Source: a virus (Duplodnaviria; Heunggongvirae; Uroviricota; Caudoviricetes). Taken from it: a DNA stretch of 64,000 bases. The notes under the pieces are model-generated. The model did not search any database and had not been told where the DNA came from. It saw nothing but the letters and a program-made list of their open reading frames with translations. Numbering within the stretch: the first letter of the stretch is position 1; the number at the start of each line of letters is the position of its first letter. A program made the translations under genes and the position numbers. Where the stretch lies: the IMG/VR virus record IMGVR_UViG_3300023697_000634; one strand, given 5' to 3'. Positions 1-64,000 of the stretch are shown one piece after another.

Positions 1-263
1 AAACAAGTACCAGGAGAGTGGTGATATCAAAGAAAGATTGATAATCAACCACTTGACTGTGATTTATAATGTATTCGGTGCAGTTGCTGGAACGAGGTTA
101 TTGTTCTTGAAATTGAGAGAACACTTACCAATGATCAAACCATTTCTCCTACTGATGGGTACGTGCCCAGACATCGTAGAGGCAATAGGAATCGAAGGTA
201 AGAATATACATACCAGCGACATAGACATGGACCCAGTAATAGTGGAAGTATTAAGGAACATAA

Positions 264-767
264 ATGGCTAACAAACTAGTCGACTCATATTTGGTATACC
301 AACTGGTCAGCCGACTGATTAAGCCTTTTGCTCAGTGGGATGCTTTCAAGCTGGGAATCATTGACAAAGACGGAGCTGTCATTAAACACCGTCAAGAATT
401 GACACCTCAAGAACAAGAGTCTTGGGGTTATTTTGATATCCTTGTTGCGAATATCAAAAAGATGATTGGCAAGTTGCCTGGCGGAAAGACACGCCTTGCA
501 AACTTTGCTGCTGCAGTGTTCTTGATGAAGGAACATGCAAACTACGCTGAAGATCAGATTGATCAATTGGTTGAGGCTTGTGAACAATACCTAGTATCCT
601 TGCAAGAGGATATGGGAGCAGTTGCTATTAGTAATGTAGGCCAAGGTAATATTGCTGGTGTTGGTATTGGACCTCAGGGAGAACCTCCTGGCAAAATTGC
701 TATTATGAAAAAGGCAAGAATGCTGACGAGGAAAAAGATAAATGTGGGTTCTAAAATTTCTACCTGA
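264..767 (+). CDS. hypothetical protein (167 aa)
   Basis: Long ORF at the start of the lysis region, with an ATG preceded by an A/G-rich stretch. No recognisable motif. Confidence 0.4.
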   Translation: MANKLVDSYLVYQLVSRLIKPFAQWDAFKLGIIDKDGAVIKHRQELTPQEQESWGYFDILVANIKKMIGKLPGGKTRLANFAAAVFLMKEHANYAEDQIDQLVEACEQYLVSLQEDMGAVAISNVGQGNIAGVGIGPQGEPPGKIAIMKKARMLTRKKINVGSKIST

Positions 768-1155
768 TTGGGTATTCTACGGATTAACACTAGTCGGGTT
801 TGTTGGTATATTTTTCAGTAAATTCATTCCCGCTTATTACAGAACAGCCGTGCTACCAATAGCAGCGGCTTTCTTTGTTTTAGGTGTCTATATGAGCGGA
901 GCCATTTCCAACGAAGCGTGGTGGCAAGCAAAGGTTAAAGAGCTAGAGGAAAAGATTGCAGTTGCAGAGCAAGAAAGCAAGCAAGCAATTGATAAGCTAA
1001 CAACTAAATTGGAAACAAAGTCTGTAGTTATTGAACAGCGCAAAATCGAAAGCATTAAATACATTGAAGTAGAACGCGAGAAGATTGATGCTACGTGCAC
1101 AGTTCCACAAGAGTTCATATTCATAGTTAACAAAGCCGCAGATCAACCACAATGA
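742..1155 (+). CDS. membrane protein with N-terminal TM segment(s) and coiled-coil domain; i-spanin (Rz-like) candidate
   Basis: Two hydrophobic stretches (FYGLTLVGFVGIFF, LPIAAAFFVLGVYMSGAI) followed by a long charged coiled-coil segment (KVKELEEKIAVAEQESKQAIDKLTTKLETK). RBS AGGAAAAAG upstream. Sits in a lysis cluster with an endolysin and a lipoprotein. Confidence 0.4.
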   Translation: MWVLKFLPDWVFYGLTLVGFVGIFFSKFIPAYYRTAVLPIAAAFFVLGVYMSGAISNEAWWQAKVKELEEKIAVAEQESKQAIDKLTTKLETKSVVIEQRKIESIKYIEVEREKIDATCTVPQEFIFIVNKAADQPQ

Positions 1156-1460
1156 AGTCATTTCTAACATTTATAAAAGAATCAGAGCTTGCTGGGCTAA
1201 TTGCTCAACGAGATGCTCATTTGGCAAAGTTAGCAAAGATGCCAGCTGAAAAGCATATCGAGAAACTAGATAAGACTGCAAAATCCATACGTACTCATGT
1301 TATGGCCGGCGGCAATATGAATCATGCTAGAGCACATGAGTTGGTTGATAGATATGATGATCACTATGATGCTTTAAAGGATCACCATCCAGAAGCACAT
1401 CGTGCCTGGTTAAAAAGTAAAGGTGCTGTTCCACACACTGGACATGACCTATATGCATAA
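1152..1460 (+). CDS. hypothetical His-rich protein (102 aa)
   Basis: ORF overlaps the upstream stop (ATGA) and is His-rich. It lies between the two spanin candidates. Confidence 0.35.
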   Translation: MKSFLTFIKESELAGLIAQRDAHLAKLAKMPAEKHIEKLDKTAKSIRTHVMAGGNMNHARAHELVDRYDDHYDALKDHHPEAHRAWLKSKGAVPHTGHDLYA

Positions 1461-1469
1461 GAGGATTGT

Positions 1470-1730
1470 ATGAAGTACGCATTGATTATGGCTTTGTTAT
1501 TGACTGGATGCTCTACAGCAGTACCAGTGAAAAGGAATTTTCCTGGTGTTCCAGATAAATTGATGGAGAAGTGTCCTACACTACAACCCCTCAAGGAAGA
1601 AGTTAAGTTGAGCGATGTTGCACAAACAACAGTGACCAACTACACAACATATTATGAATGTTCGTTGAAAAATGATGGATGGATTGAATGGTATCAAGAA
1701 CAAAAACGTATATTTGAAAGTGTGAAATAA
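1470..1730 (+). CDS. outer-membrane lipoprotein; o-spanin (Rz1-like) candidate
   Basis: Signal peptide with lipobox LLTGC at residues 10-14 and extra Cys in the mature part. RBS GAGGA. Located immediately upstream of the endolysin. Confidence 0.45.
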   Translation: MKYALIMALLLTGCSTAVPVKRNFPGVPDKLMEKCPTLQPLKEEVKLSDVAQTTVTNYTTYYECSLKNDGWIEWYQEQKRIFESVK

Positions 1731-1797
1731 ACACTTTGTGATAGGCTGATTGGAGTTTATATGATGGTTACAAAAATAATAACTATAAGGAATCATC

Positions 1798-2421
1798 ATG
1801 GAACTGACGAAAGACCAGCTAAAGCAGCTGCTCCCTAAGAACCCGTATATCGACTACTGGCACCATGCTCTAGAGCAGTTGCTGCCAGATTATGAAATCA
1901 ACACTCCTGAACGTATCGCTGCATTTATTGCACAATGTTCGCATGAGTCTGGTGGTTTCATGGTCCTCAAAGAAAACCTCAACTACAGACCAGCTTCATT
2001 GCGCAAGTTGTTCAGCAAGTATTTCCCTACGGACGATCTTGCCGAAGCGTACTGCAAGATGCCTAACAAGCAGGAAGCAATCGCCAATAGAATCTATGCT
2101 AATCGCATGGGCAATGGTGATGAGCATTCTGGTGACGGATACCGCTACTGCGGCCGCGGTCTCATTCAATTGACTGGTAAATCAAATTACGAAGCGTTTG
2201 CTGCGTCGTTGGAAATTACGCCAGAAGAGGCATCAGAATACCTAGCAACATTTGAAGGTGCAGCACAATCTGCATGTTGGTTCTGGGAAAATAATAATTT
2301 AAATCAATGGGCCGATAAGGGTGATATTCTTACATTAACAAAGCGAATTAACGGTGGCACTATCGTATTGGAAGATCGAGTAAAACATTACGAACACGCT
2401 TTGCACGTATTAGGAGTATAA
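1798..2421 (+). CDS. endolysin, glycoside hydrolase family 19 (chitinase class I-like) lysozyme
   Basis: Carries CSHESGGF and NRIYANRMGNGDEHSGDGYRYCGRGLIQLTGKSNY, the hallmark block of GH19-fold phage endolysins. RBS AGGAATCATCATG. Confidence 0.8.
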   Translation: MELTKDQLKQLLPKNPYIDYWHHALEQLLPDYEINTPERIAAFIAQCSHESGGFMVLKENLNYRPASLRKLFSKYFPTDDLAEAYCKMPNKQEAIANRIYANRMGNGDEHSGDGYRYCGRGLIQLTGKSNYEAFAASLEITPEEASEYLATFEGAAQSACWFWENNNLNQWADKGDILTLTKRINGGTIVLEDRVKHYEHALHVLGV

Positions 2422-2422
2422 C

Positions 2423-2884
2423 ATGGCAGAAGAAGTACAAGTAGAAAAACAAGAAGATGATTGGATGACGAAGAAGTGGCGTCCAATGATGGCAATGATG
2501 TATATGATTTGCTGTCTATGTGACTTCGCAATCTTTCCTGTCATGTTCACGATTGTTCAGTTCTGGGAAGTCCAGGCTGCAAATGATGCGTTCCGTCAGT
2601 GGGTACCTATCACACTTCAAGGCGGCGGCTTGTTCCACGTCGCTATGGGTGCTGTTCTTGGTGTATCTGCATATGGCCGTACGCAAGAGAAGTTGGGTGG
2701 TGTTTCATCGAATGTACCAACCCCAACATTGACGACTGCTACTCCAGTGGTTCCAGCAGCTGCTCCAGCACCGACACCTACATACTCAGCACCAGTTGTT
2801 GCTGCAGCGCCAGCTCCTGGTCCAGTTGTAGCAGGGTTCGGAGGCAAGGCTGCACCGCCAGAGGCTCCACAACCATTGATTTAA
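2423..2884 (+). CDS. membrane protein with Pro/Ala-rich tail; holin candidate
   Basis: Two hydrophobic helices (MMAMMYMICCLCDFAIFPVMFTIVQFW and GGGLFHVAMGAVLGVSAY) then a P/A/T-rich low-complexity C-terminus. Immediately downstream of the endolysin, with RBS TAGGAG. Confidence 0.35.
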   Translation: MAEEVQVEKQEDDWMTKKWRPMMAMMYMICCLCDFAIFPVMFTIVQFWEVQAANDAFRQWVPITLQGGGLFHVAMGAVLGVSAYGRTQEKLGGVSSNVPTPTLTTATPVVPAAAPAPTPTYSAPVVAAAPAPGPVVAGFGGKAAPPEAPQPLI

Positions 2885-2899
2885 GGATTGATAAATAAT

Positions 2900-3118
2900 A
2901 TGACATACATTAAACAAACCATTCTGTCCATCGCTCTTTTGATGGGCCTAGCATCTACACCAGCCTTCGCTGAAGCTCAGCTCAAGGAAGTCTGCAAGGA
3001 TACGGTGGGCAAAGACGGCAAGCCAGTCAAGAACAAGGACGGCTCGGTCAAGCAAACCTGTAAGAAGATCAAGGTTCATAAAAAGCTTGAAGGTACAGAA
3101 GTACCCGTAAAGAAATAA
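2900..3118 (+). CDS. small secreted Lys-rich protein
   Basis: Signal peptide (ILSIALLMGLASTPAFA/EA) followed by a K-rich mature region. Start taken at the ATG 14 nt after AAGGA (the track's ATG at 2888 is too close to the RBS). Confidence 0.35.
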   Translation: MTYIKQTILSIALLMGLASTPAFAEAQLKEVCKDTVGKDGKPVKNKDGSVKQTCKKIKVHKKLEGTEVPVKK

Positions 3119-3122
3119 GAAA

Positions 3123-3488
3123 ATGTCAGACAATGTCACTCGTATACGTGATTATGGTGGGGACGTTAGACAGCGTATCGCTTCCTTGGAAACGCAAATG
3201 CTAAACGTTGCTCATAATGTTGAGAAGATTGAGGCTCGTGTAGATACTCATTATCAGACTCTACATTCGCGTATAAGTGATATGCGCGATGAGCTCCGTC
3301 AAGATATTGACGAGAAGCATGAGAAGCTAATATCTAAACTAGACGAACATGCTAAGAGTGAATCGGAAACGAACAAATCAATGTCCTCAAAAATTTCAGC
3401 AATGGAAAAATGGAGATGGATGATTATGGGCGGAGCCGTTGTTGTCGGATACATCATTGCACACATTAAGCTAGACAAATTGTTATAA
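3123..3488 (+). CDS. coiled-coil protein with C-terminal TM anchor
   Basis: Heptad-like charged sequence, then WRWMIMGGAVVVGYIIAHI at the C-terminus. A tail-anchored membrane protein is plausible, so it may be lysis-associated. Confidence 0.35.
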   Translation: MSDNVTRIRDYGGDVRQRIASLETQMLNVAHNVEKIEARVDTHYQTLHSRISDMRDELRQDIDEKHEKLISKLDEHAKSESETNKSMSSKISAMEKWRWMIMGGAVVVGYIIAHIKLDKLL

Positions 3489-3512
3489 AACTGTTGAACT
3501 AGCAACACCACC

Positions 3513-3556
3513 CCGGTATAGTCGACTTGTCGTTGGAAATATCGGGGTTTATTATT
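3513..3556 (+). terminator. Rho-independent terminator-like hairpin
   Basis: CCCCGGTAT ... ATATCGGGG stem (9 bp with one G-U pair) followed by TTTATTATTTT. Confidence 0.4.
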
Positions 3557-3558
3557 TT

Positions 3559-4578
3559 ATGGATTGGATTGATCAGAAGTATATTGGGCTTATCAGCAAT
3601 AGAGTACAACTATTCAAGCGGCAGTCGAATACTTCTTATAACATGCGGTGTCCTATTTGTGGGGACTCGAAAACAAACAAACACAAAGCACGCGGTTACA
3701 TTATCGAAAAGCCTGTAGTTGGGACAATTTATTTTTGTCATAACTGCGGTGCTTCGATGTCGCTTGCCAACTTTCTTAGTCACATCGATAGCGATCTAAC
3801 TGAGCAATATAAGCGCGATCGTTTTCTCGAAAAGAACGCGGCTGAAGAAAACCCACCAGCACCTGATATTGCAAAGGTAGTCATACCAAAGTACCTGCAA
3901 GGAAACGAGCCACTGAAGGCTTTAAAGAAGATTTCACAGCTGGCACACGACCATCCTGCAAAGCTATACGTCCAGAAGAGGAAAATCCCTTCTGCATCGC
4001 ATTTCAAGCTATTCTATGCTCCTAAATTCAATGCATGGGTAAACACAATCATACCTGAAAAGCTCAGCGAAGAGCACGATCAGCCTAGACTTGTCATCCC
4101 TTTTATTGATAAGGCAGGACAACTTTTCGGATTTCAGGGTCGTTCGTTTGCTAAGAATCCTGCGATCCGGTATATCACGATTATGATCGATCCAATGAAG
4201 CATAAGGTGTTTGGGTTAGATACGCTGGATCCATATGGAATGGTTTGGTGTGTTGAGGGTCCGATTGATTCGTTGTTTTTACCAAATTGTGTTGCGATGG
4301 CTGGAGCGGATGTTGATCTAAATACAATACTCCCTAATAAGCCAGCAAACGAATTTGTCGTTATTATGGATAACGAACCGCGCAACGAGCAGATCATCAA
4401 ACGTATTGAAAAATCTATCGAGCGTGGTTATAACGTCTGTATCTGGCCCGATGACCTTCCATACAAGGACATCAACGATATGATACTCGCAGGGCTTGAT
4501 CCTGAGGCTATCATTAGAGATAATATTAAGTCTGGCTTGTCTGCGCTTGCAGCATTAACGCAATGGAAAAGAATATGA
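3559..4578 (+). CDS. DNA primase (T4 gp61-like; N-terminal zinc ribbon plus TOPRIM)
   Basis: CPICGDSK ... CHNCG zinc ribbon. A TOPRIM-like VWCVEGPIDSLFL acidic Glu, and a VIIMDNEPRNEQ Dx(D/N) block. The 339-aa length is typical of T4-type primases. Confidence 0.6.
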   Translation: MDWIDQKYIGLISNRVQLFKRQSNTSYNMRCPICGDSKTNKHKARGYIIEKPVVGTIYFCHNCGASMSLANFLSHIDSDLTEQYKRDRFLEKNAAEENPPAPDIAKVVIPKYLQGNEPLKALKKISQLAHDHPAKLYVQKRKIPSASHFKLFYAPKFNAWVNTIIPEKLSEEHDQPRLVIPFIDKAGQLFGFQGRSFAKNPAIRYITIMIDPMKHKVFGLDTLDPYGMVWCVEGPIDSLFLPNCVAMAGADVDLNTILPNKPANEFVVIMDNEPRNEQIIKRIEKSIERGYNVCIWPDDLPYKDINDMILAGLDPEAIIRDNIKSGLSALAALTQWKRI

Positions 4579-4763
4579 GTAAAGTATTGAGTGAATTTGT
4601 ACAGAATGATCGTCGCGCAGTCGTTCTTGCAGCTGGAGAAGGATATGACGTCCAGCTTTGGGAAAGCGATAGCCTGAAGCGAACAGTAAATATCATGGGG
4701 CACACGGAGCAGTATGCTGACGATTGTGCAGAGAATTGGGTAATTGGAGTAACCAAACAATAA
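4575..4763 (+). CDS. hypothetical protein
   Basis: ATGA overlap with the primase stop. Confidence 0.3.
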   Translation: MSKVLSEFVQNDRRAVVLAAGEGYDVQLWESDSLKRTVNIMGHTEQYADDCAENWVIGVTKQ

Positions 4764-4767
4764 TAGT

Positions 4768-5457
4768 ATGAAGATTAAATTAGTGAGTCATTCAAAGCCA
4801 ACGAGAGATTTGGCATCCGAAGGTCTATATGATATGCAGGAGCTAGTAGCATTCTGTGCCAGAGTATCAAACCCTTCAAATCAGATGAACATGGCAACAT
4901 CTGAAAAACTGATCAAGTACCTGATTAACAACCAGCACTGGTCCCCGTTAGAGATGGTTAGCGCATGTATCGAGATCGAAACCACTCGCGACATTGCAAG
5001 ACAAATCCTCAGACACCGTTCATTCTCTTTCCAAGAGTTTAGCCAGCGCTACGCAGACCCGACTAAGGAATTGGAAGAAGCATTCGTTTTGAGAGAGTGC
5101 CGTCTACAGGACGAAAAGAATCGCCAGAACAGTATCCAAATTGATATCGCTGATCCAAAACAGCGAGCGCTTGCCATGGAGTGGGAAAGATCGCAGAAAC
5201 GTGTATTGACGTGGGTGAAGCAAGAGTATGCATGGGCCATTGAAAATGGAATTGCAAAAGAACAAGCAAGAGCATTACTGCCTGAAGGACTTACAATTTC
5301 ACGTCTGTACATGAACGGAACATTGCGTTCATGGATTCACTATATACAACTCCGCGCAGCAAATGGGACGCAAAGGGAACATATTGAAATCGCTAAAGCA
5401 TGTGCTGAAGTAATCGCTGAGGTCTTCCCTATGACCAAGCAGCTAGTAAAAGAATAA
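4768..5457 (+). CDS. thyX: flavin-dependent thymidylate synthase ThyX
   Basis: Exact ThyX signature RHRSFSFQEFSQR (RHRX7SXR). 229 aa. Confidence 0.85.
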   Translation: MKIKLVSHSKPTRDLASEGLYDMQELVAFCARVSNPSNQMNMATSEKLIKYLINNQHWSPLEMVSACIEIETTRDIARQILRHRSFSFQEFSQRYADPTKELEEAFVLRECRLQDEKNRQNSIQIDIADPKQRALAMEWERSQKRVLTWVKQEYAWAIENGIAKEQARALLPEGLTISRLYMNGTLRSWIHYIQLRAANGTQREHIEIAKACAEVIAEVFPMTKQLVKE

Positions 5458-5475
5458 TAATAATTGGAGTGTTTA

Positions 5476-7272
5476 ATGGAAGATGTAGTTCACAACATCA
5501 AGGTCGACAGATCGCGCGACAACCTATTTGATGTGCTAGGTATTAAGCGACTCAGAGAGTCGTACATGAGAGAAGAAGAAGAATCCCCACAAGAAAGATT
5601 TGCATATGTATCCAACGCATTCGGCTCTAATCAAGCGCATGCGCAACGCCTTTATAACTATGCTAGTAAGCATTGGTTGTCATATAGTACTCCTATTCTT
5701 AGTTATGGTCGCTCTGCCCGTGGCCTTCCTATATCATGCTTCTTACCTTATCTCCATGATTCGTCGACGGGATTGGTAGATACACTTTCAGAGGTTAACT
5801 GGTTGAGTATGCTTGGAGGTGGTGTTGGTATCGGTGTCGGTATCCGCTCTGCTGATGATAAGTCGGTAGGCGTTATGCCGCACCTTCGTACATATGATGC
5901 AAGCAGCCTTGCATACCGCCAAGGTTCGACAAGACGTGGATCGTATGCTGCGTATCTTGATATCAGCCATCCAGACATTCACATCTTCTTGGACATGCGC
6001 AAGCCAACTGGTGATCCCAACATGCGCGCATTGAACTTGCACCACGGCATTAATATTCCAGATTCGTTCATGGAAATAATCGAACGTTGCATGAAGGATC
6101 CTACTGCCAATGATGATTGGGAATTGAAGGATCCGCATGATGGAACAGTCCGTGAAGTAGTATCGGCTAAATTGTTGTGGCAACAGATCATCGATCTAAG
6201 AATGCACACAGGCGAGCCATACCTACATTTTATCGATACCAGCAATAGGCTAATGCCAGACTTCCAAAAGAAACTTGGACTGTCTATTAAACAGAGTAAT
6301 CTCTGCAGTGAAATTATTTTACCAACCGACAAGGACCGTACAGCAGTATGTTGCTTGTCATCAGTGAATTTGGAGTACTATGATGATTGGAAAGACGACG
6401 GACTTTTTCTTCGGGACATCGCTGAGATGCTTGATAACGTTTTGCAGCATTTCATTGATAATGCTCCTGACAGCATATCGCGAGCAAAATATTCTGCTAG
6501 CCGTGAGCGCAGTATTGGTATCGGTGCCCTCGGCTTTCATGCTTATCTTCAAAAGAACGACATCCCATTCGAGAGCGTCCTTGCCAAGTCAGCCAACAAT
6601 AAAATCTTCAAGCACATAAGATCTAACCTCGATGTCGCAAATAAACAACTGGGTACTGAGCGAGGCGAGGCTCCTGATGCAGCTGGCACTGGTCTTCGTT
6701 TTAGCCATCTCATGGCTATTGCTCCCAACGCTTCAAGCTCAATTATCATGGGGAATACTTCTCCTTCTATTGAGCCCTATCGTGCCAATGCTTATAGACA
6801 GGATACGTTGTCTGGTGCGCATCTGAATAAGAACAAGTACCTAGACAAGATTATCCAAGACGAAGCTGCAAAGCATAAAGAAGGATGGGCTGATGATGTG
6901 TGGTCATCCATTATCGCAAACGATGGATCAGTACAACATCTCGACTGGTTATCAGACTGGCATAAGGATGTATTCAAGACGTCGATGGAAATCGATCAAC
7001 GTTGGATCATCGAGCATGCAGCAGACCGTCAAGTAAACATCGACCAAGCGCAATCGCTTAACGTGTTCTTTAGACCAGACGCTAATATCAAATACATTCA
7101 CGCAGTACACTTCCTTGCATGGAAGCTTGGATTGCCAACGATGTACTACTGCCGCAGTGAGAAGCTAGCAAAGGCTGATAAGGTATCTAAAAAGATCGAA
7201 CGTCATGTCATCCAAGAAATCGACTTGAAGGCAGTTGCTGATGGTGATGTTTGTTTAGCATGTGAGGGTTGA
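5476..7272 (+). CDS. nrdA: ribonucleoside-diphosphate reductase class I large subunit
   Basis: SNLCSEIILPTD active-site block and TAVCCLSSVNL. C-terminal Cys pair CLAC. ATG at 5476 with GGAG 6 nt upstream (the track start at 5464 is a TTG). Confidence 0.9.
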   Translation: MEDVVHNIKVDRSRDNLFDVLGIKRLRESYMREEEESPQERFAYVSNAFGSNQAHAQRLYNYASKHWLSYSTPILSYGRSARGLPISCFLPYLHDSSTGLVDTLSEVNWLSMLGGGVGIGVGIRSADDKSVGVMPHLRTYDASSLAYRQGSTRRGSYAAYLDISHPDIHIFLDMRKPTGDPNMRALNLHHGINIPDSFMEIIERCMKDPTANDDWELKDPHDGTVREVVSAKLLWQQIIDLRMHTGEPYLHFIDTSNRLMPDFQKKLGLSIKQSNLCSEIILPTDKDRTAVCCLSSVNLEYYDDWKDDGLFLRDIAEMLDNVLQHFIDNAPDSISRAKYSASRERSIGIGALGFHAYLQKNDIPFESVLAKSANNKIFKHIRSNLDVANKQLGTERGEAPDAAGTGLRFSHLMAIAPNASSSIIMGNTSPSIEPYRANAYRQDTLSGAHLNKNKYLDKIIQDEAAKHKEGWADDVWSSIIANDGSVQHLDWLSDWHKDVFKTSMEIDQRWIIEHAADRQVNIDQAQSLNVFFRPDANIKYIHAVHFLAWKLGLPTMYYCRSEKLAKADKVSKKIERHVIQEIDLKAVADGDVCLACEG

Positions 7273-7273
7273 T

Positions 7274-7429
7274 ATGGGACTGTGGAGCGCATTTACAAAC
7301 AAGTCTGGTAAGTCGCAGAAGACTACTAAGGCCAACGGTAACAAATATATTACCGAGACTAAGAGAACTAAGAATGGTGGTTCGTCCACTACATACAAAC
7401 CAGTAAAGACAAAAACCAGGAGTAAGTGA
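7274..7429 (+). CDS. small basic Lys/Thr-rich protein (51 aa)
   Basis: Short ORF packed between nrdA and the next gene. Not in the track because it is under 60 aa. Confidence 0.25.
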   Translation: MGLWSAFTNKSGKSQKTTKANGNKYITETKRTKNGGSSTTYKPVKTKTRSK

Positions 7430-7620
7430 TGGACGCACGCGACCTCTCAGAACAAATCTTCAAGCAGTGGCAAGAAAAATATCCAAAGAACAGTGGAGAC
7501 ATCCATAAGTCTTTGCAGAAGGTTTCTGTTGCTGTGTGGACAGAGCAAGGTTATAGAGAGGTCGTTGGTAGTCGGATCAACGAATTGGGATTTATAGAAT
7601 TAGAATTGGATCAAGAATGA
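7429..7620 (+). CDS. hypothetical protein
   Basis: ATG one codon after the GTG given by the track. Confidence 0.3.
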   Translation: MDARDLSEQIFKQWQEKYPKNSGDIHKSLQKVSVAVWTEQGYREVVGSRINELGFIELELDQE

Positions 7621-7865
7621 AAGCATTAAAATTTGAAGCCTCATGGTGTGCACCATGTAAAATGTTGTCTCGCGTCATCGACGATGCAAAAGATAAAATC
7701 GCAATGGAGATCGAATGTATTGATATTGACGAGAACGCAGAGCTGGCTAAATCGTACGGAATCAGAGGCGTACCGACGATCGTTATCGTCGATGATGAAG
7801 GCAAAGAAGTGAAGCGTCAATCTGGCATGATGATGGAGTCTCAGTTAGTCGAATTCTTGTTGTGA
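7617..7865 (+). CDS. thioredoxin-like protein (NrdC/NrdH-type RNR reductant)
   Basis: WCAPCK CxxC motif. 82 aa. Located between nrdA and nrdB. Confidence 0.7.
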   Translation: MKALKFEASWCAPCKMLSRVIDDAKDKIAMEIECIDIDENAELAKSYGIRGVPTIVIVDDEGKEVKRQSGMMMESQLVEFLL

Positions 7866-7912
7866 TACTGCAATCCTAAATATCAAAAGGATTCACACAA
7901 CAACAAGGCACC

Positions 7913-9046
7913 ATGGCCACGATAACATTACCTAAGAGGGTATCAGCTTACAAGACTGCGCTGACGTCGCAGTATGGCTCGATCGCATCCAACACTGCAA
8001 ATACGGATGTGGCATTCACTACGCCTACTGTAGATAGTATCAACAACTCTACTGTGACGCAGTTGGATTTATTCGCTAATAGCATAACAGCGTTAGTTGC
8101 GAATACAACGCTGTTGCAAACACAAGTGGCAACACTGAGTACGTCTAAAGCAGATAAAGTATCCCCGACGATTGATAACGCGATACTTAACGGCAACACG
8201 TCGCTTAACGTCGTGGTCGCTAATAACTCAGTTGGTAATACTGGCCAGTACTTAGCATCTGGTGGTGGCAATACAGTGTACTGGGCAACCTTCGCGGTTG
8301 CTGGAACTCCATCACTGGATGCAGTCGCTACAGTTGGCGGAACTACCACCAAAGCGATATCGATAAGCAATACATTTGCTGCTGGTAATACTACAATTAC
8401 AGGCACAACAAACATATCGCAGCATACTAGAGTTGGTGGGATAGCAGGCAGCACGACGTCAGGAAATCAGACGTGCATTGAAGTTATGAATGGTGGCAGT
8501 ACCGGCGACTCGGATGTTGCTGCTATATCATATCATTGCAGTGGCTACTATGGTATACACCAACATCTGAGAGCAGATGGATACTTTGGTGTTGGTGGTT
8601 GGTCGGCGACGTCGTGGAGATGGTACGTCAACATGACCAACGGCGACATGACTGCTGCCGGCAACGTTACTGCATACTCTGATCCTAGACTCAAAGAAGA
8701 CATCACGCCAATTAAGTCCGCTCTTAATATTGTAAAGAGTTGGAATGGTGTTAGATATCGTTGGAAGCAGAACTCCGCTATCGGTCAGCCTGGCAAGTAC
8801 GACTATGGTATCCTGTCGCCTGATGTTGAAAAGACAGCTCCAGAACTCGTCGTCGATTCCGTATGGGAATCGGAAGATGGTGATAAGTATAAGACAGTTG
8901 CATACCAAAAGATGACTCCGTTCTTGATCGAGGCAATCAAAGAACAACAAGACATTATTGATCAACAACGTGTAATGATTGACAATCTACAAAAACAAAT
9001 AGATAATATCGTATCGCAACTTAGCGACACGCCACCTACAATATAG
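7913..9046 (+). CDS. tail fibre protein with C-terminal peptidase S74 intramolecular chaperone domain
   Basis: S/T/N-rich beta-like N-terminal region. C-terminal YSDPRLKEDITPI ... YGILSPDVEKTAPELV ... coiled coil, the canonical S74 auto-cleaving chaperone module of tail fibres and endosialidases. Confidence 0.7.
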   Translation: MATITLPKRVSAYKTALTSQYGSIASNTANTDVAFTTPTVDSINNSTVTQLDLFANSITALVANTTLLQTQVATLSTSKADKVSPTIDNAILNGNTSLNVVVANNSVGNTGQYLASGGGNTVYWATFAVAGTPSLDAVATVGGTTTKAISISNTFAAGNTTITGTTNISQHTRVGGIAGSTTSGNQTCIEVMNGGSTGDSDVAAISYHCSGYYGIHQHLRADGYFGVGGWSATSWRWYVNMTNGDMTAAGNVTAYSDPRLKEDITPIKSALNIVKSWNGVRYRWKQNSAIGQPGKYDYGILSPDVEKTAPELVVDSVWESEDGDKYKTVAYQKMTPFLIEAIKEQQDIIDQQRVMIDNLQKQIDNIVSQLSDTPPTI

Positions 9047-9065
9047 TATTAACAACGATTATAAT

Positions 9066-10046
9066 ATGAACGCTAAAAGAAAAGCTAGACTGACAGACGA
9101 ACGCAGTTACTTCAAACCATTTTCATATCCATGGGCATACGATGCTTGGTTGAAGCACGAACAGAGCCACTGGCTACACACTGAAGTACCAATGTTGGAA
9201 GATGTTAAGGACTGGAAGAAAAAGCTTACAAAAGAAGAGAAGCAATTCTTAACCCACATCTTCAGATTCTTTACACAAGGTGATATTGACGTTGCTGGTG
9301 GATATGTAAATAACTACCTACCATACTTTCCGCAACCAGAAGTCCGTATGATGTTGATGGGATTTGCTGCTCGCGAAGCCCTGCACGTTGCTGCATACTC
9401 ACATCTGATCGAGACGCTAGGTCTTCCTGAGACGACCTACAACCAATTCCTCGAATATGATGCAATGCGTGACAAGCATGAATATTTCTTGACAATTGCT
9501 GGCCAAGATGCATCTACGATCGCCCAGCAAATTGCAGCATTCTCCGCATTCACGGAAGGTATGCAGTTATTCAGTTCGTTCATCATGTTGTTGAATTTCC
9601 CACGACACGGCAAGATGAAAGGTATGGGTCAGATTGTTACGTGGTCAATCGTCGATGAAACGATGCACGCTGAATCGATGATCAAGCTGTTCCGCACATT
9701 TATCGAAGAGAACAAAGACATCTGGAATGACGATTTGAAGAGCCAGATTTATACGATTGCTGAGAAGATGGTTGCGTTGGAAGATCGCTTCATCGACTTA
9801 GCATTCGAAATGGGGCCAATGGAAGACCTCAAGGCAGAAGACGTTAAGCAGTATATTCGTTACATTTGCGACCGTCGTCTGATTAGCCTTGGTTTAAAGG
9901 GTATTAATAAAGTTAAGCGCAACCCATTACCATGGGTTGAAGAGATGATCAACGCCCCAACACATACAAACTTCTTTGAGAACCGTGCTACAGATTATGC
10001 AAAAGGCGCCACCACGGGATCATGGGAAGACGTTTGGGCAAAGTAA
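9066..10046 (+). CDS. nrdB: ribonucleoside-diphosphate reductase class I small subunit
   Basis: Ferritin-like di-iron blocks (REALHVAAYSHLIETLG, VDETMHAE). 326 aa. Confidence 0.85.
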   Translation: MNAKRKARLTDERSYFKPFSYPWAYDAWLKHEQSHWLHTEVPMLEDVKDWKKKLTKEEKQFLTHIFRFFTQGDIDVAGGYVNNYLPYFPQPEVRMMLMGFAAREALHVAAYSHLIETLGLPETTYNQFLEYDAMRDKHEYFLTIAGQDASTIAQQIAAFSAFTEGMQLFSSFIMLLNFPRHGKMKGMGQIVTWSIVDETMHAESMIKLFRTFIEENKDIWNDDLKSQIYTIAEKMVALEDRFIDLAFEMGPMEDLKAEDVKQYIRYICDRRLISLGLKGINKVKRNPLPWVEEMINAPTHTNFFENRATDYAKGATTGSWEDVWAK

Positions 10047-10058
10047 GGAGAGGAATGT

Positions 10059-10241
10059 ATGAAGTTCAATGAAGAAGATATTATACTTTGTACTGAATGT
10101 GACGCTGAGTTTACAGTTAATCGGTTGGATGATGGTGAAGAAGAAGTAGAATTCTGCCCTATTTGCGGACATCATTTATGGGAAGAGTTGGATGAAGACA
10201 ACGACGATGATCCGACAGACAGCGTATACTACAACGATTAA
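10059..10241 (+). CDS. small zinc-ribbon protein with acidic tail
   Basis: CTECDAEF ... CPICGHH, then a DEDNDDDPTD tail. Confidence 0.4.
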   Translation: MKFNEEDIILCTECDAEFTVNRLDDGEEEVEFCPICGHHLWEELDEDNDDDPTDSVYYND

Positions 10242-10306
10242 CTAACATAAATAGTCCTGAATATATGATGATTTGGTGATCTAGATCAACATCTTAAAGG
10301 ACTAAC

Positions 10307-10780
10307 ATGATCAAAAAGCTCGTAACTGCGGGTCTTTTTGTTATGGCTTCATCCCTTGCGATGGGTCAGAGCGACCCTATCGTGACTGACTCGACATCGA
10401 GAAGTACGACTACTTCTATCACGGAGACGACCGTTAAGTCTCCTCCTCCAACTGCCGTCGCACCTGCTATCACTGTAATTAACAGCGACGTGTGTGCAGT
10501 TGCTGCATCTGGTGCTGTTCAGACGCAGATCCTTGGTATCTCCATGGGTGGTACAATGACGGACTATAACTGCGAACGTATCAAATTGGCACGGGGCGTC
10601 TATGATATGGGCATGAAGGTGGCTGCTGTTGCTATCATGTGCCAAGATGAGCGTGTATTCTCAGCTATGATGAATGCTGGAACACCTTGTCCAGTTGATG
10701 GTAAGATTGGCGCTCAAGCTAAGGAAATTTGGGACGCAAACCCAGAACGCATTCCTCAGAAAATCAAGAGCACCAAATGA
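10307..10780 (+). CDS. secreted protein (signal peptide)
   Basis: MIKKLVTAGLFVMASSLAMGQS signal peptide. Thr/Ser-rich stretch and conserved Cys. Confidence 0.4.
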   Translation: MIKKLVTAGLFVMASSLAMGQSDPIVTDSTSRSTTTSITETTVKSPPPTAVAPAITVINSDVCAVAASGAVQTQILGISMGGTMTDYNCERIKLARGVYDMGMKVAAVAIMCQDERVFSAMMNAGTPCPVDGKIGAQAKEIWDANPERIPQKIKSTK

Positions 10781-13092
10781 TCAAGAGATACCTAGCAATC
10801 ACATTGTTAGGAGTCTCAAGTGTTCTTGCTCAAACGGTTCAGACTACTCCTAACCTCATTACGTCAGGTACGACACATACGTGGTCGGGAGTAACTACGG
10901 GTACAATTGGGGCAAATTACATGCCAGCTGGTAGTACGTCGGCGCCTCGTTATGAGCCTGCTACGAACAGCATTAGCTTCAGTTACGCACAGGGTACAGT
11001 ATCGCAGACAATCGCTATTAACAACGCTCTAGCTAACGTCGGTGCAGGCGTTAAAGTCAACGGGTACAATTATAGCTACGACACGCGTAATATGAACGGC
11101 GATGATCGTCAAGGCAGCATCGACACATATACCATTACTACCAAGATGACGAGTAGTGCTGGAGCTACTCTTCTTTCAACGACGCAAACATTTAATACTA
11201 AGTTTGACTGGACTACCATTAGTGGAACCCAGACGGCAACTAACCCATATGCAGTAGGGGATGTTGGTTCGCTGCAGTTCAGTGCCACTGGCAAGGATAG
11301 TGGTTTTTGGGCAGGATACTTTGGCCCTCAAATTCGTAATGTTAATATGAGTCTGAACTATGGTGTGGATCCGTGCGCAACGAACCCAGCATATAGCCCA
11401 TCATGTGCCAACTACGGTACCGTGCAATATAGTAGCAACCTAGTTTCTAATCCTACTGGATATGCTGTGTTTGGTGCCTCGATTGATCAGACATATGCTA
11501 TCAATCAAGCACTCGGTCAGGCAGGCGCAGGCGCAACCATCCATGGCTTCCAGTGGGGATACACAGCAAACGCAAATGGTCCATATTGTGCATCGTGGTT
11601 TCTTTTTTGTCTCGACGAACGCACACCTAGCGTCACCACAAACGTGAACATTACAAGCAGTGCTGGAGCAAGTTTGTATAGTGTGGCACGCACATATACA
11701 AACAGTTACAACACAACGAGCTATCAATACCTCTTCCCAACAAGCCGAGCTATCAGTACACTAGGCAACTTTAATTTTACAGCAAGTACTAATGATGCTG
11801 CATATGTTGGTGATATGTGGAGCAAAGCTGTGTATACGCCAGACCCTTGCTCCGTCGATCCTTTAAGTAGCCAAAGCTGCCCAGGGTATACAGCTGCGTA
11901 TACGACACAACAATGTACTATCAGTGCGCTATACAATACAGCATGCCCCGGGTATACAGTTGCATACTTCAACCAGCAGTGTACTAACAACCCACTATAC
12001 AACCAATCATGCTCAGGATATGCATCTGCATACTTAGTACAGCAGTGTTCTATTAATCCTTTATACAGCACGACGTGTGCTGGGTACGAGACTGCATATT
12101 TCAATCAGCAATGCTCGTCGAATCCTCTATACAGCACTAGATGTAGTGGGTATTCGACTGCTTATCACGACCAGCAATGTTCACTTAATCCGCTATATGC
12201 ATCAGATTGTAATGGGTATACACAAGCATACCACGATCAGCAATGTTCACTGAATGCATTATACGCTCCTGACTGTCCTGGTTATGCGGCCGCATATAAA
12301 ACACAGCAATGCTCGGCAAATGCATTATACGCGACGGATTGCCCTGGTTACGACCAAGCATATCTCAATTCTCAATGTATTAGAGACTCACTCTATAGCC
12401 CGCTGTGCGAAGGGTATAAAACTGCATATGCAATTAAGTATCTAACGAATCTCAATCCAGCCGTAACGACTGCTGTCAATCAGCAGTTGACTGATAACGT
12501 CGAGGCTGCTAAAGCAGCACAAACGATGACGGTCGCTGACCCAGTAAGTAGTGCCACTACTAATACACCAAGCTCTACAACGTCTGCTGCGTCCGTATCA
12601 CCGACAGCTACAATTTCGACAATCAAACCTGCTCCATCAGCCGCATCTCCTACTGGCGTTGTTGCTCAAGCCGACCCAAAAAAGGAAGACAAAAAGTCTG
12701 ACGACAAACCGCAAGGTGGTCCACAGGGAGGAGAGCAGAAGGCAGAAGGTCCGAAACCGAAAACTGCTAGAGAAGAGATTGCTGCCAAGCGCGAAGAGGC
12801 TGCAAAGAAAGAAGCTGTGGCAAAGGGTAAGGACCTAGCTAATCAGATGGGCCAAGCAGCCGATCTTGAATCACAGAAGGCAATTCAAAACGTAGTTATT
12901 CAGGCAATGGGGTTCACGCCTGGGTTTGATCAGTATGGTAGAGGTGTAGTTCCAGACGCGCAGTTCTATCGTCCATTTAGCGTCTATGGTGGTCAGAAAA
13001 ATATTGATAATCGTACAGGTCTCCGGATGTTTGGAGGCAGTGATAGAGTGCATGAAGAAATGATCGATTCACAATATCAAATAGGAAAATAA
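10777..13092 (+). CDS. large secreted repeat protein with about 11 tandem Cys-containing 20-aa repeats
   Basis: Start at MIKRYLAITLLGVSSVLAQT (ATGA overlap with the upstream stop). Repeats of consensus QQC-x-NPLY-xxx-C-x-GY-xx-AY-xx. A Thr/Ser/Pro linker, a K/E-rich charged segment and a C-terminal globular region follow. Confidence 0.55.
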   Translation: MIKRYLAITLLGVSSVLAQTVQTTPNLITSGTTHTWSGVTTGTIGANYMPAGSTSAPRYEPATNSISFSYAQGTVSQTIAINNALANVGAGVKVNGYNYSYDTRNMNGDDRQGSIDTYTITTKMTSSAGATLLSTTQTFNTKFDWTTISGTQTATNPYAVGDVGSLQFSATGKDSGFWAGYFGPQIRNVNMSLNYGVDPCATNPAYSPSCANYGTVQYSSNLVSNPTGYAVFGASIDQTYAINQALGQAGAGATIHGFQWGYTANANGPYCASWFLFCLDERTPSVTTNVNITSSAGASLYSVARTYTNSYNTTSYQYLFPTSRAISTLGNFNFTASTNDAAYVGDMWSKAVYTPDPCSVDPLSSQSCPGYTAAYTTQQCTISALYNTACPGYTVAYFNQQCTNNPLYNQSCSGYASAYLVQQCSINPLYSTTCAGYETAYFNQQCSSNPLYSTRCSGYSTAYHDQQCSLNPLYASDCNGYTQAYHDQQCSLNALYAPDCPGYAAAYKTQQCSANALYATDCPGYDQAYLNSQCIRDSLYSPLCEGYKTAYAIKYLTNLNPAVTTAVNQQLTDNVEAAKAAQTMTVADPVSSATTNTPSSTTSAASVSPTATISTIKPAPSAASPTGVVAQADPKKEDKKSDDKPQGGPQGGEQKAEGPKPKTAREEIAAKREEAAKKEAVAKGKDLANQMGQAADLESQKAIQNVVIQAMGFTPGFDQYGRGVVPDAQFYRPFSVYGGQKNIDNRTGLRMFGGSDRVHEEMIDSQYQIGK
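11858..12420 (+). repeat. tandem ~60-nt coding repeats (about 11 copies) inside the repeat-protein gene
   Basis: Protein-level periodicity ...CPGYTAAYTTQQCTISALYNTACPGYTVAYFNQQCTNNPLYNQSCSGYASAYLVQQC... . The nucleotide copies are diverged but in register. Confidence 0.6.
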
Positions 13093-13093
13093 A

Positions 13094-13885
13094 ATGTCAG
13101 AAGAAAACAATAAGCCCGACGACGAGCTAGAAGATGCAGGGAGTGTGTCTGAAGAGTCGACAGAAGATGAGGTTGTTGAAGAAGTCACTGAGGGGGAAGA
13201 AGAATCGGTGACTGATGAAATTGCTGGTGCATTGGCTGGTATGGCTGCTGCTGCAGCAACTCGCAAGGGTGGAAAGAAGCCAACTAAGGCCGTTGGTAAG
13301 ACTACTAAAGGCAAGACAACTAAGCCGAAAGCTCCAGCAGCAAAAACAGCAGTCGCTAAGCCTAAGATACCAGCTGGTACTGTTGATATCAACGCTGAGG
13401 TTGAAAAGCTCCAAGGTCTCGCCGATAAGAATAAGGTGTGGACTGTTGCTGGATACAGCTTTACCCCAGCGAAGTTGATGATACTTGGAACGATCCTATC
13501 TACTGCTCTTGGCAGTCTGTATGGTGCCTTTGAGGTATACAAAGACTATCAAGATATGAAAGTTAAGATCGCAAAGTATGTTGCGCCAGATCTATCGGAG
13601 ATCTATAAGAAGGTTGAGATTGCTGAACAGAATTCTGAAAAGTCTGTTCAATATACGCAAGACATTAAAAACGATTTGAAGAGCGATATCCGTCGCTTAG
13701 AGAGTGTAGTTGATAATGTTGAACGTGGTGCTAAGCAATCTGCGCGTGAGTCTGATCTTGCAGTACGCGATGTCCAACAAGAGCTTCGTAAGAATAGCAA
13801 AGAGACCGATCAAGCGATCAAACAAGTACAACGTGAAGTTGATGTTAAGATCCAAAAAGCTCTTGACAACCCACTTGCCAAATAA
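13094..13885 (+). CDS. membrane protein with acidic N-terminus, Lys/Ala/Pro-rich histone-H1-like segment, one TM helix and C-terminal coiled coil
   Basis: An EEE-rich N-terminus and KTTKGKTTKPKAPAAKTAVAKPKIP. TM helix AKLMILGTILSTALGSLYGAF, followed by coiled-coil heptads. Confidence 0.45.
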   Translation: MSEENNKPDDELEDAGSVSEESTEDEVVEEVTEGEEESVTDEIAGALAGMAAAAATRKGGKKPTKAVGKTTKGKTTKPKAPAAKTAVAKPKIPAGTVDINAEVEKLQGLADKNKVWTVAGYSFTPAKLMILGTILSTALGSLYGAFEVYKDYQDMKVKIAKYVAPDLSEIYKKVEIAEQNSEKSVQYTQDIKNDLKSDIRRLESVVDNVERGAKQSARESDLAVRDVQQELRKNSKETDQAIKQVQREVDVKIQKALDNPLAK

Positions 13886-13957
13886 GCTATCGCTTTAAGT
13901 TGTAGCTATTCCCATCAGCCCTAGCATCTAGGTAGTGGCTGTCGTTTCTGTGATAGA

Positions 13958-14016
13958 GCTGCTTGCTCCATTGACTGTCTTCGGATGGTTTGTGGAAAGC
14001 AGCTCTCACTTTTTGC
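13958..14016 (+). terminator. terminator-like hairpin
   Basis: AGAGCTGCTT ... AAGCAGCTCT 10-bp perfect inverted repeat followed by CACTTTTTGC. Confidence 0.45.
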
Positions 14017-14154
14017 ATAATGTAATTGATGAATTTACTCATCCTGACCCTTGTCAATCCACTCTTTCGATTTAATCAAACCATAGAGTATTCCGCCAAC
14101 GATGATTATGGACACTATATACCCCATGTTAATCTCCTTTGAAATATATAGGCA

Positions 14155-14640
14155 ATGAGTGAAAATAATTGGACGTATAATGGTGCTCTTTTTGAGGAAC
14201 CAGATCCAGAGCATTATGGTTTTGTATACTTAATTACCAATACCCAGACGGGTAAGATGTACATTGGTAAGAAAGTGTTCTGGTTTAAAAAGACCAGACA
14301 AGTCAACAAGAAGAAAAAGAAATTCCTTGCCCCAAGCGATTGGAAAGAGTATTATGGTTCCTCACCTGCTCTGAACAAAGACGTCGATCAATTTGGCAAA
14401 GAGATATTCAAACGAGAGATCATTCACCTTTGTGCTAACAAAGGTCTCGCATCCTATTACGAAGCATTGGAGCAATTCCAACGGCAGGTTCTCTTCAATC
14501 CAGAAATGTATTATAATGACTGGATCATCCTCAGAGTCCATAGGAAGCATGTATTAAATGAAACAGCAAAGCGGAATCCCGTACAATCTTCCGACAGTAC
14601 CTCCAACACAGTCGCTAAAACGCGACGACGTCAGAATTGA
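14155..14640 (+). CDS. GIY-YIG homing endonuclease (free-standing, Seg/I-TevI-like catalytic domain)
   Basis: YGFVYLITNTQTGKMYIGKK (GIY ... YIG) with a downstream conserved R, YYGSS and E. Preceded by a 270-nt non-coding gap. Confidence 0.6.
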   Translation: MSENNWTYNGALFEEPDPEHYGFVYLITNTQTGKMYIGKKVFWFKKTRQVNKKKKKFLAPSDWKEYYGSSPALNKDVDQFGKEIFKREIIHLCANKGLASYYEALEQFQRQVLFNPEMYYNDWIILRVHRKHVLNETAKRNPVQSSDSTSNTVAKTRRRQN

Positions 14641-14776
14641 CGTCTACCGTCAAACGCATGGTTATGAAATATTCCAATACACGGGCAACAACCAACCACA
14701 AAGACTGGCTATGACGTTTCAGCAGATGGATAATTTTTTACAACTTATGTGTCAGGCTGGATTTGAGGAGGCATAA
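14558..14776 (+). CDS. hypothetical protein
   Basis: ORF overlapping the 3' end of the endonuclease gene. The start is uncertain. Confidence 0.25.
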   Translation: MKQQSGIPYNLPTVPPTQSLKRDDVRIDVYRQTHGYEIFQYTGNNQPQRLAMTFQQMDNFLQLMCQAGFEEA

Positions 14777-15132
14777 TGGACTTCGTTGTTAGTGCGTTAG
14801 TGTGCTGGTTTCTAGTCAGCTTTGCAATCAAATTCATCGAAAGTTATGGTGAAATTGAAAAAGAGTACGAAGAAAATTCCACACCAAAATACGTTTCGAT
14901 GCAGATATCCGTTGAACGTATCAAAGAAATGTGGTATGGTTGGTTCATCGATCCTGAAACAGAGAACGAAGTGTTCGTTGCTCAGGGTGAAACGTGTAGC
15001 CACGCAATCAACAATTGCGTGGAAAGGATCCGTCAAAAGAATCCCGAATACACTGTATTATTTAAATTCAGAGTGAAATATGATGACCAGTCAAGCATAC
15101 AAGGCCAAGCCGAACGTCACGATAGTCAATAA
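14776..15132 (+). CDS. hypothetical protein
   Basis: ORF with a TAATG junction. Confidence 0.35.
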   Translation: MDFVVSALVCWFLVSFAIKFIESYGEIEKEYEENSTPKYVSMQISVERIKEMWYGWFIDPETENEVFVAQGETCSHAINNCVERIRQKNPEYTVLFKFRVKYDDQSSIQGQAERHDSQ

Positions 15133-15277
15133 GCTATCGGGCGCTACCGTGCGTGGCGATATAATCAATGAAGATACCATCGACGGTAAGAGTTTTTATG
15201 TAATGAAAGTTCCACCACGCACGGTGCCGCTCCGGTACTTCAAGGACGCGTGGTCGATTCAAAAAGGAAAGAAGTGA
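15080..15277 (+). CDS. hypothetical protein
   Basis: ORF of 65 aa. Confidence 0.3.
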   Translation: MMTSQAYKAKPNVTIVNKLSGATVRGDIINEDTIDGKSFYVMKVPPRTVPLRYFKDAWSIQKGKK

Positions 15278-15278
15278 T

Positions 15279-15578
15279 ATGACAACTCCGATTACAGCAC
15301 CTATTTTCAATACGCCTGAAGGTCGTGAGTGGATCAGGTCTGCTCTGCACGATGGTCCACTCGAAGTCGTCTTTACTAAGAAGGATGGTACTGAACGTAC
15401 GATGTATTGCACCTTGCAAGAAGGTGTGGTCGTTCCACACGAGAAGACAACAGACCGTGTAAAGGAACCAAACCTCGATGTGCTCGCTGTCTGGGATCTT
15501 GAAAAGCAAGCATGGCGTTCTTTCAAGTTGAGTACGATTCTCCGTGCATCCTTTGGCGATGTGTGGCCCCGTCCATGA
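15279..15578 (+). CDS. hypothetical protein
   Basis: ORF of 99 aa. Confidence 0.35.
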   Translation: MTTPITAPIFNTPEGREWIRSALHDGPLEVVFTKKDGTERTMYCTLQEGVVVPHEKTTDRVKEPNLDVLAVWDLEKQAWRSFKLSTILRASFGDVWPRP

Positions 15579-16003
15579 TTGAAAAGAAAGATGTAGGCAT
15601 CACTTTTGGTGCCTTTGACCTTTGCCATGCTGGCCATGTGATAATGTTCGCTGACTGCAAGCAGCATTGTGAATACTTGATAGTCGGCCTGCAAGTTGAT
15701 CCGAGTCTAGAACGCGACACAAAGAATCGACCAGTACAATCCTTGTATGAACGATTCTTGCAATTGCAGGCAATCAAGTATATCGATGAGATTATTCCAT
15801 ATACATATGAACATGAAATCATTCAGATACTGATGACACGTGATATTGATGTTCGATTTGTTGGTGCAGATTATATCGGTAAGGATTTTACTGGCCGAGA
15901 GTTCTGTTTCGAAAAGCAGATCGACATTTGCTTCACCAACAGAGATCATCCATTCAGTACAACTGAGTTGAGAAAACGAATTCAAAACAACCCTTCGAAA
16001 TAA
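15575..16003 (+). CDS. cytidylyltransferase-like nucleotidyltransferase (TagD/RfaE-domain-II fold, HxGH)
   Basis: GITFGAFDLCHAGHVIMF (the H-x-G-H motif of the nucleotidylyltransferase superfamily) plus the C-terminal block YIDEIIPY ... RFVGADY. Confidence 0.6.
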   Translation: MIEKKDVGITFGAFDLCHAGHVIMFADCKQHCEYLIVGLQVDPSLERDTKNRPVQSLYERFLQLQAIKYIDEIIPYTYEHEIIQILMTRDIDVRFVGADYIGKDFTGREFCFEKQIDICFTNRDHPFSTTELRKRIQNNPSK

Positions 16004-16005
16004 TT

Positions 16006-16965
16006 ATGAGCGTATTTGCTACCGATGAACTGAGCGCCAATGCTAATGGCGGCACAGAATTGATGAAACGTGGGCTCGAGCAACGACTCGATCCAGAGCT
16101 ACTAAAACACTTCCATATTACAGCTAGCCGGTATCGTGGCGGCGACCCCAACAAAATCAACCTATACTGGTTGCACGACCTTCCAGGCGATCCTGAATCG
16201 GCCCATCTTGCTAATGGTGGCTGGAACAACTTTGAAAAGTTGATCTTCGTATCGAACTGGCAATTCCAAGCATATCAACTATACTACGGCCTTCCTTGGT
16301 ATAAGTGCATTGTGTTGCAAAATGCGATCGAGCCAATCCCTGCTGTAGAGAAGTCTAAAGACAAAATTAAGATCATATACAACACAACGCCACACCGTGG
16401 ACTGGAGATCCTCGTTCCAGTGTTTGATGCGCTTTGTAAGCGCTTTGATAATATCGAACTCGATGTGTTCTCATCCTTCGCAGCTTATGGATGGGAGGAG
16501 CGCGATGAGCCATACAAAGAGTTGTTTGAAGTATGCAAAACGCATCCTAAGATTAATTATCATGGATATCAACCAAATGATGTCGTGCGTCGAGCGCTGG
16601 CCGAATCACACATCCAAGCATACCCATCCATCTGGTCTGAAACGTCCTGCATTGCATTGATGGAAGCAATGAGTGCTGGTTGTCTGTGTATCCATCCAAA
16701 CTTTGCTGCGTTGCCAGAGACGTCTGCAAACTGGACTTGGATGTATCAGTGGCACCAAGATAAACGCGACCATGCCAACATGCTGTATGGTTACTTGACT
16801 AATGCTATCGATAACTACTGGACAGAAAGTGTTCAAACGCGTGTAGCAGGCCAAAAGTCATATGCTGATGTATTCTATGGGTGGGAAATGCGTAAACACC
16901 AATGGAACGCCTTGTTGATGAGCATTCTTCAAGAAAAGAAGATTGAATATACACCAAAGGATTGA
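16006..16965 (+). CDS. GT-B glycosyltransferase (GT4-like)
   Basis: SETSCIALMEAMSAGCLCI matches the E-x7-E / F-G-L-x-x-L-E-A-M-A-x-G motif of retaining GT-B transferases. Confidence 0.6.
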   Translation: MSVFATDELSANANGGTELMKRGLEQRLDPELLKHFHITASRYRGGDPNKINLYWLHDLPGDPESAHLANGGWNNFEKLIFVSNWQFQAYQLYYGLPWYKCIVLQNAIEPIPAVEKSKDKIKIIYNTTPHRGLEILVPVFDALCKRFDNIELDVFSSFAAYGWEERDEPYKELFEVCKTHPKINYHGYQPNDVVRRALAESHIQAYPSIWSETSCIALMEAMSAGCLCIHPNFAALPETSANWTWMYQWHQDKRDHANMLYGYLTNAIDNYWTESVQTRVAGQKSYADVFYGWEMRKHQWNALLMSILQEKKIEYTPKD

Positions 16966-17003
16966 TGGTTGACTTTAAACGTCAATAATCGTACAATCGA
17001 AGA

Positions 17004-17873
17004 ATGATTATTGTTGATATTAACCAAACGATGATTGCTAACCTGATGGTTCAGATTGGCAATCATACGAACATGGAGTTGCATGAGGATCTTATTCGTC
17101 ATATGGTCCTTAATGCACTCCGTAGCTATAAACAGATGTATCCTCTCGAGCGAGAGATGATAATCGCATGCGACGATAAGAAGTACTGGCGACGTCAGGT
17201 ATTTCCTGCATATAAAGCAAACCGCAAAAAAGCACGCGAAGAGTCCGAGCTTGACTGGAACCAAATCTTTACAATCCTAAATAAGATTAGAGATGAGCTC
17301 AAAGCTCATTCACCTTATAAGGTAGTGATGGCTCCTGGTGCAGAAGCAGATGATGTAATTGGTACGCTGTGTATCAAGTACGGTTCGTTTATCCAGTCTG
17401 CGCGTACAACTGAAGCAATCCACATCTTGTCTGGTGATAAAGATTTTGGTCAACTACAAGTATATTCTAATGTCCACCAATTTGATCCTGTCCGTAAGAA
17501 GCAGATCAAGACAATCGATCCATACAAATACCTGCGCGAGCATATCCTCAAGGGTGACCGCGGTGATGGTATTCCTAACATCATGTCTCGAGACAATTGC
17601 CTTATGGAAGGCGAGCGTCAAAAATCACTCCCAACAAAACGCATCGAATACTTGTCAGGTTTTGTCGACCTGTCTAAAGTACTTCCGTCCGATCAATATG
17701 CAAACTTCAAACGTAACGAGCAACTGATCGACCTCCACATGATTCCAGAAGATATCACAACTGCAATTTTACATGAGTATGATACGCAGACTCCCAAAGA
17801 CCTCGAGGTGTTCAGACAATACCTACGCGATCATAAATTGAAAACATTAGAAGAAAGAATTAGTGAGTTTTAA
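17004..17873 (+). CDS. 5'-3' exonuclease / flap endonuclease (T4 RNase H-like)
   Basis: IIACDDKKYWRRQVFPAYKANRKK, GAEADDVIGTL and LSGDKDFGQL, the conserved FEN/RNaseH acidic clusters. Confidence 0.8.
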   Translation: MIIVDINQTMIANLMVQIGNHTNMELHEDLIRHMVLNALRSYKQMYPLEREMIIACDDKKYWRRQVFPAYKANRKKAREESELDWNQIFTILNKIRDELKAHSPYKVVMAPGAEADDVIGTLCIKYGSFIQSARTTEAIHILSGDKDFGQLQVYSNVHQFDPVRKKQIKTIDPYKYLREHILKGDRGDGIPNIMSRDNCLMEGERQKSLPTKRIEYLSGFVDLSKVLPSDQYANFKRNEQLIDLHMIPEDITTAILHEYDTQTPKDLEVFRQYLRDHKLKTLEERISEF

Positions 17874-17874
17874 T

Positions 17875-18321
17875 ATGAGACTTGGCATTTTCCAAATCCT
17901 TGAGAAGGCAGCCGGACAAAAAGCATCTGCTGATAAGATTGCTGTACTACATGCGAATGCTGGACCAGCACTTTATACAATTTTAAAATACGCCTATGAT
18001 CCTAACATTGTTTGGGACCTACCAGAAGGCATACCTCCATACAAACCATGTCCGTTTCCAGCTCAGGAAATGAGATTGATGTCGGAGATTCGTCGCCTAT
18101 ATTTGTTTATCAAGGGCGGCAATCCTAACCTCACAAAACTACGTCGTGAGACGCTTTTTATCGAATTATTAGAGTCTGTACATCCAGACGATGCATTGGT
18201 CCTGATTAGCATTAAGGACAAGAAGCTGCCATACAAAGGTCTGACAGTTAAGCTAATCAAGGAAGCGTTCCCAGGTTTGATCGAGGAGCTACCTGCAAAT
18301 GATGAAAAAGCAAAATCATAA
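17875..18321 (+). CDS. hypothetical protein
   Basis: ATG 2 nt after the upstream TAA. Confidence 0.35.
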   Translation: MRLGIFQILEKAAGQKASADKIAVLHANAGPALYTILKYAYDPNIVWDLPEGIPPYKPCPFPAQEMRLMSEIRRLYLFIKGGNPNLTKLRRETLFIELLESVHPDDALVLISIKDKKLPYKGLTVKLIKEAFPGLIEELPANDEKAKS

Positions 18322-18490
18322 AGATAAGTATAAGGCGGACTACCAAGAGCAGTCCGAACACGGAGGTCACTACTATAGGAAGTTCAGGACCTCTAAACAG
18401 AACAAAGCCAATAATGCTCTTGACCGAGCTTTGCGGCAGCGTGACTTTGCTAAGATTCGTGATGATGATGAGCAATATGATTATTATTAA
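18299..18490 (+). CDS. small basic protein
   Basis: K/R/H-rich 63-aa ORF. Confidence 0.3.
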   Translation: MMKKQNHKDKYKADYQEQSEHGGHYYRKFRTSKQNKANNALDRALRQRDFAKIRDDDEQYDYY

Positions 18491-18504
18491 TTTATTAAGG
18501 AAAG

Positions 18505-18837
18505 ATGAAAATGTGGCATTCTAAATTTATGGCTTGGATTGAGCAAAAATTGATTGACATCACAACCAAGCTCTACATCAAGCGTAGAGAAGTACTCCCA
18601 CCAGCCGTTGAACAAACAGCTCCTACCATGGACCCAACTCCAGCAGTAGAGCCAGTTGTTAAGAAGCGTACGTTTGTTAAGCGCACTGAGCCAAAGATCA
18701 CCAAGGCTACTCCTACAAAGAAGACAGCTGTCAAGGCTCCAAAACAACCAGCTGCTAAGAAGCCAGCTACCAAGAAAGCAACTGCAAAGCCAGTTGCTAA
18801 AAAGCCAACAACTAAAACTCGCAAGGCAGCAAAATAA
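18505..18837 (+). CDS. histone H1-like Lys/Ala/Pro-rich DNA-binding protein candidate
   Basis: C-terminal PTKKTAVKAPKQPAAKKPATKKATAKPVAKKPTTKTRKAAK. RBS AAGGA. Confidence 0.45.
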   Translation: MKMWHSKFMAWIEQKLIDITTKLYIKRREVLPPAVEQTAPTMDPTPAVEPVVKKRTFVKRTEPKITKATPTKKTAVKAPKQPAAKKPATKKATAKPVAKKPTTKTRKAAK

Positions 18838-19155
18838 ATGCCAATGTATACGTTTAGAGATACGAAGACGAACGAGATCTTCGATATCTTTCTAAGCCTA
18901 CGTGAGTATGACCTTTATAAAGAGGAACATCCAGAGCACGAGCGGTACTTTGATGCTGCCAGTGCTCCCTCGGTGGTGTCGGGTGTTTCTGTGACTAATA
19001 AGACCTCTGATGGATTCAAGGAGGTCTTATCAAAGATCTCTGAGGCCCATCCTGGGTCCGACTTAGCTGAAAATCATGGACGTAAGTCGATCAAGCAAGT
19101 TCAGACTGAACGAGCTGTTCGCAAGTGGAAGAGCACTACTGGAGGACTAACGTAA
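18838..19155 (+). CDS. hypothetical protein
   Basis: ORF of 105 aa. Confidence 0.35.
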   Translation: MPMYTFRDTKTNEIFDIFLSLREYDLYKEEHPEHERYFDAASAPSVVSGVSVTNKTSDGFKEVLSKISEAHPGSDLAENHGRKSIKQVQTERAVRKWKSTTGGLT

Positions 19156-19169
19156 CACAGGGAGATTCA

Positions 19170-19973
19170 ATGGCGACCAAAAGATCGAATAACAATTTGC
19201 AGGTAGTGTCATCGTATGATGATTATGACGCAAAGCCACACAAAGATAACAAGCGTAGTGAGAACCACGGGCACAATGCGCTGAAGATCAAACTCGATCA
19301 CTTAAACACATTTGATCCGTTAACTGAGAATCAACGGATATTTTATGATGCATATAAGAGAGGAGACTATTTCGTTGCCTTGCACGGAGTAGCTGGTACT
19401 GGTAAGACATTCATTGCTTTGTATAAGGCATTGGAAGAGGTACTTGATAAGTCTAATCCATTTAAGAAAATCATCATTGTACGCTCTGCAGTACAGTCTC
19501 GTGAAATGGGACATCTGCCAGGTGACGTTGATGAGAAGATGGAGATCTATCAACAACCATATGTACAAATTTGTGAAACCCTATTCGACCGAAAGGACGC
19601 CTACCAAAGATTATCCGAACAAGGATACATCGAATTCATTTCCACTTCATTCATTAGAGGTATGTCATTTGATGATGCTATTATCATTGTCGATGAAATG
19701 CAAAACCTTAACTTCGAAGAAATTGACACAGTTATGACTCGTGTTGGTTATCGCTCCAAGATTATTTGGTGTGGTGACTACAGACAAACAGACTTGAAAA
19801 AGAACACCGACAAGTCTGGTCTCTTGAAATTCTTTGAAGTAGCTAATAGAATGAATGCATTCACTAAGATCGAATTCAAAGTGGAAGATATCGTGAGAAG
19901 CTCGCTCGTGCGAGAATACATTTTGGCTAAACTAGATTATGAAGACACAACAGGGAAGTCCCTTTCATCGTGA
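19170..19973 (+). CDS. phoH: PhoH-like ATPase
   Basis: Walker A VALHGVAGTGKTF, and PhoH blocks IIIVRSAVQS and GHLPGDVDEKM. Start set at MATKR (the track ORF starts 45 nt earlier). Confidence 0.8.
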   Translation: MATKRSNNNLQVVSSYDDYDAKPHKDNKRSENHGHNALKIKLDHLNTFDPLTENQRIFYDAYKRGDYFVALHGVAGTGKTFIALYKALEEVLDKSNPFKKIIIVRSAVQSREMGHLPGDVDEKMEIYQQPYVQICETLFDRKDAYQRLSEQGYIEFISTSFIRGMSFDDAIIIVDEMQNLNFEEIDTVMTRVGYRSKIIWCGDYRQTDLKKNTDKSGLLKFFEVANRMNAFTKIEFKVEDIVRSSLVREYILAKLDYEDTTGKSLSS

Positions 19974-20661
19974 AGAGCTAGACGTCATCGATCTTGATAC
20001 TGTCTCGATCGATGGCAAGCGTTATTATAAAACACCAGACGGGAGCATCTACCCGTCTGTCACCACAGTGACCTCTTCTTTCAAGAAAGATTACATCGAA
20101 GCTTGGAAGAAGAGAGTGGGCGAAGAAGAGGCCGCAAAGGTCTCTCGTCGTGCATCAGCACGAGGTACTGACCTCCATACTATATGTGAAAAGTACACAT
20201 TGAACGATCCACACTATACACGTGGAATGATGCCAAACATTATTGAACTGTTCACCAAGATTAGACCCATCATTGATGAGAACGTAGGAACGATCTATGC
20301 AAATGAGATTGCCCTATTCTCACATGAGTTGAAGACTGCTGGTCGAACTGATATGTTTTGTCAGTTTCAAGGGATCAACACGATCGTTGACTTTAAGACA
20401 TCATCGCGCGTGAAGAAGGAAGAGGACATCGAAGACTACTTCATTCAAGCAACAACATATGCAATGATGTTGGAGGAGATGTTCGAACACAAAATCGTCG
20501 TACCGCAATTGGCGATTGTAATGACAGTTGCTGATCATGGTGAGCCTGGTTTATTGTTCGTCAAACAAACATACCCATATCGTTCTAAAGTACGCAAGCT
20601 ATTCAACGAGTACCATGAGAACAACCCAATGCCAAATTACAACAACCTGTTGACAGAATAA
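19939..20661 (+). CDS. PD-(D/E)XK nuclease, RecB/Cas4-like fold
   Basis: GRTD ... TIVDFKTSS (D ... D/ExK) and a C-terminal QATTY (QxxxY) motif. No Cys cluster. Confidence 0.45.
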   Translation: MKTQQGSPFHREELDVIDLDTVSIDGKRYYKTPDGSIYPSVTTVTSSFKKDYIEAWKKRVGEEEAAKVSRRASARGTDLHTICEKYTLNDPHYTRGMMPNIIELFTKIRPIIDENVGTIYANEIALFSHELKTAGRTDMFCQFQGINTIVDFKTSSRVKKEEDIEDYFIQATTYAMMLEEMFEHKIVVPQLAIVMTVADHGEPGLLFVKQTYPYRSKVRKLFNEYHENNPMPNYNNLLTE

Positions 20662-20729
20662 TTTGGACAAAGTATAGTGGTGGTTATCCTTAGTTGGATA
20701 TTTTGAAACTTTTATTATGAAGGAATGAG

Positions 20730-20897
20730 CATGTCAACTACAGTTGCTAAGAGTGAGAAGAAAGCCAAAGCATTTGAAATCTTTGAAGCAAACAAAGAGA
20801 AGAAGTCTAGCGATATCGCACGACTGATTCAAGCAGAGCTTGGCATTACGCTCGCCAACGCACAGTACTACGTTACACGCGTTTTCAAGAAGTGATG
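20730..20897 (+). CDS. small HTH-like protein (55 aa) sharing a domain with the C-terminus of the 25520-26053 product
   Basis: KAKAFEIFEANKEKKSSDIARLIQAELGITLANAQYYVTRVF versus KTQALEIFNRETGKGLTNSVIAQTIATELDITLSNAQYYVNRVF. RBS present. A terminator follows. Confidence 0.4.
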
Positions 20898-20928
20898 AGA
20901 AGGTCCGGTGAAAGCCGGACCATTTTTT
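20897..20928 (+). terminator. Rho-independent terminator
   Basis: GGTCCGGTGAAAGCCGGACC hairpin followed by ATTTTTTAT. Confidence 0.55.
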
Positions 20929-21141
20929 ATGAAGATTGTACTAGAATACAACATCCCCGAAGACCAATATGAAATTTGGTGTGCATATAATGCACAACAC
21001 CTCCACAACACAATTACAGAGATCGAACAACGGTTGCGTGAAGTGCGTAAGTATAGCGCCGATCCCGTCAAGTCGATGAAAGCGATCGAAGACTCGATCA
21101 AAGAACTATACGCAATTGCTGGCCATCCTTTGAATGGCTGA
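20908..21141 (+). CDS. hypothetical protein
   Basis: ORF of 77 aa. Confidence 0.3.
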   Translation: MKAGPFFMKIVLEYNIPEDQYEIWCAYNAQHLHNTITEIEQRLREVRKYSADPVKSMKAIEDSIKELYAIAGHPLNG

Positions 21142-21152
21142 GGAAGAATGCT

Positions 21153-21437
21153 ATGAGCTACGCATCCATTGAAAAAACAATAACAGTCGATATTGACGCT
21201 GACGATATCACTGAGATTAATGAACATGGTGAGATATCTAAAGATGTGTATGCCGATATCGACCTATGTGACTTTGATGATGATGATATTCGTACTGAAT
21301 ACTTCGAGCGGTTTGATACTGCTATCGAAGAGAGTGATTGGAAACAATTATACGAACAACGTCGATCGTTGCCTGTTGAGGACTTTTTGAAGATCATCGA
21401 TAATATCATTATGAACAACACAGGTCGAATCTTATGA
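21153..21437 (+). CDS. acidic hypothetical protein
   Basis: D/E-rich 94-aa ORF. Confidence 0.3.
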   Translation: MSYASIEKTITVDIDADDITEINEHGEISKDVYADIDLCDFDDDDIRTEYFERFDTAIEESDWKQLYEQRRSLPVEDFLKIIDNIIMNNTGRIL

Positions 21438-22588
21438 GCTATAGTTATAGCGACGTCCCGTCAGTCCTAAGACGATTGATGGGCAGAAGTGGTCGCCGGC
21501 GGTCGCGCTCGACCATAGCTAGACGCAATCGACAGCGAGTGCTCAAAAAATGGTCTTGGGATGTAAACGACATGGATAAGAGAAAAATGGAACAAAGTAG
21601 TAAAGACGTCTTCTTGGGCGCATCAGATGTATCAGACTTTATCGTCAGCGAATTGCATTTCCTGCGCAATGAAGAAAAGCTCGAGACATACCACCGTGAA
21701 GTGACGGTACTTGCTCACCGCACTGAGTGGGCAGCATTCATGTTGTCGGGTGATCGTGTTTACCGCATCGTTCAAATGTCTGGCACTAGTGGCATCTTGG
21801 TCGACGATCAGAACATTTCGTGGATCTCATACGACATCCAATCGGCATCCATTGTTCTTCGTTTGAATGGTGACAAGAAACGCGTGCTTGAATGGTACGA
21901 TGCAATCGTTGAACAATTCGAGGAAGTGACTAACACAATCGAGTGGATGTATAGCACTGATGGTCAAAGCATCGAAGTGCCGATCCGTGGCGACCGTAAG
22001 CCAATCGAAGAGATGTATCCGTTCCTCGGCGATCGCTCGTTGCCTGAGTACTACTCAGACTTCTTGGAGTCTTCTGCATCGATCTTGTTGTTGATCGGGC
22101 CTCCAGGTACTGGTAAGACTACGTTCATTCGTGGTCTGTTGCAGCACGCAGATACAAGCGCAATGGTGACGTATGATGCTGGCATCCTGGCAAAGGATTA
22201 TATCTTTGCCCAGTTCATCGAGGGTGATAAGAACATCATGGTGATTGAGGATGCTGATAACTTCTTGGGTGCTCGTTCAGATGGCAACGACATGATGCAT
22301 AAGTTCTTGAATGTCGGTGATGGTTTGGTTACTACCAAGGGCAAGAAGTTGATCTTCTCTACTAACTTGCCATCTATCAAAGACGTCGATTCAGCGCTGA
22401 TTCGTCCAGGTCGTTGTTTCGACATCTTGCACTTCGGCCAACTCAATGAAGCACAAGCACAAAAGCTCGCTGATAAGTTGGAAGTCAAGCTCGAAATCAA
22501 AGACGATGGTAAGTACAGCGTCGCTGACATCTTCCATAAGCAAGTGGAAGCTCCTAAGGCTCCTAAGCGTAAATTAGGGTTCGTATGA
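21434..22588 (+). CDS. classic-clade AAA+ ATPase with N-terminal unknown domain
   Basis: Walker A LLLIGPPGTGKTTF, Walker B IMVIEDADNF and a second region of homology SALIRPGRCFDIL. Confidence 0.65.
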   Translation: MSYSYSDVPSVLRRLMGRSGRRRSRSTIARRNRQRVLKKWSWDVNDMDKRKMEQSSKDVFLGASDVSDFIVSELHFLRNEEKLETYHREVTVLAHRTEWAAFMLSGDRVYRIVQMSGTSGILVDDQNISWISYDIQSASIVLRLNGDKKRVLEWYDAIVEQFEEVTNTIEWMYSTDGQSIEVPIRGDRKPIEEMYPFLGDRSLPEYYSDFLESSASILLLIGPPGTGKTTFIRGLLQHADTSAMVTYDAGILAKDYIFAQFIEGDKNIMVIEDADNFLGARSDGNDMMHKFLNVGDGLVTTKGKKLIFSTNLPSIKDVDSALIRPGRCFDILHFGQLNEAQAQKLADKLEVKLEIKDDGKYSVADIFHKQVEAPKAPKRKLGFV

Positions 22589-22752
22589 TTAGCGCGACTG
22601 GCTGGACAATCATCCTCCAAGAGGATGCTGACGGCGAATTGATTCTTCCGCTCCCTCCTGAGTTGCTCGAGCAAACGGGATGGGTTGAGGGTGATACTAT
22701 TATTTGGAATTTGCAGGAAGATGGAAGCGTCTTCTTGTCTAAAAAGCAATGA
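22585..22752 (+). CDS. AbrB/MazE-like swapped-hairpin small protein (55 aa)
   Basis: GELILPLPPELLEQTGWVEGDTIIW resembles the SpoVT/AbrB antitoxin-type DNA-binding fold. ATGA overlap with the AAA gene. Confidence 0.35.
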   Translation: MISATGWTIILQEDADGELILPLPPELLEQTGWVEGDTIIWNLQEDGSVFLSKKQ

Positions 22753-22958
22753 CAGAAGATATTTTGAAGCAGGTGTTTGATGTGATCAAACAAGCTCGCT
22801 GCAATAAGTCCGTATACACTACACATGATCAAAGCATCATGCTCAGTGTCAAGGAAGAATTACTCAGCACGCTAAAACAAAAATGGCCGCAAGAAGCGGC
22901 CAAATTAGATACTAGTGTGAGCTCGCTGACTATCAGTGGTCGCCCAACCAGCTCTTAA
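22749..22958 (+). CDS. hypothetical protein
   Basis: ORF of 69 aa. Confidence 0.3.
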   Translation: MTEDILKQVFDVIKQARCNKSVYTTHDQSIMLSVKEELLSTLKQKWPQEAAKLDTSVSSLTISGRPTSS

Positions 22959-23256
22959 AAGACTTCAACGGAGTTACTTCTTCGTTGGTCTTTTTCTTCT
23001 TGGACTTGTCGTTGCTGTGGATCCAAGAAGAAAATGCCTTTGTGCGGCCCCACTTATTACCTTGAGGTAATTTGGTTTTAGTACGAGTTTCTTGTCCAGT
23101 ATTCTTGTTGATAGACCAATGCAATCCCTTTGCATTCTTGTGGCCTTCTTGAGACATCGCAATTTGTAGCTTTTCAGCATGGGTGTGCTTGTGGCCTTGG
23201 AAATTCGACTTTCCAGCCATAGTCTTTGAGATCTTTTTGCGTGTTGCTAAATCCAT
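22933..23256 (-). CDS. NUMOD3-repeat DNA-binding protein, likely remnant of a homing endonuclease
   Basis: Minus strand in a plus-strand region. RKKISKTMAGKS and HKHTHAEKLQIAMSQEGHK match the NUMOD3 pattern H-T-x-E-x-K-x-K-I-S-x-x-x-x-G-K. No GIY-YIG or HNH catalytic domain. Confidence 0.45.
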   Translation of the reverse strand: MDLATRKKISKTMAGKSNFQGHKHTHAEKLQIAMSQEGHKNAKGLHWSINKNTGQETRTKTKLPQGNKWGRTKAFSSWIHSNDKSKKKKTNEEVTPLKSFKSWLGDH

Positions 23257-23310
23257 TGTATTTGTCCAATAGTTGTTGTCAGTTATCCTATATTTAGTAT
23301 AATTCAGACT

Positions 23311-24057
23311 ATGGAAATTGCATCATCATTACTTCAAGCAGCTTTTGCCACACTCGCGGCTACTACTGTAACTGTAACGGATACTGATTCATATCAGTTT
23401 AATCCTAGCATGTCGCAGGTCGAGGGGTGTAAACGAGCAGAAGAAAAGACCAAAGTCCGCCTAATCCAGAAGGTATATGGTCAGGATTTTGGATCTGATT
23501 CTACAATGACCTGTCGGGAAACTGATAAGCATCAGTGCTCATCTTTAACTAATATGTATGAGAATTCGCGTGGATATATCCAAGCGATCAAATCGCGCAC
23601 AGAAAAGGTTGAGGGTTGGACATGTACAGTCAGCATCACTGCAGAAGTCAATGTAATTAAGAAAACCAAATCGAACATCGATGCATCAGCACAACTCGAT
23701 CGTGTTGTGTACTTGCCGACAGATGCGGCAGATATTACAGTGAAGACCAACACCAAGGGATTGGTTAGTGTATTCCAGTATGATCCAGTCGAAGATGTAG
23801 TAACTAAGGTATTCCCAGCAGGTCGAGGAGGCCGCACATGGACATACTTTGACCAGCCGCTCAACGTCCGGGTGTCGTTGCAAGGTCTGCAAGAGCGGGA
23901 CATGCCATATTACTTCTTTATCACCGTCACCGATGTACCCATCGACATGCTAGACCAATATCGTTTGCACAATTTCTACCAGATGTGGGATAATCAGCCA
24001 AACAAAGACAAATCTCTTGTTCGTAAATCGTTTAACATTGCTAGGAGCAAACTGTGA
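23311..24057 (+). CDS. hypothetical protein, possibly secreted
   Basis: Hydrophobic N-terminus and conserved Cys. 248 aa. Confidence 0.4.
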   Translation: MEIASSLLQAAFATLAATTVTVTDTDSYQFNPSMSQVEGCKRAEEKTKVRLIQKVYGQDFGSDSTMTCRETDKHQCSSLTNMYENSRGYIQAIKSRTEKVEGWTCTVSITAEVNVIKKTKSNIDASAQLDRVVYLPTDAADITVKTNTKGLVSVFQYDPVEDVVTKVFPAGRGGRTWTYFDQPLNVRVSLQGLQERDMPYYFFITVTDVPIDMLDQYRLHNFYQMWDNQPNKDKSLVRKSFNIARSKL

Positions 24058-24746
24058 AGAAAATTTTATCATGCCTCGCCCTGATCGCATTAGTCGGTTG
24101 TTCATCGACTGGTGTTAAAATTGCAGAAGGCAATAAGACAATCGAAACTACCAAACCACCGACAGTCGACATGCCAGCGTGGTATCTCGAAGTGCCTCGT
24201 GAGGATGGTGCGATCTATGCAACAGCGACTGAGACATCCACAGACTTGCAGTTCAGCATTGATCGTGCACTGATGTCCGCTAAGCGCGAGATTGCATTCA
24301 AGCTCGAGAATGAAGTTTCTCAAAAGTTCCGCGACTACACTGCTGAGACTGGCAGCGGCGAATCAGAAACAATCACCAAAGACACGGAGCGCCTGACAAT
24401 TTCCAATTCGAAGTTCGTCAACCTCGTTGGCGTCGAACGTATGCGTACTCATGTTGTACGTGAGGGTAACCGCTACCGTGCATTCGTGATGGTTCGTTAT
24501 GGTCTGGACGCGTCTAACCGCATCCATGCAAACTACATGGCCAAGCATCGCCAACGTGATGCCCGCGAGCGTCTGGACAAATTTGAGGAAGAACTGAAAT
24601 CCGAAAAGAATGGAACCCAGCCTACTAAGACCGATACCAGCACGACGCTGCTTGGTCCTCAGATCCAAGACACAGCTGTGCGATCGCAAGTGCAGCGTGT
24701 GTATAACGATCCTAATGCTGTTGTAATTCGTGATACGGTGCGCTAA
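24054..24746 (+). CDS. lipoprotein
   Basis: MKKILSCLALIALVGCSS lipobox. Confidence 0.45.
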   Translation: MKKILSCLALIALVGCSSTGVKIAEGNKTIETTKPPTVDMPAWYLEVPREDGAIYATATETSTDLQFSIDRALMSAKREIAFKLENEVSQKFRDYTAETGSGESETITKDTERLTISNSKFVNLVGVERMRTHVVREGNRYRAFVMVRYGLDASNRIHANYMAKHRQRDARERLDKFEEELKSEKNGTQPTKTDTSTTLLGPQIQDTAVRSQVQRVYNDPNAVVIRDTVR

Positions 24747-25023
24747 TGGTTAAAGAGTTTCATTTTTACTTAGACGCATGGTGGTACTGCAAAGAGCATC
24801 GCATTCGAACCAACCTGATCCAGCGCTACGACTGGCGTAGATGGATCGTGGTAGTTCCAAAGAAACGAAAGAAGCCAAATGCAAAGCGGGTTTGAAGACT
24901 GGGCACGCACATGCATTAATGAGCTAGTCATCAACACCAACTTGTCGACTAGCCAAATTCGTGAATTGTTTTTGAACGCCTTTCCAGAATATGATTATGT
25001 GATGGAAGAGGCTTTGATGGAGA

Positions 25024-25479
25024 GTGGACATGCTTTGGGAAATTAAGACCGCTGAAAAGAAGAATGCATTTCAACGTACATACTTCGACGTCCCTGCTGG
25101 ACAGCCTGGTGCGGGCAAGCGATTCGCTATGGACGAGTGGTATCGCTGGGGATGGTGTACTGTGCGGACCGACGTGGAGCCAAAGGCAGACGGCGACGAT
25201 CCGCATGAGAATCCACTCGATCTAGGCGACTTCGAACTCGAAGACAATAACATGGATGATGGTTGTTCTCTGTCGTTTGATTTTCCAGAGTCGGAGAATT
25301 GGACTGAAGAAGAGATTGAATACATCGAGCGTTTGTGGGAACAAGATGGTTGGCTTGCGTTCGAGGAGAATGGTATCGAAGCTGGTGACTGTGATATCCA
25401 CTACTACGGACCACTCGAAGTGACGTGCATCGACGCGACGCCAGAAAAACCAAAAGCCAAAGGCACTTGGCCATTCTAA
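25024..25479 (+). CDS. acidic Trp-rich hypothetical protein
   Basis: ORF of 151 aa. Confidence 0.35.
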   Translation: MDMLWEIKTAEKKNAFQRTYFDVPAGQPGAGKRFAMDEWYRWGWCTVRTDVEPKADGDDPHENPLDLGDFELEDNNMDDGCSLSFDFPESENWTEEEIEYIERLWEQDGWLAFEENGIEAGDCDIHYYGPLEVTCIDATPEKPKAKGTWPF

Positions 25480-25496
25480 GTTTTTGTTGTATAATC
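25470..25496 (+). promoter_or_regulatory. extended -10 promoter TGTTGTATAAT
   Basis: TTTTTGTTGTATAATCG occurs 25 nt upstream of the RBS of the next gene. The same motif recurs at 27385-27413 and 34480-34503. Confidence 0.4.
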
Positions 25497-25519
25497 GTCG
25501 GATTGAATAAGGAGAAACA

Positions 25520-26053
25520 ATGATCGATGCAGTTTATGTTCTTGAGAAAATGGGCCTCAAGCCTGGGATGTCAGTGTCTCGTGCAATCACATCGGTTGGC
25601 GTGAAGATTAATGACAGCTCAGATCAGTTGAAAGCTGCAAACCGAATCATTGTTTCTCTTGGCGCAAAGCCAGTCAGCAATGCAGTAATGGCTGACATCT
25701 ACGCCAAAGCGTTGATCGAACAAGCCGTTCTTCATGGCGAAAATTATGAAGCTGAAGCTGCATCTGCAGTCGCAAGTGCAAAGTACCTCAAGATCGAGCA
25801 GACAATGCCCTACGTGCTTGCTGGTAGTGGTGAAAGTACCACGCCAGTGTATGGTACGCCAATTGCAAGTGGCACTAAGAAGCCAAAACAAACGAATGAC
25901 AAGAAGACTCAAGCTCTTGAAATCTTCAATCGCGAGACCGGTAAGGGGTTGACAAATTCTGTGATTGCGCAGACAATTGCTACTGAGTTGGATATCACAT
26001 TGTCCAACGCTCAATATTACGTCAACCGTGTCTTTGCAAGGTACTCCAAATGA
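25520..26053 (+). CDS. hypothetical protein with C-terminal HTH-like domain shared with the 20730-20897 product
   Basis: C-terminal ALEIFNRETGKGLTNSVIAQTIATELDITLSNAQYYVNRVF. Confidence 0.4.
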   Translation: MIDAVYVLEKMGLKPGMSVSRAITSVGVKINDSSDQLKAANRIIVSLGAKPVSNAVMADIYAKALIEQAVLHGENYEAEAASAVASAKYLKIEQTMPYVLAGSGESTTPVYGTPIASGTKKPKQTNDKKTQALEIFNRETGKGLTNSVIAQTIATELDITLSNAQYYVNRVFARYSK

Positions 26054-27390
26054 AAATTCTCGACATCCTCAACACACTCGCTTCAGACAACGGTCGCAAT
26101 TTCAAGATCGATTACTTGACGAAGCATAAGGACAACCTCCTGCTCACTCAAGTGGTGTTCTTGGCACTCGATACATACACACAATTTTTCATTCGCAAGA
26201 TCCCTGCATACACACGTGGCCCCGACACTGCGAATCTGAAGTGGGCTCTTGATAAACTGTGTGATCTTTCTGCTCGTACAGTGACAGGCAATGCTGCAAT
26301 CGCTCATCTTGTGAAGATCTTGGAATCTCTTGAACCAGATGATGCTCAGGTAGTAGAGCGCATCATCGAGAAGGATCTGAAGTGTGGTGTGGCAGCATCC
26401 ACTGTCAATAAGGTGTGGCCTAACTTGGTCCACGAATACCCATGTATGCTTGCTAGTCCATATGAGGAAAAGCTAGTCAACAAGATTCAGTTTCCTGCAT
26501 ATGCGCAATTGAAAATGGACGGGATGCGATTCAATGCCATCGTCAAAAATGGCAAATGTGAGTTCCGCAGTCGTAATGGTAAATTGATCGACATCCCGTC
26601 CGACCTATTCCAGCAACCATTCCTCAATATGCACGAGTACTGGGGTACCGATATGGTATTCGATGGTGAGTTGCTTGTTGTTGATGTCGCTGGCAAGCCG
26701 CTCGATCGCAAGACCGGCAATGGCATCTTGAACAAAGCTGTTAAGGGTACGATGTCTGAAGAAGAAGCCGTCAGTGTTCGTGCAACATTGTGGGATGCAC
26801 TTCCTGTCGAGAACTTTGCAGTTGGTGTGTATAAAGAACAGTACATCGATCGTATCGCTAAGCTGTCCAATGCATTGTCGCATATGCGCAACCAGTCACC
26901 TTTTGGTCATTTAGTTGCGTTGGTGAACCATACAGAGGTTCATACTCCTGAAGATGCTACGCGTTTGTTCCTTCAATATCTCAAAAAAGGTGAGGAAGGA
27001 ATCATCTTGAAAGATCGCTTTGGTATTTGGGAAGATAAGCGCGCCAAGCATCAGATCAAATATAAGGGTGTGTTTGAGTGCGATTTGGTATGTGTTGGCT
27101 GGGATGAGGGCACTGGCCAGAACATGGGTCGCCTTGGTGCGTTGCAGCTGGCTTCGTCGTGTGGTAAGCTGACCGTCGGTGTTGGTACTGGCCTTACTGA
27201 AGAAGACCGAATCAATATTGGCCGCGATGTGATCGGTAAGGTCGTTGCTGTCGAATTCAACGCAATCATTGACGACAAGAAAAAGGACACTAAGTCGCTA
27301 TTTCTTCCAGTGTTTTTAGAAGTGCGTGAGGACAAGACCACTGCTGATGCGCTAGAAGACATCCAAACATTCAGTCCAAAGATGTTGTAA
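26050..27390 (+). CDS. ATP-dependent DNA ligase
   Basis: Motif I AQLKMDGMRF (KxDG), motif IV EGIILKD and motif V KYKGV. 446 aa. Confidence 0.8.
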   Translation: MKILDILNTLASDNGRNFKIDYLTKHKDNLLLTQVVFLALDTYTQFFIRKIPAYTRGPDTANLKWALDKLCDLSARTVTGNAAIAHLVKILESLEPDDAQVVERIIEKDLKCGVAASTVNKVWPNLVHEYPCMLASPYEEKLVNKIQFPAYAQLKMDGMRFNAIVKNGKCEFRSRNGKLIDIPSDLFQQPFLNMHEYWGTDMVFDGELLVVDVAGKPLDRKTGNGILNKAVKGTMSEEEAVSVRATLWDALPVENFAVGVYKEQYIDRIAKLSNALSHMRNQSPFGHLVALVNHTEVHTPEDATRLFLQYLKKGEEGIILKDRFGIWEDKRAKHQIKYKGVFECDLVCVGWDEGTGQNMGRLGALQLASSCGKLTVGVGTGLTEEDRINIGRDVIGKVVAVEFNAIIDDKKKDTKSLFLPVFLEVREDKTTADALEDIQTFSPKML

Positions 27391-27413
27391 GTTTTCGTTT
27401 TTGTGGTATAATC
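27385..27413 (+). promoter_or_regulatory. extended -10 promoter TGTGGTATAAT
   Basis: GTTTTCGTTTTTGTGGTATAATCA lies between the ligase stop and the next RBS. Confidence 0.4.
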
Positions 27414-27435
27414 ATCACATCGAAAGGAAAACACA

Positions 27436-27936
27436 ATGTCTCATACACTGTTTAAAGTCTCTGGCCCTAATACGAAACTCGTATACTATGGCTATGCAAA
27501 AACTGGAAACGAACAAGCAACGTTCATGGGTGGTTGTTTGCGTACAGACAATGAAAAGCGTGGCGATGCTCGTTTGCTCGAAGCGAATGATAATGATGCT
27601 GCGTCTTTGGAATTCACCATGCTCTGTGAGTATGAGGAAGAATTCGAAGCGTGGACTGCTCGCAACGACAATCGTGCTGCTGATGCATGTTCGATCACTG
27701 GTCCAACAATGTTTCCGATCGAAAGCGCTCGCCGTGCTGCCAAAGAGTTCCCAGAAGTACTCAGCGCTTGGAAGCTTCGCATGAAACAAAAGGAAGCGAA
27801 GACTGCGTTGGAAGCATACCAGCTTGGTGCATATACGTTCCCTCAAATCAAAGAGTTGAACGCAAAGCATGCTGGTGTGATGAAGCAAATGGAAGTACTA
27901 ACTCCGTTGGAGTTTGCGAACCTCTATGGAATTTAA
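27436..27936 (+). CDS. hypothetical protein
   Basis: ORF of 166 aa. Confidence 0.4.
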   Translation: MSHTLFKVSGPNTKLVYYGYAKTGNEQATFMGGCLRTDNEKRGDARLLEANDNDAASLEFTMLCEYEEEFEAWTARNDNRAADACSITGPTMFPIESARRAAKEFPEVLSAWKLRMKQKEAKTALEAYQLGAYTFPQIKELNAKHAGVMKQMEVLTPLEFANLYGI

Positions 27937-28060
27937 GGAGTGGTTGGCGTCGCTGCAGCCACGCAGAGAACATACGCCAGGTGAAGATCTGGCAGATTCT
28001 ATCGCATTGTTTGTGATATGTGGTCTGCTGTATTTGTGTATATTTCTATAAGGAATCTGT

Positions 28061-28348
28061 ATGTCAGGATGGCGTAAGAATCAAATCGCTGATCAAGTCA
28101 ATAAGGACAATGTTGTTGACCTCGGCGCGGTGCTGAGAGCGAAGCTTGAGAAGGCTATTGAGGATGAGGAGCGCAAGAGTAAGACTCTTCGTCCAAAGTA
28201 CATGACTAAACAACAAATCATGGACATTCATCCTCTCGATGTGTATATGAATATACGCAATGGTGAGTGGGCAATCGAAGATTTTGTTGCCTGGGTGGTT
28301 GTTTGTGAAAATGCCGCATACATTGCTGGCGCAGAGGATACATTATGA
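28061..28348 (+). CDS. hypothetical protein
   Basis: ORF of 95 aa. Confidence 0.35.
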   Translation: MSGWRKNQIADQVNKDNVVDLGAVLRAKLEKAIEDEERKSKTLRPKYMTKQQIMDIHPLDVYMNIRNGEWAIEDFVAWVVVCENAAYIAGAEDTL

Positions 28349-28469
28349 AAACGTTCATCATCGGTACTGTGTTTGGTATTGTTCTGACTACTGTTGGATT
28401 CTCAGGCCTTGCTCGAATCTTCGACAATGGTGTCGTCAAAGTCCAACAAGTAACTAAAGAAGCTGCACA

Positions 28470-28670
28470 ATGAAATCTGGAATTGATCTTGAATTGAGCC
28501 TGGAACAAACAGGCGTCATCGTGGTGGAAGAACTGAAAGTGACTGTTGAAATCAACAGCACATATGAAGACCAACGATCGAAGGACATCGTCAAAGCAGC
28601 TGAGCTATTGCTCAGCTATTACATGACGCCAGACGAACACCGAAAGTATTTGGAACAAAAATCCAGTTGA
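28470..28670 (+). CDS. hypothetical protein
   Basis: ORF of 66 aa. Confidence 0.3.
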   Translation: MKSGIDLELSLEQTGVIVVEELKVTVEINSTYEDQRSKDIVKAAELLLSYYMTPDEHRKYLEQKSS

Positions 28671-28749
28671 TTTTGTAGTTCGGATCCTATATAATTAACC
28701 CACTGCTAGAGATAGACTTTAGCAGACCAACTATTCTAAGGAGCTTAGA

Positions 28750-29769
28750 ATGTCAAAAAAATACGACACTCTCGTCCTCATCGGACGCTTTCAACCATTC
28801 CATAACGCTCACCTTGAGATCATCAAGCGTAGCACTGCGCTCTGTAATAAACTGATTGTTATTACAGGCAGCGCAAAACAACCTCGCACATACAAGAATC
28901 CGTTCACTAGCTTTGAACGTGAGATAATGATCAAGCGTGCAACTGCAGGTCTCGCGTTGACTATCAATGTCGTCGAAAACATCGACACAATCTACAACGA
29001 CCAAGCGTGGGCCGTTCGCATCCAATCGATCGTGAATACTCTAGCATGCGATGGGGATAAGATCGGCATCATCGGTCACAAGAAAGATGACAGCTCATTT
29101 TACTTGGATATGTTCCCACAATGGGGATATGAGAACGTCGAAGAGATCACACCACTGAGTGCTGTCAACATTCGCGACCTGTACTTCAAGCGCAACTGTA
29201 ATCTCGAATTCATTCGCGGTGTGGTACCTCAAACCACTTTCGAAATCTTGCTGGACTTCAAGCAAAGCGAAGAGTATGAACAGATCATCCGCGAGCGTGA
29301 GTTTGTAGAGAACTACAAGAAGCAGTATGCATCACTCCCATATCCTCCAATCTTCAGTACTGCTGATGCTGTGGTGATCCAATCTGGTCACGTGCTAATG
29401 ATTCGTCGTCGGGCTGAGCCTGGTAAGGGTTTGTGGGCGCTTCCTGGCGGATACGTCAATGCAAACACCGATAAGAGCGTTGAGGCTGCAATGCTCCGTG
29501 AGCTCCGTGAAGAGACAAAGATCAAAGTTCCTGAGCCAGTCCTACGCGGCAACATCGTCCGCAGCAAGGTGTTCGATGCCGTCGATCGTAGTCCTCGTGG
29601 CCGCATCATCACTCATGCATTCCACATTCAGTTGCCAGATGGCGAACTACCAAAGGTCAAAGGATCTGATGATGCTGAAAAGGCACGTTGGGTTCCAATT
29701 GCTGAAGTGAAGAGCGAAGACTGCTTCGAAGACCACTTTGAAATTCTCCAACACTTCTTGGGAGCTTAA
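28750..29769 (+). CDS. natV: bifunctional NMN adenylyltransferase / Nudix hydrolase (NadM-Nudix, NatV-like)
   Basis: N-terminal LVLIGRFQPFHNAHLEII (archaeal-type NMNAT). C-terminal Nudix box GGYVNANTDKSVEAAMLRELREETKI. Confidence 0.8.
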   Translation: MSKKYDTLVLIGRFQPFHNAHLEIIKRSTALCNKLIVITGSAKQPRTYKNPFTSFEREIMIKRATAGLALTINVVENIDTIYNDQAWAVRIQSIVNTLACDGDKIGIIGHKKDDSSFYLDMFPQWGYENVEEITPLSAVNIRDLYFKRNCNLEFIRGVVPQTTFEILLDFKQSEEYEQIIREREFVENYKKQYASLPYPPIFSTADAVVIQSGHVLMIRRRAEPGKGLWALPGGYVNANTDKSVEAAMLRELREETKIKVPEPVLRGNIVRSKVFDAVDRSPRGRIITHAFHIQLPDGELPKVKGSDDAEKARWVPIAEVKSEDCFEDHFEILQHFLGA

Positions 29770-29771
29770 AA

Positions 29772-29924
29772 TGTCAGACGGACTAGATCGTTCGGGGCTA
29801 GAATGGTTCAATGAACGTGGCTATTGGGTAATCCGAAAGGTCCCTAATACCAAAGACCAATTCTACGTTGCTAGTATAGCAATTCCACCAGACAATGTTC
29901 TGGAAATTTATGGGATACTGTAAT
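29772..29924 (+). CDS. hypothetical protein (50 aa)
   Basis: ORF directly after natV. Confidence 0.25.
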
Positions 29925-30089
29925 GGGATGGACTGATTGGAATTGGATTAACGTCGCGCTTGTCTTCGTGAATGGAGCAGTGGCGTACATTTGTTTCACT
30001 GATGAGGATGTTGATCGTTCTTTCGGTGGTTGGGCAAACGTGGTTGCTAGTTCTATGAACGCTGCAATGATTGCAATAAAGGTTTTGTA

Positions 30090-30284
30090 ATGGTACGAAT
30101 TATCGATGCAACACCACACCAGAGTGTGGTCAAGAAGAAAGTCTGCCGTCACTGTGGCGTGACGTTGGAGTATGTTCCCAATGACATTCAAGAACGACGA
30201 GTTACTGATTATGATGGCAGTAGCGAACTGTTCAAGTACATCGAATGTCCTGCTTGTAAAACACACGTTGATGTGAGGTACTAA
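30090..30284 (+). CDS. zinc-ribbon protein
   Basis: CRHCGVT ... CPACKTH. Confidence 0.35.
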   Translation: MVRIIDATPHQSVVKKKVCRHCGVTLEYVPNDIQERRVTDYDGSSELFKYIECPACKTHVDVRY

Positions 30285-30285
30285 T

Positions 30286-31230
30286 ATGTGGAAAAATGTA
30301 AACGTCTTTGAAGATGAAAAAGAGCACGTTAAGAAGTATGTTTTCGAGAAAGACGATATCGCTATCGAGTCCGTTCTTTATCGTTATCCTACTTACGATG
30401 AACGCACTGTTCTCTGTATTAGTACCATGTGCGGATGCCCAATGGGTTGTCGCTTCTGTGGAACTGGTGATTATTTTGTTCGTAGTCTTACTGCGGATGA
30501 AATTGTAGGCCAAGCTGAATACATTCTCGAAACTCAAATCGGTGGTCTGAATCCTCGCGACATCAAGAAGCTGCAGATCATGGTGATGAGCATGGGCGAA
30601 CCTGCTTTGAACAAAGCTCTGGAAGAAGCATTTGATCGTTTATATGCAAAGTACCCAAATGCAGCACTGCTGATCAGCTCAAGCGGTCCTAAGGTTAGCT
30701 ACCAATGGATTATCGAAATGAGCAAACGGATTCCGACTGTCGGTTTGCAATTCAGCATTCACGAGAGTACAGACGAAGCACGCGACAAGTTGATTCCATT
30801 TGATAAGAAGTTGAACCTGCAAGAGATTGCTGATGTTGGCGTTCGCTGGCACTTGGATACTGGCCGTAAGCCATATTTCAATTACTGTGCTCACGAAGGT
30901 AATGACAAGATCGAAGACGTCCAACGACTACTCAAGTTGTACCACCCACGTATCTGGGAAGCGACTGTCTCTGTCATTTGCGAGCGTGATGCGCATGCTG
31001 AAGCAACGAACGACAAGCAACGCAACTTGGCTATTGAATTTGGTAACAAGCTGCTTGCCGAAGGATACAACGTCCGTGTGTTCGATCCAGCTGGTCAGGA
31101 TACAATCGGTGGTGGTTGTGGCCAGTTGTGGTATGTTCAAGACTGGATGAAGGATCATCCTGAGCATGTCAAGCCATCTGTTGGTTGTGGTATGCAAAAG
31201 GTCCATACACCAAAAGAATGGAACGTATGA
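30286..31230 (+). CDS. radical SAM methyltransferase, RlmN/Cfr family (lacks N-terminal accessory domain)
   Basis: LCISTMCGCPMGCRFCGTG (Cx3Cx2C), IMVMSMGEPALN (compare MMGMGEPLLN), ISSSGP, and a C-terminal GGGCGQLWYV (compare AACGQL). Both RlmN catalytic cysteines are conserved. Confidence 0.75.
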   Translation: MWKNVNVFEDEKEHVKKYVFEKDDIAIESVLYRYPTYDERTVLCISTMCGCPMGCRFCGTGDYFVRSLTADEIVGQAEYILETQIGGLNPRDIKKLQIMVMSMGEPALNKALEEAFDRLYAKYPNAALLISSSGPKVSYQWIIEMSKRIPTVGLQFSIHESTDEARDKLIPFDKKLNLQEIADVGVRWHLDTGRKPYFNYCAHEGNDKIEDVQRLLKLYHPRIWEATVSVICERDAHAEATNDKQRNLAIEFGNKLLAEGYNVRVFDPAGQDTIGGGCGQLWYVQDWMKDHPEHVKPSVGCGMQKVHTPKEWNV

Positions 31231-32018
31231 AGTTTTTGATCCAATACAATCTAATGGCAGAGTCACAACTCGAAGCAGTTAAGTCTGCAGCTCTGCCATA
31301 TCCTCACCAGTATGTTGGTGTGATTCCGTTTTCAAATGAGATCACAACAGCAGAAGGTGAAGAGATTGTTGGTACTGATTACATTCCATATGGGTCGACT
31401 CTGATGTCGACGATTGGTTTAGATTTGGGATGGAAGGGATTGTACTTCGATCTTGAGCAGTTCAATTACGAAGCTGCGGTCGCTAATCGGGATGATATGC
31501 TGAATGATGGTGCTATTATGACAGTCGAAGAGACTATCGACTTCATGCGCGCCAGCACTCAAGAACAATGGTTCATCCGTCCTTCGCTCGATCTGAAGCA
31601 TTTTGCTGGGCAGGTAATTGAACGCATAGAGTGTGTGAAGTGGTTAACACAAGCACTCAGTTGTTCATCATCTGAGACGAAACGGATGTACAAAGACATG
31701 AAGATTGTCGTTGCAACACCACAAAACATTCAAGCCGAGTGGCGTTGGTTTGTGGTCGGAGGCAAAGTGGTTGATGGGTCAATGTACCGCTCACATGGTC
31801 AATTGATCAAACAGCATGAGACTGATCCAAAAGTAATCGCTGAAGCACAAACGTTCGCCGACAAGTGGTCGCCAAACCGAAACGTCGTGATGGACTTGGC
31901 ACTTGTTGATAATGAATTGAAGGTAATTGAATTCAACTGTATCAACTGCAGTGGGTTCTACAATCACAATGTTCGTAAAATATTTGATGCACTGTATATG
32001 GAGAGTACAAAATGCTAA
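31227..32018 (+). CDS. ATP-grasp fold protein
   Basis: FIRPSLDLKHFAGQVI, EWRWFVVGGKVV and VMDLALVDNELKVIEFN resemble the ATP-grasp (RimK/GshB-like) strands. Start at MKFLIQ (ATGA overlap). Confidence 0.5.
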   Translation: MKFLIQYNLMAESQLEAVKSAALPYPHQYVGVIPFSNEITTAEGEEIVGTDYIPYGSTLMSTIGLDLGWKGLYFDLEQFNYEAAVANRDDMLNDGAIMTVEETIDFMRASTQEQWFIRPSLDLKHFAGQVIERIECVKWLTQALSCSSSETKRMYKDMKIVVATPQNIQAEWRWFVVGGKVVDGSMYRSHGQLIKQHETDPKVIAEAQTFADKWSPNRNVVMDLALVDNELKVIEFNCINCSGFYNHNVRKIFDALYMESTKC

Positions 32019-32491
32019 AGCATGTAAAAGGTAACTTACTCGATCTAGCTGAGGCTGGTCATTTTGATGTGGTCGTTCAAGGCTGCAATTGCTTCAACGC
32101 AATGGGTGGAGGGATCGCACGTGAGATTCGTGAACGCTATCCTCACGTTGCTAAGGTAGACTCTAATACTGTCCGCGGCGCATACAATAAACTAGGCAAC
32201 TGGACAAACGAACTGGTCATTCTCAAGAACGGCACAGTTTGCTTCGATGTCATTAATGCATACACTCAATACAACATGAGTACTGGTCAAGATGTATTTG
32301 AATATGCAGCGTTCGAATTAATTCTCCAAAAGCTACTATACACATATGGGGACAAGCGGATCGGATTTCCATTCATCGGTATGGGTCTTGCCCGTGGCGA
32401 TAAACAACGAATCATCGGACTGCTTGAATGGTTCGCTGATGAAATCGAGAAGCGTGGCGGTAGTGCGACGCTAGTGGAATTTCAACCATGA
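32012..32491 (+). CDS. Macro domain protein (ADP-ribose binding / hydrolase)
   Basis: KGNLLDLAEAGHFDVVVQGCNCFNAMGGGIAREI, the canonical Macro block. Confidence 0.75.
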   Translation: MLKHVKGNLLDLAEAGHFDVVVQGCNCFNAMGGGIAREIRERYPHVAKVDSNTVRGAYNKLGNWTNELVILKNGTVCFDVINAYTQYNMSTGQDVFEYAAFELILQKLLYTYGDKRIGFPFIGMGLARGDKQRIIGLLEWFADEIEKRGGSATLVEFQP

Positions 32492-32985
32492 ACATGATCA
32501 AATCCCCAAACGAGTACACCACTCGCAATAAATTCTCAATCTTCCTTGCTGGGTCGATTGAGATGGGTATGGCGGTAGATTGGCAACAGTCGATTGCCGA
32601 TGCGCTATACGACATTGATGGAGTACAGCTATTGAATCCACGACGTGATGATTGGGATTCTAGCTGGGCGCAGACAATCGAGAATCCACAATTCGCTGAG
32701 CAAGTGAGATGGGAGCTGACAGCGCTCGAGAAATCTGACTTGATCATCTATTACTTTGCACCAGGTACGCAAAGTCCAATCTCGTTGCTTGAGTTGGGGC
32801 TCTATGCAAACCACACGAAGAACATCTGGGTATGTTGTCCAGAAGGATTCTGGCGTAAGGGCAATATCGAGATCGTATGTCAACGATACATGATTCCGTT
32901 CTTCGATGATTTTGACCACATGGTGGACGATCTGAGGTACTATCTTCCGATTTGGACGGAAGATGACTACGAGCAGTTGACATAA
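32488..32985 (+). CDS. nucleoside 2-deoxyribosyltransferase-like protein (Rcl/DNPH1-like fold)
   Basis: IFLAGSIEMG and SLLELGLYANHTKNIWVCCPEG match the family's Rossmann motifs. Confidence 0.6.
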   Translation: MNMIKSPNEYTTRNKFSIFLAGSIEMGMAVDWQQSIADALYDIDGVQLLNPRRDDWDSSWAQTIENPQFAEQVRWELTALEKSDLIIYYFAPGTQSPISLLELGLYANHTKNIWVCCPEGFWRKGNIEIVCQRYMIPFFDDFDHMVDDLRYYLPIWTEDDYEQLT

Positions 32986-33013
32986 CAATGGGGTTATGCT
33001 ATACTGCAATCAA

Positions 33014-33040
33014 GCCCTCGCGATAGACGCGAGGCATTTT
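33014..33040 (+). terminator. hairpin (weak terminator) in the natV-block / nadV gap
   Basis: GCCCTCGCG-ATAGA-CGCGAGGC followed by ATTTT. TGCTATACT -10-like upstream. Confidence 0.3.
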
Positions 33041-33059
33041 AACTGTTAAGGAGATTAAC

Positions 33060-34457
33060 ATGAAACTGAGCAAAAATATCTTATTGAACACAGACAGCTA
33101 CAAAGTGTCAATGTGGAAGCAATACCCTGTTGGAACAACTGGCGTATTTTCTTACATCGAATCGCGTGGCGGTCGATACGATCAAACAGTGATGTTTGGT
33201 CTGCAAGCGTTCATCAAGGAGTACTTACTTGACCCCATTACACAGTCCGACATCGATATCGCCGAAGAGATTCTTCTCGCACACGGAGAGCCATTTAATC
33301 GTAGCGGCTGGCAGTATATCCTCGACAAGCACGACGGATATCTCCCCGTCATCATCCGAGCAGTCCCCGAGGGTACTGTGGTACCGGTTAAGAATGTCCT
33401 CGCAACCATCGAGAACACAGATCCCAACGTACCGTGGCTGACTACATGGCTCGAGACTCCTTTGCTTCGTGCAATTTGGTATCCAACTACTGTGGCAACA
33501 CAGAGCTGGTCGATTCGCAAAGTGATTTTGGATTATTTGGAGAAGACTGGTGACCCTGCTCTTATCGATTTTAAGTTACACGACTTTGGTGCTCGCGGTG
33601 TTAGTTCCCTTGAGTCCGCTGGCATTGGCGGCGCCGCGCACCTCGTTAATTTCATGGGTACCGATACTGTTACCGGTTTGTTGTATGCTCGTGAGTATTA
33701 CAACGCTGGTATTAGTGGGTTTTCAATTCCTGCAGCCGAACACAGCACAATCACAAGCTGGGGTCGTGAAGGAGAAGTCGATGCCTACCGAAACATGCTT
33801 ACAAATTTCGCTCGGCCCGGGTCCATTGTTGCAGTCGTTTCCGACAGCTACGATGTATTCAATGCCGCTAGCAAATTGTGGGGAGAAGAGCTCCGTCAGC
33901 AAGTGATTGATAGCGGTGCTACTGTCGTGATTCGTCCTGATAGTGGTGACCCTGTTGAAGTTAACCGCAAGTTGATTGAGATCTTAGGAGAAAAGTTTGG
34001 ATACACTACAAACGCCAAAGGATTCAAAGTCCTCAATAATGTTCGCCTCATCCAGGGGGACGGTGTCAATGAGTTATCCATCCGCAGTATCCTTGGGGCA
34101 CTCATGGCAATGGGATGGTCAGCAGATAACATTGCATTCGGTATGGGCGGTGCCTTGCTCCAGCAAGTCGACCGAGATACCCAGAAGTTCGCAATGAAGT
34201 GTTCTTCTGCCAAGATTAATGACGTATGGGTCGATGTACAAAAAGATCCAATCACTGATAGTGGTAAGAAGTCGAAGGCAGGCCGAGTTACTCTTTGGAA
34301 GAGTGGCGGCGAATGGATCAGTAGCGTCGAAAAGCCAGCTGGCTGGCACGACAAGGCAACTGGTGAGTTCGTCGAAGTACTGGAAACAGTATACGCTAAC
34401 GGAAAGTTGATTAACGAATATACATTCGACAACATCCGAGCAAGAGCTCGCAAATAA
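33060..34457 (+). CDS. nadV: nicotinamide phosphoribosyltransferase (Nampt, NadV-like)
   Basis: 465 aa. NAPRTase-family core, with blocks DSYD and RPDSGDP. Strong RBS AAGGAGATTAACATG. Confidence 0.8.
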   Translation: MKLSKNILLNTDSYKVSMWKQYPVGTTGVFSYIESRGGRYDQTVMFGLQAFIKEYLLDPITQSDIDIAEEILLAHGEPFNRSGWQYILDKHDGYLPVIIRAVPEGTVVPVKNVLATIENTDPNVPWLTTWLETPLLRAIWYPTTVATQSWSIRKVILDYLEKTGDPALIDFKLHDFGARGVSSLESAGIGGAAHLVNFMGTDTVTGLLYAREYYNAGISGFSIPAAEHSTITSWGREGEVDAYRNMLTNFARPGSIVAVVSDSYDVFNAASKLWGEELRQQVIDSGATVVIRPDSGDPVEVNRKLIEILGEKFGYTTNAKGFKVLNNVRLIQGDGVNELSIRSILGALMAMGWSADNIAFGMGGALLQQVDRDTQKFAMKCSSAKINDVWVDVQKDPITDSGKKSKAGRVTLWKSGGEWISSVEKPAGWHDKATGEFVEVLETVYANGKLINEYTFDNIRARARK

Positions 34458-34462
34458 GGGAA

Positions 34463-34487
34463 GGCCACTCCGGTGGCCTTTTTCTTT
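34463..34487 (+). terminator. Rho-independent terminator
   Basis: GGCCACTCCGGTGGCC hairpin followed by TTTTTCTTT. Confidence 0.6.
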
Positions 34488-34503
34488 GGACTGTTGTATA
34501 ATT
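34480..34503 (+). promoter_or_regulatory. extended -10 promoter TGTTGTATAAT
   Basis: GGACTGTTGTATAATTG lies immediately after the terminator. Confidence 0.4.
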
Positions 34504-34529
34504 GTTCCTATCAACTTAGGAATAACATC

Positions 34530-34994
34530 ATGTTCAAATGGCCTTGGAAACGCGAACGACGAATTGCTTTTATTGATGGTGACCAATCATTGCCAGAAGT
34601 ACTCAGAGCATACAACAAACACATCGTCGGTACAAACACAGAAACGCACCTCGTGCGCCTAATAACACCACAAGCGAATGGCAGAAATAACGAGCCTCGT
34701 ATTCTTCGCGACATCGTGGGGATCAACAAGATCTACCTTGGCGGATTCTCAACTGGCAAGGAAGTGACCGATAAGTTCATCGGTGCTTACATTCAGAAAG
34801 CAGTCACAGATGGGTATACCCATATCTCTGTTGTGTCTAGTGATTATGATTTCATCGATATCTTCAAGATGGCAGCGATGGTCGATGATCGTGCTAAAAA
34901 GTTGACGTTTCGAATGATTGTCACTTCGCAGCGAAGCCCCAAGCTGAATGAAATGCCTGATCGTTTAATGAACATTGAAGTAGTGAGAGATTAA
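34530..34994 (+). CDS. hypothetical protein (possible NYN/PIN-like)
   Basis: RIAFIDGDQ resembles the NYN first motif, but this is weak. Start at MFKWPW. Confidence 0.3.
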   Translation: MFKWPWKRERRIAFIDGDQSLPEVLRAYNKHIVGTNTETHLVRLITPQANGRNNEPRILRDIVGINKIYLGGFSTGKEVTDKFIGAYIQKAVTDGYTHISVVSSDYDFIDIFKMAAMVDDRAKKLTFRMIVTSQRSPKLNEMPDRLMNIEVVRD

Positions 34995-35189
34995 ATGGAA
35001 TACACATTAGTAATTTGGACAGTCGTTGCTGCGTTCGGTACAGGAGCTGGCACATACAAGCCGCAAGAGTATCGCGATTGGCGACCGATAGCCGTTTTCA
35101 ATAATGGTGGTGCTCAATCGTTGCATCATTGTCACGCAGCTGCTGAACAATTGAAGCTGCAAAAATTTGAATGTATCAGAACCAAGTGA
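34995..35189 (+). CDS. hypothetical protein
   Basis: ORF of 64 aa. Confidence 0.3.
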   Translation: MEYTLVIWTVVAAFGTGAGTYKPQEYRDWRPIAVFNNGGAQSLHHCHAAAEQLKLQKFECIRTK

Positions 35190-35199
35190 AGGAAAGAAA

Positions 35200-36237
35200 A
35201 TGCGTAAACTTGCATCCATTCGTCGCATTGACGAACTGAACCCTATTGAGGGTGCCGACAAAATTGAAGTGGCCACTGTTGGTGGTTGGAAGGTCGTGTG
35301 CCAAAAAGGTCTCTACGTGGTTGGCGATCTTGCTGTATACTTTGAAATCGATTCGTTTATCCCAACGGCCGTCGCTCCGTTCCTAACAAAGGAAGGTCAC
35401 TATCCGAAGGTGTTTGAAAGAGTCGAGGGCGAACGTTTGAAGACAATCAAGCTGCGTGGCCAGTTGTCTCAAGGTTTGCTGATTCCGTTGAAAGAGATTG
35501 TGCCACTCTTCCCTGATAGCGAGTTCGATGAAGGTCAGGAGCTGATGGAGTTCTTCCGAGAAGATGCCGACATGACTGAATTTCTCGGTATCCTGAAATG
35601 GGAGAAGGCAATTCCTGCTCAGCTCGCTGGTATTTCTCGTGGCAACTTTCCAACTTTGATTCCAAAGACTGACCAAGAGCGTGTGCAAAACTTGAAGAAA
35701 GAGATTGCTGCTGCTCAAGGACAAGTATACGAAGTAACGGAGAAGCTGGAAGGCTCTTCGATGACTTGCTATGTGATTGATGGTGAGTTCGGAGTGTGCT
35801 CCCGTAACCTCAACCTCAAGGAAACTGAGGGCAACTCATTCTGGATTGCAGCTCGCGACAATGACCTTGAGCAAAAGATGCTTGCTCGTCAGTATGACTT
35901 CGCAATCCAAGGTGAGTTGATTGGTCCTGGAGTTCAAGGTAACATCTACAAATTGACAAAGCCTGAGTTCTATGTGTTTGACATCTATGATGTTAAGGAC
36001 GGCGAGTATATGAATCCAGCTGCACGTCGCCAACTGGTCGAGTCTCTTGGCCTGAAGCATGTGCCGATTCTGGACGATATGTATGTCCTTAACGATGATG
36101 TAGAACAACTGTTGACATTGGCTGAAGGCAAGTCTAGAATGTTTGATACGGAACGAGAAGGCATCGTGTTCAAACAGAATGACGGTGGCATGACGTTCAA
36201 AGCGATCTCGAACAAGTACCTATTGAACGAGAAGTGA
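35200..36237 (+). CDS. RNA ligase, Rnl5/DRB0094-like family
   Basis: N-terminal OB-like module, EKLEGSS (KxxG nucleotidyltransferase motif I candidate) and C-terminal FKAISNKYL. RBS AAGGAAAG. Confidence 0.55.
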   Translation: MRKLASIRRIDELNPIEGADKIEVATVGGWKVVCQKGLYVVGDLAVYFEIDSFIPTAVAPFLTKEGHYPKVFERVEGERLKTIKLRGQLSQGLLIPLKEIVPLFPDSEFDEGQELMEFFREDADMTEFLGILKWEKAIPAQLAGISRGNFPTLIPKTDQERVQNLKKEIAAAQGQVYEVTEKLEGSSMTCYVIDGEFGVCSRNLNLKETEGNSFWIAARDNDLEQKMLARQYDFAIQGELIGPGVQGNIYKLTKPEFYVFDIYDVKDGEYMNPAARRQLVESLGLKHVPILDDMYVLNDDVEQLLTLAEGKSRMFDTEREGIVFKQNDGGMTFKAISNKYLLNEK

Positions 36238-36256
36238 TTTAAGTTTTCTCCCCTTT

Positions 36257-36282
36257 GCGCCGGCTTGACCGGCGTTCTTTTT
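36257..36282 (+). terminator. Rho-independent terminator
   Basis: CGCCGG-CTTGA-CCGGCG followed by TTCTTTTT. Confidence 0.5.
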
Positions 36283-36636
36283 ATGAACAATCCACTAATA
36301 TTCATCACAGATATGCTCGCTGCAGCAAAGAAGTCCTATCAGGCTGCTGTGGAAGAGCGCAAGAAGAGAGAGCATAACGCTGAGCGTAAGCGGATCGCCA
36401 AGCACTTCAACAACTACTACACATACCGCCACCGTTTCGACACATCAAGCGACGAACGGCTGGACGGAACAGGGATGTGGGGCTTCACGCCAAAAAAAGG
36501 AAATGCGTGGATGTGTCCAACGTGCAATAAGATCCACTTGGCATCGAGCTGTAGTGCATTTTCCGGTCTGCAGTATCCACATTGCTGTGAGTATAGATCA
36601 CACCACAGGCTATACAACGACATCAGAACGCAATGA
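36283..36636 (+). CDS. Cys/His-cluster (zinc-binding) protein
   Basis: CPTCNKIH ... C ... HCC. Start at the ATG after the terminator (the track start at 36265 is a TTG). Confidence 0.35.
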   Translation: MNNPLIFITDMLAAAKKSYQAAVEERKKREHNAERKRIAKHFNNYYTYRHRFDTSSDERLDGTGMWGFTPKKGNAWMCPTCNKIHLASSCSAFSGLQYPHCCEYRSHHRLYNDIRTQ

Positions 36637-37160
36637 CGCCGCTATCGGAACACCTCAAGCAACGACACTTGGACATCGATCTCCACCGTCCAGTGATAGA
36701 CGAGGTGGATAGAATTGCTACGTTCTATTTGTGGAACCTTAGTGGTGCGCTGGTGGGGTTCCAACAATATCGTCCAGAGGGCGAAAAGAAGATCAACAAT
36801 AACCCCAAAGAAGGCAAGTACTACACCTATAAGAAGCAACCTACGATTGCTGTATGGGGCGTAGAATCGCTTTACCTTTCCTCGCACGTTGTGTTTATTA
36901 CGGAAGGTGTGTTTGACGCTGCTAGGCTAACTGAACGAGGATATAGCGCGCTAGCAATGCTGACGAACAATCCAACTGCAGATTATCGTAACTGGTTGAC
37001 GTTCTTGAATAGGACTGTCGTTGCAGTATGCGACAATGATAAAGCTGGTAGGAAATTAGCAGCGTTCGGTGATGTTGTAATTTTTACCGAAGATAAAGAT
37101 CTTGGCGATAGTGATGATGAATATGTCACTAATTTGCTATTGCCATATAAACTGTACTAA
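36633..37160 (+). CDS. TOPRIM-domain protein (DnaG-core-like)
   Basis: VVFITEGVFDA (TOPRIM Glu) and VAVCDNDKAGRK (DxD). Confidence 0.5.
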   Translation: MTPLSEHLKQRHLDIDLHRPVIDEVDRIATFYLWNLSGALVGFQQYRPEGEKKINNNPKEGKYYTYKKQPTIAVWGVESLYLSSHVVFITEGVFDAARLTERGYSALAMLTNNPTADYRNWLTFLNRTVVAVCDNDKAGRKLAAFGDVVIFTEDKDLGDSDDEYVTNLLLPYKLY

Positions 37161-37174
37161 AGGATAATGTGATT

Positions 37175-37735
37175 ATGAAAACATTTATTACATCAGACAT
37201 TCACTTCGGACATAAGAACATTATGAGCTTTTGTCCAGTATCGCGTGCTCGCTTCAAGGGCGACGTGGACTATATGAACGCTCAGATCATCCAAGACTGG
37301 AATAACATGATTGGCCCAGACGACTTGGTGTACATCTTGGGTGACGTTGCATTCTGCTCATGGGAAAAGGCAGTTGGTTTCTTGCGTTCGATGAATGGTC
37401 GCAAGATTTTGATCAAGGGCAACCATGACAGCAAGCTCGTTAAGAGTCCAGAGTTCGTTGCCTGCTTCGAAAGCATTCACGACTACTTGACAATTACATA
37501 TAACGGTACTCGGGTATCGATGTTCCACTACCCGATCGCTGAGTGGGATCAGATGCACCGAGGTGCTGTCCACTTCTACGGTCACTTGCATGGTGGCACT
37601 AGCGGATTGGAAAAGTACCGAGCAATCGATGTTGGTATGGATGGCAATATGTGCTACCCACATGACATGGATGTTGCTGTGGCAATGGCATTGAAGGGCG
37701 ACATCAAAAAGCACCACGACAAATATGGGAACTAA
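37175..37735 (+). CDS. calcineurin-like metallophosphoesterase
   Basis: ITSDIHFGH, ILGDVAF, GNHD and GHLHGG metal-ligand blocks. ATG after AAGGA (the track start is a GTG). Confidence 0.7.
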   Translation: MKTFITSDIHFGHKNIMSFCPVSRARFKGDVDYMNAQIIQDWNNMIGPDDLVYILGDVAFCSWEKAVGFLRSMNGRKILIKGNHDSKLVKSPEFVACFESIHDYLTITYNGTRVSMFHYPIAEWDQMHRGAVHFYGHLHGGTSGLEKYRAIDVGMDGNMCYPHDMDVAVAMALKGDIKKHHDKYGN

Positions 37736-37736
37736 C

Positions 37737-38207
37737 ATGAGCAAATTGAAATGCATTCAATTGGTTGGCGTGCCTGGATCAGGAAAGTCAACATGGATCA
37801 AAACACAAACAATGATCGACAACTTCGTTGTTGCGTCTACTGATAACTTCGTTGAGCAGCATGCTGCTAAAGAAGGCAAGACGTATAATGAAGTGTTCAA
37901 GGACTACATGCCGATCGCTGTGAGGTTGATGGCAAACCAAGTGTTGATTGCGCAAGCGAACAACAAGAACATCATTTGGGATCAAACGTCAATGAGCGTT
38001 GCATCTCGTAAGAAGAAGTTCAACACAATTCCCAACTACGAACACATCGCTGTTGTGTTCCCCGTTCCTGGTGAGGAAGAGTTGGCACGTCGGTTGGCAA
38101 GCCGTCCAGGAAAGTTGATTCCAGATCATGTTATGAAAAGCATGATTGACAGCTTCGAGATGCCGACTCTTGAAGAAGGGTTCACTGAAGTTCACGTTTT
38201 GCTGTAA
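37737..38207 (+). CDS. P-loop polynucleotide kinase-like protein (T4 Pnk kinase-domain-like)
   Basis: IQLVGVPGSGKSTW (compare T4 Pnk GCPGSGKSTW). 156 aa. Confidence 0.6.
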   Translation: MSKLKCIQLVGVPGSGKSTWIKTQTMIDNFVVASTDNFVEQHAAKEGKTYNEVFKDYMPIAVRLMANQVLIAQANNKNIIWDQTSMSVASRKKKFNTIPNYEHIAVVFPVPGEEELARRLASRPGKLIPDHVMKSMIDSFEMPTLEEGFTEVHVLL

Positions 38208-38218
38208 GGAGTATCGAA

Positions 38219-38479
38219 ATGGTAGTATTTCCAAAAGAGTTCGTTGCGATTCGTTATCCAGGCTACTTCTGGCACACGGTCGAGAAGCGTTTGTACACAA
38301 TCAAAGTGTCTGGTGAACTCCGTCCATTGAAATTCTGCCGTGGTGGTACATTCTATGGCAAAACAATTGAGCCTGGTTATCGCGTAAGCGTTCAAGGTGT
38401 ACGTAAGAAAGTATCGATGTCCTATCTGGGCAGCATTGGCGACTCGTGGGTGCAACAAGAGATTCCATATGAAAGTTAA
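38219..38479 (+). CDS. hypothetical protein
   Basis: ORF of 86 aa. Confidence 0.3.
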   Translation: MVVFPKEFVAIRYPGYFWHTVEKRLYTIKVSGELRPLKFCRGGTFYGKTIEPGYRVSVQGVRKKVSMSYLGSIGDSWVQQEIPYES

Positions 38480-39356
38480 TTCAGAATCGTTAAAGAAGTT
38501 CGTTGAAGAAAATCCAAAGCTGGTCTCTCGTCGACCAGCCGGCGATGGCATTTACGTCCTGAAATACAAAAAGACTGTATTCTATGATGGTTTGTGGAAC
38601 GATTACTTAGAAGAGTGTCGTGGTATGATTGTGGATGAAGATTACAACATCGTGTCATACCCATTCACGAAGGTATACAACTATGGCGTAGAAGCGAAGT
38701 CGCCTGTGTTGGATGGCAGCACGAAGATCAAGGCATACCGTAAAGTTAATGGCTTTATGGTCGCTGTAACGTGGCATAAAGACGATATCCTTGTGTCAAC
38801 TACAGGATCGACGGACTCCGATTATGTAAAAATGGCTCGTGAGTTTATCGATCGTGATTTGGATCTATACCGTGCTTGGTGTAAGGAATATTCGACATAC
38901 ACATTCATGTTTGAGTGTGTCCATAAGGATGATCCGCACATCATTCCAGAAGTGGAAGGGATGTATTTGCTAGGACACCGTCCAAAGTTCTTTGGTTCGC
39001 CAATTGGTGTGTCTGACGACATGCACAAGGCATTCAACTGCCATTCGGTTGAAGCAATTGAGTGTACGTTAGATACACTACGTTCGTTGGCTAAGACGGT
39101 GAGGCACGAAGGGTTCGTATTCTATACGTTGGACGGCATGATAGGCTCTAAGATCAAGAGTCCACATTACCTAGTGTCTAAGTTTGTTGCTCGTAATCCA
39201 CGAACTGACAAATTGATGCGTCCAGATGTGAAGAAGTCGCTCGATGAGGAGTATTATCCATTAATCGATGCCATCCAAGCGAACATCGATGCATATACTG
39301 CTATGGACGAACAGACGCGACTATCGTGGGTGAGGGAGTTTCTTTCAGCTCAATGA
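38469..39356 (+). CDS. RNA ligase 1 (T4 RnlA-like)
   Basis: LEECRGMIVDEDYNIVSYPFTKVYNYGV ... AYRKVNGFMVAVTW parallels T4 Rnl1 LECRGIMFE ... KFFNLNE ... TKEDGSLVSTY. Start at MKVNSE. Confidence 0.6.
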   Translation: MKVNSESLKKFVEENPKLVSRRPAGDGIYVLKYKKTVFYDGLWNDYLEECRGMIVDEDYNIVSYPFTKVYNYGVEAKSPVLDGSTKIKAYRKVNGFMVAVTWHKDDILVSTTGSTDSDYVKMAREFIDRDLDLYRAWCKEYSTYTFMFECVHKDDPHIIPEVEGMYLLGHRPKFFGSPIGVSDDMHKAFNCHSVEAIECTLDTLRSLAKTVRHEGFVFYTLDGMIGSKIKSPHYLVSKFVARNPRTDKLMRPDVKKSLDEEYYPLIDAIQANIDAYTAMDEQTRLSWVREFLSAQ

Positions 39357-40005
39357 GGATTCTTCTAGCAAGAGCGTTTCGCGATGCTTTGCTAGGGGAG
39401 CCAAGAATCACGATGATGTGTTCGTTGGTCGTCATTGCGATACACCAACCTGCAGCATTAGTGAATCCAGTCTTTGACCCAGTAATATGGGTAAACTCCT
39501 TTAACAGAGCATAGTTGGTATTTTGAATGAGGGCCAGATGAGCCCTCTTTCCTTTGGGCTCTATAACTTGGACAGTGGGCGCTGCTGCCGCTCTTATTTC
39601 TGCATACTTGGTAGCATGTGCTATTAGGACAGCGATGTCGACTGCTGTAGAAGTGTTCATGCCGAGCCCAGATGGATCGACGAACTTTGTATCATTCATT
39701 CCAAGCTGCTTTGCTTTGAAATTCATCAGATGGATGAATTGTGGTCTGCCATAGATTGCAGCCAGCTTCTCAGCGGATTTGTTGTTGCTTTGTACGAGCA
39801 TCGTGTCGATTAAGTAGCGATCATCGATGCCAAGTTCGATTGCTATGATTGCCGTCATCAGCTTCGTGATACTAGCTAGCGGACGTTGTGATGATTCATC
39901 TTGCTTCGCTACTACCCGACTGTGCTTCATATCAAACACAAACACAGACTCCTTAGCGAACGCTGGTGCCGCAAGCAGCAATAGGATGAGTAGCAGTTTC
40001 TTCAT
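39301..40005 (-). CDS. secreted serine-type D-Ala-D-Ala carboxypeptidase, peptidase S11 catalytic domain only
   Basis: Signal peptide MKKLLLILLLLAAPAFA. SxxK (ASITKLMT), SxN (QSNNKS) and KTG (SKTGFTN) motifs, co-linear with the PBP5 N-terminal domain. The C-terminal beta-sandwich domain is absent. Confidence 0.7.
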   Translation of the reverse strand: MKKLLLILLLLAAPAFAKESVFVFDMKHSRVVAKQDESSQRPLASITKLMTAIIAIELGIDDRYLIDTMLVQSNNKSAEKLAAIYGRPQFIHLMNFKAKQLGMNDTKFVDPSGLGMNTSTAVDIAVLIAHATKYAEIRAAAAPTVQVIEPKGKRAHLALIQNTNYALLKEFTHITGSKTGFTNAAGWCIAMTTNEHIIVILGSPSKASRNALARRILIELKETPSPTIVASVRP

Positions 40006-40094
40006 ATATTAGTACCCCGTTTATGTCCTCCCACCTGGCGTAGTGGGATGTAGTAGGACGGGGTCACTCCTTTACCACTTATAACGATAACGTC

Positions 40095-40736
40095 CTAAGG
40101 TAGTGGTAATTGTTTGTTCTTTCGGTTCTTCGATTCTTTATGAGAAACAGGAACATACGCCCATGTATGTATGGGTCCAGTTTTATCCATCGAGTCATAT
40201 TCAGTTTTCGGAATGCGACTGCTGTTTCCATCGACGTCGGTCACGCTAACTGTGCCAGATGTTTGCTTAAAGTCCCAACGGGGATGCTTAGAATGCTCAG
40301 CTCTGCGCTCAGCTGTCCAATATGCTTTATTGAAGTCGCTGTGAGCTTGTTTTCTTTGCTCATCCCACACAGGAGTAGGAGGTTCGCCGCGCAGCACTTT
40401 ATTTGCAAGTATGCCGCCAGAATCTATACCTTTCCGCCCATATCGTAGAATATAATATTCTTCTCTATTATATGCTAGTCGTTCATCGTCGATATCAGAC
40501 TCAAGTTCTACAATACGCGGCTCATTCCCAGCAGCACATAAATTGCGTATCTTCAGATGCTTGTCTACATTATCAGTAGTTTCGATGGTTTCTCGTAGAT
40601 GCTTGAATTTCCGGTCACCCCTACCCTTTCCGATGTAAAATGGTAGGTCGGTATTCGGATCGATGTAAGCGTATATGTAGTACATGCCTTTATTTATAAA
40701 ACACCAATCTTCAAGGTAGGTGTGTTTATAGTGCAA
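40095..40736 (-). CDS. GIY-YIG homing endonuclease
   Basis: MYYIYAYIDPNTDLPFYIGKGRGDR. The true start may be the internal Met at 40685. Confidence 0.55.
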   Translation of the reverse strand: MHYKHTYLEDWCFINKGMYYIYAYIDPNTDLPFYIGKGRGDRKFKHLRETIETTDNVDKHLKIRNLCAAGNEPRIVELESDIDDERLAYNREEYYILRYGRKGIDSGGILANKVLRGEPPTPVWDEQRKQAHSDFNKAYWTAERRAEHSKHPRWDFKQTSGTVSVTDVDGNSSRIPKTEYDSMDKTGPIHTWAYVPVSHKESKNRKNKQLPLP

Positions 40737-42390
40737 TCTGCGACACAGTCATAATTACAGACGGAATTGCAGGACAGAAGGCAGTTGCTGCAGGAGCCGT
40801 TATGAACGCTCCAAGGTCACTGACAGCCCACATAAGCTCAAAGTAATCGTTGGTGTTCATCGATACTTGGAAGTTCCAAGATGGAACCTTATACTCTTCG
40901 TTACCTGTAATGGTGAGTCTCGATGCTGTGTTGGGAATATCAGCGCCATTCTTTCTCGCCCATATGTATATTTCCTTTTTAGATGCTGTTTGCGAGGTAA
41001 CTTGCAATGAAAACTTATAGTCGTAGAATCCAGACGCTTCTGCTACTATTCTCGTTTCATTGATGATGTGGTGTCCATTAGAGATGTCAGGAGTGCGCAT
41101 CTTCACAGCATATGGAGTGTTTATTACGGCTGCTGTCTGGCTGAGTACATCTAAGAAAGTTCCATAATACAAACGTGGATATATCGTTGGGCGAACCAGT
41201 AATATACCATCCCCACTACCTACATGGAGTACAGCAGCAATGCTTACTACTATATTTGGTGCATATGGTTTGACCTTTGTTAGTTTGCCAGCCATAGTCG
41301 GGTGGACGTAGAGCAAGTCGCCCTTTACCCACACCTCTCCAACGCTCGAGCCAGTCGTATCCATATCATGGACTTTACCGTTCCATGTAGCACGACCAGT
41401 GGTATTGTTTGGTAAATCGTTTGTCAATACGCCAACAGTATACAATCCATGCACAGTACCGTTAGCGATGTGTGGGACTACGATCGGTTCGTGTGCATTA
41501 GCTTCATATACGCCAGCAAACCTAACAACAGTACCATTAGGCATAGTATTACCGCTCTCGTTGCGGACGCGTATGTAGTGCTCCAGACCTGTTTGTAATG
41601 TGGATCCATCAGCGTGGTGAATGTCCAAACAATCCTCATCAGGATTCCAAGCAACTTGACCTGCAACAAGACTGACGTCTGGTCCTATAGTATTGTATCT
41701 TGTTGTCTTGATTGGTCCTATATCTTCGGTGAACTGTACTTTCTTAGTCGCAGCGTCATATTCCAATACCCAGTTATCATTTGTGGTATTCATTGTGCCA
41801 CGATTAACATCATCGAGATAGCGGAATAGTACCTCACCGCCGCCAGGGCCAGCCATGCTGATCTTGCTTACCCAGCCTTCAAGCAACTTTAACTTGTTTT
41901 GGATTGCCTGGATGTCTCTTCCTGTAGCAGCGGGTTCTGGTTGTATGAACATCGAAGGTGCAGTTGTGTCTGTCAGTCTCTTTGCTGCCGCTGCTGCTAG
42001 CGTTGAGGTTTCTGGTGGAGCTAGTATAGCTGACTTCTCGACCAACTCATCGAACTGTTGATCCTCAACCACTTCTTCAGTTATAGTCACTTGTCGATCA
42101 TCGGATTCCGGCTTTATGGATTCAATATGTTCTAGGACATTAGTGAAGCGGTCGAGCAGTGCCTGCTCTTCTTCTGTTTTCTTCTTGTCTTCTGCGACGA
42201 GCTTATTGATGTCCTTAGCGAGGTCTGTGAACAGCGATTTGAACGCATTCTTACGTTCTTCTTGCATTGCAAGCTGTCTATCCTCTTTCAGCTGCTCTGC
42301 AGCGATTTGGTCATAGATTGACTGCTCAGTTTGTACACCGAGCTTTTCATTCATCTTGACTATTAATCGTAATTCTTTTAGCTTATTCAT
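40726..42390 (-). CDS. large coiled-coil plus beta-rich protein (structural or fibre-like candidate)
   Basis: 554 aa. N-terminal 170 aa are charged coiled coil, and the remainder is Gly/Thr/Asn-rich with beta-strand character. Shares a divergent promoter region with 42466. Confidence 0.45.
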   Translation of the reverse strand: MNKLKELRLIVKMNEKLGVQTEQSIYDQIAAEQLKEDRQLAMQEERKNAFKSLFTDLAKDINKLVAEDKKKTEEEQALLDRFTNVLEHIESIKPESDDRQVTITEEVVEDQQFDELVEKSAILAPPETSTLAAAAAKRLTDTTAPSMFIQPEPAATGRDIQAIQNKLKLLEGWVSKISMAGPGGGEVLFRYLDDVNRGTMNTTNDNWVLEYDAATKKVQFTEDIGPIKTTRYNTIGPDVSLVAGQVAWNPDEDCLDIHHADGSTLQTGLEHYIRVRNESGNTMPNGTVVRFAGVYEANAHEPIVVPHIANGTVHGLYTVGVLTNDLPNNTTGRATWNGKVHDMDTTGSSVGEVWVKGDLLYVHPTMAGKLTKVKPYAPNIVVSIAAVLHVGSGDGILLVRPTIYPRLYYGTFLDVLSQTAAVINTPYAVKMRTPDISNGHHIINETRIVAEASGFYDYKFSLQVTSQTASKKEIYIWARKNGADIPNTASRLTITGNEEYKVPSWNFQVSMNTNDYFELMWAVSDLGAFITAPAATAFCPAIPSVIMTVSQIAL

Positions 42391-42465
42391 AGCAATTATT
42401 TATCTGTTGCCAAACACACTGGTCTACGATACAATTATTCCCATCACTAAATCAAGGAGTTTTCA

Positions 42466-42840
42466 ATGTTTTTTTTCAATTGCCGCGCAGAGCTTGATCA
42501 AGCGTTGTACGAAAACAAATGTCTTAAAGAGAAGGTCGAGCGCCTCGAGAACCGAATCATCCAGATCAATAAAGATCTCGCTGATGCTGAGAAGGCTGAT
42601 GTCGCCTCATCGACGTTCACGATCGATTTCAACAAGATGGATGTGTTCTCAATCGAACGCCACATCAAGGGCGACAAAGCTGTGACTATCGTTGGTCACT
42701 TCTTACAAGAGCCTGTCAAAGTAAACAACGACGTCTTCACGTTGAATAAAATCACACGCGAATGGAATTTGTCGTGCAGCCAAGAACAGCACGAGCGCTT
42801 GGTCAAAGACTTCGCTGAATTCAAGAAGAAGCAAAAATGA
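42466..42840 (+). CDS. coiled-coil hypothetical protein
   Basis: RBS AAGGAG. Heptad-rich. Confidence 0.35.
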   Translation: MFFFNCRAELDQALYENKCLKEKVERLENRIIQINKDLADAEKADVASSTFTIDFNKMDVFSIERHIKGDKAVTIVGHFLQEPVKVNNDVFTLNKITREWNLSCSQEQHERLVKDFAEFKKKQK

Positions 42841-43013
42841 TTAGAATGATCCTGACCTTCGTGGTCCTGTTTGGTTGTTTCTTCTTCGGAATCAACGCAG
42901 TACGCCACATGAGTGGCAAAGACCAACTTGAGTTGGCAAAGCTGATTGCATACAGTACAATGTGCTCTGTGCTTACGGTAATGGTCCTTATCGGATTCGT
43001 TATCTTGTTTTAA
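42837..43013 (+). CDS. small two-TM membrane protein (58 aa)
   Basis: MIRMILTFVVLFGCFFFGI ... VLTVMVLIGFVILF. Confidence 0.3.
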   Translation: MIRMILTFVVLFGCFFFGINAVRHMSGKDQLELAKLIAYSTMCSVLTVMVLIGFVILF

Positions 43014-43032
43014 CAACCTTAAAAGGTACTTT

Positions 43033-43218
43033 ATGAAAATCTTGGCTCTGATTCTCGCTGCAGCAGCATTGACTGCTTGTGGTAAGATTGATCGCACGAT
43101 CGCTAGCTTTACTGGCGATGCATCGAAGACGTGCGTTGACGGTGTTACGTATCTCCAGTTCACATCTGGTGCTGCTCCTCAATACACAATTGACGGCAAA
43201 CTTGTTTCTTGCAAATGA
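43033..43218 (+). CDS. small lipoprotein
   Basis: LILAAAALTACG lipobox. Confidence 0.4.
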   Translation: MKILALILAAAALTACGKIDRTIASFTGDASKTCVDGVTYLQFTSGAAPQYTIDGKLVSCK

Positions 43219-43229
43219 AAGGCAATCAA

Positions 43230-44021
43230 ATGAAACGACTGTTTATCTTGGCTACGATTTTGTTCGGGGTCTTCCTGACAGGTTGTACTCGAATTGAATC
43301 TGGTACTGTCGGCTTGCGAGTCGATATGTCACGACAAATCCAAGGGGTTGAATTGCAACCTGGTTCTTGGAATCAAACTCTGATCGGTAGCGTGCTTGAA
43401 TTCCAAGTTCGTTCGATCCCTACTGGTTGGGAAAATCTGCGACCACAAACTGCTGATAACTCAACTCTGAAAGACTTCGATATCAATATCATCTATGAAG
43501 TCAATCCAGCTTCAGTGTCTGAATTGTGGACAAATCAATCACGTTCATTCCACACATACGAACATGGTGACTGGATGCTGATGCGCAACTATATGTCTCA
43601 AGCATTGAACTCTGCTACTGCAAAAGCAGTACGTAAGTACAAAGCGCTGGAAGTTGCTGACCGTCGCAGCGATATCGAAAAAGATGTCCACGATATCTTG
43701 ATGGATATGCTGAAAGAAGAAAAGCTCGAAAAGGCTTTGACTGTCAGCCAAGTCCGTGTGACGAATGCTACACCAGCAGACGACATCGTCGCATCCGCTA
43801 ACGCTGCAGTTCGTGCTCAGAACGATCTGCGAACAAAGCAAATTGAAGTTGATATTGCGAAGCAAGAAGCTATCCGTATCCAAACTTTGAACAGCAACTC
43901 ACAAGCTATTCCATACATGAACGCAATGGCTCAGATGGAAATCGCTAAAGCTATTCGCGAAGGTAAGGTTAACACAGTCGTCATCCCTCAAGACTTCAAA
44001 GGTCTTGTGAACGTCAAGTAA
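43230..44021 (+). CDS. SPFH/band-7 (prohibitin-like) lipoprotein
   Basis: Lipobox LTGCT. ESGTVGLRVDMSRQIQGVELQPGSW resembles the SPFH core. C-terminal coiled coil. Confidence 0.55.
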   Translation: MKRLFILATILFGVFLTGCTRIESGTVGLRVDMSRQIQGVELQPGSWNQTLIGSVLEFQVRSIPTGWENLRPQTADNSTLKDFDINIIYEVNPASVSELWTNQSRSFHTYEHGDWMLMRNYMSQALNSATAKAVRKYKALEVADRRSDIEKDVHDILMDMLKEEKLEKALTVSQVRVTNATPADDIVASANAAVRAQNDLRTKQIEVDIAKQEAIRIQTLNSNSQAIPYMNAMAQMEIAKAIREGKVNTVVIPQDFKGLVNVK

Positions 44022-44038
44022 ACAACAACGAGGTCGAT

Positions 44039-44773
44039 ATGAATCAAAATGTATTCCGTGCGGTATTTGGTCTGGGGGCAGTTGCAATTCTTGCAATCCT
44101 TGCTCCAATCATCTGGGCCGCGGCAAGCGCTGGCGTTGGACTGATTGCACTCGGTGTTATCGGCCTCGTTGGTATGGGCTTCATCCAAGCAATCCCATTG
44201 TTTGGACAGAAGATCGAAAACCGAATCCTTAAAGCTCGCAAGGCTGAGGCTCGTGAGAATCCAATCGAACAGTTGCAAAACTTCTTGCGCCAAAAGGCTC
44301 AACAAGTTGCAGACTTCAAGACTGCAGTGACGTCGATTAACGCTCAGATCAAATCGTTGCAAGACATGGTTGCGCAACGTAAGAAGGAACGTCCTAGTTA
44401 TGATGCATCTGCGCAAGAGAAGTCAATCCAAGCGATGATCGAAGCGTACAATGCATTGAAACAAAAGTACATCAACGCCGAAAACGCTCTTGCTGAATTG
44501 AAAATTGCAATTCAAGACAAGGAATTTGAATGGAAGTTTAGCCAAGCTGGCCAAGCAGCAATGCAAAGCCTGAGTGCTTCGTCTGGTAAGGACTTGATGG
44601 AAGCGATGTTGGCTGACGAAGCATTGAGCTCTGTAACATCCAACTTCAACCAAGTGTTTGCTGAGTTGGAAATGGAAGCGCAAAATCTGACCAGCGCAAA
44701 GCAACTGAGCTTTGATTCTGGAATGACAATTGATGTCTCTGCAATTAACTTGACTACAAAGGTGCCAGCATGA
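44039..44773 (+). CDS. membrane-anchored coiled-coil protein, PspA/IM30-like candidate
   Basis: Two N-terminal TM helices, then about 180 aa of amphipathic coiled coil with a PspA-like register. Assignment is tentative. Confidence 0.35.
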   Translation: MNQNVFRAVFGLGAVAILAILAPIIWAAASAGVGLIALGVIGLVGMGFIQAIPLFGQKIENRILKARKAEARENPIEQLQNFLRQKAQQVADFKTAVTSINAQIKSLQDMVAQRKKERPSYDASAQEKSIQAMIEAYNALKQKYINAENALAELKIAIQDKEFEWKFSQAGQAAMQSLSASSGKDLMEAMLADEALSSVTSNFNQVFAELEMEAQNLTSAKQLSFDSGMTIDVSAINLTTKVPA

Positions 44774-45054
44774 AAGTATTGAAACCATTCTTGGTATTCT
44801 GGTTGATGGTTGCTCTGTCGATCGCTGCATTCGCAAAAGGTGGTGGCGGCGGTGGAGGCCACGGCGGAGGCGGTGGCCATGCAAGCAGCGGTCATGCTAG
44901 TAGCAGCCACGCGACATCTACTGCAAAGGCGGCACCTGCACCCGTGGTGGCTCCAGTCGTAGTACAACCAGCCCGTCCAACTCCGGTTGTCGTTCCACCA
45001 GCACGTGGTGGACAATCGGAAGAAGAAAAACGCAAGAAGCAACAAGCAAAGTAA
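44770..45054 (+). CDS. secreted Gly/His-rich small protein
   Basis: Signal peptide, then KGGGGGGGHGGGGGHASSGHASSSH and a Pro/Val-rich tail. Confidence 0.4.
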   Translation: MKVLKPFLVFWLMVALSIAAFAKGGGGGGGHGGGGGHASSGHASSSHATSTAKAAPAPVVAPVVVQPARPTPVVVPPARGGQSEEEKRKKQQAK

Positions 45055-45207
45055 AGGTGTAGCATGGACTTCTATAAAGTGTTAAAATATGCGCTGTCGG
45101 TAGTGTTCATCATTATCGTCGGCCTAGCGATGGTAAGCGTCGATGATGGCGCATCGCAACCAGTTTCTCAACAACCTCAAACCAAGTTCAACTTCTAAGG
45201 AACAAAC

Positions 45208-46128
45208 ATGAAAAAGTATGTAATTGCAACATTGCTCGCTTTGAGCACACTTGGTGCATATGCCGCACCAGCCAACGACGCTCCTGCCGCTGATTGCGAA
45301 GGTGTTAAGTTCGCGACCGGTCCTAAGGGCAAAGGCTACTCCACTCTGTATGCAGACTTGAATAAGCTGCTTGGTGGCAAGGTCGCGATGTGTGAATTGA
45401 ACACAACTGGTGGTCTGGACAACTTGAACGCATTGTCGACCAAAGATGCTGACATCGGCATCGTTCAAATCGATACATGGAACGACATGAAGAATGGCGA
45501 CGAGAACATCGCCAACCTGCAAGCAGTGATGCCATTGAATAGCAACTACTTGCACATCGTTACATCAGTTAATGGTATCCAAGGCGAAAAGAAATTCGGC
45601 TTGATCAAAGGCGATGTCAAGATGATCAACCGCTTCAGCGATCTTCGCGGTCAACGAGTAGCAGTTGTTGGTTCTGCCCAATTGCTTGGCCGTAAGCTCG
45701 AGAAATCTGTTGGCTATGGCATGCAATTCATCGACTCTAAGTCTGATGCAGAAGCATTCGACATGGTCCGCAAAGGTCAAGTTGCGGCAGCAATGACAGT
45801 TAGCGGCTGGCCTTCTGGCACTGTTAAGCAATTGAGCCAAGCTGATGGTCTGACTCTGGTGCCATTTGATGCTCCTATCGGTGAGCCATACAAAGTGAAA
45901 GCGTTGAACTACAAGAACATCGCTGTGTATAACAACAACTCACTAGCAATCCCCAACGTGTTGGTTTCTCGTTCATTCTCTGGTCAACGTGCAGCAAATG
46001 TTGCAGCAATCCAAGCTGGCATCGTACGTAACCTGACTGAGCTGAAAGAAGGCAACTACCAACCAGCTTGGAACGAAGTCAACCCGAATGCAGCCATCAA
46101 CGGTATGGCTAAGTTCAAAGCAAAGTAA
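45208..46128 (+). CDS. periplasmic solute-binding protein, TAXI (TRAP-associated) family-like
   Basis: Signal peptide. FATGPKGKGYSTLYADLNKLL ... NTTGGLDNLNALSTKDADIGIVQIDTW matches the TAXI pattern TG ... G-Y ... GGS-x-N ... ad-h-hvQ-D. Confidence 0.5.
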   Translation: MKKYVIATLLALSTLGAYAAPANDAPAADCEGVKFATGPKGKGYSTLYADLNKLLGGKVAMCELNTTGGLDNLNALSTKDADIGIVQIDTWNDMKNGDENIANLQAVMPLNSNYLHIVTSVNGIQGEKKFGLIKGDVKMINRFSDLRGQRVAVVGSAQLLGRKLEKSVGYGMQFIDSKSDAEAFDMVRKGQVAAAMTVSGWPSGTVKQLSQADGLTLVPFDAPIGEPYKVKALNYKNIAVYNNNSLAIPNVLVSRSFSGQRAANVAAIQAGIVRNLTELKEGNYQPAWNEVNPNAAINGMAKFKAK

Positions 46129-46302
46129 GATAACCCCCGCAGTGTGCGTAAGGGCAACGTCAATAAGTCCCTTCCGATAATATGCAAGAAATCTTAATCT
46201 CAATTGGTCTGATCACGTTTGCAATCGTATTCGTGATTTCCGCATATAAGTCAGTCGCTAAGCTGACTGAACAACACAACCAAAGCACAAGAGCAGAATA
46301 AC

Positions 46303-47259
46303 ATGGAACAAAAAGTGAAACGTGGCTTCAAGCGCAAGACGATCGAACAAACAATCCGCAACAAAATGAAGGGTTGGTTCGCATCGATTGACGATATCGA
46401 GTTGCGCGATGAATTGAAGAAGCACTACATCGTCACTGGTGGCGCAATCACTTCGATGTTGCTTGGTGATTTGCCTAACGACTACGATGTGTATATCGAT
46501 AATGTCGACACAGCAGCAAAGCTCGCAAACTACTACGTCAGCCGTTTGCCGTCGTCTGACAACGAATGCACGAAGACTCCAATCGTTTCTGTTCCACCAG
46601 AAGGTGGTCGTGTCGAGATTAAGGTCCAATCTGCTGGCATTGCTGGTGAAGAAATCGACCAAGATGGATATGAGTACTTCGAGATGTATCCAGACGCGAC
46701 TAGTCGCACCATGGCATACTTGGAAGGCGCTGCAGCGAAGAGTACAGGCAAATACACTGCACTTGCAATCACGACAAACGCAATCACGTTGTCTGACCAA
46801 GTTCAAGTGATCTTGCGGTTCGTTGGTCCTGCAAATGAGATCCACAAGAACTATGACTTTGTCCACACGACAAACTACTTCACTGAAGGAGAAGGTGTTG
46901 TGTTCCAACAGGACGCATTGGAATCTATCCTTGCTCGTGAATTGAAGTATGTTGGTAGCCGCTATCCAATCTGCTCGTTGTTCCGTATCAAGAAGTTCAT
47001 CAAGCGTGGTTGGACAATCACTGCTGGTGAAATGTTGAAGATCGCATATGATATTGCAAAGCTCGACCTCAACAATCCAGTCGTTCTCCAAGATCAATTG
47101 ACTGGCGTTGATGCTGCATACTTCAACCAGATCCTTCGATTGATCAAAGAAGAGAACAAACCGATCGAACGTACATACTTGTTCGAATTGATTAACCGTG
47201 TATTCGATGAAGATGACGACATCGATGCAGCTGCAGAAGGAACGACAGATGTTCAATAA
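46303..47259 (+). CDS. nucleotidyltransferase of the PolyA_pol / CCA-adding head-domain family
   Basis: YIVTGGAITSMLLGDLPNDYDVYI matches yLVGGaVRDlLLG ... DiDi of tRNA nucleotidyltransferases. Confidence 0.5.
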   Translation: MEQKVKRGFKRKTIEQTIRNKMKGWFASIDDIELRDELKKHYIVTGGAITSMLLGDLPNDYDVYIDNVDTAAKLANYYVSRLPSSDNECTKTPIVSVPPEGGRVEIKVQSAGIAGEEIDQDGYEYFEMYPDATSRTMAYLEGAAAKSTGKYTALAITTNAITLSDQVQVILRFVGPANEIHKNYDFVHTTNYFTEGEGVVFQQDALESILARELKYVGSRYPICSLFRIKKFIKRGWTITAGEMLKIAYDIAKLDLNNPVVLQDQLTGVDAAYFNQILRLIKEENKPIERTYLFELINRVFDEDDDIDAAAEGTTDVQ

Positions 47260-47722
47260 GAATCTAGCCCCGATCGTCGACTTGATGATCAATTCATTAG
47301 GCGAGCATAGTGATCAGTTCCGTGCTCAATTTGGTCGCGATCAATACTCGTCGTTCATCCGTGAATATCGGACGATCGATCTCCGCGTGCCTCGTCAAAC
47401 GGGCAAGTCGACAATCCTAATCAACAAGATGGTGGAGCAGTCATCTATTATGTTCGTTCATAACGCTGCGGCTCGTGAACGTCTGCGTCCGTTCGAACAT
47501 ATTTGGGGAAGCAATGTCCATGCTCGTCCAGAGTTGGATTACCTCGATCGCATCCGAGCGAAGTATTATTCTAGACTTGAACTGCAGTTTGAATGTTTGA
47601 TGGTAGATGAACCTGCCTTCTACACTAAAGCGCAGGAAAGCAACTTGAACGAATTCATCGACTTCTTACACGGCCGTCAATTGGTCACAGATAACTTTTA
47701 CGTATTGAAGCTCGGCACATGA
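47249..47722 (+). CDS. P-loop NTPase-like hypothetical protein
   Basis: VPRQTGKSTILI Walker A-like. Confidence 0.35.
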   Translation: MFNKNLAPIVDLMINSLGEHSDQFRAQFGRDQYSSFIREYRTIDLRVPRQTGKSTILINKMVEQSSIMFVHNAAARERLRPFEHIWGSNVHARPELDYLDRIRAKYYSRLELQFECLMVDEPAFYTKAQESNLNEFIDFLHGRQLVTDNFYVLKLGT

Positions 47723-48000
47723 ACATTTCCTTAGACTACGACAACACATATACACGTGATCCTGTGATGTGGGATGCGATCGTCGATATGATGAAGCGAT
47801 ATGGTCATACTGTGTATGTTGTCACGATGCGCTATCCGAGCGAAGGTGCAGAGGTAGAGAAGTATCTTGCCGATAAGGTCGAGCGAATCATCTACACATC
47901 ACGCAAAGGTAAAATGGACTATGTCCAGCAACAGTTGCTGTCTATCGACATTTGGATTGATGATATGCCTTGGTTCATTGTTAATGACGCGAAGTGTTAA
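47719..48000 (+). CDS. hypothetical protein
   Basis: ORF of 93 aa. Confidence 0.3.
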   Translation: MNISLDYDNTYTRDPVMWDAIVDMMKRYGHTVYVVTMRYPSEGAEVEKYLADKVERIIYTSRKGKMDYVQQQLLSIDIWIDDMPWFIVNDAKC

Positions 48001-48287
48001 TGAAGTATTATTACTACTGTAATTGCTGGGACTTCAATGCTGAGGATATCAACATCGATGACTGCTACGACATCGAGCATGATAAGTGCGAAGATGAGTG
48101 GGAGTATGAGTGGCTGGTAGAGAAGTGTGCTGAAGACTATCATAGTAACCATGATGGGTGGGAACATCGGTCATGGCCCAATGGTACTCTTCCATTCTTC
48201 TTATTTGATAGCGAAATGAACTTGATTGGTGTGTATAATGTTGCGCTCGAATTCGAGCCATCATTTGCAGCATGGAAACAAAAATGA
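47994..48287 (+). CDS. acidic Cys/Trp-rich hypothetical protein
   Basis: ORF of 97 aa. Confidence 0.3.
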   Translation: MLMKYYYYCNCWDFNAEDINIDDCYDIEHDKCEDEWEYEWLVEKCAEDYHSNHDGWEHRSWPNGTLPFFLFDSEMNLIGVYNVALEFEPSFAAWKQK

Positions 48288-48505
48288 AAACACGATTGTT
48301 AGAAAAGTGGAATGCAATCCCAGCTCATCTGAAGCTGTGGACAGTATTACTAGCTCAGATCTGGTTCTGGCCACAGTGCTACGACCAACACATGCCCGGA
48401 GGTATTGGTATTTCATTATTCATTACTAACTGCATATTCGTAATTGCCAATGTGATCAAATTGGTAAATTCATACGATGAGCCTGTGAAAGACAATCGTT
48501 GGTAA
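48284..48505 (+). CDS. small membrane protein
   Basis: Hydrophobic helices. ATGA overlap. Confidence 0.3.
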   Translation: MKTRLLEKWNAIPAHLKLWTVLLAQIWFWPQCYDQHMPGGIGISLFITNCIFVIANVIKLVNSYDEPVKDNRW

Positions 48506-48506
48506 T

Positions 48507-48866
48507 ATGAAAGCATTCTTACATGGAAAGATTCATGCCAAGAAGTACGGTGGGCATCCAGACGATTACGCAGACATCGATGACTTCATCGACTCGACCA
48601 AACAAGCAGTTGCTGATGTTAGACATCGAGCAATCCTACACTCAGCTTTTGGGTGCTTTCTTGTTGAACGAATGTTTGGACGAACTCGTATTAACTCAGA
48701 GGGTAAGGAATACTCCCCCCGAGATGTGGCTGAGGACCACATTCAGCAAGACCTAGGTTTCATTCCATCGATGGAGCAGTACTTAAATTGTATGAGTATT
48801 GAGCCATGGATGTCGGGAACGATGAAAAAGAACAACACACGCAAACACATTTCACTTGAGGACTAA
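48507..48866 (+). CDS. hypothetical protein
   Basis: ORF of 119 aa. Confidence 0.35.
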   Translation: MKAFLHGKIHAKKYGGHPDDYADIDDFIDSTKQAVADVRHRAILHSAFGCFLVERMFGRTRINSEGKEYSPRDVAEDHIQQDLGFIPSMEQYLNCMSIEPWMSGTMKKNNTRKHISLED

Positions 48867-48868
48867 AC

Positions 48869-49285
48869 ATGAACACAATCATTCCAGCTGGCTATCGCAT
48901 CGAATGTACTACATGGGAAAATGACGCCGACGTCTATCGAACGAATTACGCAGAGGGGTTGACGAAAGAAGAAGCCAAGCTCACCGTCGACTTACTGTTG
49001 TTGCTAGACGATGAGCACGGCAATATGTACGAGCCATCTGAAACTGAGCTTGACAACTTTGCAGACGCTATCAAGAAAGTGCTCGCCAAGCATGCTGACC
49101 ATGCTGACCTTGGGGATCTGGACCTGGACAACAATGATGAGGTCACTGACTTCTTCCATGAGTATACGTACGATCTTACTGGTAGCAGCGAGCACTACTA
49201 TACGCGCGTGTTGGACTCTTTCAAAGTCAACTACATTCCACAACAAATCGAGATGCTCGATGTAACAGGAGAATTTGGTGTCTAA
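48869..49285 (+). CDS. acidic hypothetical protein
   Basis: ORF of 138 aa. Confidence 0.35.
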   Translation: MNTIIPAGYRIECTTWENDADVYRTNYAEGLTKEEAKLTVDLLLLLDDEHGNMYEPSETELDNFADAIKKVLAKHADHADLGDLDLDNNDEVTDFFHEYTYDLTGSSEHYYTRVLDSFKVNYIPQQIEMLDVTGEFGV

Positions 49286-49517
49286 GATTACAAACGAACA
49301 ACTGAAGAAGCTCGATGATGCATACATTAACATCATGATGAGTGCTGAACTTGGCTGGGAAGTTACCATTGGAGGTAATGGCTACAATTCACACGAAGCT
49401 GCTGGGGTGATCAGTGGCGTATATGACCTTCTTGGATTAACAGAGCCGGAATATTCCGAAGAACAATTGAAACAATTCGTCATTGATTGTGGCGAAGATC
49501 CAGATGATTATCTTTAA
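49278..49517 (+). CDS. hypothetical protein (GTG start candidate)
   Basis: AGGAG lies 6 nt upstream of a GTG. Confidence 0.25.
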   Translation: MSKITNEQLKKLDDAYINIMMSAELGWEVTIGGNGYNSHEAAGVISGVYDLLGLTEPEYSEEQLKQFVIDCGEDPDDYL

Positions 49518-49532
49518 ACTGAAAGGCAAACT

Positions 49533-50039
49533 ATGAGCGACCTCCAAACAGCATTCGACAAATTGATCGAAGAACAAAACGAATTGACCAAGCGTTTCCA
49601 AGAAACAGCACAAAGTCTGTTCAAGGAAACAACGAAAGAATTCTTTGCGAAGAACCCAGGCGTCACTGCAGTCATATGGACACAATATACGCCATACTTC
49701 AATGATGGCGAGGCCTGTGAATTCAACGTGAACGAACCATACTACACGAACGCTACTGCTGAGCAATTCGAAGATATCAGCAACTGGGGTGAATATGAGG
49801 GCGACGATGAAACAGTGTGGTCTGAAACAGATTGGATCTTGTGTAGTGAATCTGACTACAGCAAAGAGCGTCGTGGCAACATGAAATTGGAAGGCATTGA
49901 CCCAGCGACAATCCAGCACTTCTCAAAGATGATCCAATCGTCTGAAATGGAAGACGTGATGGAAGCTATGTTTGGCGATCACGTGCGAATCGTTGCTACA
50001 CGCGAAGGCTTCGAAGTCGACGACTACAGCCACGATTGA
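49533..50039 (+). CDS. acidic hypothetical protein
   Basis: ORF of 168 aa. Confidence 0.35.
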   Translation: MSDLQTAFDKLIEEQNELTKRFQETAQSLFKETTKEFFAKNPGVTAVIWTQYTPYFNDGEACEFNVNEPYYTNATAEQFEDISNWGEYEGDDETVWSETDWILCSESDYSKERRGNMKLEGIDPATIQHFSKMIQSSEMEDVMEAMFGDHVRIVATREGFEVDDYSHD

Positions 50040-50070
50040 TATTTTGGCTGGACAGTAGTATACTCGGCGT

Positions 50071-50343
50071 ATGAAAACATTTCACCGCGAAACAATTGAA
50101 CAAGGCACGATGCTGACACCAGCACGTATTGGCTTCCATAAGATCATGGACCGATACGTTGAGGATTGTCCAGTTGGATATGTCCTTGCCATTCGTCTTC
50201 CTATCAACCGATGGAAGACTTGGTATTGTGCTGAAACGCACCAAGAGAAGCAGGGAATGGCTGAGTATACTGCATACTTCATTTACTACAAATGGCCTCG
50301 GAAACTTGTACGTAAGGTATACTGGGAGCCAGTGAGTGTGTGA
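50071..50343 (+). CDS. hypothetical protein
   Basis: ORF of 90 aa. TAGTATACT -10-like sequence upstream. Confidence 0.3.
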   Translation: MKTFHRETIEQGTMLTPARIGFHKIMDRYVEDCPVGYVLAIRLPINRWKTWYCAETHQEKQGMAEYTAYFIYYKWPRKLVRKVYWEPVSV

Positions 50344-50483
50344 ACCATTTGTTGATGATATGGGTAGTTTGATCTATCCGTACACTCTAGGTGTAGGGAC
50401 ATTTCGTTCGCGATTGTTCTTCCACCGATCACTAGAAGGTGCTTGCTCGATGGCAACTGCTTATATGTTGGAATTTGGAAATG

Positions 50484-51005
50484 ACTAAAAGAATTTTCGT
50501 TGATATGGATGGAGTGTTGACGAACTTCACCCTCCGCTATACAGAACGATTTGGTATCACGCCGGCCGAAGTGCGCAAGTCCGCTGACCGCAAGCTATAC
50601 TCCAAGTATTGGAATCAGTTTGTCGATGGACAAGAATTTGCAACACTTGACAGCTTTCCGGGCGTCAACGATATGCTCAACTTTATCCGCGAGCAGCGCG
50701 ATAAGCACAAAGCACAAGTAATGATTCTCACATCGAGTGGTGGGTATGAGCGCCACACTGATGTGCAAGAGCAAAAGCTGGCTTGGCTGAAAAAGCATGG
50801 AATTGAATTTCCAGCCATTGTTGTGCCTGGCCGTGGATTTAAGTCAGGCTTTGCAAGTCCGACGTCATTCATTATTGATGATACCGCTGATGTTATTATG
50901 AACTTCCTTGCAAAGGGCGGCCATGGCGTGTTGCATACCACGACCGAGAAATGGAACACATGCTACACGCTCGAGCGTTGGATTGAAAGCACACATGGAC
51001 AATGA
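50484..51005 (+). CDS. HAD-superfamily 5'(3')-deoxyribonucleotidase-like hydrolase
   Basis: RIFVDMDGVLTNF (HAD motif I DxDGV). Confidence 0.6.
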   Translation, partial: TKRIFVDMDGVLTNFTLRYTERFGITPAEVRKSADRKLYSKYWNQFVDGQEFATLDSFPGVNDMLNFIREQRDKHKAQVMILTSSGGYERHTDVQEQKLAWLKKHGIEFPAIVVPGRGFKSGFASPTSFIIDDTADVIMNFLAKGGHGVLHTTTEKWNTCYTLERWIESTHGQ

Positions 51006-51429
51006 TAATTTCGATGAGAATGGCCACTTCGCAGTCAACCTCGAAGAGATTGCTTCGGGCAAACACCTACTCGCGATTACAAGGCTAACAGCTATGGAAA
51101 TCAAAACAGATGGCTATCTCACCGTTGGTCGTTTCTTACAACAGCTATCGGACCACGATCTGCAAGAGATTATGAACATTTGCGAAAAGGCAGATGATGA
51201 AAGCAATGATAAGATTGGTGACATCTTATTGATCGCTGAAATGCTTGCTAGCGCCGAAGGACTCGAACCTGGTGACGTTACTAGCATCACTAGACGAATG
51301 AACGCATTTATTATGCTGTTGACGATTGAGTCGTTGCATCGCAGAGGTCTTGTGAAGGCATACCACAATAATATGTCACTCGGCGATGATGCTGGTGATA
51401 AGATTATCGTTGAAAGAATTGACAAATGA
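50995..51429 (+). CDS. hypothetical protein
   Basis: ATGA overlap with the HAD gene. Confidence 0.35.
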   Translation: MDNDNFDENGHFAVNLEEIASGKHLLAITRLTAMEIKTDGYLTVGRFLQQLSDHDLQEIMNICEKADDESNDKIGDILLIAEMLASAEGLEPGDVTSITRRMNAFIMLLTIESLHRRGLVKAYHNNMSLGDDAGDKIIVERIDK

Positions 51430-51653
51430 GCATTCTTGAATTCCTCAATAGAGCAGTCGCGTTCTTAGGATCGATACTGCCCTACATGCTCGGCACGTTC
51501 TTACTGATGGTCGTGTGGGGATATGTATCGCAAGACGACTATGACGATGACTATGTTACATTTACTGTGTCGTGTAAGGCAGTAATGAACGACATGGACC
51601 ACTACCCAATTTACATTTTAAACTATTGCATGGATCAAAGGAGCGAGCGATGA
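51426..51653 (+). CDS. small membrane protein
   Basis: Hydrophobic helix LGSILPYMLGTFLLMVVWGY. Confidence 0.3.
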   Translation: MSILEFLNRAVAFLGSILPYMLGTFLLMVVWGYVSQDDYDDDYVTFTVSCKAVMNDMDHYPIYILNYCMDQRSER

Positions 51654-51928
51654 GTAACGCATGGAACTATATGGTAGATCATTTGTCAGGTGATCTCGAT
51701 TTCCTCAAGGAAAAAGATGAGAAGTATGTTGCGGACGCAATGTCGATTCTTGTAGAGAATGTGTTACTCCATCCTGAGTCGATTATTACATACCATCCAA
51801 CACAATGGGGTAAGACAGCATTGACGTATGATCAATTTGCAGCTCAGTTCTACCCGAACTTGTCTGGTGAAGAGTTAGACGGCGTTTGTAAGCCACAATA
51901 TCAAATGTACTTGGAAGGATTGCAATGA
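51650..51928 (+). CDS. hypothetical protein
   Basis: ORF starting at MSNAW. Confidence 0.3.
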   Translation: MSNAWNYMVDHLSGDLDFLKEKDEKYVADAMSILVENVLLHPESIITYHPTQWGKTALTYDQFAAQFYPNLSGEELDGVCKPQYQMYLEGLQ

Positions 51929-52284
51929 GCATTCTAGCACAAGCAGCAATAAAGACAGCTAAAGAAGTTGGGATGGGATTGTTGTTATTCGCGTTCATAG
52001 CAATGTTCTTGTTGTTGGCAGCATTTGCTCCATTATATGCAGCTGTTCTTTTAATTGTGGTACTGATATCAGGAGTATTCTATGGCAACTACCAAATCGC
52101 CCGCCGCGAAAAAGAGCTTGAAGAAGCCCGCACCAAAACCAAGCTCGACTACAAAGAGCTCGTCAAGCGCATCGAAGAAAACAACAACATCTTCCAGTCC
52201 GGTAGCTCGCCCAAAGCCGGCAGTGAAGTCAAAATCACCTGCACCGGTGGTTGTTCCGGATGTGGAGATAAGTCCACCAGTTGA
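51925..52284 (+). CDS. membrane plus coiled-coil protein with CxxC tail
   Basis: Two TM helices, then a charged helix and CTGGCSGCGD. Overlaps the next ORF by 200 nt in another frame. Confidence 0.35.
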   Translation: MSILAQAAIKTAKEVGMGLLLFAFIAMFLLLAAFAPLYAAVLLIVVLISGVFYGNYQIARREKELEEARTKTKLDYKELVKRIEENNNIFQSGSSPKAGSEVKITCTGGCSGCGDKSTS

Positions 52285-52441
52285 CAAATCTGGTAAATGG
52301 ACGTATCGTTGCAACGACGAACTCGTTACTGAGGATACGTTCAACTCGATTATGAAAGACCACGAAGCGTGGTTGATCGAGCAAGCAAATGCAGCCAAAG
52401 CTGCTGACCTTCCTGAAAAGAAAACAAGGAAAAAGAAATGA
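52082..52441 (+). CDS. Lys/Pro/Ser-rich protein (possible +1 frame continuation of 51925 ORF)
   Basis: KSPAAKKSLKKPAPKPSS ... then VDKSGKWTYRCNDELVTEDTFNSIMKDHEAW. The gene structure is unresolved. Confidence 0.3.
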   Translation: MATTKSPAAKKSLKKPAPKPSSTTKSSSSASKKTTTSSSPVARPKPAVKSKSPAPVVVPDVEISPPVDKSGKWTYRCNDELVTEDTFNSIMKDHEAWLIEQANAAKAADLPEKKTRKKK

Positions 52442-52680
52442 AGAGTTTGTATACAGTGCGTGTATCATATGACTATGTTGTCGCTGCTGATGGTGTAGAT
52501 GAGGCATATGCTATCGGTCAGAGCTGCATTAAAGAGGCGTTGTATGATATGCCAATCAACGATGTTGATGTTGATGTCCTCGAAGGTGTGCACGCACACG
52601 GTTGGGATAACGAATGCATTCCATATGGTGGTGATGGCAACACTCGCACAGGTGAATATTTGAAGGAGCAAGTAAAATGA
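52438..52680 (+). CDS. hypothetical protein
   Basis: ORF of 80 aa. Confidence 0.3.
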   Translation: MKSLYTVRVSYDYVVAADGVDEAYAIGQSCIKEALYDMPINDVDVDVLEGVHAHGWDNECIPYGGDGNTRTGEYLKEQVK

Positions 52681-52982
52681 AATCTATTACTATTATTTTT
52701 GGAACGATCGCTTTTGTCGTTGCAAGCATTCTCTTCCGCGCATGGGCACTGACTGTATTGTGGGCATGGTTCCTCGTACCGCTTGGTATGGTTGCGTTGT
52801 CAATCTCGAGCGCAATCGGCATTTCGATCATCGTCGGCATGTTCACTCAGCATCTCGCAAAAGAATCGAAGGATGAGAAGGCAAAAGACACATATGAATT
52901 GATCGGCGATATTGCTGGTCGTGCAATCGGTGCACCCTTGCTGTCATTGTTCTTTGGTTGGATTGTAACTCTGTTCATGTAA
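52677..52982 (+). CDS. membrane protein (3 TM)
   Basis: Hydrophobic helices. Confidence 0.35.
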   Translation: MKSITIIFGTIAFVVASILFRAWALTVLWAWFLVPLGMVALSISSAIGISIIVGMFTQHLAKESKDEKAKDTYELIGDIAGRAIGAPLLSLFFGWIVTLFM

Positions 52983-52983
52983 T

Positions 52984-53193
52984 ATGTGTGAATGTTCTGT
53001 CTGCAAGTATAGCAAACTGGTTAGACCAATGCTATTGCAACTCGACGAAGAACAACGGCAGTTCTTCGAACAGATGTATGAATCATTGATCGAGACTCAA
53101 TACGATCTCGACTACTACAAAGCAATCGTCGATGGTTCGTGGCCGATGGCAGATGAAATTATCGCACGTAAACGTAGGAAAGAAACTGAATGA
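52984..53193 (+). CDS. small Cys-containing protein
   Basis: CECSVC N-terminus. Confidence 0.3.
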   Translation: MCECSVCKYSKLVRPMLLQLDEEQRQFFEQMYESLIETQYDLDYYKAIVDGSWPMADEIIARKRRKETE

Positions 53194-53705
53194 AAGTAAT
53201 TATTGCAGGCGGACGCGATGTGTTTGACTTTGATGCTGTAAGCGAAGCAGTAAAGAAGTCAAACTATGTGATTTCTGAGGTTGTATCAGGTGGCGCTCAG
53301 GGCGCTGACCATCTCGGTGAGATCTATGCTGCTGAAAATAATATCCCAGTTAAGGTATTTCCTGCCAACTGGGATAAGCATGGCCGCTCAGCTGGGCCGA
53401 TTCGCAATGGCGAGATGGCCGAGTATGCCGATGCACTGATCGCAATTTGGGATGGCCAGTCTCGTGGCACGAAGAATATGATTGAACAGGCGACTGAAAA
53501 GGGGTTGCAGGTCTACGTCTATCCTGTATCCAAGCCTCGGTGGTTTGTTGGTGTGACTGCAGACAATAGAACGTACATCCAAGACGAAGACTTCAAGCAT
53601 GACGCTAGATTATACGTCGATGGAGACTTCTACACTGGCAAGCAAAAGATGGCATACGTCAGAATGATATGTGAGATATTAAATGAACACAACGATAGAA
53701 AGTGA
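53190..53705 (+). CDS. DUF2493 / SLOG-superfamily (YspA/LOG-like Rossmann) protein
   Basis: VIIAGGRD ... VVSGGAQGADHLGE ... VKVFPANWDKHGRSAGPIRNGEMA ... GQSRGTKNM, the DUF2493 pattern. Confidence 0.65.
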   Translation: MKVIIAGGRDVFDFDAVSEAVKKSNYVISEVVSGGAQGADHLGEIYAAENNIPVKVFPANWDKHGRSAGPIRNGEMAEYADALIAIWDGQSRGTKNMIEQATEKGLQVYVYPVSKPRWFVGVTADNRTYIQDEDFKHDARLYVDGDFYTGKQKMAYVRMICEILNEHNDRK

Positions 53706-53856
53706 CTTGACAGTCGTCGATAAGGCGGCATTTGAAGTTGCGATTATGCAAGCGATGGTGCTTTCAGTGCAGAACCTTGCACGCCAGGTTGAGCAGTTGA
53801 CTATACGTGTCGAGCGCCTAGAAGGAAATGATGATGGAAAAGATATTTCGCAGTAA
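53683..53856 (+). CDS. hypothetical protein (57 aa)
   Basis: Short ORF with a coiled-coil-like sequence. Confidence 0.2.
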   Translation: MNTTIESDLTVVDKAAFEVAIMQAMVLSVQNLARQVEQLTIRVERLEGNDDGKDISQ

Positions 53857-54586
53857 GTGGGCTAAGCTAACAATCAGTCGCTATATGCACTGGACCATCA
53901 AGTATGAAGTGCCTTCTGATGATTGTGATTCGTGGGAATGGGACAATGAGCGACCACACGGCCAACGTGCAATTCATCGCGCATGGATTATCATTGGCAT
54001 TGGACGTTTGTTTTTCCAACTGTACTTGTGGAAGGTAACACCATTCGAAGGCAGCTGGGATGGTGATAATACGAAGCAATATGGCATTACATACTTCGAA
54101 CGATCGCTCCATGTTCATTGGGGCCGCACTAAGGTTTATTGGTTGCCTTGGGATTGGAAGATCGTCCGTCACGACTTGCTTCATATGGATGGCAGTCTCT
54201 ACTATCGCAACTCATACCCAATCAAGAAAAGATCATATTCTTGGTATGAAGTATTGGAGATGAAAGAATCACCATTCCCTAGGTCGGATGTTCAAACACA
54301 AGTTGCAGATTACGTTGAACTCACTCACTACACTAAGGATGGTCGCAAGCAAGTAGCAATGATCCGACTCGTTGGTGAAGAGCGCGAATGGAGATGGCGT
54401 TGGTTTAGCTGGCTGCCGTGGCCAAGACAAATCAGTCGAGTTGTCGATTGTTCATCTGACGTTGAGCTCGGCGAAAGGGCTGGCTCATGGAAGGGTGGGA
54501 TGATGGGTTGGAGTGCTCCCTTAGAAAAGGGACAGTCTTTGAGAGAAGCATTCTATGCATGGTACAGGAAGTGGGACGGCCGATGA
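53828..54586 (+). CDS. Trp-rich hypothetical protein
   Basis: 252 aa with an unusually high Trp content. Confidence 0.35.
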   Translation: MMMEKIFRSKWAKLTISRYMHWTIKYEVPSDDCDSWEWDNERPHGQRAIHRAWIIIGIGRLFFQLYLWKVTPFEGSWDGDNTKQYGITYFERSLHVHWGRTKVYWLPWDWKIVRHDLLHMDGSLYYRNSYPIKKRSYSWYEVLEMKESPFPRSDVQTQVADYVELTHYTKDGRKQVAMIRLVGEEREWRWRWFSWLPWPRQISRVVDCSSDVELGERAGSWKGGMMGWSAPLEKGQSLREAFYAWYRKWDGR

Positions 54587-54969
54587 AACTGGATAAAGAA
54601 GGGAACCGAGCATTCTGGATGGATGTATATCCAGATGGTTGGACTGCCGAGCGCCTCGAAAATGAAATGCATGATTATATGCAGCTGCTTGACGGATTGG
54701 ATGTGTTGTATATGCACATTACTAATGGTCAGTGCTCAAAGCCGATGACAAGCAAGTCCGTCGTAATGGCTCTACACGATGATGCTGTTACAGAAACAGT
54801 TGACCAAGCAATCAAAGACCACTTCGATGATCGCTATGGATTCAACGAAGACCTGCGTAAGTTGACTGTCTCTGTGTTATCGGAGAAAGTAACAGCGCTT
54901 AAAGGTAAGAATGGAACTGAGTTTACCCAAGCTCAGTTGTGTAAGATTATTGACTTATTGGATGTGTGA
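54583..54969 (+). CDS. hypothetical protein
   Basis: Starts at MKLDKEG. Confidence 0.3.
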   Translation: MKLDKEGNRAFWMDVYPDGWTAERLENEMHDYMQLLDGLDVLYMHITNGQCSKPMTSKSVVMALHDDAVTETVDQAIKDHFDDRYGFNEDLRKLTVSVLSEKVTALKGKNGTEFTQAQLCKIIDLLDV

Positions 54970-54970
54970 T

Positions 54971-55195
54971 ATGAACAAGACTCAAAAACGTGTAGTTAAA
55001 GTGCTCGAGCGAATGATCGATCTCGCTAAAGAGAATGAGGATGACGCAGATATGTTCAGCGAAGAGCTTGAGTATATGCTCGACGGCATCGCAGAGAATG
55101 ATGGCTTTGGTACTGAGCGTACAACAGATCCACGAGGCGACTTCCGCGACTATGGTGGTTGGTCTATGACTCGTGTCCAAGGGGTGGATAAGTGA
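54971..55195 (+). CDS. hypothetical protein
   Basis: Starts at MNKTQ. Confidence 0.3.
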   Translation: MNKTQKRVVKVLERMIDLAKENEDDADMFSEELEYMLDGIAENDGFGTERTTDPRGDFRDYGGWSMTRVQGVDK

Positions 55196-55380
55196 GAGAA
55201 AACTATAGTCTCAACTTTTCAGAGCGCAATGATGATGGCGACACAATGATGGACGTCAACATTTCGTTCGAGAATCCAGCAAACGAGTATGAGATTGGCG
55301 AAAAGGTCAATACATGGCTTCGTGCCATTGGCCAATATCGCTTGCGTGTAACTGTTATGCCACCAGAGGAAGCAAAATGA
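55192..55380 (+). CDS. hypothetical protein
   Basis: ORF of 62 aa. Confidence 0.3.
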   Translation: MRENYSLNFSERNDDGDTMMDVNISFENPANEYEIGEKVNTWLRAIGQYRLRVTVMPPEEAK

Positions 55381-55637
55381 GTATCAGTTGGGAAGTTGAA
55401 GAACTTGCAGCAGTAATGACTGGTGCAAAAGATGATGATGCTGTTGAAAAGGTAATCAACGAAGGTACTGCCGACGAACGTCTGTATAACAAATACGAAG
55501 TTACATTGGAACAGTTCGAACACATCGTTGAAGATTTAATGAAGTTCGTTCCCAAACTAACATCCCCACTCACAAAGAAGCAGTACCATGCTTTGATGTG
55601 GAATGACTCCGCAATTGTTAAGGTAGAAGCAAAATGA
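55377..55637 (+). CDS. hypothetical protein
   Basis: ATGA overlap. Confidence 0.3.
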   Translation: MSISWEVEELAAVMTGAKDDDAVEKVINEGTADERLYNKYEVTLEQFEHIVEDLMKFVPKLTSPLTKKQYHALMWNDSAIVKVEAK

Positions 55638-55930
55638 AACACAAAGTCCGCGTCACGATGCATTATGTGATTGAAGTAGAATTCAACCCATCACAAGATA
55701 TGCAAGAAACACTCAAAGAATTTAACGAGTGTATGTTCTCATGTGAGAGTGAAGAAGAACTCGCAAAGTTTACTGCTACGCAAGTAGCTCGTAATGGTGG
55801 CAGCGGCTTTGTTGAGGGTGTTGGCAAATGTGGTGAAGCGTATTGGGATACGTTCGCCGATGATCCTGCTCCTGATGCGCTGGTCAGCATCGAAGTTGAA
55901 GAAGTAGAATCGGAGATTGTAAATGAATGA
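55634..55930 (+). CDS. hypothetical protein
   Basis: ORF of 98 aa. Confidence 0.3.
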   Translation: MKHKVRVTMHYVIEVEFNPSQDMQETLKEFNECMFSCESEEELAKFTATQVARNGGSGFVEGVGKCGEAYWDTFADDPAPDALVSIEVEEVESEIVNE

Positions 55931-56288
55931 TACTCTACTATTAGTCACGTTGCTTTTCACTAAGCATTTCATCGTTGACTTCCCGTTGCAGGGACCATTT
56001 CAGTGGATGAATAAGGGGACGTATATGCACCCAGGCGGGTTGTTACATGCCGCCCTGCACGGACTTACTACGATGTTGTGTTTCTGGTGGTATGCGCCGT
56101 TAGCATGCGTCTGGCTCGGCTTCTTTGATGTATTGATTCACTACCACATTGACTGGGCTAAGATGAATCTCAATGCGTGGTATGGTTGGAAGCCAGATAA
56201 CAGTGAGAAGTTTTGGTGGTTGCTCGGCCTTGACCAGTACCTCCATGCACTGACATATATTGGTTTGGTTGCATTGGTGACAGCATGA
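55923..56288 (+). CDS. membrane protein
   Basis: Trp/His-rich with 3 TM helices. Confidence 0.35.
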   Translation: MNDTLLLVTLLFTKHFIVDFPLQGPFQWMNKGTYMHPGGLLHAALHGLTTMLCFWWYAPLACVWLGFFDVLIHYHIDWAKMNLNAWYGWKPDNSEKFWWLLGLDQYLHALTYIGLVALVTA

Positions 56289-56542
56289 AGTATTTGATTA
56301 TCATCGCTGCGCTATTGATGACAGCGTGCGTCGATCGCAAGGACACGAACACAATCGAAGTTAGTGGCAAGCAGCCATCATGGCAGAATGCTGCAACTGA
56401 ATATAAGTGCACATCTGATCAGATGAATAAGGTAGAGATAGAACATAAGTTCTGCAAAGAGAATACATCATTCTTTTCGAGCTACTGCTACAATAGTGCG
56501 ATCGTTCGTAATTGTGTAAAGATCGTAGGAGATACAAAATGA
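56285..56542 (+). CDS. small lipoprotein
   Basis: AALLMTACVDR lipobox. Confidence 0.4.
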   Translation: MKYLIIIAALLMTACVDRKDTNTIEVSGKQPSWQNAATEYKCTSDQMNKVEIEHKFCKENTSFFSSYCYNSAIVRNCVKIVGDTK

Positions 56543-56778
56543 GTAGTTTTACAGGCAAGACGCTAGACGAAGCAATCGAAGCAGGAATTGCTTATTGTGA
56601 TGAGTATGGTACAATCGACTTTGATGGTATGAATTGTGCTGATGCTTGGGACGAAGGTGAGGATTGTATGGGTTGGGACGGCGTTGACCGCCGTTGTGAT
56701 TGTGGCAATCGACGGGTGTACTGGGCATCATACCAACAACCAGATGGCACGTTCGTTGTATATGGAGAAGCATACTAA
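56539..56778 (+). CDS. Cys-rich small protein
   Basis: AGGAG RBS. CDEYG ... C ... C ... C ... CDC. Confidence 0.3.
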   Translation: MSSFTGKTLDEAIEAGIAYCDEYGTIDFDGMNCADAWDEGEDCMGWDGVDRRCDCGNRRVYWASYQQPDGTFVVYGEAY

Positions 56779-57125
56779 TGAAAAAACATTGTGAAGAGTT
56801 TCGACTGACAGAACAGCACATCAAGCTGCTACAGCAAATGTATTGTGCATTCTACCACAGCGCATATGATGGTGCGCCTGCAATAGACGTTAAACGTCCC
56901 TATGGCAATTCGTTCGTCGCTGGTGATGTTAATGACATCGTGTTCCAAGAAGAATGGGACGAAGATGATGATATGCCTGAAGAGTTGTACGAGCGCTGTA
57001 TGGCTCTTCATAAAGAGACTGGCAAGGCATTGCAGATCTGTCTATCGACAGTATCATTTAAACCTGGATTGTATGGACGACCAACATCATACGACACACA
57101 AACGTGGGAGTGGATTTCAGAATGA
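56778..57125 (+). CDS. hypothetical protein
   Basis: TAATG junction. Confidence 0.3.
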   Translation: MKKHCEEFRLTEQHIKLLQQMYCAFYHSAYDGAPAIDVKRPYGNSFVAGDVNDIVFQEEWDEDDDMPEELYERCMALHKETGKALQICLSTVSFKPGLYGRPTSYDTQTWEWISE

Positions 57126-57373
57126 CAGTCACACATACAGACCTCGGGAAATTACAAGATCAATTCAATAGACTGCAAGACACCATCGATATGATCGTGC
57201 TAACGGTAGCAGGCCAAGGCGAACATCACGAATTCAACCAACTCGTGAAGCAATCATCCAAGCGCCAACTCATTCGGCGTGACTATCAACGAGCCGCTCA
57301 CAAGCACGTAGAGCTCCGATCAGCATTGGCTGAATTAGAAGCAGACTATCCTAACTTGAAGAAACTGCCATGA
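57122..57373 (+). CDS. hypothetical protein
   Basis: ATGA overlap. Confidence 0.3.
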   Translation: MTVTHTDLGKLQDQFNRLQDTIDMIVLTVAGQGEHHEFNQLVKQSSKRQLIRRDYQRAAHKHVELRSALAELEADYPNLKKLP

Positions 57374-57777
57374 AATGCGATAATACAGATGTGGCATCGG
57401 TCGGATTGCAGCCAAGTGGTCGCACATATACAGCTGAATGCTTGAAAGAAGCAGTTGATAAGATCAATGCTGGGTCGGGCGAGCTGCTAGGATCATTCCA
57501 AGGGGTCGAGGAACCGCTTATTCTTGAACGAGCAACGCACATCTGTCGCAACTTTACATTCAAGGACGGGTACATTAAGTGTGATGTTGAAATTCTCAAC
57601 ACGCCGGATGGCGAGCACCTGAAGATGATACTAGAAGACGGCCGCGTACCGATGAAGATGAACGTATCTGGAAGAGGGTATGTTGATGAAAATGGCATCG
57701 TGTCTGATTTTGAAATTTTATATGTGAATGCGGGGTTGTCTGATGGACCAGTATCAGAACGTATTGACGCTAATTGA
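57370..57777 (+). CDS. hypothetical protein
   Basis: ORF of 135 aa. Confidence 0.35.
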   Translation: MKCDNTDVASVGLQPSGRTYTAECLKEAVDKINAGSGELLGSFQGVEEPLILERATHICRNFTFKDGYIKCDVEILNTPDGEHLKMILEDGRVPMKMNVSGRGYVDENGIVSDFEILYVNAGLSDGPVSERIDAN

Positions 57778-58093
57778 TAAGCGAATTGCAGAGAAGCAAG
57801 CTATCATGGATAGCATGGCACCTTCCGGTAAGGAAGGTTTTGCTATTTTAAACTTCATGCTTAGCATGTATATCGTTGAGATGACAGAAGTCAAAGACCA
57901 ACTGATTGAAGCAGCTAAAATGGCTCCAGTTGTATGCAAGGATGATGACGGACACACATACGAAGTGCCGTCCTTCCTTGTTGTCAGATTCAATCAACTG
58001 ATGGATGATATCTGGAATTCAGAACCACGATCAGACGAACGATATGATGCCTACGACAGGCTAACAGAGGAGTTTGGTCAGTATCAACGATAG
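57743..58093 (+). CDS. hypothetical protein
   Basis: Start uncertain. The track ORF starts at 57728. Confidence 0.3.
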   Translation: MDQYQNVLTLIDKRIAEKQAIMDSMAPSGKEGFAILNFMLSMYIVEMTEVKDQLIEAAKMAPVVCKDDDGHTYEVPSFLVVRFNQLMDDIWNSEPRSDERYDAYDRLTEEFGQYQR

Positions 58094-58101
58094 GAGTTGC
58101 T

Positions 58102-58335
58102 ATGGCGACCAAGAAAAAGCAAGCGAAGAAATTTACCTATGGTGTTGGACACTACTGGGAAGGTGAAAGCGGCTCAGTGGGATTGTATGCCTATGGTAAC
58201 GATCTATTCCACGGTACGATGGAACAAGCGCGCAGTTTCCGCGAGTACATACGAGAGTGTGAAGTCCGAGACAAGAAAAAGAAAGCCGATCGTCGCGATT
58301 GGCGTATCTTCCAACTGGTCGAGGTTCCAGAATGA
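58102..58335 (+). CDS. hypothetical protein
   Basis: RBS AGGAG. Confidence 0.35.
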   Translation: MATKKKQAKKFTYGVGHYWEGESGSVGLYAYGNDLFHGTMEQARSFREYIRECEVRDKKKKADRRDWRIFQLVEVPE

Positions 58336-58676
58336 CCGAAAACGAAGAACGCTACTTGTGGTTGCGTGACAACAGGTCTCGATATCACGACGCGCCATAT
58401 GTGCTGAATCAACGAAAGTCGGTTCTATATGCAATGGCACGCTTACGTGATGAGGAGTTAGACATTGCACTCGATCACGACATCTTCGACAACAAGTTGC
58501 AAGAGCTTCACGATGCAAATGAAATCGTCGAGCGTGGATTGTTGCCTGAAGGCGCATCGCGTTGGGATTTTGAAGGTCCATATGTTGAAGCGCTGATAAA
58601 GCTAACTCACCAGGAGTTGGGTTGGAGTGATGAGCGAGTAGCAAGGATAATGCCAGATGAAAGGTATGGAGTATGA
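58332..58676 (+). CDS. hypothetical protein
   Basis: ATGA overlap. Confidence 0.3.
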   Translation: MTENEERYLWLRDNRSRYHDAPYVLNQRKSVLYAMARLRDEELDIALDHDIFDNKLQELHDANEIVERGLLPEGASRWDFEGPYVEALIKLTHQELGWSDERVARIMPDERYGV

Positions 58677-58900
58677 GTAAGGTAACAAATTCGTATTGGT
58701 TCAATTGCAGTAGCCGCACGATCGGTATCATCGAAGTCGAAACCGAATATGATGGATTGAAGTACTACATCGGCATTCCGAAGCGTGAAGGTGGTTCTCA
58801 GAAAGACGATGAGCTTGAGATTTCTGAATGGGGATCTACGTTCCCTAAGGCAGCAGCTCAGACGTTGTTCTATGGTGCACCCTTGAAGGAATCAACATAA
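58673..58900 (+). CDS. hypothetical protein
   Basis: ORF of 75 aa. Confidence 0.3.
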   Translation: MSKVTNSYWFNCSSRTIGIIEVETEYDGLKYYIGIPKREGGSQKDDELEISEWGSTFPKAAAQTLFYGAPLKEST

Positions 58901-59067
58901 TGTGGTATTACTTAATCATAATCCAGCTGACTGCAAACGCACATGCTATTGCATCAAACCTTGGTGAGTATAAGGGCAAAGAAGCATGCATGGCTGCAGC
59001 TACAGCAGTCACTCAATCATCCAACAACTTGAATGGCAAGGCTCTTTGTGTGCCTAAGGGAAGCTGA
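58900..59067 (+). CDS. small secreted or membrane protein (55 aa)
   Basis: Hydrophobic N-terminus and 2 Cys. Confidence 0.25.
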   Translation: MWYYLIIIQLTANAHAIASNLGEYKGKEACMAAATAVTQSSNNLNGKALCVPKGS

Positions 59068-59285
59068 TGAAATTCTTTGCAATGGCACATAGCGATGGCT
59101 CGTTCCATGCTGTCTATAAGATTCCTGGCAGCGAGATGTTGTCGAGCGTCGCTCGTTGTTTGACACTTCGCGCAGCTCAAGAGATTGCAAGGGAAGAGAA
59201 CAGAGCTCGGCCAGAAACCAAGTACGTCGATCCATACGATCGAGCGATTCCGAAAGGATTCTATACAGATGAGGATGCAGCATGA
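59067..59285 (+). CDS. hypothetical protein
   Basis: ORF of 72 aa. Confidence 0.3.
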   Translation: MKFFAMAHSDGSFHAVYKIPGSEMLSSVARCLTLRAAQEIAREENRARPETKYVDPYDRAIPKGFYTDEDAA

Positions 59286-59458
59286 CTGAGTGGATTTTGT
59301 TTGTAATGATGTGTACACGTGGTTGTGCACCACAGTATGCTGTTGTATATCCGTCCAAGGCTGCATGCGAGCAAGCTGCTAAGCCGACCGTCAACAACTG
59401 GACAAGCTCAACGTCTGTATATTGTGTACCGAGAGTATTGTTGGAGGATAAGCGATGA
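59282..59458 (+). CDS. small Cys-containing membrane or secreted protein (58 aa)
   Basis: Hydrophobic N-terminus, 4 Cys. A paralogue-like neighbour of the 58900 ORF. Confidence 0.25.
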   Translation: MTEWILFVMMCTRGCAPQYAVVYPSKAACEQAAKPTVNNWTSSTSVYCVPRVLLEDKR

Positions 59459-59543
59459 GAGCAGGATTTATATTTGCTGTGTCTAACTTTGCCGTAGGTG
59501 CATTGTTTGCTGTGATTGTGTTGCTGCTGAAGAAAGCATTCGC

Positions 59544-59720
59544 ATGAATGAAGAAGACTTGGTCTATCGCCTAAGAAAGCGTGCTGAGATTAGAAGACAA
59601 ATCCCTGGACGCAAAAGCGTAGAAGAAGGGACACCCGACCGCATTGCTAATATTTTAGAAGAAGCTGCGGACGAGATTGAACAATTAAGAAAGAAATTAG
59701 ATGGCAACACCCAGTCCTAA
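59544..59720 (+). CDS. hypothetical protein (58 aa)
   Basis: Charged, helical. Confidence 0.25.
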   Translation: MNEEDLVYRLRKRAEIRRQIPGRKSVEEGTPDRIANILEEAADEIEQLRKKLDGNTQS

Positions 59721-60165
59721 GATTACAAAAGAGATGCGCGAGCAGTGGCGAGTAGAGCACGAACGTAAGCGTGCTGCTGAGAAAGTAATTGTCGATACGT
59801 TGCTTGCTAAAGGCGACTTCACTGACGATGATGGATACCCATCGGATGATGCGCTAACGATCGTTGAGTTGTGGCCATGGGAAGATGAAAAAGGTTGGTT
59901 CTCTTTCATCGAAAGCATTTGGTGGATGAAGAGCTGGGGGTTCAACGAAGGTTGGGCTACCCATGATTGGGACGAGACGAAAGAAGTATACATCTACGAG
60001 ATCTCTACTGCTGGATGGTCTGGTAATGAGAGCGTAATCCGATCAATGCAAAAGAATGATATGCTATGGAACACAACATGGGTTCAGAGTCGACGTGGTG
60101 GACACTTTATTTTCGAATTAAGAGACGAATTGAGGAACAAGAATGGATCGGAACAAAGCCAATGA
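59701..60165 (+). CDS. Trp-rich hypothetical protein
   Basis: ORF of 154 aa. Confidence 0.35.
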   Translation: MATPSPKITKEMREQWRVEHERKRAAEKVIVDTLLAKGDFTDDDGYPSDDALTIVELWPWEDEKGWFSFIESIWWMKSWGFNEGWATHDWDETKEVYIYEISTAGWSGNESVIRSMQKNDMLWNTTWVQSRRGGHFIFELRDELRNKNGSEQSQ

Positions 60166-60632
60166 GTGAAGTTTTTAACTGGAGAGAGTTTGTTGGGTTG
60201 CAGCCACTCCCTGCACAGGCAGGAATGTGTTTCTATATGGAAGCACGAGTGGACGGCGTTGTGCAAGATGAGCCTGCTGCCAACCAAATCACACTTAGCG
60301 TTCTCAAGTGTGCGATTGAATGCACAATGACCGAACAAGAGGTCAGCGAAAAGGTCGAAGATATGCTTCAACAATTTCCGATCGCTCGGAGCAGGTTCGA
60401 TGGTCCAGAAGAGAACAAAGAACAAGCACACAAGATCGAAATTCAAATGCACAGCAACAACGTCGCTCGTCAAACACGTCGTGGATTTGCTGACAAGCAG
60501 CATGGTAATACACATCTGTATGTCGGTACATCGCCAATGGATGCTCCTATCATTGTTGCTCAGTTCGAAGATAAATTTGGTATCTTTAAGCATCCCAAAT
60601 TTGATAACTATGGATTCAATTTCAAGCCATGA
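60162..60632 (+). CDS. hypothetical protein
   Basis: Starts at MSEVFNW. Confidence 0.35.
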   Translation: MSEVFNWREFVGLQPLPAQAGMCFYMEARVDGVVQDEPAANQITLSVLKCAIECTMTEQEVSEKVEDMLQQFPIARSRFDGPEENKEQAHKIEIQMHSNNVARQTRRGFADKQHGNTHLYVGTSPMDAPIIVAQFEDKFGIFKHPKFDNYGFNFKP

Positions 60633-60931
60633 GAATGTACATCGCAATTAAAGAACATCTGCCGATTGGCCACGTTCTTAATACTGCTGCACACGCAGGG
60701 CTTGCTTGTTACCTGAAGTATAAGCACTTGCCTGATATGCAGATCTGGGCAATGAAGAGCTTTAAGAAAGTAACATGCTCTGTTACTGATGAAGAGTTCG
60801 AAGAACTGAAGGCAATTCCAAACCATGTTGTTCTAACTGAAAGCAAATTGGATAATATGGAGACAGCTATTGTATTGGCTCCTCGTCCTGAGTGGCCATC
60901 TAACGTAAAAACATTGAGGTTATGGAAATGA
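60629..60931 (+). CDS. peptidyl-tRNA hydrolase PTH2-like protein
   Basis: MYIAIKEHLPIGHVLNTAAHAGLACY and KKVTCSVTDEEFEELKAI ... HVVLTESKLDNMETAIVLAPRP are co-linear with the PTH2 core (GK-AAQ-HA ... W ... KVV ... EEL ... DAG-T ... T-L-IGP). Confidence 0.5.
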   Translation: MRMYIAIKEHLPIGHVLNTAAHAGLACYLKYKHLPDMQIWAMKSFKKVTCSVTDEEFEELKAIPNHVVLTESKLDNMETAIVLAPRPEWPSNVKTLRLWK

Positions 60932-61335
60932 TGACAATCAAATTAAACAAGTCGTGGCACTTCTGGTTGGCCAACTTTGGCGACAAGCGCATCTACGCCG
61001 AATGCACTACCAACATTTGCGAATATACGCGTGCCGTATTGATCGGTACATTCTGGGCATTCGTGTCGCTGTTCTTTGCTTGCATCTTTGGTGGCTGGAT
61101 CGTCGCCTCATTGATCAACATCATTCAGTGGGTGTTCATGGGTGTTGAGATCGAAAAGTACACCATTATGTTTATTGGTGTTGTGTTGTTGTTTAGCGGT
61201 GCCATCGCAATCTTTGCATTCAAGGAATGGCTATCAAACCGACCTAAGAAGGACACGCCACCAACGTTTGTCGGTGCTGCATATCGCAAGTTCAAAGATA
61301 GCACTTGCTTCCGCGTCGAGTTCAATCAGGAGTAA
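60922..61335 (+). CDS. membrane protein
   Basis: 3-4 TM helices. Confidence 0.35.
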   Translation: MEMMTIKLNKSWHFWLANFGDKRIYAECTTNICEYTRAVLIGTFWAFVSLFFACIFGGWIVASLINIIQWVFMGVEIEKYTIMFIGVVLLFSGAIAIFAFKEWLSNRPKKDTPPTFVGAAYRKFKDSTCFRVEFNQE

Positions 61336-61338
61336 TGT

Positions 61339-61539
61339 ATGTCAACGATCGAGATCTTGAGCAAGGTAATGTTGACGGAAGCAGCATGGTTGTTCTTCCT
61401 TTCATTCATTGCAGCAATGATGTATAAAGATACATCCCAACAACCTCGTTGGTTTTACCGTCTCGGTGTTGGTAGTATCTTTGCAATGCTAGCTACACTT
61501 CTTGGCGCAGCGTTCTATACAATCTGGTGTTTGGTATAA
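61339..61539 (+). CDS. small two-TM membrane protein
   Basis: Hydrophobic. Confidence 0.3.
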   Translation: MSTIEILSKVMLTEAAWLFFLSFIAAMMYKDTSQQPRWFYRLGVGSIFAMLATLLGAAFYTIWCLV

Positions 61540-61931
61540 TGTTTGATCGAGTACAAGTAACGCACCTCACGCCTCCCGGCTATCAGTATGTCAATGTGAC
61601 GGAGAAGCGTGCGCCTACTGATGAGTCTGTCCGTCTTCTGAAAGAGATGGAACAGAAGGCACGCGATAACATTATTGCGTCGATCGAGCTCGACTCTAAC
61701 TTAGTGAAGGGTCGAGTGTTTGTGATGAAAGAATGGTTGTCTGGTAAGAACAACTTCGCTGTGTTGATGGACATCAATGGCAAGCGCGTTGAAATCAAAG
61801 TATCGACCGATGAGTATGAATCTGTGGAATCACAAATGCAACGGATCTACGAAGAAATCGGCAAACGAATCGCCGTCGAAGTGATGCCAGCCGTATTTGA
61901 TGAAGCAAAGAAAGCTGCATTGTTCAAATGA
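61527..61931 (+). CDS. hypothetical protein
   Basis: ORF of 134 aa. Confidence 0.35.
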   Translation: MFGIMFDRVQVTHLTPPGYQYVNVTEKRAPTDESVRLLKEMEQKARDNIIASIELDSNLVKGRVFVMKEWLSGKNNFAVLMDINGKRVEIKVSTDEYESVESQMQRIYEEIGKRIAVEVMPAVFDEAKKAALFK

Positions 61932-62122
61932 CACCAGAGATGATCAGTTCGATTGTTAACAAGGCAAGTAGCATCGCTACAAACCATGCGATGCACGGAA
62001 CACCATTGGCTGCTATGGCATGGATTCCTCCTCGCACACCGACTGACGACCCAGAAGGAATGTTTGCTATTAAGTATGCCGAACCATTTTCAGCTGCAGA
62101 TACACCACCATGGCTAAAATAA
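61928..62122 (+). CDS. hypothetical protein
   Basis: ORF of 64 aa. Confidence 0.3.
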   Translation: MTPEMISSIVNKASSIATNHAMHGTPLAAMAWIPPRTPTDDPEGMFAIKYAEPFSAADTPPWLK

Positions 62123-62424
62123 GTTTAAAAGACCAAGCATTGATTGAAGCACGCGAGTCGCTTGCGATCATGTTCGATAATGCTCGGTATGAAGAAGATA
62201 TCGAATTGATCGCTGAGCGAATTGAGATGATTGATCGTGCTCTGGCTGAGAAGCCAAAGTATGAAACATACGAAGACTGGCTTAATGAGATTGAAAACTA
62301 TGGCACTCGTGCTGAGCGTTTTTATGAGTCGCTAGAAGGTTTCCAATCAACACCTGGAAAGATAGCAAACGGCTTGATATGGTTAGAAGCAGCATTCAAA
62401 GTAGGTAGAGGAATAGAAGAATGA
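62110..62424 (+). CDS. hypothetical protein
   Basis: ORF of 104 aa. Confidence 0.3.
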   Translation: MAKISLKDQALIEARESLAIMFDNARYEEDIELIAERIEMIDRALAEKPKYETYEDWLNEIENYGTRAERFYESLEGFQSTPGKIANGLIWLEAAFKVGRGIEE

Positions 62425-62831
62425 GAAGAGTAACGCCCCCGAGCGAGTTTGATTTAGACACGCCATTCGAACGATCATTTACAACACGAGCTGTCAATCG
62501 TCAACAGTACAATGTAGAATTCAAACTTCCACCAGAATCTATTCGATACAATACCGATCAGATGTTCGGTGAAGCTCTTGCAAGAGTGACTGCGTACATC
62601 TATGCTGAAGACCTCGGTGTGTATAATCACGAATGGACATACCCAACTACTTGGTGGGACCACTTTAAGCGAGATCATATGCCGAAGTGGTTTGTTGAGA
62701 GGTATCCAGTACAGTACACAACACACAGCAAGAGGTTAGATGCGAAGGCTATGTTCCCACAATACCGCCCACCTAACGGGTATTCGCAAGTGCAATACGT
62801 CATAAGAGAAATGAATGAATATTATCCGTAA
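62421..62831 (+). CDS. hypothetical protein
   Basis: ORF of 136 aa. Confidence 0.35.
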   Translation: MRRVTPPSEFDLDTPFERSFTTRAVNRQQYNVEFKLPPESIRYNTDQMFGEALARVTAYIYAEDLGVYNHEWTYPTTWWDHFKRDHMPKWFVERYPVQYTTHSKRLDAKAMFPQYRPPNGYSQVQYVIREMNEYYP

Positions 62832-63165
62832 TTGGTTTCGTGGCTCGCCAACAAAAGAGGCATACTACGGCCTGCTTAGTGATTATGAGACGCTCGTTCG
62901 TCTTGCACGACGTTGTGCATATGATCTAAGACATACCGTTGATCAAATACCGGTCGATCACTTCTACATCAAAAAGATGAAGATGGATGATGCAGCTCAG
63001 TATTGGGTCGGTTTGTTTGCAAAGGGCAACCCCGGCAAGGACTATCGATTGAAGTTGCATAGCCAGATTACAGATCTCGAAGCAAAGAACGAAAAGCTCA
63101 AGCAGCTTTGTCTGGATAATGGCATCAGCATTTCAGAGGTATATAAAGATGATATCCCATTTTAA
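62815..63165 (+). CDS. hypothetical protein
   Basis: ORF of 116 aa. Confidence 0.35.
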   Translation: MNIIRNWFRGSPTKEAYYGLLSDYETLVRLARRCAYDLRHTVDQIPVDHFYIKKMKMDDAAQYWVGLFAKGNPGKDYRLKLHSQITDLEAKNEKLKQLCLDNGISISEVYKDDIPF

Positions 63166-63358
63166 GTTTTTGGAGTTCAATCCTGTTCGCCACTCGCGTG
63201 GAGCTCCTGCAGCACGTGTTGAAGTGTGGGAGAATGATCGTGGCGTTATCAGCGCATGCGATTGGTTGTGGATGACTAAGAGCGATATCAAGAAGAATAT
63301 TCTTGAATGGGGTGAAGATCCTGGACTGTTAGAGGCATTGAGTCACTATGAACGATAA
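63149..63358 (+). CDS. hypothetical protein
   Basis: Internal Met start. Confidence 0.25.
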   Translation: MISHFKFLEFNPVRHSRGAPAARVEVWENDRGVISACDWLWMTKSDIKKNILEWGEDPGLLEALSHYER

Positions 63359-63533
63359 ACTAACGCCATGTGCGTGTATGGGTCCTATTGGCAATGATCC
63401 CCATTGTCCGTGTGTAATGACCTCTATGGGTCTTACGCCAACGACGATGTGGACTAAAGAAGATAAGATGATACTGTCGAAAGTAATGTCAGAATTATTT
63501 AAGAAGAGAGCTGATAAAAATGAGAACAAATAA
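63348..63533 (+). CDS. small Cys-rich protein
   Basis: CACMGPIGNDPHCPCV. Confidence 0.3.
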   Translation: MNDKLTPCACMGPIGNDPHCPCVMTSMGLTPTTMWTKEDKMILSKVMSELFKKRADKNENK

Positions 63534-63753
63534 TCCAATTCCATACACTGGTTTGTATGTGACTCCTACAGATCAAACGCACTTGGTTGATATTATCAGT
63601 GGTATGTACTCCGGTCCTGAGCGTGCTGCAGCAATGGCTGGGGCATGTATGGCTTTGAACCTAGCATATACATTAGTCGAGGAGAACTACGACACATCAG
63701 TATTTGCTGTTCCTAATGCCGTAGACGAAGCACGAGCTGCTGCACGAGCATGA
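63520..63753 (+). CDS. hypothetical protein
   Basis: ORF of 77 aa. Confidence 0.3.
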   Translation: MRTNNPIPYTGLYVTPTDQTHLVDIISGMYSGPERAAAMAGACMALNLAYTLVEENYDTSVFAVPNAVDEARAAARA

Positions 63754-64000
63754 GAACAAAGGACGCTGGCGCAGTCTTCCTGTTTGAAGGCGACAGCGCT
63801 CTGTGGCTCACACGCCTGAAATATAGTGATAGCGGAATCCGTGGATATGTCATCAACGGCAATTGGTATTTCGAATATGATGGCACGCACATAAATTCGT
63901 GCAGATCCTCTAGCAGAATGGTCGACGATCCGACACAATGGGGTGGATGGAACTGGAAGCAAACGATCCATTGGAATGATCCTGTATCGGTTGTAGAGAG
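63750..64000 (+). CDS. hypothetical protein (3' partial at window edge)
   Basis: ATGA overlap. The ORF runs off the end of the window. Confidence 0.25.
   Translation, partial: MRTKDAGAVFLFEGDSALWLTRLKYSDSGIRGYVINGNWYFEYDGTHINSCRSSSRMVDDPTQWGGWNWKQTIHWNDPVSVVE

Follow-up and report, generated by a model that had tools for sequence, protein, structure and literature searches.

An apparently docking-less radical-SAM methylase of the RlmN/Cfr superfamily recurs beside NAD+ synthesis genes across phage lineages

The window (the whole stretch of 64,000 nucleotides of Caudoviricetes DNA analyzed here) carries a run of same-strand genes bracketed by the two core genes of a NARP2 operon, between which lies an open reading frame, confirmed as a genuine gene, that encodes a radical-SAM protein (rSAM) (Table 1). 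Start and stop codons overlap at the rSAM/R2K, R2K/macro, and macro/NDT junctions. The macro-domain gene may encode an Adpp-type ADPR-1''-phosphate phosphatase as found in NARP1 operons, and the PF15891 NDT-like gene recurs near rSAM in several lineages. More speculatively, the product of the four-Cys zinc-ribbon ORF is a candidate partner protein of rSAM; this ORF adjoins rSAM in the lineage of the window and in one other, and lies 2.8 to 3.6 kb away from it in two more (L011 and L012). Two RNA ligases, a phosphoesterase, and a P-loop kinase form an RNA-repair set located 4 to 8 kb downstream. Neither tRNA genes nor Rfam families were found in the 64-kb window, and a scan of the window for promoters and terminators gave results no better than those from shuffled sequence.

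Table 1. Genes of the rSAM neighborhood and features within the rSAM gene (positions in the window)
Feature	Position	Strand	Basis or remark
Bifunctional NMNAT-Nudix gene, NARP2 core gene	28750..29769	+	Pfam CTP_transf_like + NUDIX
64-aa four-Cys zinc-ribbon or rubredoxin-like ORF (CRHCG...CPACK)	30090..30284	+	Ends 1 nt before rSAM start
Class A radical-SAM methylase gene (rSAM), RlmN/Cfr superfamily, 314 aa	30286..31230	+	ATG to TGA ORF; profile and fold matches
Predicted beta-sheet extension, residues about 4-34, three strands	30295..30387	+	Strands E4-10, E15-21, E26-34 in AF2 model
C44 codon, counterpart of RlmN C118 / Cfr C105, putative crosslink-resolving Cys	30415..30417	+	Alignment
CX3CX2C motif (C51/C55/C58; CPMGCRFC), predicted [4Fe-4S] binding	30436..30459	+	Invariant in family alignment
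MGEPALN motif	30592..30612	+	Coordinates verified
GGGCGQL loop with C278, counterpart of RlmN C355 / Cfr C338, putative methyl-carrying Cys	31108..31128	+	Alignment
R2K-clade ATP-grasp gene	31227..32018	+	Pfam R2K_3 6.6e-21; ATG overlaps rSAM stop (ATGA)
Macro-domain gene	32012..32491	+	Weak Pfam Macro; PHROG 335 'phosphatase' 4.7e-34
Nucleoside 2-deoxyribosyltransferase-like (NDT-like) gene, PF15891	32488..32985	+	Pfam 5e-35
NAMPT (nicotinamide phosphoribosyltransferase) gene, NARP2 core gene	33060..34457	+	Pfam NAMPT_N + NAPRTase

To place the protein, we combined profile, sequence, and fold searches. It matched the Pfam Radical_SAM model PF04055 with 35.1 bits (gathering cut-off, 29.5), and its eight best NCBIfam matches were all RlmN or Cfr models, with the RlmN model TIGR00048 at an E value of 3e-29 (profile positions 71 to 342 of 355) and three Cfr models at about 1e-25. 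A single-sequence search of PDB sequences retrieved Cfr (9p0p, 4e-22) and RlmN (3rf9, 8e-16), while a profile built from the family reached 3e-42 for 6fz6, 6e-40 for Cfr, and 2.5e-34 for RlmN. With Foldseek against the PDB, the 11 best matches to the phage model were all RlmN or Cfr (5e-19 to 8e-14), followed by SkfB at 4e-7, and every significant match was a radical-SAM enzyme. The score gaps in both the profile and the fold searches led us to reject the QueE, PflA-like, viperin, and SPASM subfamilies. The phage protein is thus a member of the RlmN/Cfr superfamily of class A radical-SAM methylases, as a previous sequence-only reading of this DNA had proposed. Membership holds at the superfamily level only, since the orthologue cut-offs of RlmN and Cfr were missed by a wide margin (102 bits against 290 for TIGR00048, 69 against 633 for PRK11194, and about 91 against 468 to 550 for the Cfr models TIGR04432 and NF000424) and the signature residues for RNA contact are absent (see below). 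In a rough neighbor-joining tree, the phage protein also fell outside the clade formed by RlmN and Cfr. It is an orthologue of neither.

The catalytic residues are all in place. In the family-profile alignment, C44 and C278 fall on C118 and C355 of RlmN and on C105 and C338 of Cfr; the five motifs cited in the sequence-only reading (LCIS, which holds C44, CX3CX2C, MGEPALN, SSSGP at residues 131 to 135, and GGGCGQL) were recovered at verified coordinates, and its assignment of both cysteines to their RlmN counterparts was borne out. C278 was unchanged in 47 of 47 compared sequences. Within the family, it was kept in all 21 members and C44 in 19, the remaining two having a Cys at the +1 position. 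E28, the equivalent of RlmN E105, is invariant and lies in the beta extension, which in Cfr bridges the N-terminal domain and the core and is packed onto the target adenosine. The AF2 model, from an alignment-based run (pLDDT 95.2, pTM 0.92; a single-sequence run gave a pLDDT of 47), predicts the partial (beta/alpha)6 TIM barrel of radical-SAM enzymes.

The part that has been lost is the N-terminal HhH2 RNA-docking domain. The alignment begins at position 71 of the RlmN profile and at residue 67 to 70 of Cfr, so that about 65 to 70 N-terminal residues are missing, and there is no space for them in the genome since the preceding ORF ends at 30284, 1 nt short of the rSAM ATG. A profile of cellular N-terminal domains gave no match when run against the window translated in six frames (best E value, 0.67). 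The N-terminal truncation first noticed from the sequence is confirmed. A split gene with the domain encoded separately was rejected, as no such ORF exists in the window and none of the three small ORFs upstream is related to it. The long N-terminal extensions seen at some homologue loci proved to be read-through of high-GC sequence and not true domains. In Cfr, the N-terminal domain anchors helices H91 and H92 and, for its part, RlmN requires the whole tRNA shape, the 17-nt anticodon stem-loop alone being no substrate.

The RNA-contacting residues of the core have changed as well. The phage family was compared with eight cellular homologues of full length, together with segments of RlmN from E. 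coli and of Cfr from S. aureus. RlmN T116 (Cfr S103) is replaced by V42, R206-R207 by A126-A127, T209 (Cfr S187) by L129, N307 (Cfr N288) by T227, and R344 (Cfr R327) by F266, and these replacements are themselves conserved within the phage family. By alignment to the Cfr contacts given in one preprint, and with about 10 cellular sequences, most positions that are invariant in the cellular sample but replaced in the phage family contact RNA in the Cfr structure. Of nine conserved basic positions in the cellular core, four are lost in the phage family, whose core has a median net charge of -5 versus +2 in the cellular proteins, although charge separates the groups only weakly. The substrate pocket is remodeled with conserved residues of its own (Q155, F266, V42, and L129). 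Still kept are R40 (RlmN R114) and the GRK motif at residues 193 to 195, which corresponds to Cfr R249/K250, the residues in contact with the RNA U-turn. Among the six residues that Cfr needs for C8 methylation and resistance (Y97, W101, S103, S151, Q329, and F330), only Y97 has a counterpart, Y34. Given the missing resistance residues and RNA-binding elements, and Cfr scores far below cut-off, a Cfr-like resistance phenotype is not expected.

A virus-encoded member of this family had been regarded as unusual, which is wrong in sequence space. Database searches returned 5,054 homologues, two overlapping scans of IMG/VR gave 262 and 228 matches, and homologues were present in cultured phages of Stenotrophomonas, Xanthomonas, Vibrio, Salmonella (such as phage Arash), and Aeromonas. 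The phage rSAM belongs to a large clade confined almost wholly to phages. Its members in Stenotrophomonas phage ANB28 (XMQ95057.1), Vibrio phage 496E54-1 (CAH9014187.1), and Aeromonas phage Ahp1 (QIW86905.1) share 50 to 56% identity with it, are of equal length, and retain both cysteines, while the protein of Pseudomonas phage 201phi2-1 (B3FJU2) is a much more distant short form. The annotation of these short RlmN-like phage proteins is automatic and inconsistent (RlmN, "radical SAM protein, partial," "prohibitin family protein," or hypothetical). We found no published characterization of the clade, and the literature on phage RlmN/Cfr and on radical SAM in NARP papers and their supplements yielded nothing relevant. 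The window itself matched metagenomic contigs only, of which one measures 237,764 bp and another, from IMG/VR, 234,864 bp; Megablast of an 8-kb segment spanning the gene against the phages in GenBank gave no match. Two fusions, of rSAM with a dGTPase-like HD domain (P0210, on a contig that looks cellular) and of REC with rSAM (P0222), were distant and were given no weight.

The new result is the genomic context. Phage NAD+ reconstitution operons rebuild NAD+ against bacterial immunity, and NARP1 and NARP2 combined are found in only 5.4% of phage genomes. We sampled 167 rSAM loci, which collapsed into 55 lineages at 70% identity, 41 of them with full 5-kb flanks. Based on heuristic ORF calls and single-linkage clusters that ignore kinship, a core NAD+ synthesis gene lay within 500 bp of rSAM in 15 of the 55 lineages (12 of the 41 with full flanks) and within 5 kb in 19 (16 of 41). 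NAD neighbors shared the strand of rSAM by 35 to 0. In three separate lineages, rSAM separated the paired core genes of NARP2, of NARP1, and of a PncA-like/NadE route, respectively. In Vibrio phage 496E54-1 and its relatives, rSAM adjoins NARP1. Only NAD-related families recurred as neighbors from lineage to lineage; genes of the NADAR, macro, and NDT-like kinds did so too. Same-strand adjacency to NAD+ synthesis genes is therefore a recurrent trait of rSAM across lineages. In homologue P0138, rSAM is fused to a Nudix domain, and genes for NAMPT and a separate NMNAT come next; the fusion is limited to one cluster and one contig.

About 60 to 65% of the lineages had no NAD gene within 5 kb. In some of these, rSAM was found in tRNA arrays, near RtcB or Rnl1 RNA ligases, or in replication or recombination modules; in phage ANB28, it sits among tRNA genes, and in several lineages of smaller phages, it lies beside exonuclease, DnaQ-like, DnaC-like, ParB-like, and helicase genes. 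Counting all 55 lineages, tRNA genes occurred within 5 kb in 12 and within 500 bp in 2, and RtcB or Rnl1 RNA ligases within 5 kb in 7, with an RNA ligase within 500 bp in only 1.

The conservation of the catalytic apparatus suggests the two-SAM mechanism of RlmN and Cfr, to our knowledge the only characterized radical-SAM enzymes that methylate via a methyl-cysteine intermediate. A first SAM would methylate C278 and the [4Fe-4S] cluster on C51/C55/C58 would cleave a second one, giving a 5'-deoxyadenosyl radical that would take a hydrogen from methyl-C278. The methylene radical would then add to an sp2 carbon in a substrate ring, by analogy C2 or C8 of adenine, and C44 would resolve the covalent enzyme-substrate adduct. 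C-methylation of an adenine is, by the same analogy, the most likely chemistry. Docking would be unlike that of RlmN and Cfr on 23S rRNA or tRNA, with the HhH2 domain lost and hydrophobic side chains in place of the conserved residues by which those enzymes grip the flanking RNA and the 3'-phosphate of the target nucleotide.

As for its role, the reading that we prefer, to which we give slightly less than an even chance, is that of a catalytically complete, docking-less methylase that would assist phage operons for NAD+ reconstitution and counter-defense. In an accessory role of this kind, it would be likely to act on an adenosine outside the usual RNA chain. The best candidates are nucleotides of the NAD+/ADP-ribose type and molecules derived from NAD; an RNA adenosine that is terminal or unusual in some other way is a less probable one. 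The functional coupling of rSAM to NAD+ is what we infer from its context, and there is a precedent in Adpp and RyDEP, the products of genes embedded in NARP operons, which act on ADP-ribose derivatives. The sequence-only reading had offered A2503 of rRNA or A37 of tRNA as its main targets and, in view of the NAD cluster, an adenine nucleotide as a second idea; comparative genomics lends clear support to the latter, while the former loses some. Taken simply as candidate substrates, RNA and a nucleotide of the NAD/ADP-ribose type have about the same likelihood. The stricter claim that this is the first class A radical-SAM methylase to act on a small dinucleotide (at the adenine or pyridinium of NAD+, ADP-ribose, or an NAD-derived immune signal) seems to us conceivable but on balance unlikely. 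Several points count against the preferred reading: all characterized class A radical-SAM methylases that we know of act on RNA, R40, the GRK motif, and the beta extension persist, most lineages have no NAD gene within 5 kb, the Nudix fusion is confined to one cluster, RlmN-type enzymes are slow, which makes the conversion of a bulk metabolite pool seem kinetically unattractive, and we know of no biological role for C-methylated NAD.

The strongest competitor, which we regard as a real though lesser possibility, is an RNA adenine C-methylase modifying C2 or C8 at an A37-like tRNA or A2503-like 23S rRNA site of host or phage. The radical-SAM core would work alone or with a partner protein for docking, and its purpose would be to tune translation or protect RNA from ribotoxic defenses, for instance by shielding tRNA that has been repaired from a second cut; the NAD genes nearby would then reflect a mere clustering of counter-defense genes. 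The family prior is strong here, RlmN and Cfr being the only characterized relatives, and the retention of the beta extension, E28, R40, and the GRK motif of U-turn contacts fits an RNA substrate, as do the position of the ANB28 gene, the tRNA and RtcB/Rnl1 genes within 5 kb, and the RNA-repair set downstream in the window. However, the protein retains neither the HhH2 domain nor the RR motif, R344, or the Ser/Thr residues for 3'-phosphate binding, a bare anticodon stem-loop is unusable even by RlmN, a single Cfr resistance residue of six persists, and the window lacks a tRNA gene. Immediate adjacency (within 500 bp) also favors NAD genes over RNA ligases and tRNAs (15, 1, and 2 of 55 lineages, respectively), and insertion inside the gene pairs of three NAD routes is hard to attribute to a simple island effect.

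We consider it improbable that the same fold has acquired another chemistry or target; examples would be radical addition to the nicotinamide (pyridinium) ring, modification of a protein or of ADP-ribose linked to one, and a regulatory or non-catalytic function. In chemical terms, pyridinium rings accept nucleophilic carbon radicals well, and the remodeled pocket with its conserved Q155, F266, V42, and L129 would suit a change of this kind, as would the neighboring macro and NADAR (ADP-ribose-processing) genes and the R2K ATP-grasp gene, whose clade has been predicted to consist of protein modifiers. However, the strict conservation of both RlmN-type cysteines and of the adenine-facing G-G-G-C-G-Q-L loop argues for an unchanged RlmN-type methyl transfer. 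Finally, a DNA adenine C-methylase leaving 2-methyl or 8-methyl adenines in phage DNA as an anti-restriction mark would agree with the early replication and recombination modules that house rSAM in several smaller-phage lineages without NAD genes, where phage DNA methylases are often located, but is very unlikely, as we found no such modification of phage DNA in the literature, a slow radical enzyme that spends its own methyl-Cys in each cycle is ill suited to genome-wide marking, a DNA-binding domain is absent, and the embedding in NAD operons would be left unexplained.

A large and nearly phage-only clade seems to have kept the methyl-Cys chemistry and lost the RNA-docking parts, and its repeated wiring into NAD+ rebuilding operons makes it an obvious candidate for a new substrate class and for a new step in the NAD+-centered arms race, in a field that has recently assigned functions to other NARP-embedded genes (Adpp and RyDEP). 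If the substrate were a dinucleotide, phage-bacterium conflict over NAD+ would gain a layer of chemical modification, e.g., an NAD+ analogue that defense NADases could neither cleave nor sense, or a disabled cADPR-type signal. If it were RNA, phages would encode an RNA C-methylase with a different mode of recognition, and its lack of a Cfr-like resistance signature would matter in practice. Since cultured phages carry the gene, the question of the substrate is directly testable.

Among the closest known systems is RlmN, the dual-specificity C2-methyltransferase of 23S rRNA A2503 and tRNA A37 of E. coli (PDB 3RFA, 5HR7). Both have the radical-SAM core with the beta extension, CX3CX2C, the pairs E105/E28, R114/R40, C118/C44, and C355/C278, and the xxCGQL loop, and the same two-SAM ping-pong mechanism is expected. 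Unlike RlmN, the phage protein lacks the HhH2 domain, shares only about 21 to 26% identity with it, has V, A, A, L, T, and F in place of T116, R206, R207, T209, N307, and R344, and is encoded in phage NAD+ operons instead of a housekeeping locus. Cfr, the C8-methyltransferase of 23S rRNA A2503 that confers PhLOPSA resistance (PDB 9P0P and a cryo-EM complex), was the best single-sequence match in the PDB (4e-22) and shares with the phage protein both cysteines, Y97 (Y34), R249/K250 (R194/K195), and Y252 (Y197), but not the N-terminal H91/H92 anchor, the H90-binding R184/R185, or the resistance residues W101, S103, S151, Q329, and F330. In context, the nearest parallels are Adpp, a macro-domain ADPR-1P phosphatase, and RyDEP, a RyR-domain cADPR glycosidase, two hydrolases with demonstrated ADPR-derived substrates. 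Their fold and chemistry are unrelated to those of rSAM, which in addition occurs without NAD genes nearby, but like them, it is an extra same-strand gene that some phages carry within or beside their two-gene NARP operons.

The radical-SAM (rSAM) gene has an ATG start, a TGA stop, and a 314-aa product, and all the motifs named in the sequence-only reading lie at verified coordinates: LCIS (C44), C51-x3-C55-x2-C58, MGEPALN, SSSGP, and GGGCGQL (C278). The sole Pfam family detected was Radical_SAM, with a score over the cut-off. Among the NCBIfam models, TIGR00048 (RlmN) matched at E = 3e-29 (profile positions 71 to 342 of 355) and the three Cfr models at ca. 1e-25, while all remaining radical-SAM models were worse than E = 0.006. 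A search of PDB sequences ranked Cfr (9p0p, 4e-22) first and RlmN entries after it. A 15-member family profile reached 6fz6 (3e-42), Cfr (6e-40), and E. coli RlmN (2.5e-34) and aligned the candidate methyl-carrying C278 to RlmN C355/Cfr C338 and the candidate resolving C44 to RlmN C118/Cfr C105, as had been proposed. With an AlphaFold model built from a 46-sequence alignment (pLDDT 95.2, pTM 0.92), the top eleven Foldseek matches in the PDB were all RlmN/Cfr chains (5e-19 to 8e-14), with SkfB next (4e-7). RlmN/Cfr was thus best in both profile and fold searches, over any other radical-SAM subfamily, and the C-terminal Cys aligned as expected, so that neither refuting condition set by the sequence-only reading arose; the original observation holds, with the family assignment supported at the superfamily level. 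The evidence for the type of enzyme and for its catalytic competence is strong, and both assignments are very probably correct.

The protein database contained 5,054 homologues, the best 120 of which have 69 to 91% identity and 286 to 333 aa. A library clustered at 50% identity gave 71 clusters better than 1e-30, and viral contigs with a match numbered 262 and 228 in two partly overlapping IMG/VR scans; most measure 50 to 430 kb. The window is part of a 237,764-bp contig of a T4-like phage encoding primase, ribonucleotide reductase, tail-fibre-like proteins, and DNA and RNA ligases. A scan of 185,579 species-representative genomes yielded just 11 loci with at least 44% identity (nine MAG contigs and two 45- to 54-kb contigs from isolate assemblies), which we suspect to be of phage or prophage origin; next below, at ≤35% identity, came canonical RlmN. 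From these counts, viral members are common, contrary to the idea that a virus-encoded one is unusual, and the clade is restricted almost wholly to phages. Our literature search found no paper that treats it.

Cultured phages with members at 50 to 56% identity are Stenotrophomonas ANB28 and BUCTxx99, Xanthomonas JGB6, a group of Vibrio phages, Salmonella Arash, and Aeromonas Ahp1, with inconsistent annotations (RlmN, “radical SAM, partial,” “prohibitin family protein,” or hypothetical). The prohibitin label, carried by JGB6 (locus L249, 3995-5059) and BUCTxx99 (database match H2), appears to be a mis-annotation. Distant short RlmN-like cores also occur in fusions, with an HD/HD_assoc (dGTPase-like) domain in protein P0210 (locus L090, 724-3003) and with a weak receiver-like N-terminal domain in P0222. 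The P0210 gene adjoins a DUF7768 gene, on a contig that also has aconitase and histidinol dehydrogenase.

The reported lack of the N-terminus was borne out, since the HhH2 domain (ca. residues 1 to 58 in Cfr, followed by a hinge at 59 to 65) is absent and the TIGR00048 match starts at profile position 71; the three-strand beta extension that follows the lost domain is retained in the predicted structure. Only 1 nt separates the upstream ORF from the rSAM start codon, and a profile of cellular N-terminal domains had no match when run against the window translated in six frames. Scores fell far below the curated cut-offs for RlmN (102 versus 290 bits) and Cfr (ca. 91 versus 468 to 550 bits), and by sequence the protein is an orthologue of neither. 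In a rough neighbour-joining tree, computed without support values, the family and a sister group of short proteins fell outside the RlmN/Cfr clade. As the signatures of RlmN and of Cfr are both missing from the protein, C2 versus C8 regiospecificity cannot be predicted from it.

We mapped the Cfr-RNA contacts of a 2026 cryo-EM preprint and the RlmN/Cfr discriminating residues of a 2026 crystal-structure paper by sequence alignment, without superposed coordinates, against a small cellular sample (eight full-length homologues plus E. coli RlmN and S. aureus Cfr segments). The family keeps E28 (RlmN E105), R40 (RlmN R114), Y34 (Cfr Y97), and a GRK motif at 193 to 195 (Cfr R249/K250). Other positions conserved in the cellular sample were swapped for new, also conserved and mostly hydrophobic residues: T116/S103 (RlmN/Cfr) became V42, R206-R207 (RlmN) A126-A127, T209/S187 L129, N307/N288 T227, and R344/R327 F266. 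In Cfr, four serines (S103, S151, S153, and S187) grip the phosphate on the 3' side of the target adenosine, two arginines (R184 and R185) bind helix H90, and R327 and N288 bind the target's sugar-phosphate. Of nine basic positions conserved in the cellular core, the family has lost four, and its core is more acidic, with overlapping distributions. RlmN requires the overall tRNA shape, a 17-nt anticodon stem-loop being no substrate.

In the window, the gene sits inside a tightly packed single-strand run from NMNAT-Nudix to NAMPT, which together form NARP2, a pathway directed against NAD-depleting defences. Behind the rSAM gene, still between these two core genes, stands a trio with overlapping start and stop codons, whose macro-domain protein is possibly Adpp-like. 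The 64-aa ORF adjoins the rSAM gene in this lineage and one other and lies 2.8 to 3.6 kb off in two loci; its product might assist the rSAM protein in docking or electron transfer. An RNA-repair-like set (35167-39356) follows the NAD cluster directly, 4 to 8 kb downstream of the rSAM gene. Searches of the window for tRNA genes and against Rfam gave no match. The tail-fibre-like ORF is oddly sited between ribonucleotide reductase genes.

Features of the window around the rSAM gene and elsewhere
Feature	Coordinates	Strand	Remarks
Ribonucleotide reductase, large subunit	5464-7272
377-aa ORF	7913-9046	+	Matches C-terminal regions of tail-fibre proteins
Ribonucleotide reductase, small subunit	9066-10046
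787-aa ORF	10729-13092	+	No Pfam or PHROG match
NMNAT-Nudix	28750-29769	+
Three small ORFs	Between NMNAT-Nudix and rSAM	+	Last is the 64-aa ORF
64-aa four-Cys ORF	30090-30284	+	Two CxxC knuckles (CRHCG ... CPACK), zinc-ribbon or rubredoxin-like
rSAM	30286-31230	+
R2K-clade ATP-grasp	First of three in 31227-32985	+	ATG overlaps rSAM stop codon
Macro domain	Second of three in 31227-32985	+	PHROG 335 “phosphatase”
Nucleoside deoxyribosyltransferase-like	Third of three in 31227-32985	+	PF15891
NAMPT	33060-34457	+
RNA ligase	35167-36237	+	PHA02142 OB domain
Metallophosphoesterase	37169-37735	+
P-loop kinase	37725-38207	+	AAA_33
T4 Rnl1-type ligase	38397-39356	+
554-aa ORF	40726-42390	-	No Pfam or PHROG match

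Across 167 loci, which form 55 lineages when the rSAM proteins are grouped at 70% identity, the only neighbours recurring between lineages belonged to NAD-related families. In 15 of the 55 lineages the rSAM gene had a core NAD+ synthesis gene (NAMPT/Namat, NMNAT, Adps-like, PncA-like, or NadE) at most 500 bp away, and in 19 at most 5 kb away (12 and 16 of 41, respectively, with full 5-kb flanks); all 35 of these neighbours share its strand. NADAR, macro, and NDT-like genes also recurred (Pfam checks). Gene order varies (NMNAT-Nudix/rSAM/NAMPT, Adps/rSAM/Namat, Adps-Namat-rSAM, rSAM-Adps-Namat, PncA/rSAM/NadE, and NadE/rSAM/NMNAT-PncA), yet the adjacency holds. One homologue (42% identity) is an rSAM-Nudix fusion, confined to a single cluster, whose gene precedes NAMPT and a free-standing NMNAT gene.

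Other contexts include tRNA genes within 5 kb (12/55 lineages), RtcB or Rnl1 within 5 kb (7/55), and, in several lineages of smaller phages, replication or recombination modules. The gene is housed in tRNA arrays in ANB28 and in locus L086 (28 tRNA genes); in the latter and in L067, L043, and L001 it is inside or beside large arrays and not beside NAD genes. In a gut-phage locus (L113, 8084-8896), a putative Thg1-like (tRNA-His guanylyltransferase) gene, judged by eye from sequence, lies <1.5 kb away.

By analogy with the established mechanism of RlmN and Cfr, one SAM would methylate C278 and a second would be split at the cluster; the 5'-deoxyadenosyl radical would activate the methyl-Cys, whose methylene radical would attack an sp2 ring carbon of the substrate, and C44 would resolve the adduct. 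Because the protein has lost the docking domain and the residues that would grip flanking RNA and the 3'-phosphate, and because its gene is embedded in operons of three NAD+ routes, we argue that the substrate is bound unlike A2503 or A37 and that the gene is functionally linked with NAD+ counter-defence. We tentatively rank first an NAD/ADPR-type nucleotide, as NAD+, ADP-ribose, and their derivatives carry an adenosine with a free 3'-OH, compatible with the altered pocket. However, all characterised relatives act on RNA, the loop-binding surface is partly retained, most lineages have no nearby NAD gene, and enzymes of this type are slow; RNA is a close second, about as likely. Other targets or chemistries take the remainder, and DNA is improbable. 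Since cultured phages carry the gene, the substrate question is directly testable in them.

The clade comprises uncharacterised class A radical-SAM methylases without the N-terminal domain, almost exclusive to phages and with a remodelled substrate site. Its operonic link to NAD+ reconstitution is previously unreported; the NARP, Adpp, and RyDEP papers with their supplements and a 2022 survey of viral NAD-ADPr systems mention no radical-SAM gene. NARP1 and NARP2 combined occur in 5.4% of sequenced phages, and Adpp and RyDEP, likewise embedded in NARP operons, have been shown to process ADP-ribose derivatives.

Follow-up and report, generated by a model that had tools for sequence, protein, structure and literature searches.

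Depletion of NAD+ is among the commonest strategies by which bacteria resist phages, and the phage pathways that reconstitute it, NARP1, NARP2 and NARP3, have been described only from 2024 onward. NARP2 is a two-gene pathway of Vibrio phage KVP40 that consists of a Nampt and an Nmnat (Osterman et al. 2024, bioRxiv 10.1101/2024.02.11.579819). In the NARP1-AP pathway of Vibrio phage Gary (Adps-Adpp-Namat; Osterman et al. 2026, bioRxiv 10.64898/2026.01.28.702374), Adpp turns ADP-ribose-1''-phosphate (ADPR-1P) into ADP-ribose (ADPR) and is required against the aRES defence system. In bacteria, the NrtR regulon has been described with only prs and nadV listed as its members (Rodionov et al. 2008, PMC2330246).

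The genes for a Macro domain protein and for NDT2, a protein of Pfam family PF15891, lie within an NAD+-rebuilding operon of the NARP2 type in the genome of a jumbo phage. The window (the whole stretch of DNA analysed, 64 kb) contains the following features in this region:

28667..28695, + strand: putative sigma-70-like promoter TTGATT-17-TATAAT (10 of 12 matches), intergenic, upstream of natV
28750..29769, + strand: NatV, bifunctional NMN adenylyltransferase and Nudix hydrolase (Nmnat half of NARP2)
29771..30284, + strand: three small ORFs of 50, 55 and 64 aa
30286..31230, + strand: radical SAM protein related to RlmN/Cfr RNA methyltransferases (Pfam Radical_SAM, 2e-08)
31227..32018, + strand: R2K-clade ATP-grasp protein (Pfam R2K_3, 6.6e-21)
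32012..32491, + strand: Poa1p/Adpp-like Macro domain protein (159 aa), predicted ADPR-1''-phosphate phosphatase
32488..32985, + strand: NDT2 (165 aa), PF15891 nucleoside 2-deoxyribosyltransferase-like, predicted N-glycosidase/transglycosidase
within 32977..33034, + strand: putative near-consensus promoter TTGACA-17-TATACT with TG (11 of 12 matches), overlapping the NDT2 stop
33016-33034, + strand: GC-rich hairpin (7-bp stem, 6 GC pairs) and T-run, after the promoter at the NDT2 stop
33060..34457, + strand: NadV, nicotinamide phosphoribosyltransferase (Nampt half of NARP2)

The two ORFs on which the original prediction was built, 159 and 165 aa long and spanning 32012-32985 on the + strand, are present, as is their proposed ATGA coupling, in which the NDT2 start (ATG, 32488-32490) overlaps the Macro stop (TGA, 32489-32491). 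Upstream, the Macro ATG (32012) is overlapped by the ATP-grasp stop (TAA, 32016-32018) as ATGCTAA, and the ATP-grasp ATG at 31227 by the radical SAM stop as ATGA. Other metagenomic contigs, as long as 238 kb, encode identical Macro and NDT2 proteins, so that both genes are real and conserved and not chance ORFs. The promoter at 28667..28695, a consensus match of a kind that is not above shuffled expectation in the region, is likely the start of a transcription unit ending after NDT2. The pattern matches at 32977..33034 would then mark the boundary between this unit and nadV. The radical SAM protein scores 3.2e-29 against the NCBIfam RlmN model TIGR00048, under the model cut-off, and both its gene and the ATP-grasp gene are lineage-specific insertions; the latter is called as a 263-aa gene in related loci L004-L007 and is missing from L008 and L011. 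The 64-aa ORF is zinc-ribbon-like and belongs to a cluster of 64/65-aa neighbours (c21) seen in six viral loci with related operons. As the 7.6-kb region gave no INPHARED match by megablast and the closest cultured-phage Nampt is 60% identical to NadV, no cultured phage is a close relative. Neither tRNA genes nor Rfam matches were found within the 64-kb window, which also contains an Acb3-like anti-CBASS gene.

Assignment of the operon to NARP2 depends on its two flanking enzymes. NatV matches CTP_transf_like (2.5e-11) and NUDIX (6.2e-20) in Pfam, passes NCBIfam NF003788 (368.6 bits; cut-off 354) and is 35% identical to the Nmnat(-Nudix) protein of KVP40 (E 3e-61). NadV matches NAMPT_N (1.9e-28) and NAPRTase (3.8e-63) and passes NF006629 with 655 bits (cut-off 405). 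Its identity is 50% to KVP40 Nampt, compared with 38% to the Namat of SPbetaL1 and 31% to that of Gary, and its bit scores follow the same order (366 for KVP40 Nampt, 238 and 128 for two Namat references). By sequence NadV is thus of the Nampt type and not of the Namat type, and with the nearby Nmnat it makes up the NARP2 gene set.

The Macro protein, encoded between NatV and NadV, carries both motifs reported for it earlier, GNLLD and NAMGGGIAREI, and has the macrodomain fold with two glycine-rich ADPR-binding loops. Its match to Pfam PF01661 lies below the gathering score (17.5 bits against 22, E 0.0041), and PHROG 335 matches at 4.7e-34. Among characterised proteins its closest sequence relatives are the ADPR-1''-phosphate phosphatases Gary Adpp (33% identity over 141 residues, E 1e-18) and yeast Poa1p (E 1e-4). 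The QY and GLAxGD motifs are common to Macro and Adpp, and Ser30 of Poa1p is replaced by Ala in Macro and by Arg in Adpp. By these similarities Macro is very probably an ADPR-1''-phosphate phosphatase. The suggestion that it is a DarG-like antitoxin, which would strip ADP-ribose from DarT-modified DNA or protein while NDT2 clears the resulting nucleotides, could draw on the Macro fold, which is equally close to DarG and to Poa1p, but is very improbable in view of the sequence comparisons. Similarity to DarG is far weaker (0.39), the score for the DarG equivalog NF048014 is 19 bits where 250 are required, and Pfam and PHROG scans of the eight to nine surrounding genes revealed no DarT-like family, the direct neighbours of Macro being ATP-grasp and NDT2. 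In addition, Ala127 of Macro aligns with Asp125 of TARG1 (taken as an approximate reference sequence), and residues 82-93, where the catalytic Lys of TARG1/DarG would be expected from an uncertain alignment to the same sequence, contain no Lys. Both features are shared with the validated phosphatase Adpp.

For the second protein, the earlier call of an N-glycosidase fold stood, while its assignment to PF05014 was inexact. NDT2 matches PF15891 (Nuc_deoxyri_tr2) over the whole model length with 120.4 bits (cut-off 30, E 5.2e-35), and this was the only family reported in the Pfam scan, PF05014 not being among the matches. A few close NDT2 homologs are annotated with both families in precomputed Pfam data. 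In an hhalign comparison of low probability with an approximate template sequence, the LLE102LG segment of NDT2 pairs with GME98LG of the Lactobacillus enzyme. E102, kept in 99% of 136 NDT2-family sequences, is therefore the predicted equivalent of the Glu nucleophile of deoxyribosyltransferases, and many other polar residues of the family are invariant. A PDB profile search with the NDT2 alignment returned a single entry, 4MCJ (BDI_0649 of Parabacteroides distasonis), which the window protein itself matches at E 3.6e-25. The search for PF15891 homologs gave more than 8000, and the predicted N-glycosidase family they form is extremely conserved: sampled phage and bacterial copies of NDT2 share 52-65% identity. 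In the Tunturi_5 genome, NDT2 is part of a large protein with an ADP-ribosyltransferase domain whose gene adjoins the portal gene. A second fusion, recognised by fold similarity, is with a Nudix protein of a giant virus. Long NDT2 fusions in GC-rich bacterial loci were mostly artefacts of upstream open frames, and a signal-peptide scan of NDT2 ORFs gave a single convincing case (locus L096).

Gene neighbourhoods were sampled as the 80 best NDT2 matches per scan, a choice that favours relatives of the window protein. Relatives with an NDT2 of only 60-65% identity retain the order NatV-(x)-Macro-NDT2-Nampt, among them the compact locus L011 with NatV, a 72-aa ORF, Macro, NDT2 and Nampt and with neither radical SAM nor ATP-grasp. 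Of the most closely related Nampt loci, 59 extend far enough upstream to be compared; all encode NatV, 29 this Macro in the same position and 6 NDT2, which is therefore optional in related NARP2 operons. Unbiased clustering of neighbours in 160 NDT2 loci (best 80 per scan) placed Nampt/Namat-like proteins first (67 loci), followed by Prs/Adps-like (45), Nudix (34), Poa1-like Macro (25), NADAR (19), Tpt1 (11), Metallophos (10) and MacroD (9) clusters. A Nampt/Namat-like gene lies no more than 3 kb away, in every case on the NDT2 strand, in 23 of 46 viral (IMG/VR) and 14 of 54 bacterial non-redundant loci from the same best-80 samples. Some of these partners are of the Nampt type known from NARP2, others of the NARP1 type with Namat and Adps. 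About half of the loci in these samples have no NAD-related neighbour, and in some cultured phages such as RsoM2USA NDT2 and Nampt are far apart. In the non-NAD contexts of Herpetosiphon, Micavibrio and a gammaproteobacterial MAG, the neighbours (Dam-like methylase, ValRS, ABC transporters) are unrelated and gave no clue to a substrate. Only 46 of 50,697 INPHARED records contain NDT2, none of them from Vibrio, Escherichia or Bacillus.

In bacteria the operon takes the form NrtR-Adps-like-NADAR-Tpt1-Metallophos-NDT2-Namat-like-Macro. Chromosomal operons of this NrtR-regulated kind in Bacteroidota and other bacteria encode an NDT2 that is 52-58% identical to that of the window, and their Adps-like and Namat-like proteins are 34-43% and 51-61% identical to Adps and Namat references. 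In the 64-kb window itself, searches with family profiles for Prs/Adps, NADAR and Tpt1 yielded no homolog. A further idea sees NDT2 as a nucleotide hydrolase akin to Rcl/DNPH1 or MilB, with a role in shaping the (deoxy)nucleotide pool, that came to lie near nadV only through a variable early-gene region. We give it little credence, since very different phages and bacterial NrtR operons of differing gene order repeatedly show the link to Nampt/Namat-like genes, which one inherited insertion cannot account for.

The operon context reframes the function of the pair as NAD+ reconstitution. The original prediction had rightly paired a Macro with an N-glycosidase-fold protein in ADP-ribose chemistry and had missed the NARP2 setting of NatV...Macro-NDT2 followed by NadV. 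On balance, Macro and NDT2 are probably accessory components of a NARP2-type operon that return non-canonical NAD+ breakdown products to salvage. They would be expressed together with natV from one promoter. By homology to the tested enzyme, an Adpp/Poa1p-type Macro would take the 1''-phosphate off ADPR-1P and release ADPR, the substrate being a compound that arises from RES-type NADases, Tpt1-type RNA repair or decay of 1''-activated ADPR. The Nudix domain, with an activity known for KVP40-type NatV, would split ADPR into AMP and ribose-5-phosphate, host Prs would convert the latter to PRPP for Nampt, and Nmnat would complete NAD+. However, NARP2 alone reportedly overcame aRES (bioRxiv 10.64898/2026.01.28.702374), which places the need of NARP2 for a phosphatase in doubt.

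NDT2, judged by its fold, conserved residues and gene context, would be an active N-glycosidase or transglycosidase in which E102 attacks the anomeric carbon of a 5-phosphoribosyl N-glycoside from NAD+ turnover, the parts re-entering salvage. Of three candidate reactions, the first preference would be (a) cleavage of N-linked ADPR compounds, for instance cyclic ADPR, to free ADPR, although N-linked cyclic ADPR is not known as a major product of bacterial NADases. The second would be (b) cleavage that frees nicotinamide from NMN or NR, but cleavage of NMN would be futile beside Nmnat. The third would be (c) conversion of AMP or another NMP to base and ribose-5-phosphate for PRPP, but partners of the NARP1 type have no use for a supply of ribose-5-phosphate. 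The net effect would be that the phage rebuilds NAD+ after its destruction in the host by non-canonical routes. Perhaps, and we put this forward tentatively as the less probable version, PF15891 is a missing enzyme of NAD+ reconstitution that acts on N-glycosidic NAD+-derived products unusable by NARP1 or NARP2, such as variants of cyclic ADPR, ADPR compounds with an exchanged base, or stray NMN. It could do so by hydrolysis, or by base exchange with nicotinamide that re-forms NAD+ or NMN directly.

The same chemistry could serve RNA-repair housekeeping, with Macro clearing the ADPR-1P left by Tpt1-type removal of 2'-phosphates in tRNA repair, NDT2 contributing to the same chemistry and the NAD genes replacing consumed NAD+. 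Poa1p holds exactly this role in yeast, Tpt1 is found in 10 of the 54 non-redundant bacterial NDT2 loci (best 80 per scan), Thg1-like and HAD_SAK_2 RNA-repair domains are among the neighbours of NDT2, and two RNA ligases, a Pnkp-like kinase and a phosphoesterase are encoded within 6 kb downstream in the window. As neither the window nor any of the best 80 viral NDT2 loci yielded a Tpt1 homolog, this purpose is rather unlikely for the phage operon; it differs from the preferred reading in purpose and not in mechanism.

Degradation of immune signals, raised in the original prediction, is not the best-supported reading either. The pair would here destroy or sequester NAD+-derived messengers (gcADPR isomers, His-ADPR) and thereby prevent any triggering of Thoeris-like systems. 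NDT2 shares its fold with TIR, SLOG and ADP-ribosyl cyclases, proteins that produce or bind signals of this kind (PMC9503650), an Acb3-like anti-CBASS gene is present in the same window, and the position of the Tunturi_5 fusion gene beside the portal gene suggests early delivery. Yet the tightest partner of NDT2 is a nicotinamide-using transferase and not a signalling gene, and anti-Thoeris activity makes little sense for the related proteins of bacterial chromosomal NrtR operons, which renders this function improbable.

If PF15891 does supply a missing step, it would add a new and widespread layer to the NAD+ arms race of environmental phages. In bacteria, NDT2 with Macro, NADAR, ADP-ribosylglycohydrolase and Tpt1 would then form an NrtR-controlled route that returns all ADPR-type products to NAD+. 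The substrate of PF15891 would probably reveal another NAD+-derived metabolite relevant to phage-host conflict or to bacterial NAD+ recycling. The literature searched contained no paper linking NDT2 (PF15891) to NAD+ salvage genes, nor did it describe two observations made here: that an ADPR-1''-phosphate phosphatase, so far tied to NARP1 only, is also frequent in NARP2 operons (about half of this lineage), and that PF15891 repeatedly accompanies NARP genes of either type as well as Adps/Namat-like operons under NrtR control in bacteria. The near absence of the family from cultured-phage collections may explain why it was overlooked. The survey by Iyer et al. 2022 (PMC9503650) states only cyclase-type members of the superfamily for viruses and thus does not cover the NDT2 family.

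Compared with known systems, Macro differs from DarG/TARG1 ADP-ribosyl glycohydrolases by lacking a DarT partner and the TARG1-type Asp. From yeast Poa1p (PDB 6LFQ-6LFU) it differs by its low overall identity and its setting, which is phage infection and not tRNA splicing. NDT2 belongs to another Pfam family than the PF05014 NDTs, Rcl/DNPH1 and MilB, shares only 10-19% identity with them, is marked by invariant motifs not found in them (NPRRxxWD, QVxWE and CCPEGFWRKGN) and occurs in a context of NAD+/ADPR metabolism and not of deoxynucleoside salvage. Its structural relative 4MCJ, a structural-genomics entry with no assigned function, lacks several residues invariant in the NARP-linked subfamily: WDSSW of the subfamily corresponds to GLSG in 4MCJ, and FWRKGN to FYRYDN. 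At the operon level, the window resembles NARP2 of KVP40 in encoding both enzymes on one strand, about 3.3 kb apart, but places Macro and NDT2 between them, and its lineage also inserts the radical SAM and ATP-grasp genes. KVP40 itself is without NDT2, given that no Vibrio phage in INPHARED matches it. With NARP1-AP the window shares a Poa1p-like Macro within an NAD+ reconstitution operon, although the partner pathway is NARP2 and not NARP1, and NDT2 is not mentioned in the NARP1-AP paper (bioRxiv 10.64898/2026.01.28.702374). Finally, the bacterial NDT2 operons resemble the NrtR regulon nrtR-prs-nadV (PMC2330246) in their first genes, which encode an NrtR-like Nudix regulator and then Prs-like and NadV-like proteins. 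They differ from it in that these proteins resemble Adps and Namat and in having NDT2, NADAR, Tpt1, Metallophos and Macro as extra members.

The window, gene-dense and on the + strand, is an early region of a jumbo phage not in culture. Contigs as long as 238 kb carry identical genes, and an INPHARED search found no close relative of the phage. A Macro gene translationally coupled to the gene for a Rossmann protein had been predicted, and both ORFs lie where they were placed, with ATGA at 32488-32491 comprising the Macro stop and the ATG of NDT2 (a PF15891, Nuc_deoxyri_tr2, protein). Overlaps continue upstream with ATGCTAA at 32012-32018 (ATP-grasp stop, Macro start) and ATGA at 31227-31230 (radical-SAM stop, ATP-grasp start). 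Absent from the original prediction was the context, in which the NAD+ salvage genes for NatV and NadV flank the pair:

28750-29769, +, NatV, NMN adenylyltransferase + Nudix (passes NCBIfam NF003788; 35% identity to Nmnat of Vibrio phage KVP40)
30286-31230, +, RlmN/Cfr-like radical SAM protein (overlap-chained to the Macro-NDT2 pair; absent from relative locus L011)
31227-32018, +, R2K-clade ATP-grasp protein (overlap-chained to the pair; absent from L008 and L011)
32012-32491, +, Macro, 159 aa
32488-32985, +, NDT2, 165 aa
33060-34457, +, NadV (NF006629, 655 bits; identity 50% to KVP40 Nampt vs 38% and 31% to two Namat references)

Nampt (NadV) and Nmnat (NatV) form the published phage pathway NARP2 (bioRxiv 10.1101/2024.02.11.579819), and on sequence and context Macro and NDT2 are part of a NARP2 operon. 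Pattern matches alone mark a promoter-like site upstream of natV, and a near-consensus promoter with a hairpin between NDT2 and nadV. The order NatV-(x)-Macro-NDT2-Nampt is conserved in relatives whose NDT2 is 60-65% identical. As the compact relative cluster L011 (NatV, a 72-aa ORF, Macro, NDT2, Nampt) lacks the radical SAM and ATP-grasp genes, these are lineage-specific insertions; their products are possible modifiers of host RNA or of translation factors. Shortly 3' of nadV lies an RNA-repair-like set (35167-39356, +), and no Tpt1 homolog was found across the 64-kb window:

35167-36237, +, PHA02142-type RNA ligase
37175-37735, +, Metallophos-like protein
37725-38207, +, Pnkp-like P-loop kinase
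38469-39356, +, Rnl1-type RNA ligase

Elsewhere, a Peptidase_S74 (endosialidase chaperone) ORF of 377 aa (7913-9046, +) sits between the genes for the large and small ribonucleotide reductase subunits, which is unusual for a domain of tail-fibre type.

A sequence search of the PDB places the yeast ADPR-1''-phosphate phosphatase Poa1p first for Macro (E 1e-4), with DarG at only 0.39. A Poa1p-like Macro named Adpp, found in 15% of operons of NARP1 (the Adps + Namat pathway), catalyses the conversion of ADPR-1''-phosphate to ADPR, and thanks to it NARP1 overcomes aRES, a RES-domain NADase that yields ADPR-1''-phosphate (2026 preprint, Sorek laboratory, 10.64898/2026.01.28.702374). Adpp of Vibrio phage Gary, its sequence taken from the supplement of that preprint, is 33% identical to Macro across 141 residues (E 1e-18). 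Joint alignment reveals xYxQY and GLAxGD motifs common to both. In this alignment, loose in these parts, Macro Ala127 pairs with TARG1 Asp125 and no Lys occurs in Macro residues 82-93. The proposed DarG/DarT relationship was not borne out, as Macro scores 19 bits with the DarG equivalog model, far below the cut-off of 250, and no DarT gene was found among the surrounding genes. Given this and the homology to Adpp and Poa1p, Macro is filed as a predicted Adpp/Poa1p-type phosphatase, and the Macro-NDT2 system is not a DarTG-like module.

The view from Nampt was taken in the IMG/VR loci whose NadV is nearest to that of the window (L180-L258, 74-99% identity), 59 of which have enough upstream sequence. 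NatV is present in 59/59 of these loci and a Poa1p/Adpp-like Macro lies between NatV and Nampt in 29; NDT2 is optional, occurring in six, each time with Macro. NARP2 operons thus commonly include an Adpp-like gene, a membership not yet described, published work tying the phosphatase to NARP1 only. NARP2 alone cancels aRES (10.64898/2026.01.28.702374). Perhaps the benefit of Macro in NARP2 is that ADPR-1''-phosphate may be recycled via the Nudix domain of NatV to ribose-5-phosphate and PRPP; alternatively, Macro may clear a harmful metabolite. By homology to the tested enzyme, Macro would convert ADPR-1''-phosphate to ADPR; as known for KVP40-type enzymes, NatV would then split ADPR into AMP and ribose-5-phosphate, and Nampt followed by NatV would turn PRPP and nicotinamide into NMN and NAD+. 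A likely second counter-defence gene of the window (53828-54586, +) encodes a 252-aa protein matching the CBASS inhibitor Acb3 (Pfam 3.1e-29, above gathering score).

The loci of NDT2 relatives were fetched from bacteria (80) and IMG/VR (80), in each case the 80 best matches of a scan; ORFs were called at all 160, and family profiles were made from window genes and two bacterial operons. Neighbours were ranked by unbiased clustering of all genes within 4 kb.

Recurrent neighbours within 4 kb of NDT2, best 80 + 80 loci
Nampt/Namat-like: 67 loci
Prs/Adps-like: 45 loci
Nudix (NrtR or NatV): 34 loci
Poa1-like Macro: 25 loci
NADAR: 19 loci
Tpt1: 11 loci
Metallophos: 10 loci
MacroD: 9 loci

ADP-ribosylglycohydrolase, 2OG-Fe(II) oxygenase, HAD_SAK_2, Thg1-like, Band_7 and AAA proteins also recur. 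With NDT2 sequences collapsed at 90% identity, and only loci kept that have 3 kb of flanking sequence on either side, a Nampt/Namat-like gene lies within 3 kb of NDT2 in 23/46 viral and 14/54 bacterial loci. This partner shares the strand of NDT2 in every case and often directly adjoins it (29/80 viral loci). Typed against the references in Table S4 of 10.64898/2026.01.28.702374, seven of the viral partners are Nampt-type with NatV alongside (NARP2), and 16 viral and 14/14 bacterial partners are Namat-type (51-61% identity to SPbetaL1 Namat in bacteria, about 38-65% in viruses). Since the Prs-like proteins beside the latter resemble Gary Adps (30-43% identity), these loci are NARP1-like. At L013:3511-5863, L134:10458-12715 and L176:2661-5083 the Namat-like gene is in two ORFs separated by an opposite-strand ORF or gap, as would result from insertion of an intron, intein or homing endonuclease, or from a frameshift in the assembly. 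In 11 loci the stretch from the Adps-like gene to NDT2 or Namat encodes a ~145-aa protein that has a DxDxT (HAD-like) motif but matches no Pfam family (e.g. L032:9573-10001, L102, L109, L121, L133); Macro is usually absent from these loci, and the protein may be an alternative phosphatase. A Band_7/SPFH protein is encoded directly 5' of the Adps-like gene in eight viral NDT2 loci (including L102, L109, L156, L158, L170 and L176); the window Band_7 gene (43215-44021, +) is ~10 kb from the NAD cluster.

The typical bacterial operon reads NrtR-Adps-like-NADAR-Tpt1-Metallophos-NDT2-Namat-like-Macro, and in some cases PnuC and a NadR-like gene come next. NrtR-led operons, mostly from Bacteroidota (L014, L016-L018, L020-L024, L028, L029, L031, L032, L034, L037, L040, L042, L069, L071, L076, L087, L093, L095), encode Adps-like and Namat-like proteins (34-43% and 51-61% identity to the phage enzymes) and variously NADAR, Tpt1, Metallophos, 2OG-Fe(II) oxygenase, ADP-ribosylglycohydrolases, Macro genes and NDT2. 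The NrtR regulon was listed in 2008 as only nrtR-prs-nadV (Rodionov et al. 2008, PMC2330246), and chromosomal NARP1 of some bacteria was left unexplained in 2024 (bioRxiv 10.1101/2024.02.11.579819). These operons look like chromosomal NARP1 ringed by ADPR-releasing enzymes. In the window, 51892-52284 (+) faintly matches a PnuC profile built from a single sequence of a bacterial NrtR operon; E 1.8e-4 does not suffice to name its product a nicotinamide riboside transporter.

The NDT2 family is large (>8000 homologs) and conservation is striking, with sampled phage and bacterial copies 52-65% identical. Among 136 distinct sequences, F19, A21, G22, S23, W32, Q33, N50, P51, R52, R53, W56, D57, Q62, W75, E76, P97, E102, G104, C117, P118, R123, G125 and N126 are 97-100% conserved. 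In a weak hhalign match (probability 11.7%, E 0.0025) to Lactobacillus deoxyribosyltransferase, E102 aligns with Glu98, the nucleophile, while Asp72 is the counterpart of E76. Given the conserved residues and the E102/Glu98 pairing, NDT2 is most likely an active enzyme working at an anomeric carbon. Under the same weak alignment Ser96, only 86% conserved, takes the position of Asp92, where Rcl, which binds a 5'-phosphate, also has Ser; the substrate sugar is possibly a 5-phosphorylated ribose.

Fold and context suggest that NDT2 would cleave or exchange the base on a phosphoribosyl N-glycoside of NAD+ turnover, and since it accompanies both Nampt and Namat, the compound supplied or removed ought to be relevant to both. 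Release of ADPR from N-linked ADPR compounds, e.g. cyclic ADPR, would be consistent with every NDT2 context and with the other ADPR-releasing enzymes nearby, although the abundance of such substrates in bacteria is doubtful. Freeing nicotinamide from NMN or NR would fit the tight adjacency to a nicotinamide-using enzyme and one secreted homolog, from Stenotrophomonas, with a Sec-type signal peptide ahead of it (L096:8393-10468), but would be futile beside Nmnat. Cleavage of AMP or another NMP to base and ribose-5-phosphate would suit the PRPP need of NARP2 and a Nudix fusion (Foldseek detects an NDT2-like fold, E 2.9e-9, in a 412-aa protein of Klosneuvirus that bears the name Nudix hydrolase), yet be useless to NARP1. 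Were the base exchanged for nicotinamide, NAD+ or NMN would be regained in one step, but this has no specific support. Like the Klosneuvirus protein, a fusion in a phage ties NDT2 to ADPR chemistry, and further architectures are also unusual: an N-terminal NDT2 domain is joined to an ART-PolyVal ADP-ribosyltransferase in gp225 of Tunturiibacter phage Tunturi_5 (L002:5989-9777), adjoining the portal gene, and one copy carries a C-terminal LuxR-type HTH (L072:2961-3908).

The association with NAD genes has limits. About half of the sampled NDT2 loci are without an NAD-related neighbour, and NDT2 and Nampt are >100 kb apart in RsoM2USA and 7 kb apart on opposite strands in CcrColossus. Among cultured phages NDT2 is rare: INPHARED has 46 records with it, and phages of Vibrio, Escherichia and Bacillus are not represented. 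It may thus have been overlooked until now.

The Macro half is largely explained by recent work. The PF15891 half, as a lead, is well supported and points to a step of NAD+/ADPR recycling that has not been described. Compared with NARP1-AP, the Adps-Adpp-Namat system of Gary, the window system would work analogously, like an extended NARP2 with one more enzyme, NDT2.

Follow-up and report, generated by a model that had tools for sequence, protein, structure and literature searches.

A phosphoesterase, kinase, and Rnl1-type ligase gene trio for predicted RNA break repair, and an adjoining, probably separate Rnl5-family ligase, in a Caudoviricetes phage

Do two RNA ligases of different families, encoded on either side of a phosphoesterase and a polynucleotide kinase, make up a single RNA repair module? 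The question is raised by a large uncultured phage, IMG/VR virus record IMGVR_UViG_3300023697_000634 (Caudoviricetes), from which a stretch of 64,000 nucleotides, hereafter the window, was analyzed. A first-pass annotation had proposed one module here, made up of an Rnl5-family ligase (35200-36237), a calcineurin-like phosphoesterase (37175-37735), a Pnk-like kinase (37737-38207), and an Rnl1-type ligase (38469-39356). All four open reading frames (ORFs) were found at these coordinates on the plus strand, with identical gene calls on a public 238-kb metagenomic contig that contains the same sequence, and all four family assignments hold by Pfam, PHROG, and structure matches. Nearly all catalytic residues of the four enzymes are intact. 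Based on homology, catalytic-residue conservation, gene linkage, and the tRNA-array context in relatives, we consider it probable that the locus holds two separate things: an RNA break-repair trio of phosphoesterase, kinase, and Rnl1-type ligase (37175-39356), and an intact, nick-sealing Rnl5 (35200-36237) in an upstream unit. For all four enzymes, we infer the enzymatic activities, the substrates, and a counter-defense role. Most likely, the phage trio would mend tRNA cut by the host, with Rnl5 as a second, independent nick-sealing ligase adjoining it.

The phosphoesterase matches PHROG 547 "phosphoesterase" (1.8e-49) and, slightly under the cut-off, Pfam Metallophos_2 (1.8e-5). Its metal-ligand motifs are all present and are invariant across the family (D8, H10, D57, N83, H84, H118, H137, and H139). 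The AF2 model (pLDDT 85.5) has 1xm7 as its best fold match (TM 0.71), and the nearest solved relative by both sequence and fold is Aquifex aq_1665; the 50 matches listed include neither lambda phosphatase nor the Clostridium thermocellum Pnkp phosphatase. The likeness to Pnkp-type RNA repair that had been claimed for the domain combination holds for this protein at the superfamily level only: its clade is that of the uncharacterized aq_1665, not the lambda/Pnkp type. Gene linkage, the sole basis here, points to its predicted role as the 3'-end-healing enzyme (2',3'-cyclic phosphodiesterase/3'-phosphatase).

The gene that follows encodes a stand-alone P-loop protein (Pfam AAA_33, 4.8e-18) whose matches among solved structures are Pnkp1 (2e-6), T4 Pnk (2.7e-4), PSTK (4e-7, by profile), mammalian PNKP, and CthPnk. 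It keeps all but one of the six essential T4 Pnk residues; the exception, R38, which in T4 Pnk binds the acceptor 3'-phosphate, is replaced by V. We predict that it is a 5'-OH polynucleotide kinase.

The Rnl1-type ligase (295 aa) matches Pfam RNA_lig_T4_1 (PF09511; 7.4e-12) and PHROG 562 (3.7e-47), and the sole solved-structure match of its family profile is T4 Rnl1, in the nucleotidyltransferase domain (E 3e-10). The family is invariant at K92, N94, G95, E149, H213, E214, G215, K228, and K230. The top fold matches of its AF2 model (pLDDT 88.8) are T4 Rnl1 and then the fungal Trl1 ligase domains. This short protein is predicted to be the sealing enzyme of the trio. In phage T4, Pnkp (PseT) and Rnl1 (gp63) carry out tRNA repair that counters the PrrC anticodon nuclease, and the C-terminal domain of Rnl1 confers tRNA specificity. 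Because this domain has no sequence-alignable counterpart in the window ligase, the tRNA-Lys/PrrC specificity of the T4 pathway that the annotation had invoked cannot be carried over.

To assess gene linkage, we used 79 IMG/VR loci with a relative of the Rnl1-type gene (57-69% identity), dereplicated into 45 clusters, with a neighborhood of 10 kb. The phosphoesterase gene was present in 73 of the 79 loci, always on the same strand, at a distance of up to 100 nt in 32 loci and of up to 1 kb in 64; the kinase gene was present in 52. After dereplication, the phosphoesterase remained in 41 of the 45 clusters and the kinase in 27, the kinase being absent within 10 kb from about 40% of the dereplicated loci; other genes of the window were neighbors in only 3 to 9 clusters. 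Gene order within the trio is shuffled among relatives (MR, MRK, MKR, KMR, and RM). Cultured phages from different groups (rV5_ev147, Vibrio phage Ceto, Ralstonia RSP15, and Acidovorax ACP17) also have the complete trio, and in Pakpunavirus Pae01 the phosphoesterase and ligase were seen and the kinase was not. One profile, PHROG 8238 (737 positions), aligns with the kinase at positions 5-70 and with the ligase at positions 413-587, a pattern that suggests a natural kinase-ligase fusion. The view that these three separate genes make up a set for end healing and sealing is borne out, with linkage kept in dozens of related phage loci.

In the pathway that we propose for the trio, the phosphoesterase would first open and then remove the 3' phosphate, the kinase would phosphorylate the 5'-OH, and the ligase would reseal the break via a lysyl-AMP intermediate on K92. 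These are the same three predicted steps as in T4 (3' healing, 5' phosphorylation, and ATP-dependent sealing), with one gene per step and a metallophosphoesterase that would take the place of T4's HAD-type phosphatase. The window kinase falls in the Pnk clade, and T4 Rnl1 is both the only profile match of the ligase among solved structures and its best fold match. Unlike its T4 counterpart, however, the kinase is stand-alone, with neither a HAD (DxDxT) phosphatase domain nor an R38 equivalent; the candidate for 3' healing is a binuclear metallophosphoesterase, and the ligase has 295 aa versus the 374 aa of T4 Rnl1, with no alignable C-terminal domain. Bacterial Pnkp/Hen1 (Clostridium thermocellum) and Pnkp1-Rnl-Hen1 (Capnocytophaga gingivalis) likewise combine a kinase, a calcineurin-type phosphoesterase, and an ATP-dependent ligase, and Pnkp1 is the best single-sequence match of the window kinase among solved structures. 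In contrast to the single polypeptide of bacterial Pnkp, the window genes are separate, the phosphoesterase is aq_1665-type rather than lambda-phosphatase-type, and the ligase is Rnl1-type rather than of the Pnkp ligase type. No methyltransferase/Hen1 domain was detected in the scanned ORFs of the region. Fungal Trl1 (ligase-kinase-cyclic phosphodiesterase) is also a healing-and-sealing system, and the window ligase model matches Trl1 ligase domains nearly as well as T4 Rnl1 (query-normalized TM-scores up to 0.73). Trl1 differs in being one polypeptide with a 2H-type cyclic phosphodiesterase and in requiring that the junction bear a 2'-phosphate; the scanned window ORFs showed neither a 2H phosphoesterase nor a Tpt1-type 2'-phosphotransferase.

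The second ligase (35200-36237) has OB and nucleotidyltransferase domains (Pfam PHA02142 OB-fold, 2.7e-28; RNA_ligase PF09414, 2.1e-31) and matches the Naegleria gruberi RNA ligase NgrRnl (5cot) over its full length (E 4e-83, ~50% identity), which upholds its assignment to Rnl5. All 13 active-site residues listed for NgrRnl in PMC7261155 are retained, D172 to E being the sole change. It shares the two-domain layout of NgrRnl and DraRnl (Deinococcus radiodurans) but is phage-encoded and lies downstream of a NYN-domain gene. Characterized Rnl5 enzymes seal 3'-OH/5'-PO4 nicks in duplexes without healing enzymes (PMC4408790), and their substrates are nicked duplexes with an RNA 3'-OH strand (PMC4408790, PMC5397189).

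Whether this Rnl5 belongs with the trio is where the earlier four-enzyme module holds for three members and probably fails for the fourth. In its favor, all of the genes share one strand and span no more than 4.2 kb, and comparative genomics has proposed that multiple phage ligases are non-redundant (PMC7824862); phosphoesterase and kinase would then heal, and the two ligases would seal different classes of healed breaks. The two ligase genes also sit side by side in Variovorax phage V45v66, which is unrelated, so some coupling is possible, and they lie 5-9 kb apart in four other loci (L042, L048, L054, and L056). However, Rnl5 is near the Rnl1-type gene in only 3 of the 45 dereplicated clusters, while trio linkage is strong, which argues that it is a separate unit. 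The reciprocal comparison agrees with this: among 18 Rnl5-centered loci, the trio was found only in L088, a near-identical relative, with the other 17 having no trio within 10 kb, and none of the four scanned for tRNA genes had any. A GC-rich hairpin with a T-run (36257-36285, plus strand) begins 20 nt past the Rnl5 stop codon, folds at -13 kcal/mol (z -2.6), and is conserved at 100% identity in a relative with an Rnl5 protein of only 90% identity. Consensus scan and fold prediction, on which this call is based, suggest a terminator-like element that would separate Rnl5 from the downstream genes. Between the two ligases, this conserved hairpin and three unrelated ORFs (36283-36636, 36633-37160, and 38219-38479), none of them mentioned in the first-pass annotation, set Rnl5 apart, and characterized Rnl5 enzymes act on nicked duplexes, not on broken single-stranded loops (PMC4408790). 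Altogether, a single four-enzyme module seems unlikely to us.

As part of a separate upstream unit, Rnl5 would be the last gene in the order NAMPT, NYN RNase, orf64, Rnl5, with the unit ending at the terminator-like hairpin. It would need no healing enzymes and would seal 3'-OH/5'-PO4 nicks in duplex RNA, such as tRNA stems that metal-dependent nucleases have cut, or at RNA-DNA junctions. Ends left by the Toprim nuclease P2-OLD are 5'-P/3'-OH, and T4 RNA ligases 1 and 2 could reseal a single nick in a stem with no end-healing step (PMC12445682). The NYN gene (34530-34994, plus strand) encodes a divergent, PIN-like protein of 154 aa, a predicted RNase, from a family of 69 representatives with invariant residues D16, D18, E78, D81, K82, D105, and D107. 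Pfam NYN (PF01936) is matched by 26 of 43 family members (best E 2.6e-6), and the window protein itself has no Pfam match. The gene adjoins Rnl5 in one sub-lineage only; its product is a possible partner of Rnl5, outside the module originally proposed. The 64-aa ORF between them (34995-35189, plus strand; called on public contigs) has no Pfam or PHROG match and is kept only in close relatives, plus one weak match 3' of the ligase in L009.

The tRNA context of the trio bears on what it would repair. Among 25 long trio loci, 22 have 1-37 tRNA genes on the same strand within 10 kb; in three (L019, L029, and L037), the phosphoesterase gene starts <30 nt past the last tRNA gene, and in rV5, RSP15, and Pae01, trio genes lie 3-8 kb from the tRNA array. 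The protein encoded just upstream of the trio (36633-37160, plus strand) is a stand-alone, DnaG-type Toprim protein of 175 aa that matches PHROG 849 (6.5e-40, profile positions 149-330 of 435), Pfam Toprim_2 (0.0012), and DnaG structures (E 0.08); the label "DNA primase" is unproven for it. Its stand-alone homologs of 172-176 aa in Synechococcus phage B3, Vibrio phage eugene 12A10, and T5-like phages adjoin CCA-adding enzyme genes or tRNA arrays. Such neighbors, and trio genes in or abutting same-strand arrays, would also fit a trio whose main task is to mature or quality-check the phage's own tRNAs, by rejoining or trimming array transcripts, rather than to reverse host nuclease damage. We find this quite improbable: the 64-kb window has no tRNA genes, nor do the relatives closest in arrangement, L021 and L042, yet the phosphoesterase and ligase are kept, and tRNA arrays and accessory genes tend to co-occupy one genome region anyway. 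To our knowledge, no bacterial or phage tRNA maturation step needs a kinase-phosphatase-ligase pathway.

The phosphoesterase may do more than RNA repair, or something different, as its family occurs in 1579 phage records versus 690 for the Rnl1-type ligase, and the Staphylococcus Kayvirus annotation has no RNA ligase within 6 kb of the phosphoesterase gene. Taken further, the phosphoesterase and perhaps the kinase could act on nucleotides or on NAD-derived or cyclic-nucleotide immune signals and be mere neighbors of the ligase in a counter-defense island. This breadth (more than twofold), the presence of the MJ0936 phosphodiesterase and LpxH among the phosphoesterase fold neighbors, the proximity to NAMPT/NAD-salvage genes in the window, Ceto, Kayvirus, and L113, and the Acb3-like and YAcAr proteins also encoded in the window are all consistent with such a role. 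We give it a slightly smaller chance still, since phosphoesterase-Rnl1 linkage (41 of 45 clusters, often within 100 nt) is far above that of NAMPT to the Rnl1-type gene (6 of 45), and all significant solved-structure relatives of the kinase are polynucleotide or tRNA kinases. That the Rnl1-type protein works mainly in tail-fiber attachment, as T4 gp63 does in its second function, is highly improbable: PHROG 562 and many GenBank records are labeled "RNA ligase and tail fiber protein attachment catalyst," but this label is inherited from T4, the ligase catalytic motifs are all invariant in the family, and it is end-healing enzymes and tRNA genes, rather than tail genes, that are conserved next to the ligase gene.

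Known phages commonly carry this gene set, which makes the trio with its adjoining Rnl5 a good but ordinary example. Jumbo phages can encode several RNA ligase families with end-healing enzymes in one phage, and the idea that several ligases mend different kinds of break has been published for them (PMC7824862); a kinase without a 3'-phosphatase domain is likewise described with two distinct RNA ligases in Pakpunavirus Adele (PMC12846349). Several ligase families, a stand-alone polynucleotide kinase, and a phosphoesterase are shared with the window. The cited passages are genome-annotation statements that do not set out the tight phosphoesterase-Rnl1 linkage, its place inside tRNA arrays, or the separateness of Rnl5 (PMC7824862, PMC12846349).

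Two further ORFs on the plus strand have no family match and occur only in near-identical contigs. One is a lineage-specific, Cys-rich ORF of ~117 aa (36283-36636; CPTC...HCC), for which the start was re-set to the ATG after the hairpin; the other, of 86 aa (38219-38479), lies between the kinase and the Rnl1-type ligase and overlaps the ligase start by 11 nt. The surrounding genes encode NMNAT-Nudix, NAMPT, an Acb3-like CBASS inhibitor, and a YAcAr SLOG protein, and the neighborhood looks like a counter-defense island.

The four predicted RNA repair enzymes lie in a run of plus-strand genes that holds the whole region of interest. Listed in order, the run begins with NAMPT (33060-34457), followed by a predicted PIN-like RNase of 154 aa (34530-34994), a 64-aa ORF (34995-35189), the Rnl5 ligase (35200-36237), a GC-rich hairpin with a T-run 3' of the Rnl5 stop codon (36257-36285), a Cys-rich ORF (36283-36636), a 175-aa Toprim protein (36633-37160), the metallophosphoesterase (37175-37735), the 156-aa kinase (37737-38207), an 86-aa ORF (38219-38479), and the Rnl1-type ligase (38469-39356). 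Downstream, the opposite strand encodes a peptidase S11, a GIY-YIG endonuclease, and a 554-aa protein. The first-pass annotation, which grouped the four enzymes into a single RNA end-healing and sealing module, had these genes and their coordinates correct. Its description, a phosphoesterase and a kinase between two ligases, named the right genes and omitted three ORFs and the hairpin.

The window sequence is contained in a ~238-kb metagenomic phage contig (ENA ERZ27252002, k141_560537), and there is a 235-kb IMG/VR relative. A megablast search of the 4.2-kb region yielded zero nucleotide-level matches in GenBank phages, and a 787-aa ORF of the window had zero tblastn matches. Sigma-70 promoter-like sites were fewer in the sequence (8) than in shuffled sequence (12.1), so we make no promoter claim.

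We propose a tentative reading, to which we give a little less than an even chance, in which the phosphoesterase, of the type of the Aquifex protein aq_1665, is an overlooked RNA 3'-end-healing enzyme (2',3'-cyclic phosphodiesterase/3'-phosphatase). Alongside the stand-alone Pnk-type kinase and the short Rnl1-type ligase (these three being hereafter the trio), it would make up a tRNA repair system widespread among large phages and genetically tied to their tRNA arrays. In this reading, the NYN-RNase/Rnl5 pair would act on duplex RNA as a distinct second activity that cuts and seals.

The trio is held together by genomic linkage. We mapped the window proteins onto 79 IMG/VR loci with relatives of the Rnl1-type ligase (57-69% identity), which dereplicated to 45 clusters. 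Of the 79 loci, 73 encode the phosphoesterase, in every case on the same strand; the distance is ≤100 nt in 32 loci and ≤1 kb in 64. Fifty-two of the loci have the kinase. After dereplication, the phosphoesterase is linked in 41 clusters and the kinase in 27, with other neighbors far rarer (Toprim in 9 of the 45, DNA ligase, NAMPT, and peptidase in 6 each, NMNAT in 4, Rnl5 in 3). Gene order within the trio is shuffled among clusters (MR, MRK, MKR, KMR, and RM, where M is the phosphoesterase, R the Rnl1-type ligase, and K the kinase), and the persistence of linkage through so much rearrangement provides good evidence that the genes are functionally coupled. Cultured phages of different groups also share the trio, the kinase being of the AAA_33 type: an rV5-like coliphage, Vibrio phage Ceto, Ralstonia phage RSP15, and Acidovorax phage ACP17. 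Pakpunavirus Pae01 has the phosphoesterase and ligase at least. RSP15, ACP17, and Pae01 also have an HD phosphohydrolase alongside the set. Most long trio loci (22 of 25) have 1-37 tRNA genes within 10 kb on the same strand, and in some, <30 nt separate the end of the last tRNA gene from the phosphoesterase gene that follows. Within the window, we found no tRNA genes and no matches to Rfam families.

The phosphoesterase has the calcineurin-like motifs for two metal ions (DxH, GD, GNH[DE], H, and GHxH), and its residues D8, H10, D57, N83, H84, D85, H118, H137, and H139 do not vary across 23 sequences. A confident structure model predicts a metallophosphoesterase fold. Among solved structures, it has a significant sequence match to aq_1665 alone (1xm7; E 1.2e-11 with the single sequence, 1.9e-14 with the family profile), which is also the best Foldseek match, the other top matches being MJ0936, LpxH, PptH, and P. 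putida MPE. The enzyme is not of the lambda-phosphatase-like type found in bacterial Pnkp/Hen1: with aq_1665 as nearest solved relative, and with lambda phosphatase and the CthPnkp phosphatase not among the 50 Foldseek matches listed, its resemblance to Pnkp is at the superfamily level only. Thus, the earlier comparison with bacterial Pnkp-type repair stands for the combination of kinase, phosphoesterase, and ligase and falls back to superfamily level for the phosphoesterase itself. The aq_1665-type metallophosphoesterase is a structural-genomics orphan, and at least 1579 phage genome records contain it. We rejected PHROG 6931 as a phosphoesterase-kinase fusion, since the phosphoesterase fails to match its profile even at E = 1.

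The kinase matches Pfam AAA_33 (4.8e-18), and its significant solved-structure relatives are all polynucleotide or tRNA kinases (Pnkp1, T4 Pnk, PSTK, mammalian PNKP, and CthPnk). Measured against the essential kinase residues of T4 Pnk (K15, S16, D35, R38, D85, and R126; PMC2831316), five of six are present and invariant (K17, S18, D36, D82, and R123), and the R38 position is V39, also invariant. Mammalian PNKP likewise has no R38 counterpart yet is a polynucleotide kinase (PMC2831316). The protein is a kinase domain only. In T4 Pnkp, a HAD phosphatase is fused to the kinase, whereas the window kinase does not have this C-terminal DxDxT (HAD) 3'-phosphatase domain.

The Rnl1-type ligase matches Pfam RNA_lig_T4_1 (7.4e-12) and PHROG 562 (3.7e-47). 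A single-sequence search against solved structures gave no match; with a family profile, which was needed here, the only match was T4 Rnl1 (E 3e-10), confined to the nucleotidyltransferase domain (residues 35-249). Residues K92, N94, G95, E149, H213, E214, G215, K228, and K230 are invariant and include motifs I (KxxG), IV (EG), and V (KxK), so that both motifs and nearest characterized relative place the protein in the Rnl1 family. A confident model (pLDDT 88.8) is most like T4 Rnl1 (top Foldseek match 2c5u, E 9e-14), then fungal Trl1 ligase domains. With these lines of evidence, and with AAA_33 and the solved-structure relatives of the kinase, the earlier Rnl1-like and Pnk-like assignments both hold. 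After motif V, there are ~65 residues, modeled as short helices, about half the T4 C-terminal length, and sequence profile comparison found no alignable counterpart of the T4 C-terminal domain. In T4 Rnl1, this helical domain of ~120 aa reportedly gives tRNA-repair specificity, according to work from the Shuman laboratory. As the C-terminal part of the window ligase is shorter and unalignable by sequence, T4 tRNA specificity cannot be assumed, and the proposed analogy with T4 repair of PrrC-cleaved tRNA-Lys does not carry over to that extent.

We infer all enzymatic activities and substrates, and most likely the trio would heal and seal 2',3'-cyclic-phosphate/5'-OH breaks in tRNA, as T4 Pnkp and Rnl1 do, with the metallophosphoesterase replacing the HAD-type phosphatase of the T4 pathway. 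Bacterial Pnkp/Hen1 differs in having kinase, phosphoesterase, and ligase in one polypeptide together with a Hen1 partner, whereas the window has separate genes; no methyltransferase or Hen1 domain was detected in the scanned ORFs of the region.

The second ligase belongs to another family. Rnl5 has an N-terminal OB domain (PHA02142 OB, residues 4-97) and a C-terminal nucleotidyltransferase domain (RNA_ligase, residues 177-335) by Pfam, and the Naegleria gruberi RNA ligase NgrRnl aligns along its full length (residues 1-343; E 4e-83, about 50% identity). Of 13 NgrRnl reference residues that comprise the motif I lysine nucleophile and the ligands of ATP and metal (R4, D53, K121, T145, D146, R149, K170, D172, R190, E227, F248, E312, and K326; PMC7261155), 12 active-site residues are identical in the window protein and D172 is conservatively replaced by E184; D172A is tolerated in NgrRnl. 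Domains, alignment, and active-site residues thus bear out the initial Rnl5 assignment. Characterized Rnl5 enzymes join 3'-OH/5'-PO4 nicks in duplexes with RNA as the 3'-OH strand, and their biological role has been termed uncharted (PMC4408790, PMC5397189). The predicted role here is most likely the sealing of ready-to-join nicks in duplex RNA, which might come from metal-dependent nucleases. P2-OLD yields 5'-P/3'-OH ends, and T4 RNA ligases 1 and 2 resealed a single stem nick with no end-healing step (PMC12445682).

Rather than forming one module with the other three enzymes, as first proposed, Rnl5 is a unit apart from the trio. Among 18 loci centered on Rnl5 relatives, only a near-identical locus has the trio, and Rnl5 is near the Rnl1-type gene in only 3 of the 45 dereplicated clusters. 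tRNA genes are absent from all four Rnl5-centered loci scanned. The hairpin after the Rnl5 stop codon (fold -13 kcal/mol, z -2.6) has stayed fully identical in a relative with an Rnl5 protein down to 90% identity. Counting against complete independence, Rnl5 and Rnl1-type genes are also neighbors in the unrelated Variovorax phage V45v66. There (locus L001, 4458-6891), the two genes are on the same strand with an intervening 194-aa ORF of no known family, and no recognizable kinase or phosphoesterase lies within 6 kb of the pair. We saw no conserved partner around Rnl5 in Pseudomonas phage Boevelstad or V45v66.

Upstream of Rnl5, the 154-aa ORF encodes a member of a small family with 69 representatives. 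The window protein alone has no direct Pfam or PHROG hit; of 43 family members, 26 match NYN (PF01936; best E 2.6e-6). Seven residues are invariant in the family, five reported as acidic (D16, D18, E78, D81, K82, D105, and D107). A family profile had no significant match among solved structures. Judging by these sequence features, the product is a predicted PIN-like RNase. We also considered the NYN protein as a constant partner of Rnl5, which is only partly true: the two are adjacent in one sub-lineage alone, and most other NYN loci have neither Rnl5 nor any neighbor in common.

There are precedents for such gene sets. [quoted passage not shown] PMC12846349 describes a pakpunavirus with a kinase without a phosphatase domain and two distinct RNA ligases. 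Thus, the window gene set belongs to an already known, predicted kind, and for the window alone, the gain is better annotation and no new principle. What is worth taking forward is the strong phosphoesterase-Rnl1 linkage, which gives an orphan clade a testable function, and the tie to tRNA arrays.

Cleavage of tRNA is increasingly recognized as an anti-phage host defense, with PrrC, RloC, PARIS, OLD, Cas13, and Cas12a3 as examples. If the trio works as predicted, it would be a common phage countermeasure to tRNA cleavage, and an uncharacterized metallophosphoesterase clade with a solved structure (1xm7) would gain a function. Because cultured carriers exist (rV5-like coliphages and Vibrio phage Ceto; pakpunaviruses with at least the phosphoesterase and ligase), the prediction is directly testable in the laboratory.

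The genes around the region (28750-34457 and 50439-54586) look like a counter-defense island: NMNAT-Nudix (28750-29769), radical SAM (30286-31230), an R2K ATP-grasp protein (31185-32018), a nucleoside 2-deoxyribosyltransferase-like protein (32488-32985), the NAMPT already named (33060-34457), an NT5C-like protein (50439-51005), a YAcAr SLOG protein (53190-53705), and an Acb3-like CBASS inhibitor (53828-54586).

The Toprim protein is of the DnaG type, stand-alone, ~175 aa, and commonly labeled "DNA primase." Its relatives were compared at loci L106 8986-9516, L107 4986-5507, and L108 2986-3504, the last so mislabeled in GenBank. In Vibrio phage eugene 12A10, the relative adjoins a CCA-adding enzyme gene, and in Synechococcus phage B3, such a gene is ~3 kb away; in T5-like phages, Toprim is directly before the tRNA array, and it is near the trio in 9 of the 45 relatives. 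A role in RNA processing is possible. A split DnaG primase made of Toprim and the Cys-rich ORF is unsupported, as the latter is confined to near-identical contigs and, in both phage B3 and a T5-like phage, the ORFs upstream of Toprim homologs do not encode zinc ribbons.

Annotations of trio genes in the cultured phages are often wrong. In GenBank, the AAA_33 kinase of rV5_ev147 (L124 11583-11993) is mislabeled "RNA ligase 1 and tail attachment protein," with the true ligase homolog beside it labeled "hypothetical," and the Rnl1-type ligase of RSP15 (L002 5914-6849) is mislabeled "metallophosphoesterase."

In the tRNA arrays of relatives, ARAGORN repeatedly finds an unusually long (91-95 nt) tRNA-Ile with anticodon TAT (L019 8708-8802, L029 8286-8380, L034 4604-4695, L046 15679-15770, L054 19458-19549, L059 20043-20134, and L075 4060-4151). 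Most of these loci have the anticodon at position 31, which is odd; an intron, a long variable arm, or a miscall could explain the finding.

The longest peptidase S11 ORF (39301-40005, minus strand) is convergent with the Rnl1-type ligase gene, and their 3' ends share 56 nt (39301-39356); some public gene calls have a shorter peptidase (212 aa), and the gene-end overlap persists. The GIY-YIG endonuclease gene (40095-40736, minus strand), which lies between the peptidase and 554-aa genes, is missing at the matching position (~11537-11649) of L008, a 98%-identical IMG/VR relative, and such a difference would fit a mobile homing endonuclease with presence/absence polymorphism.
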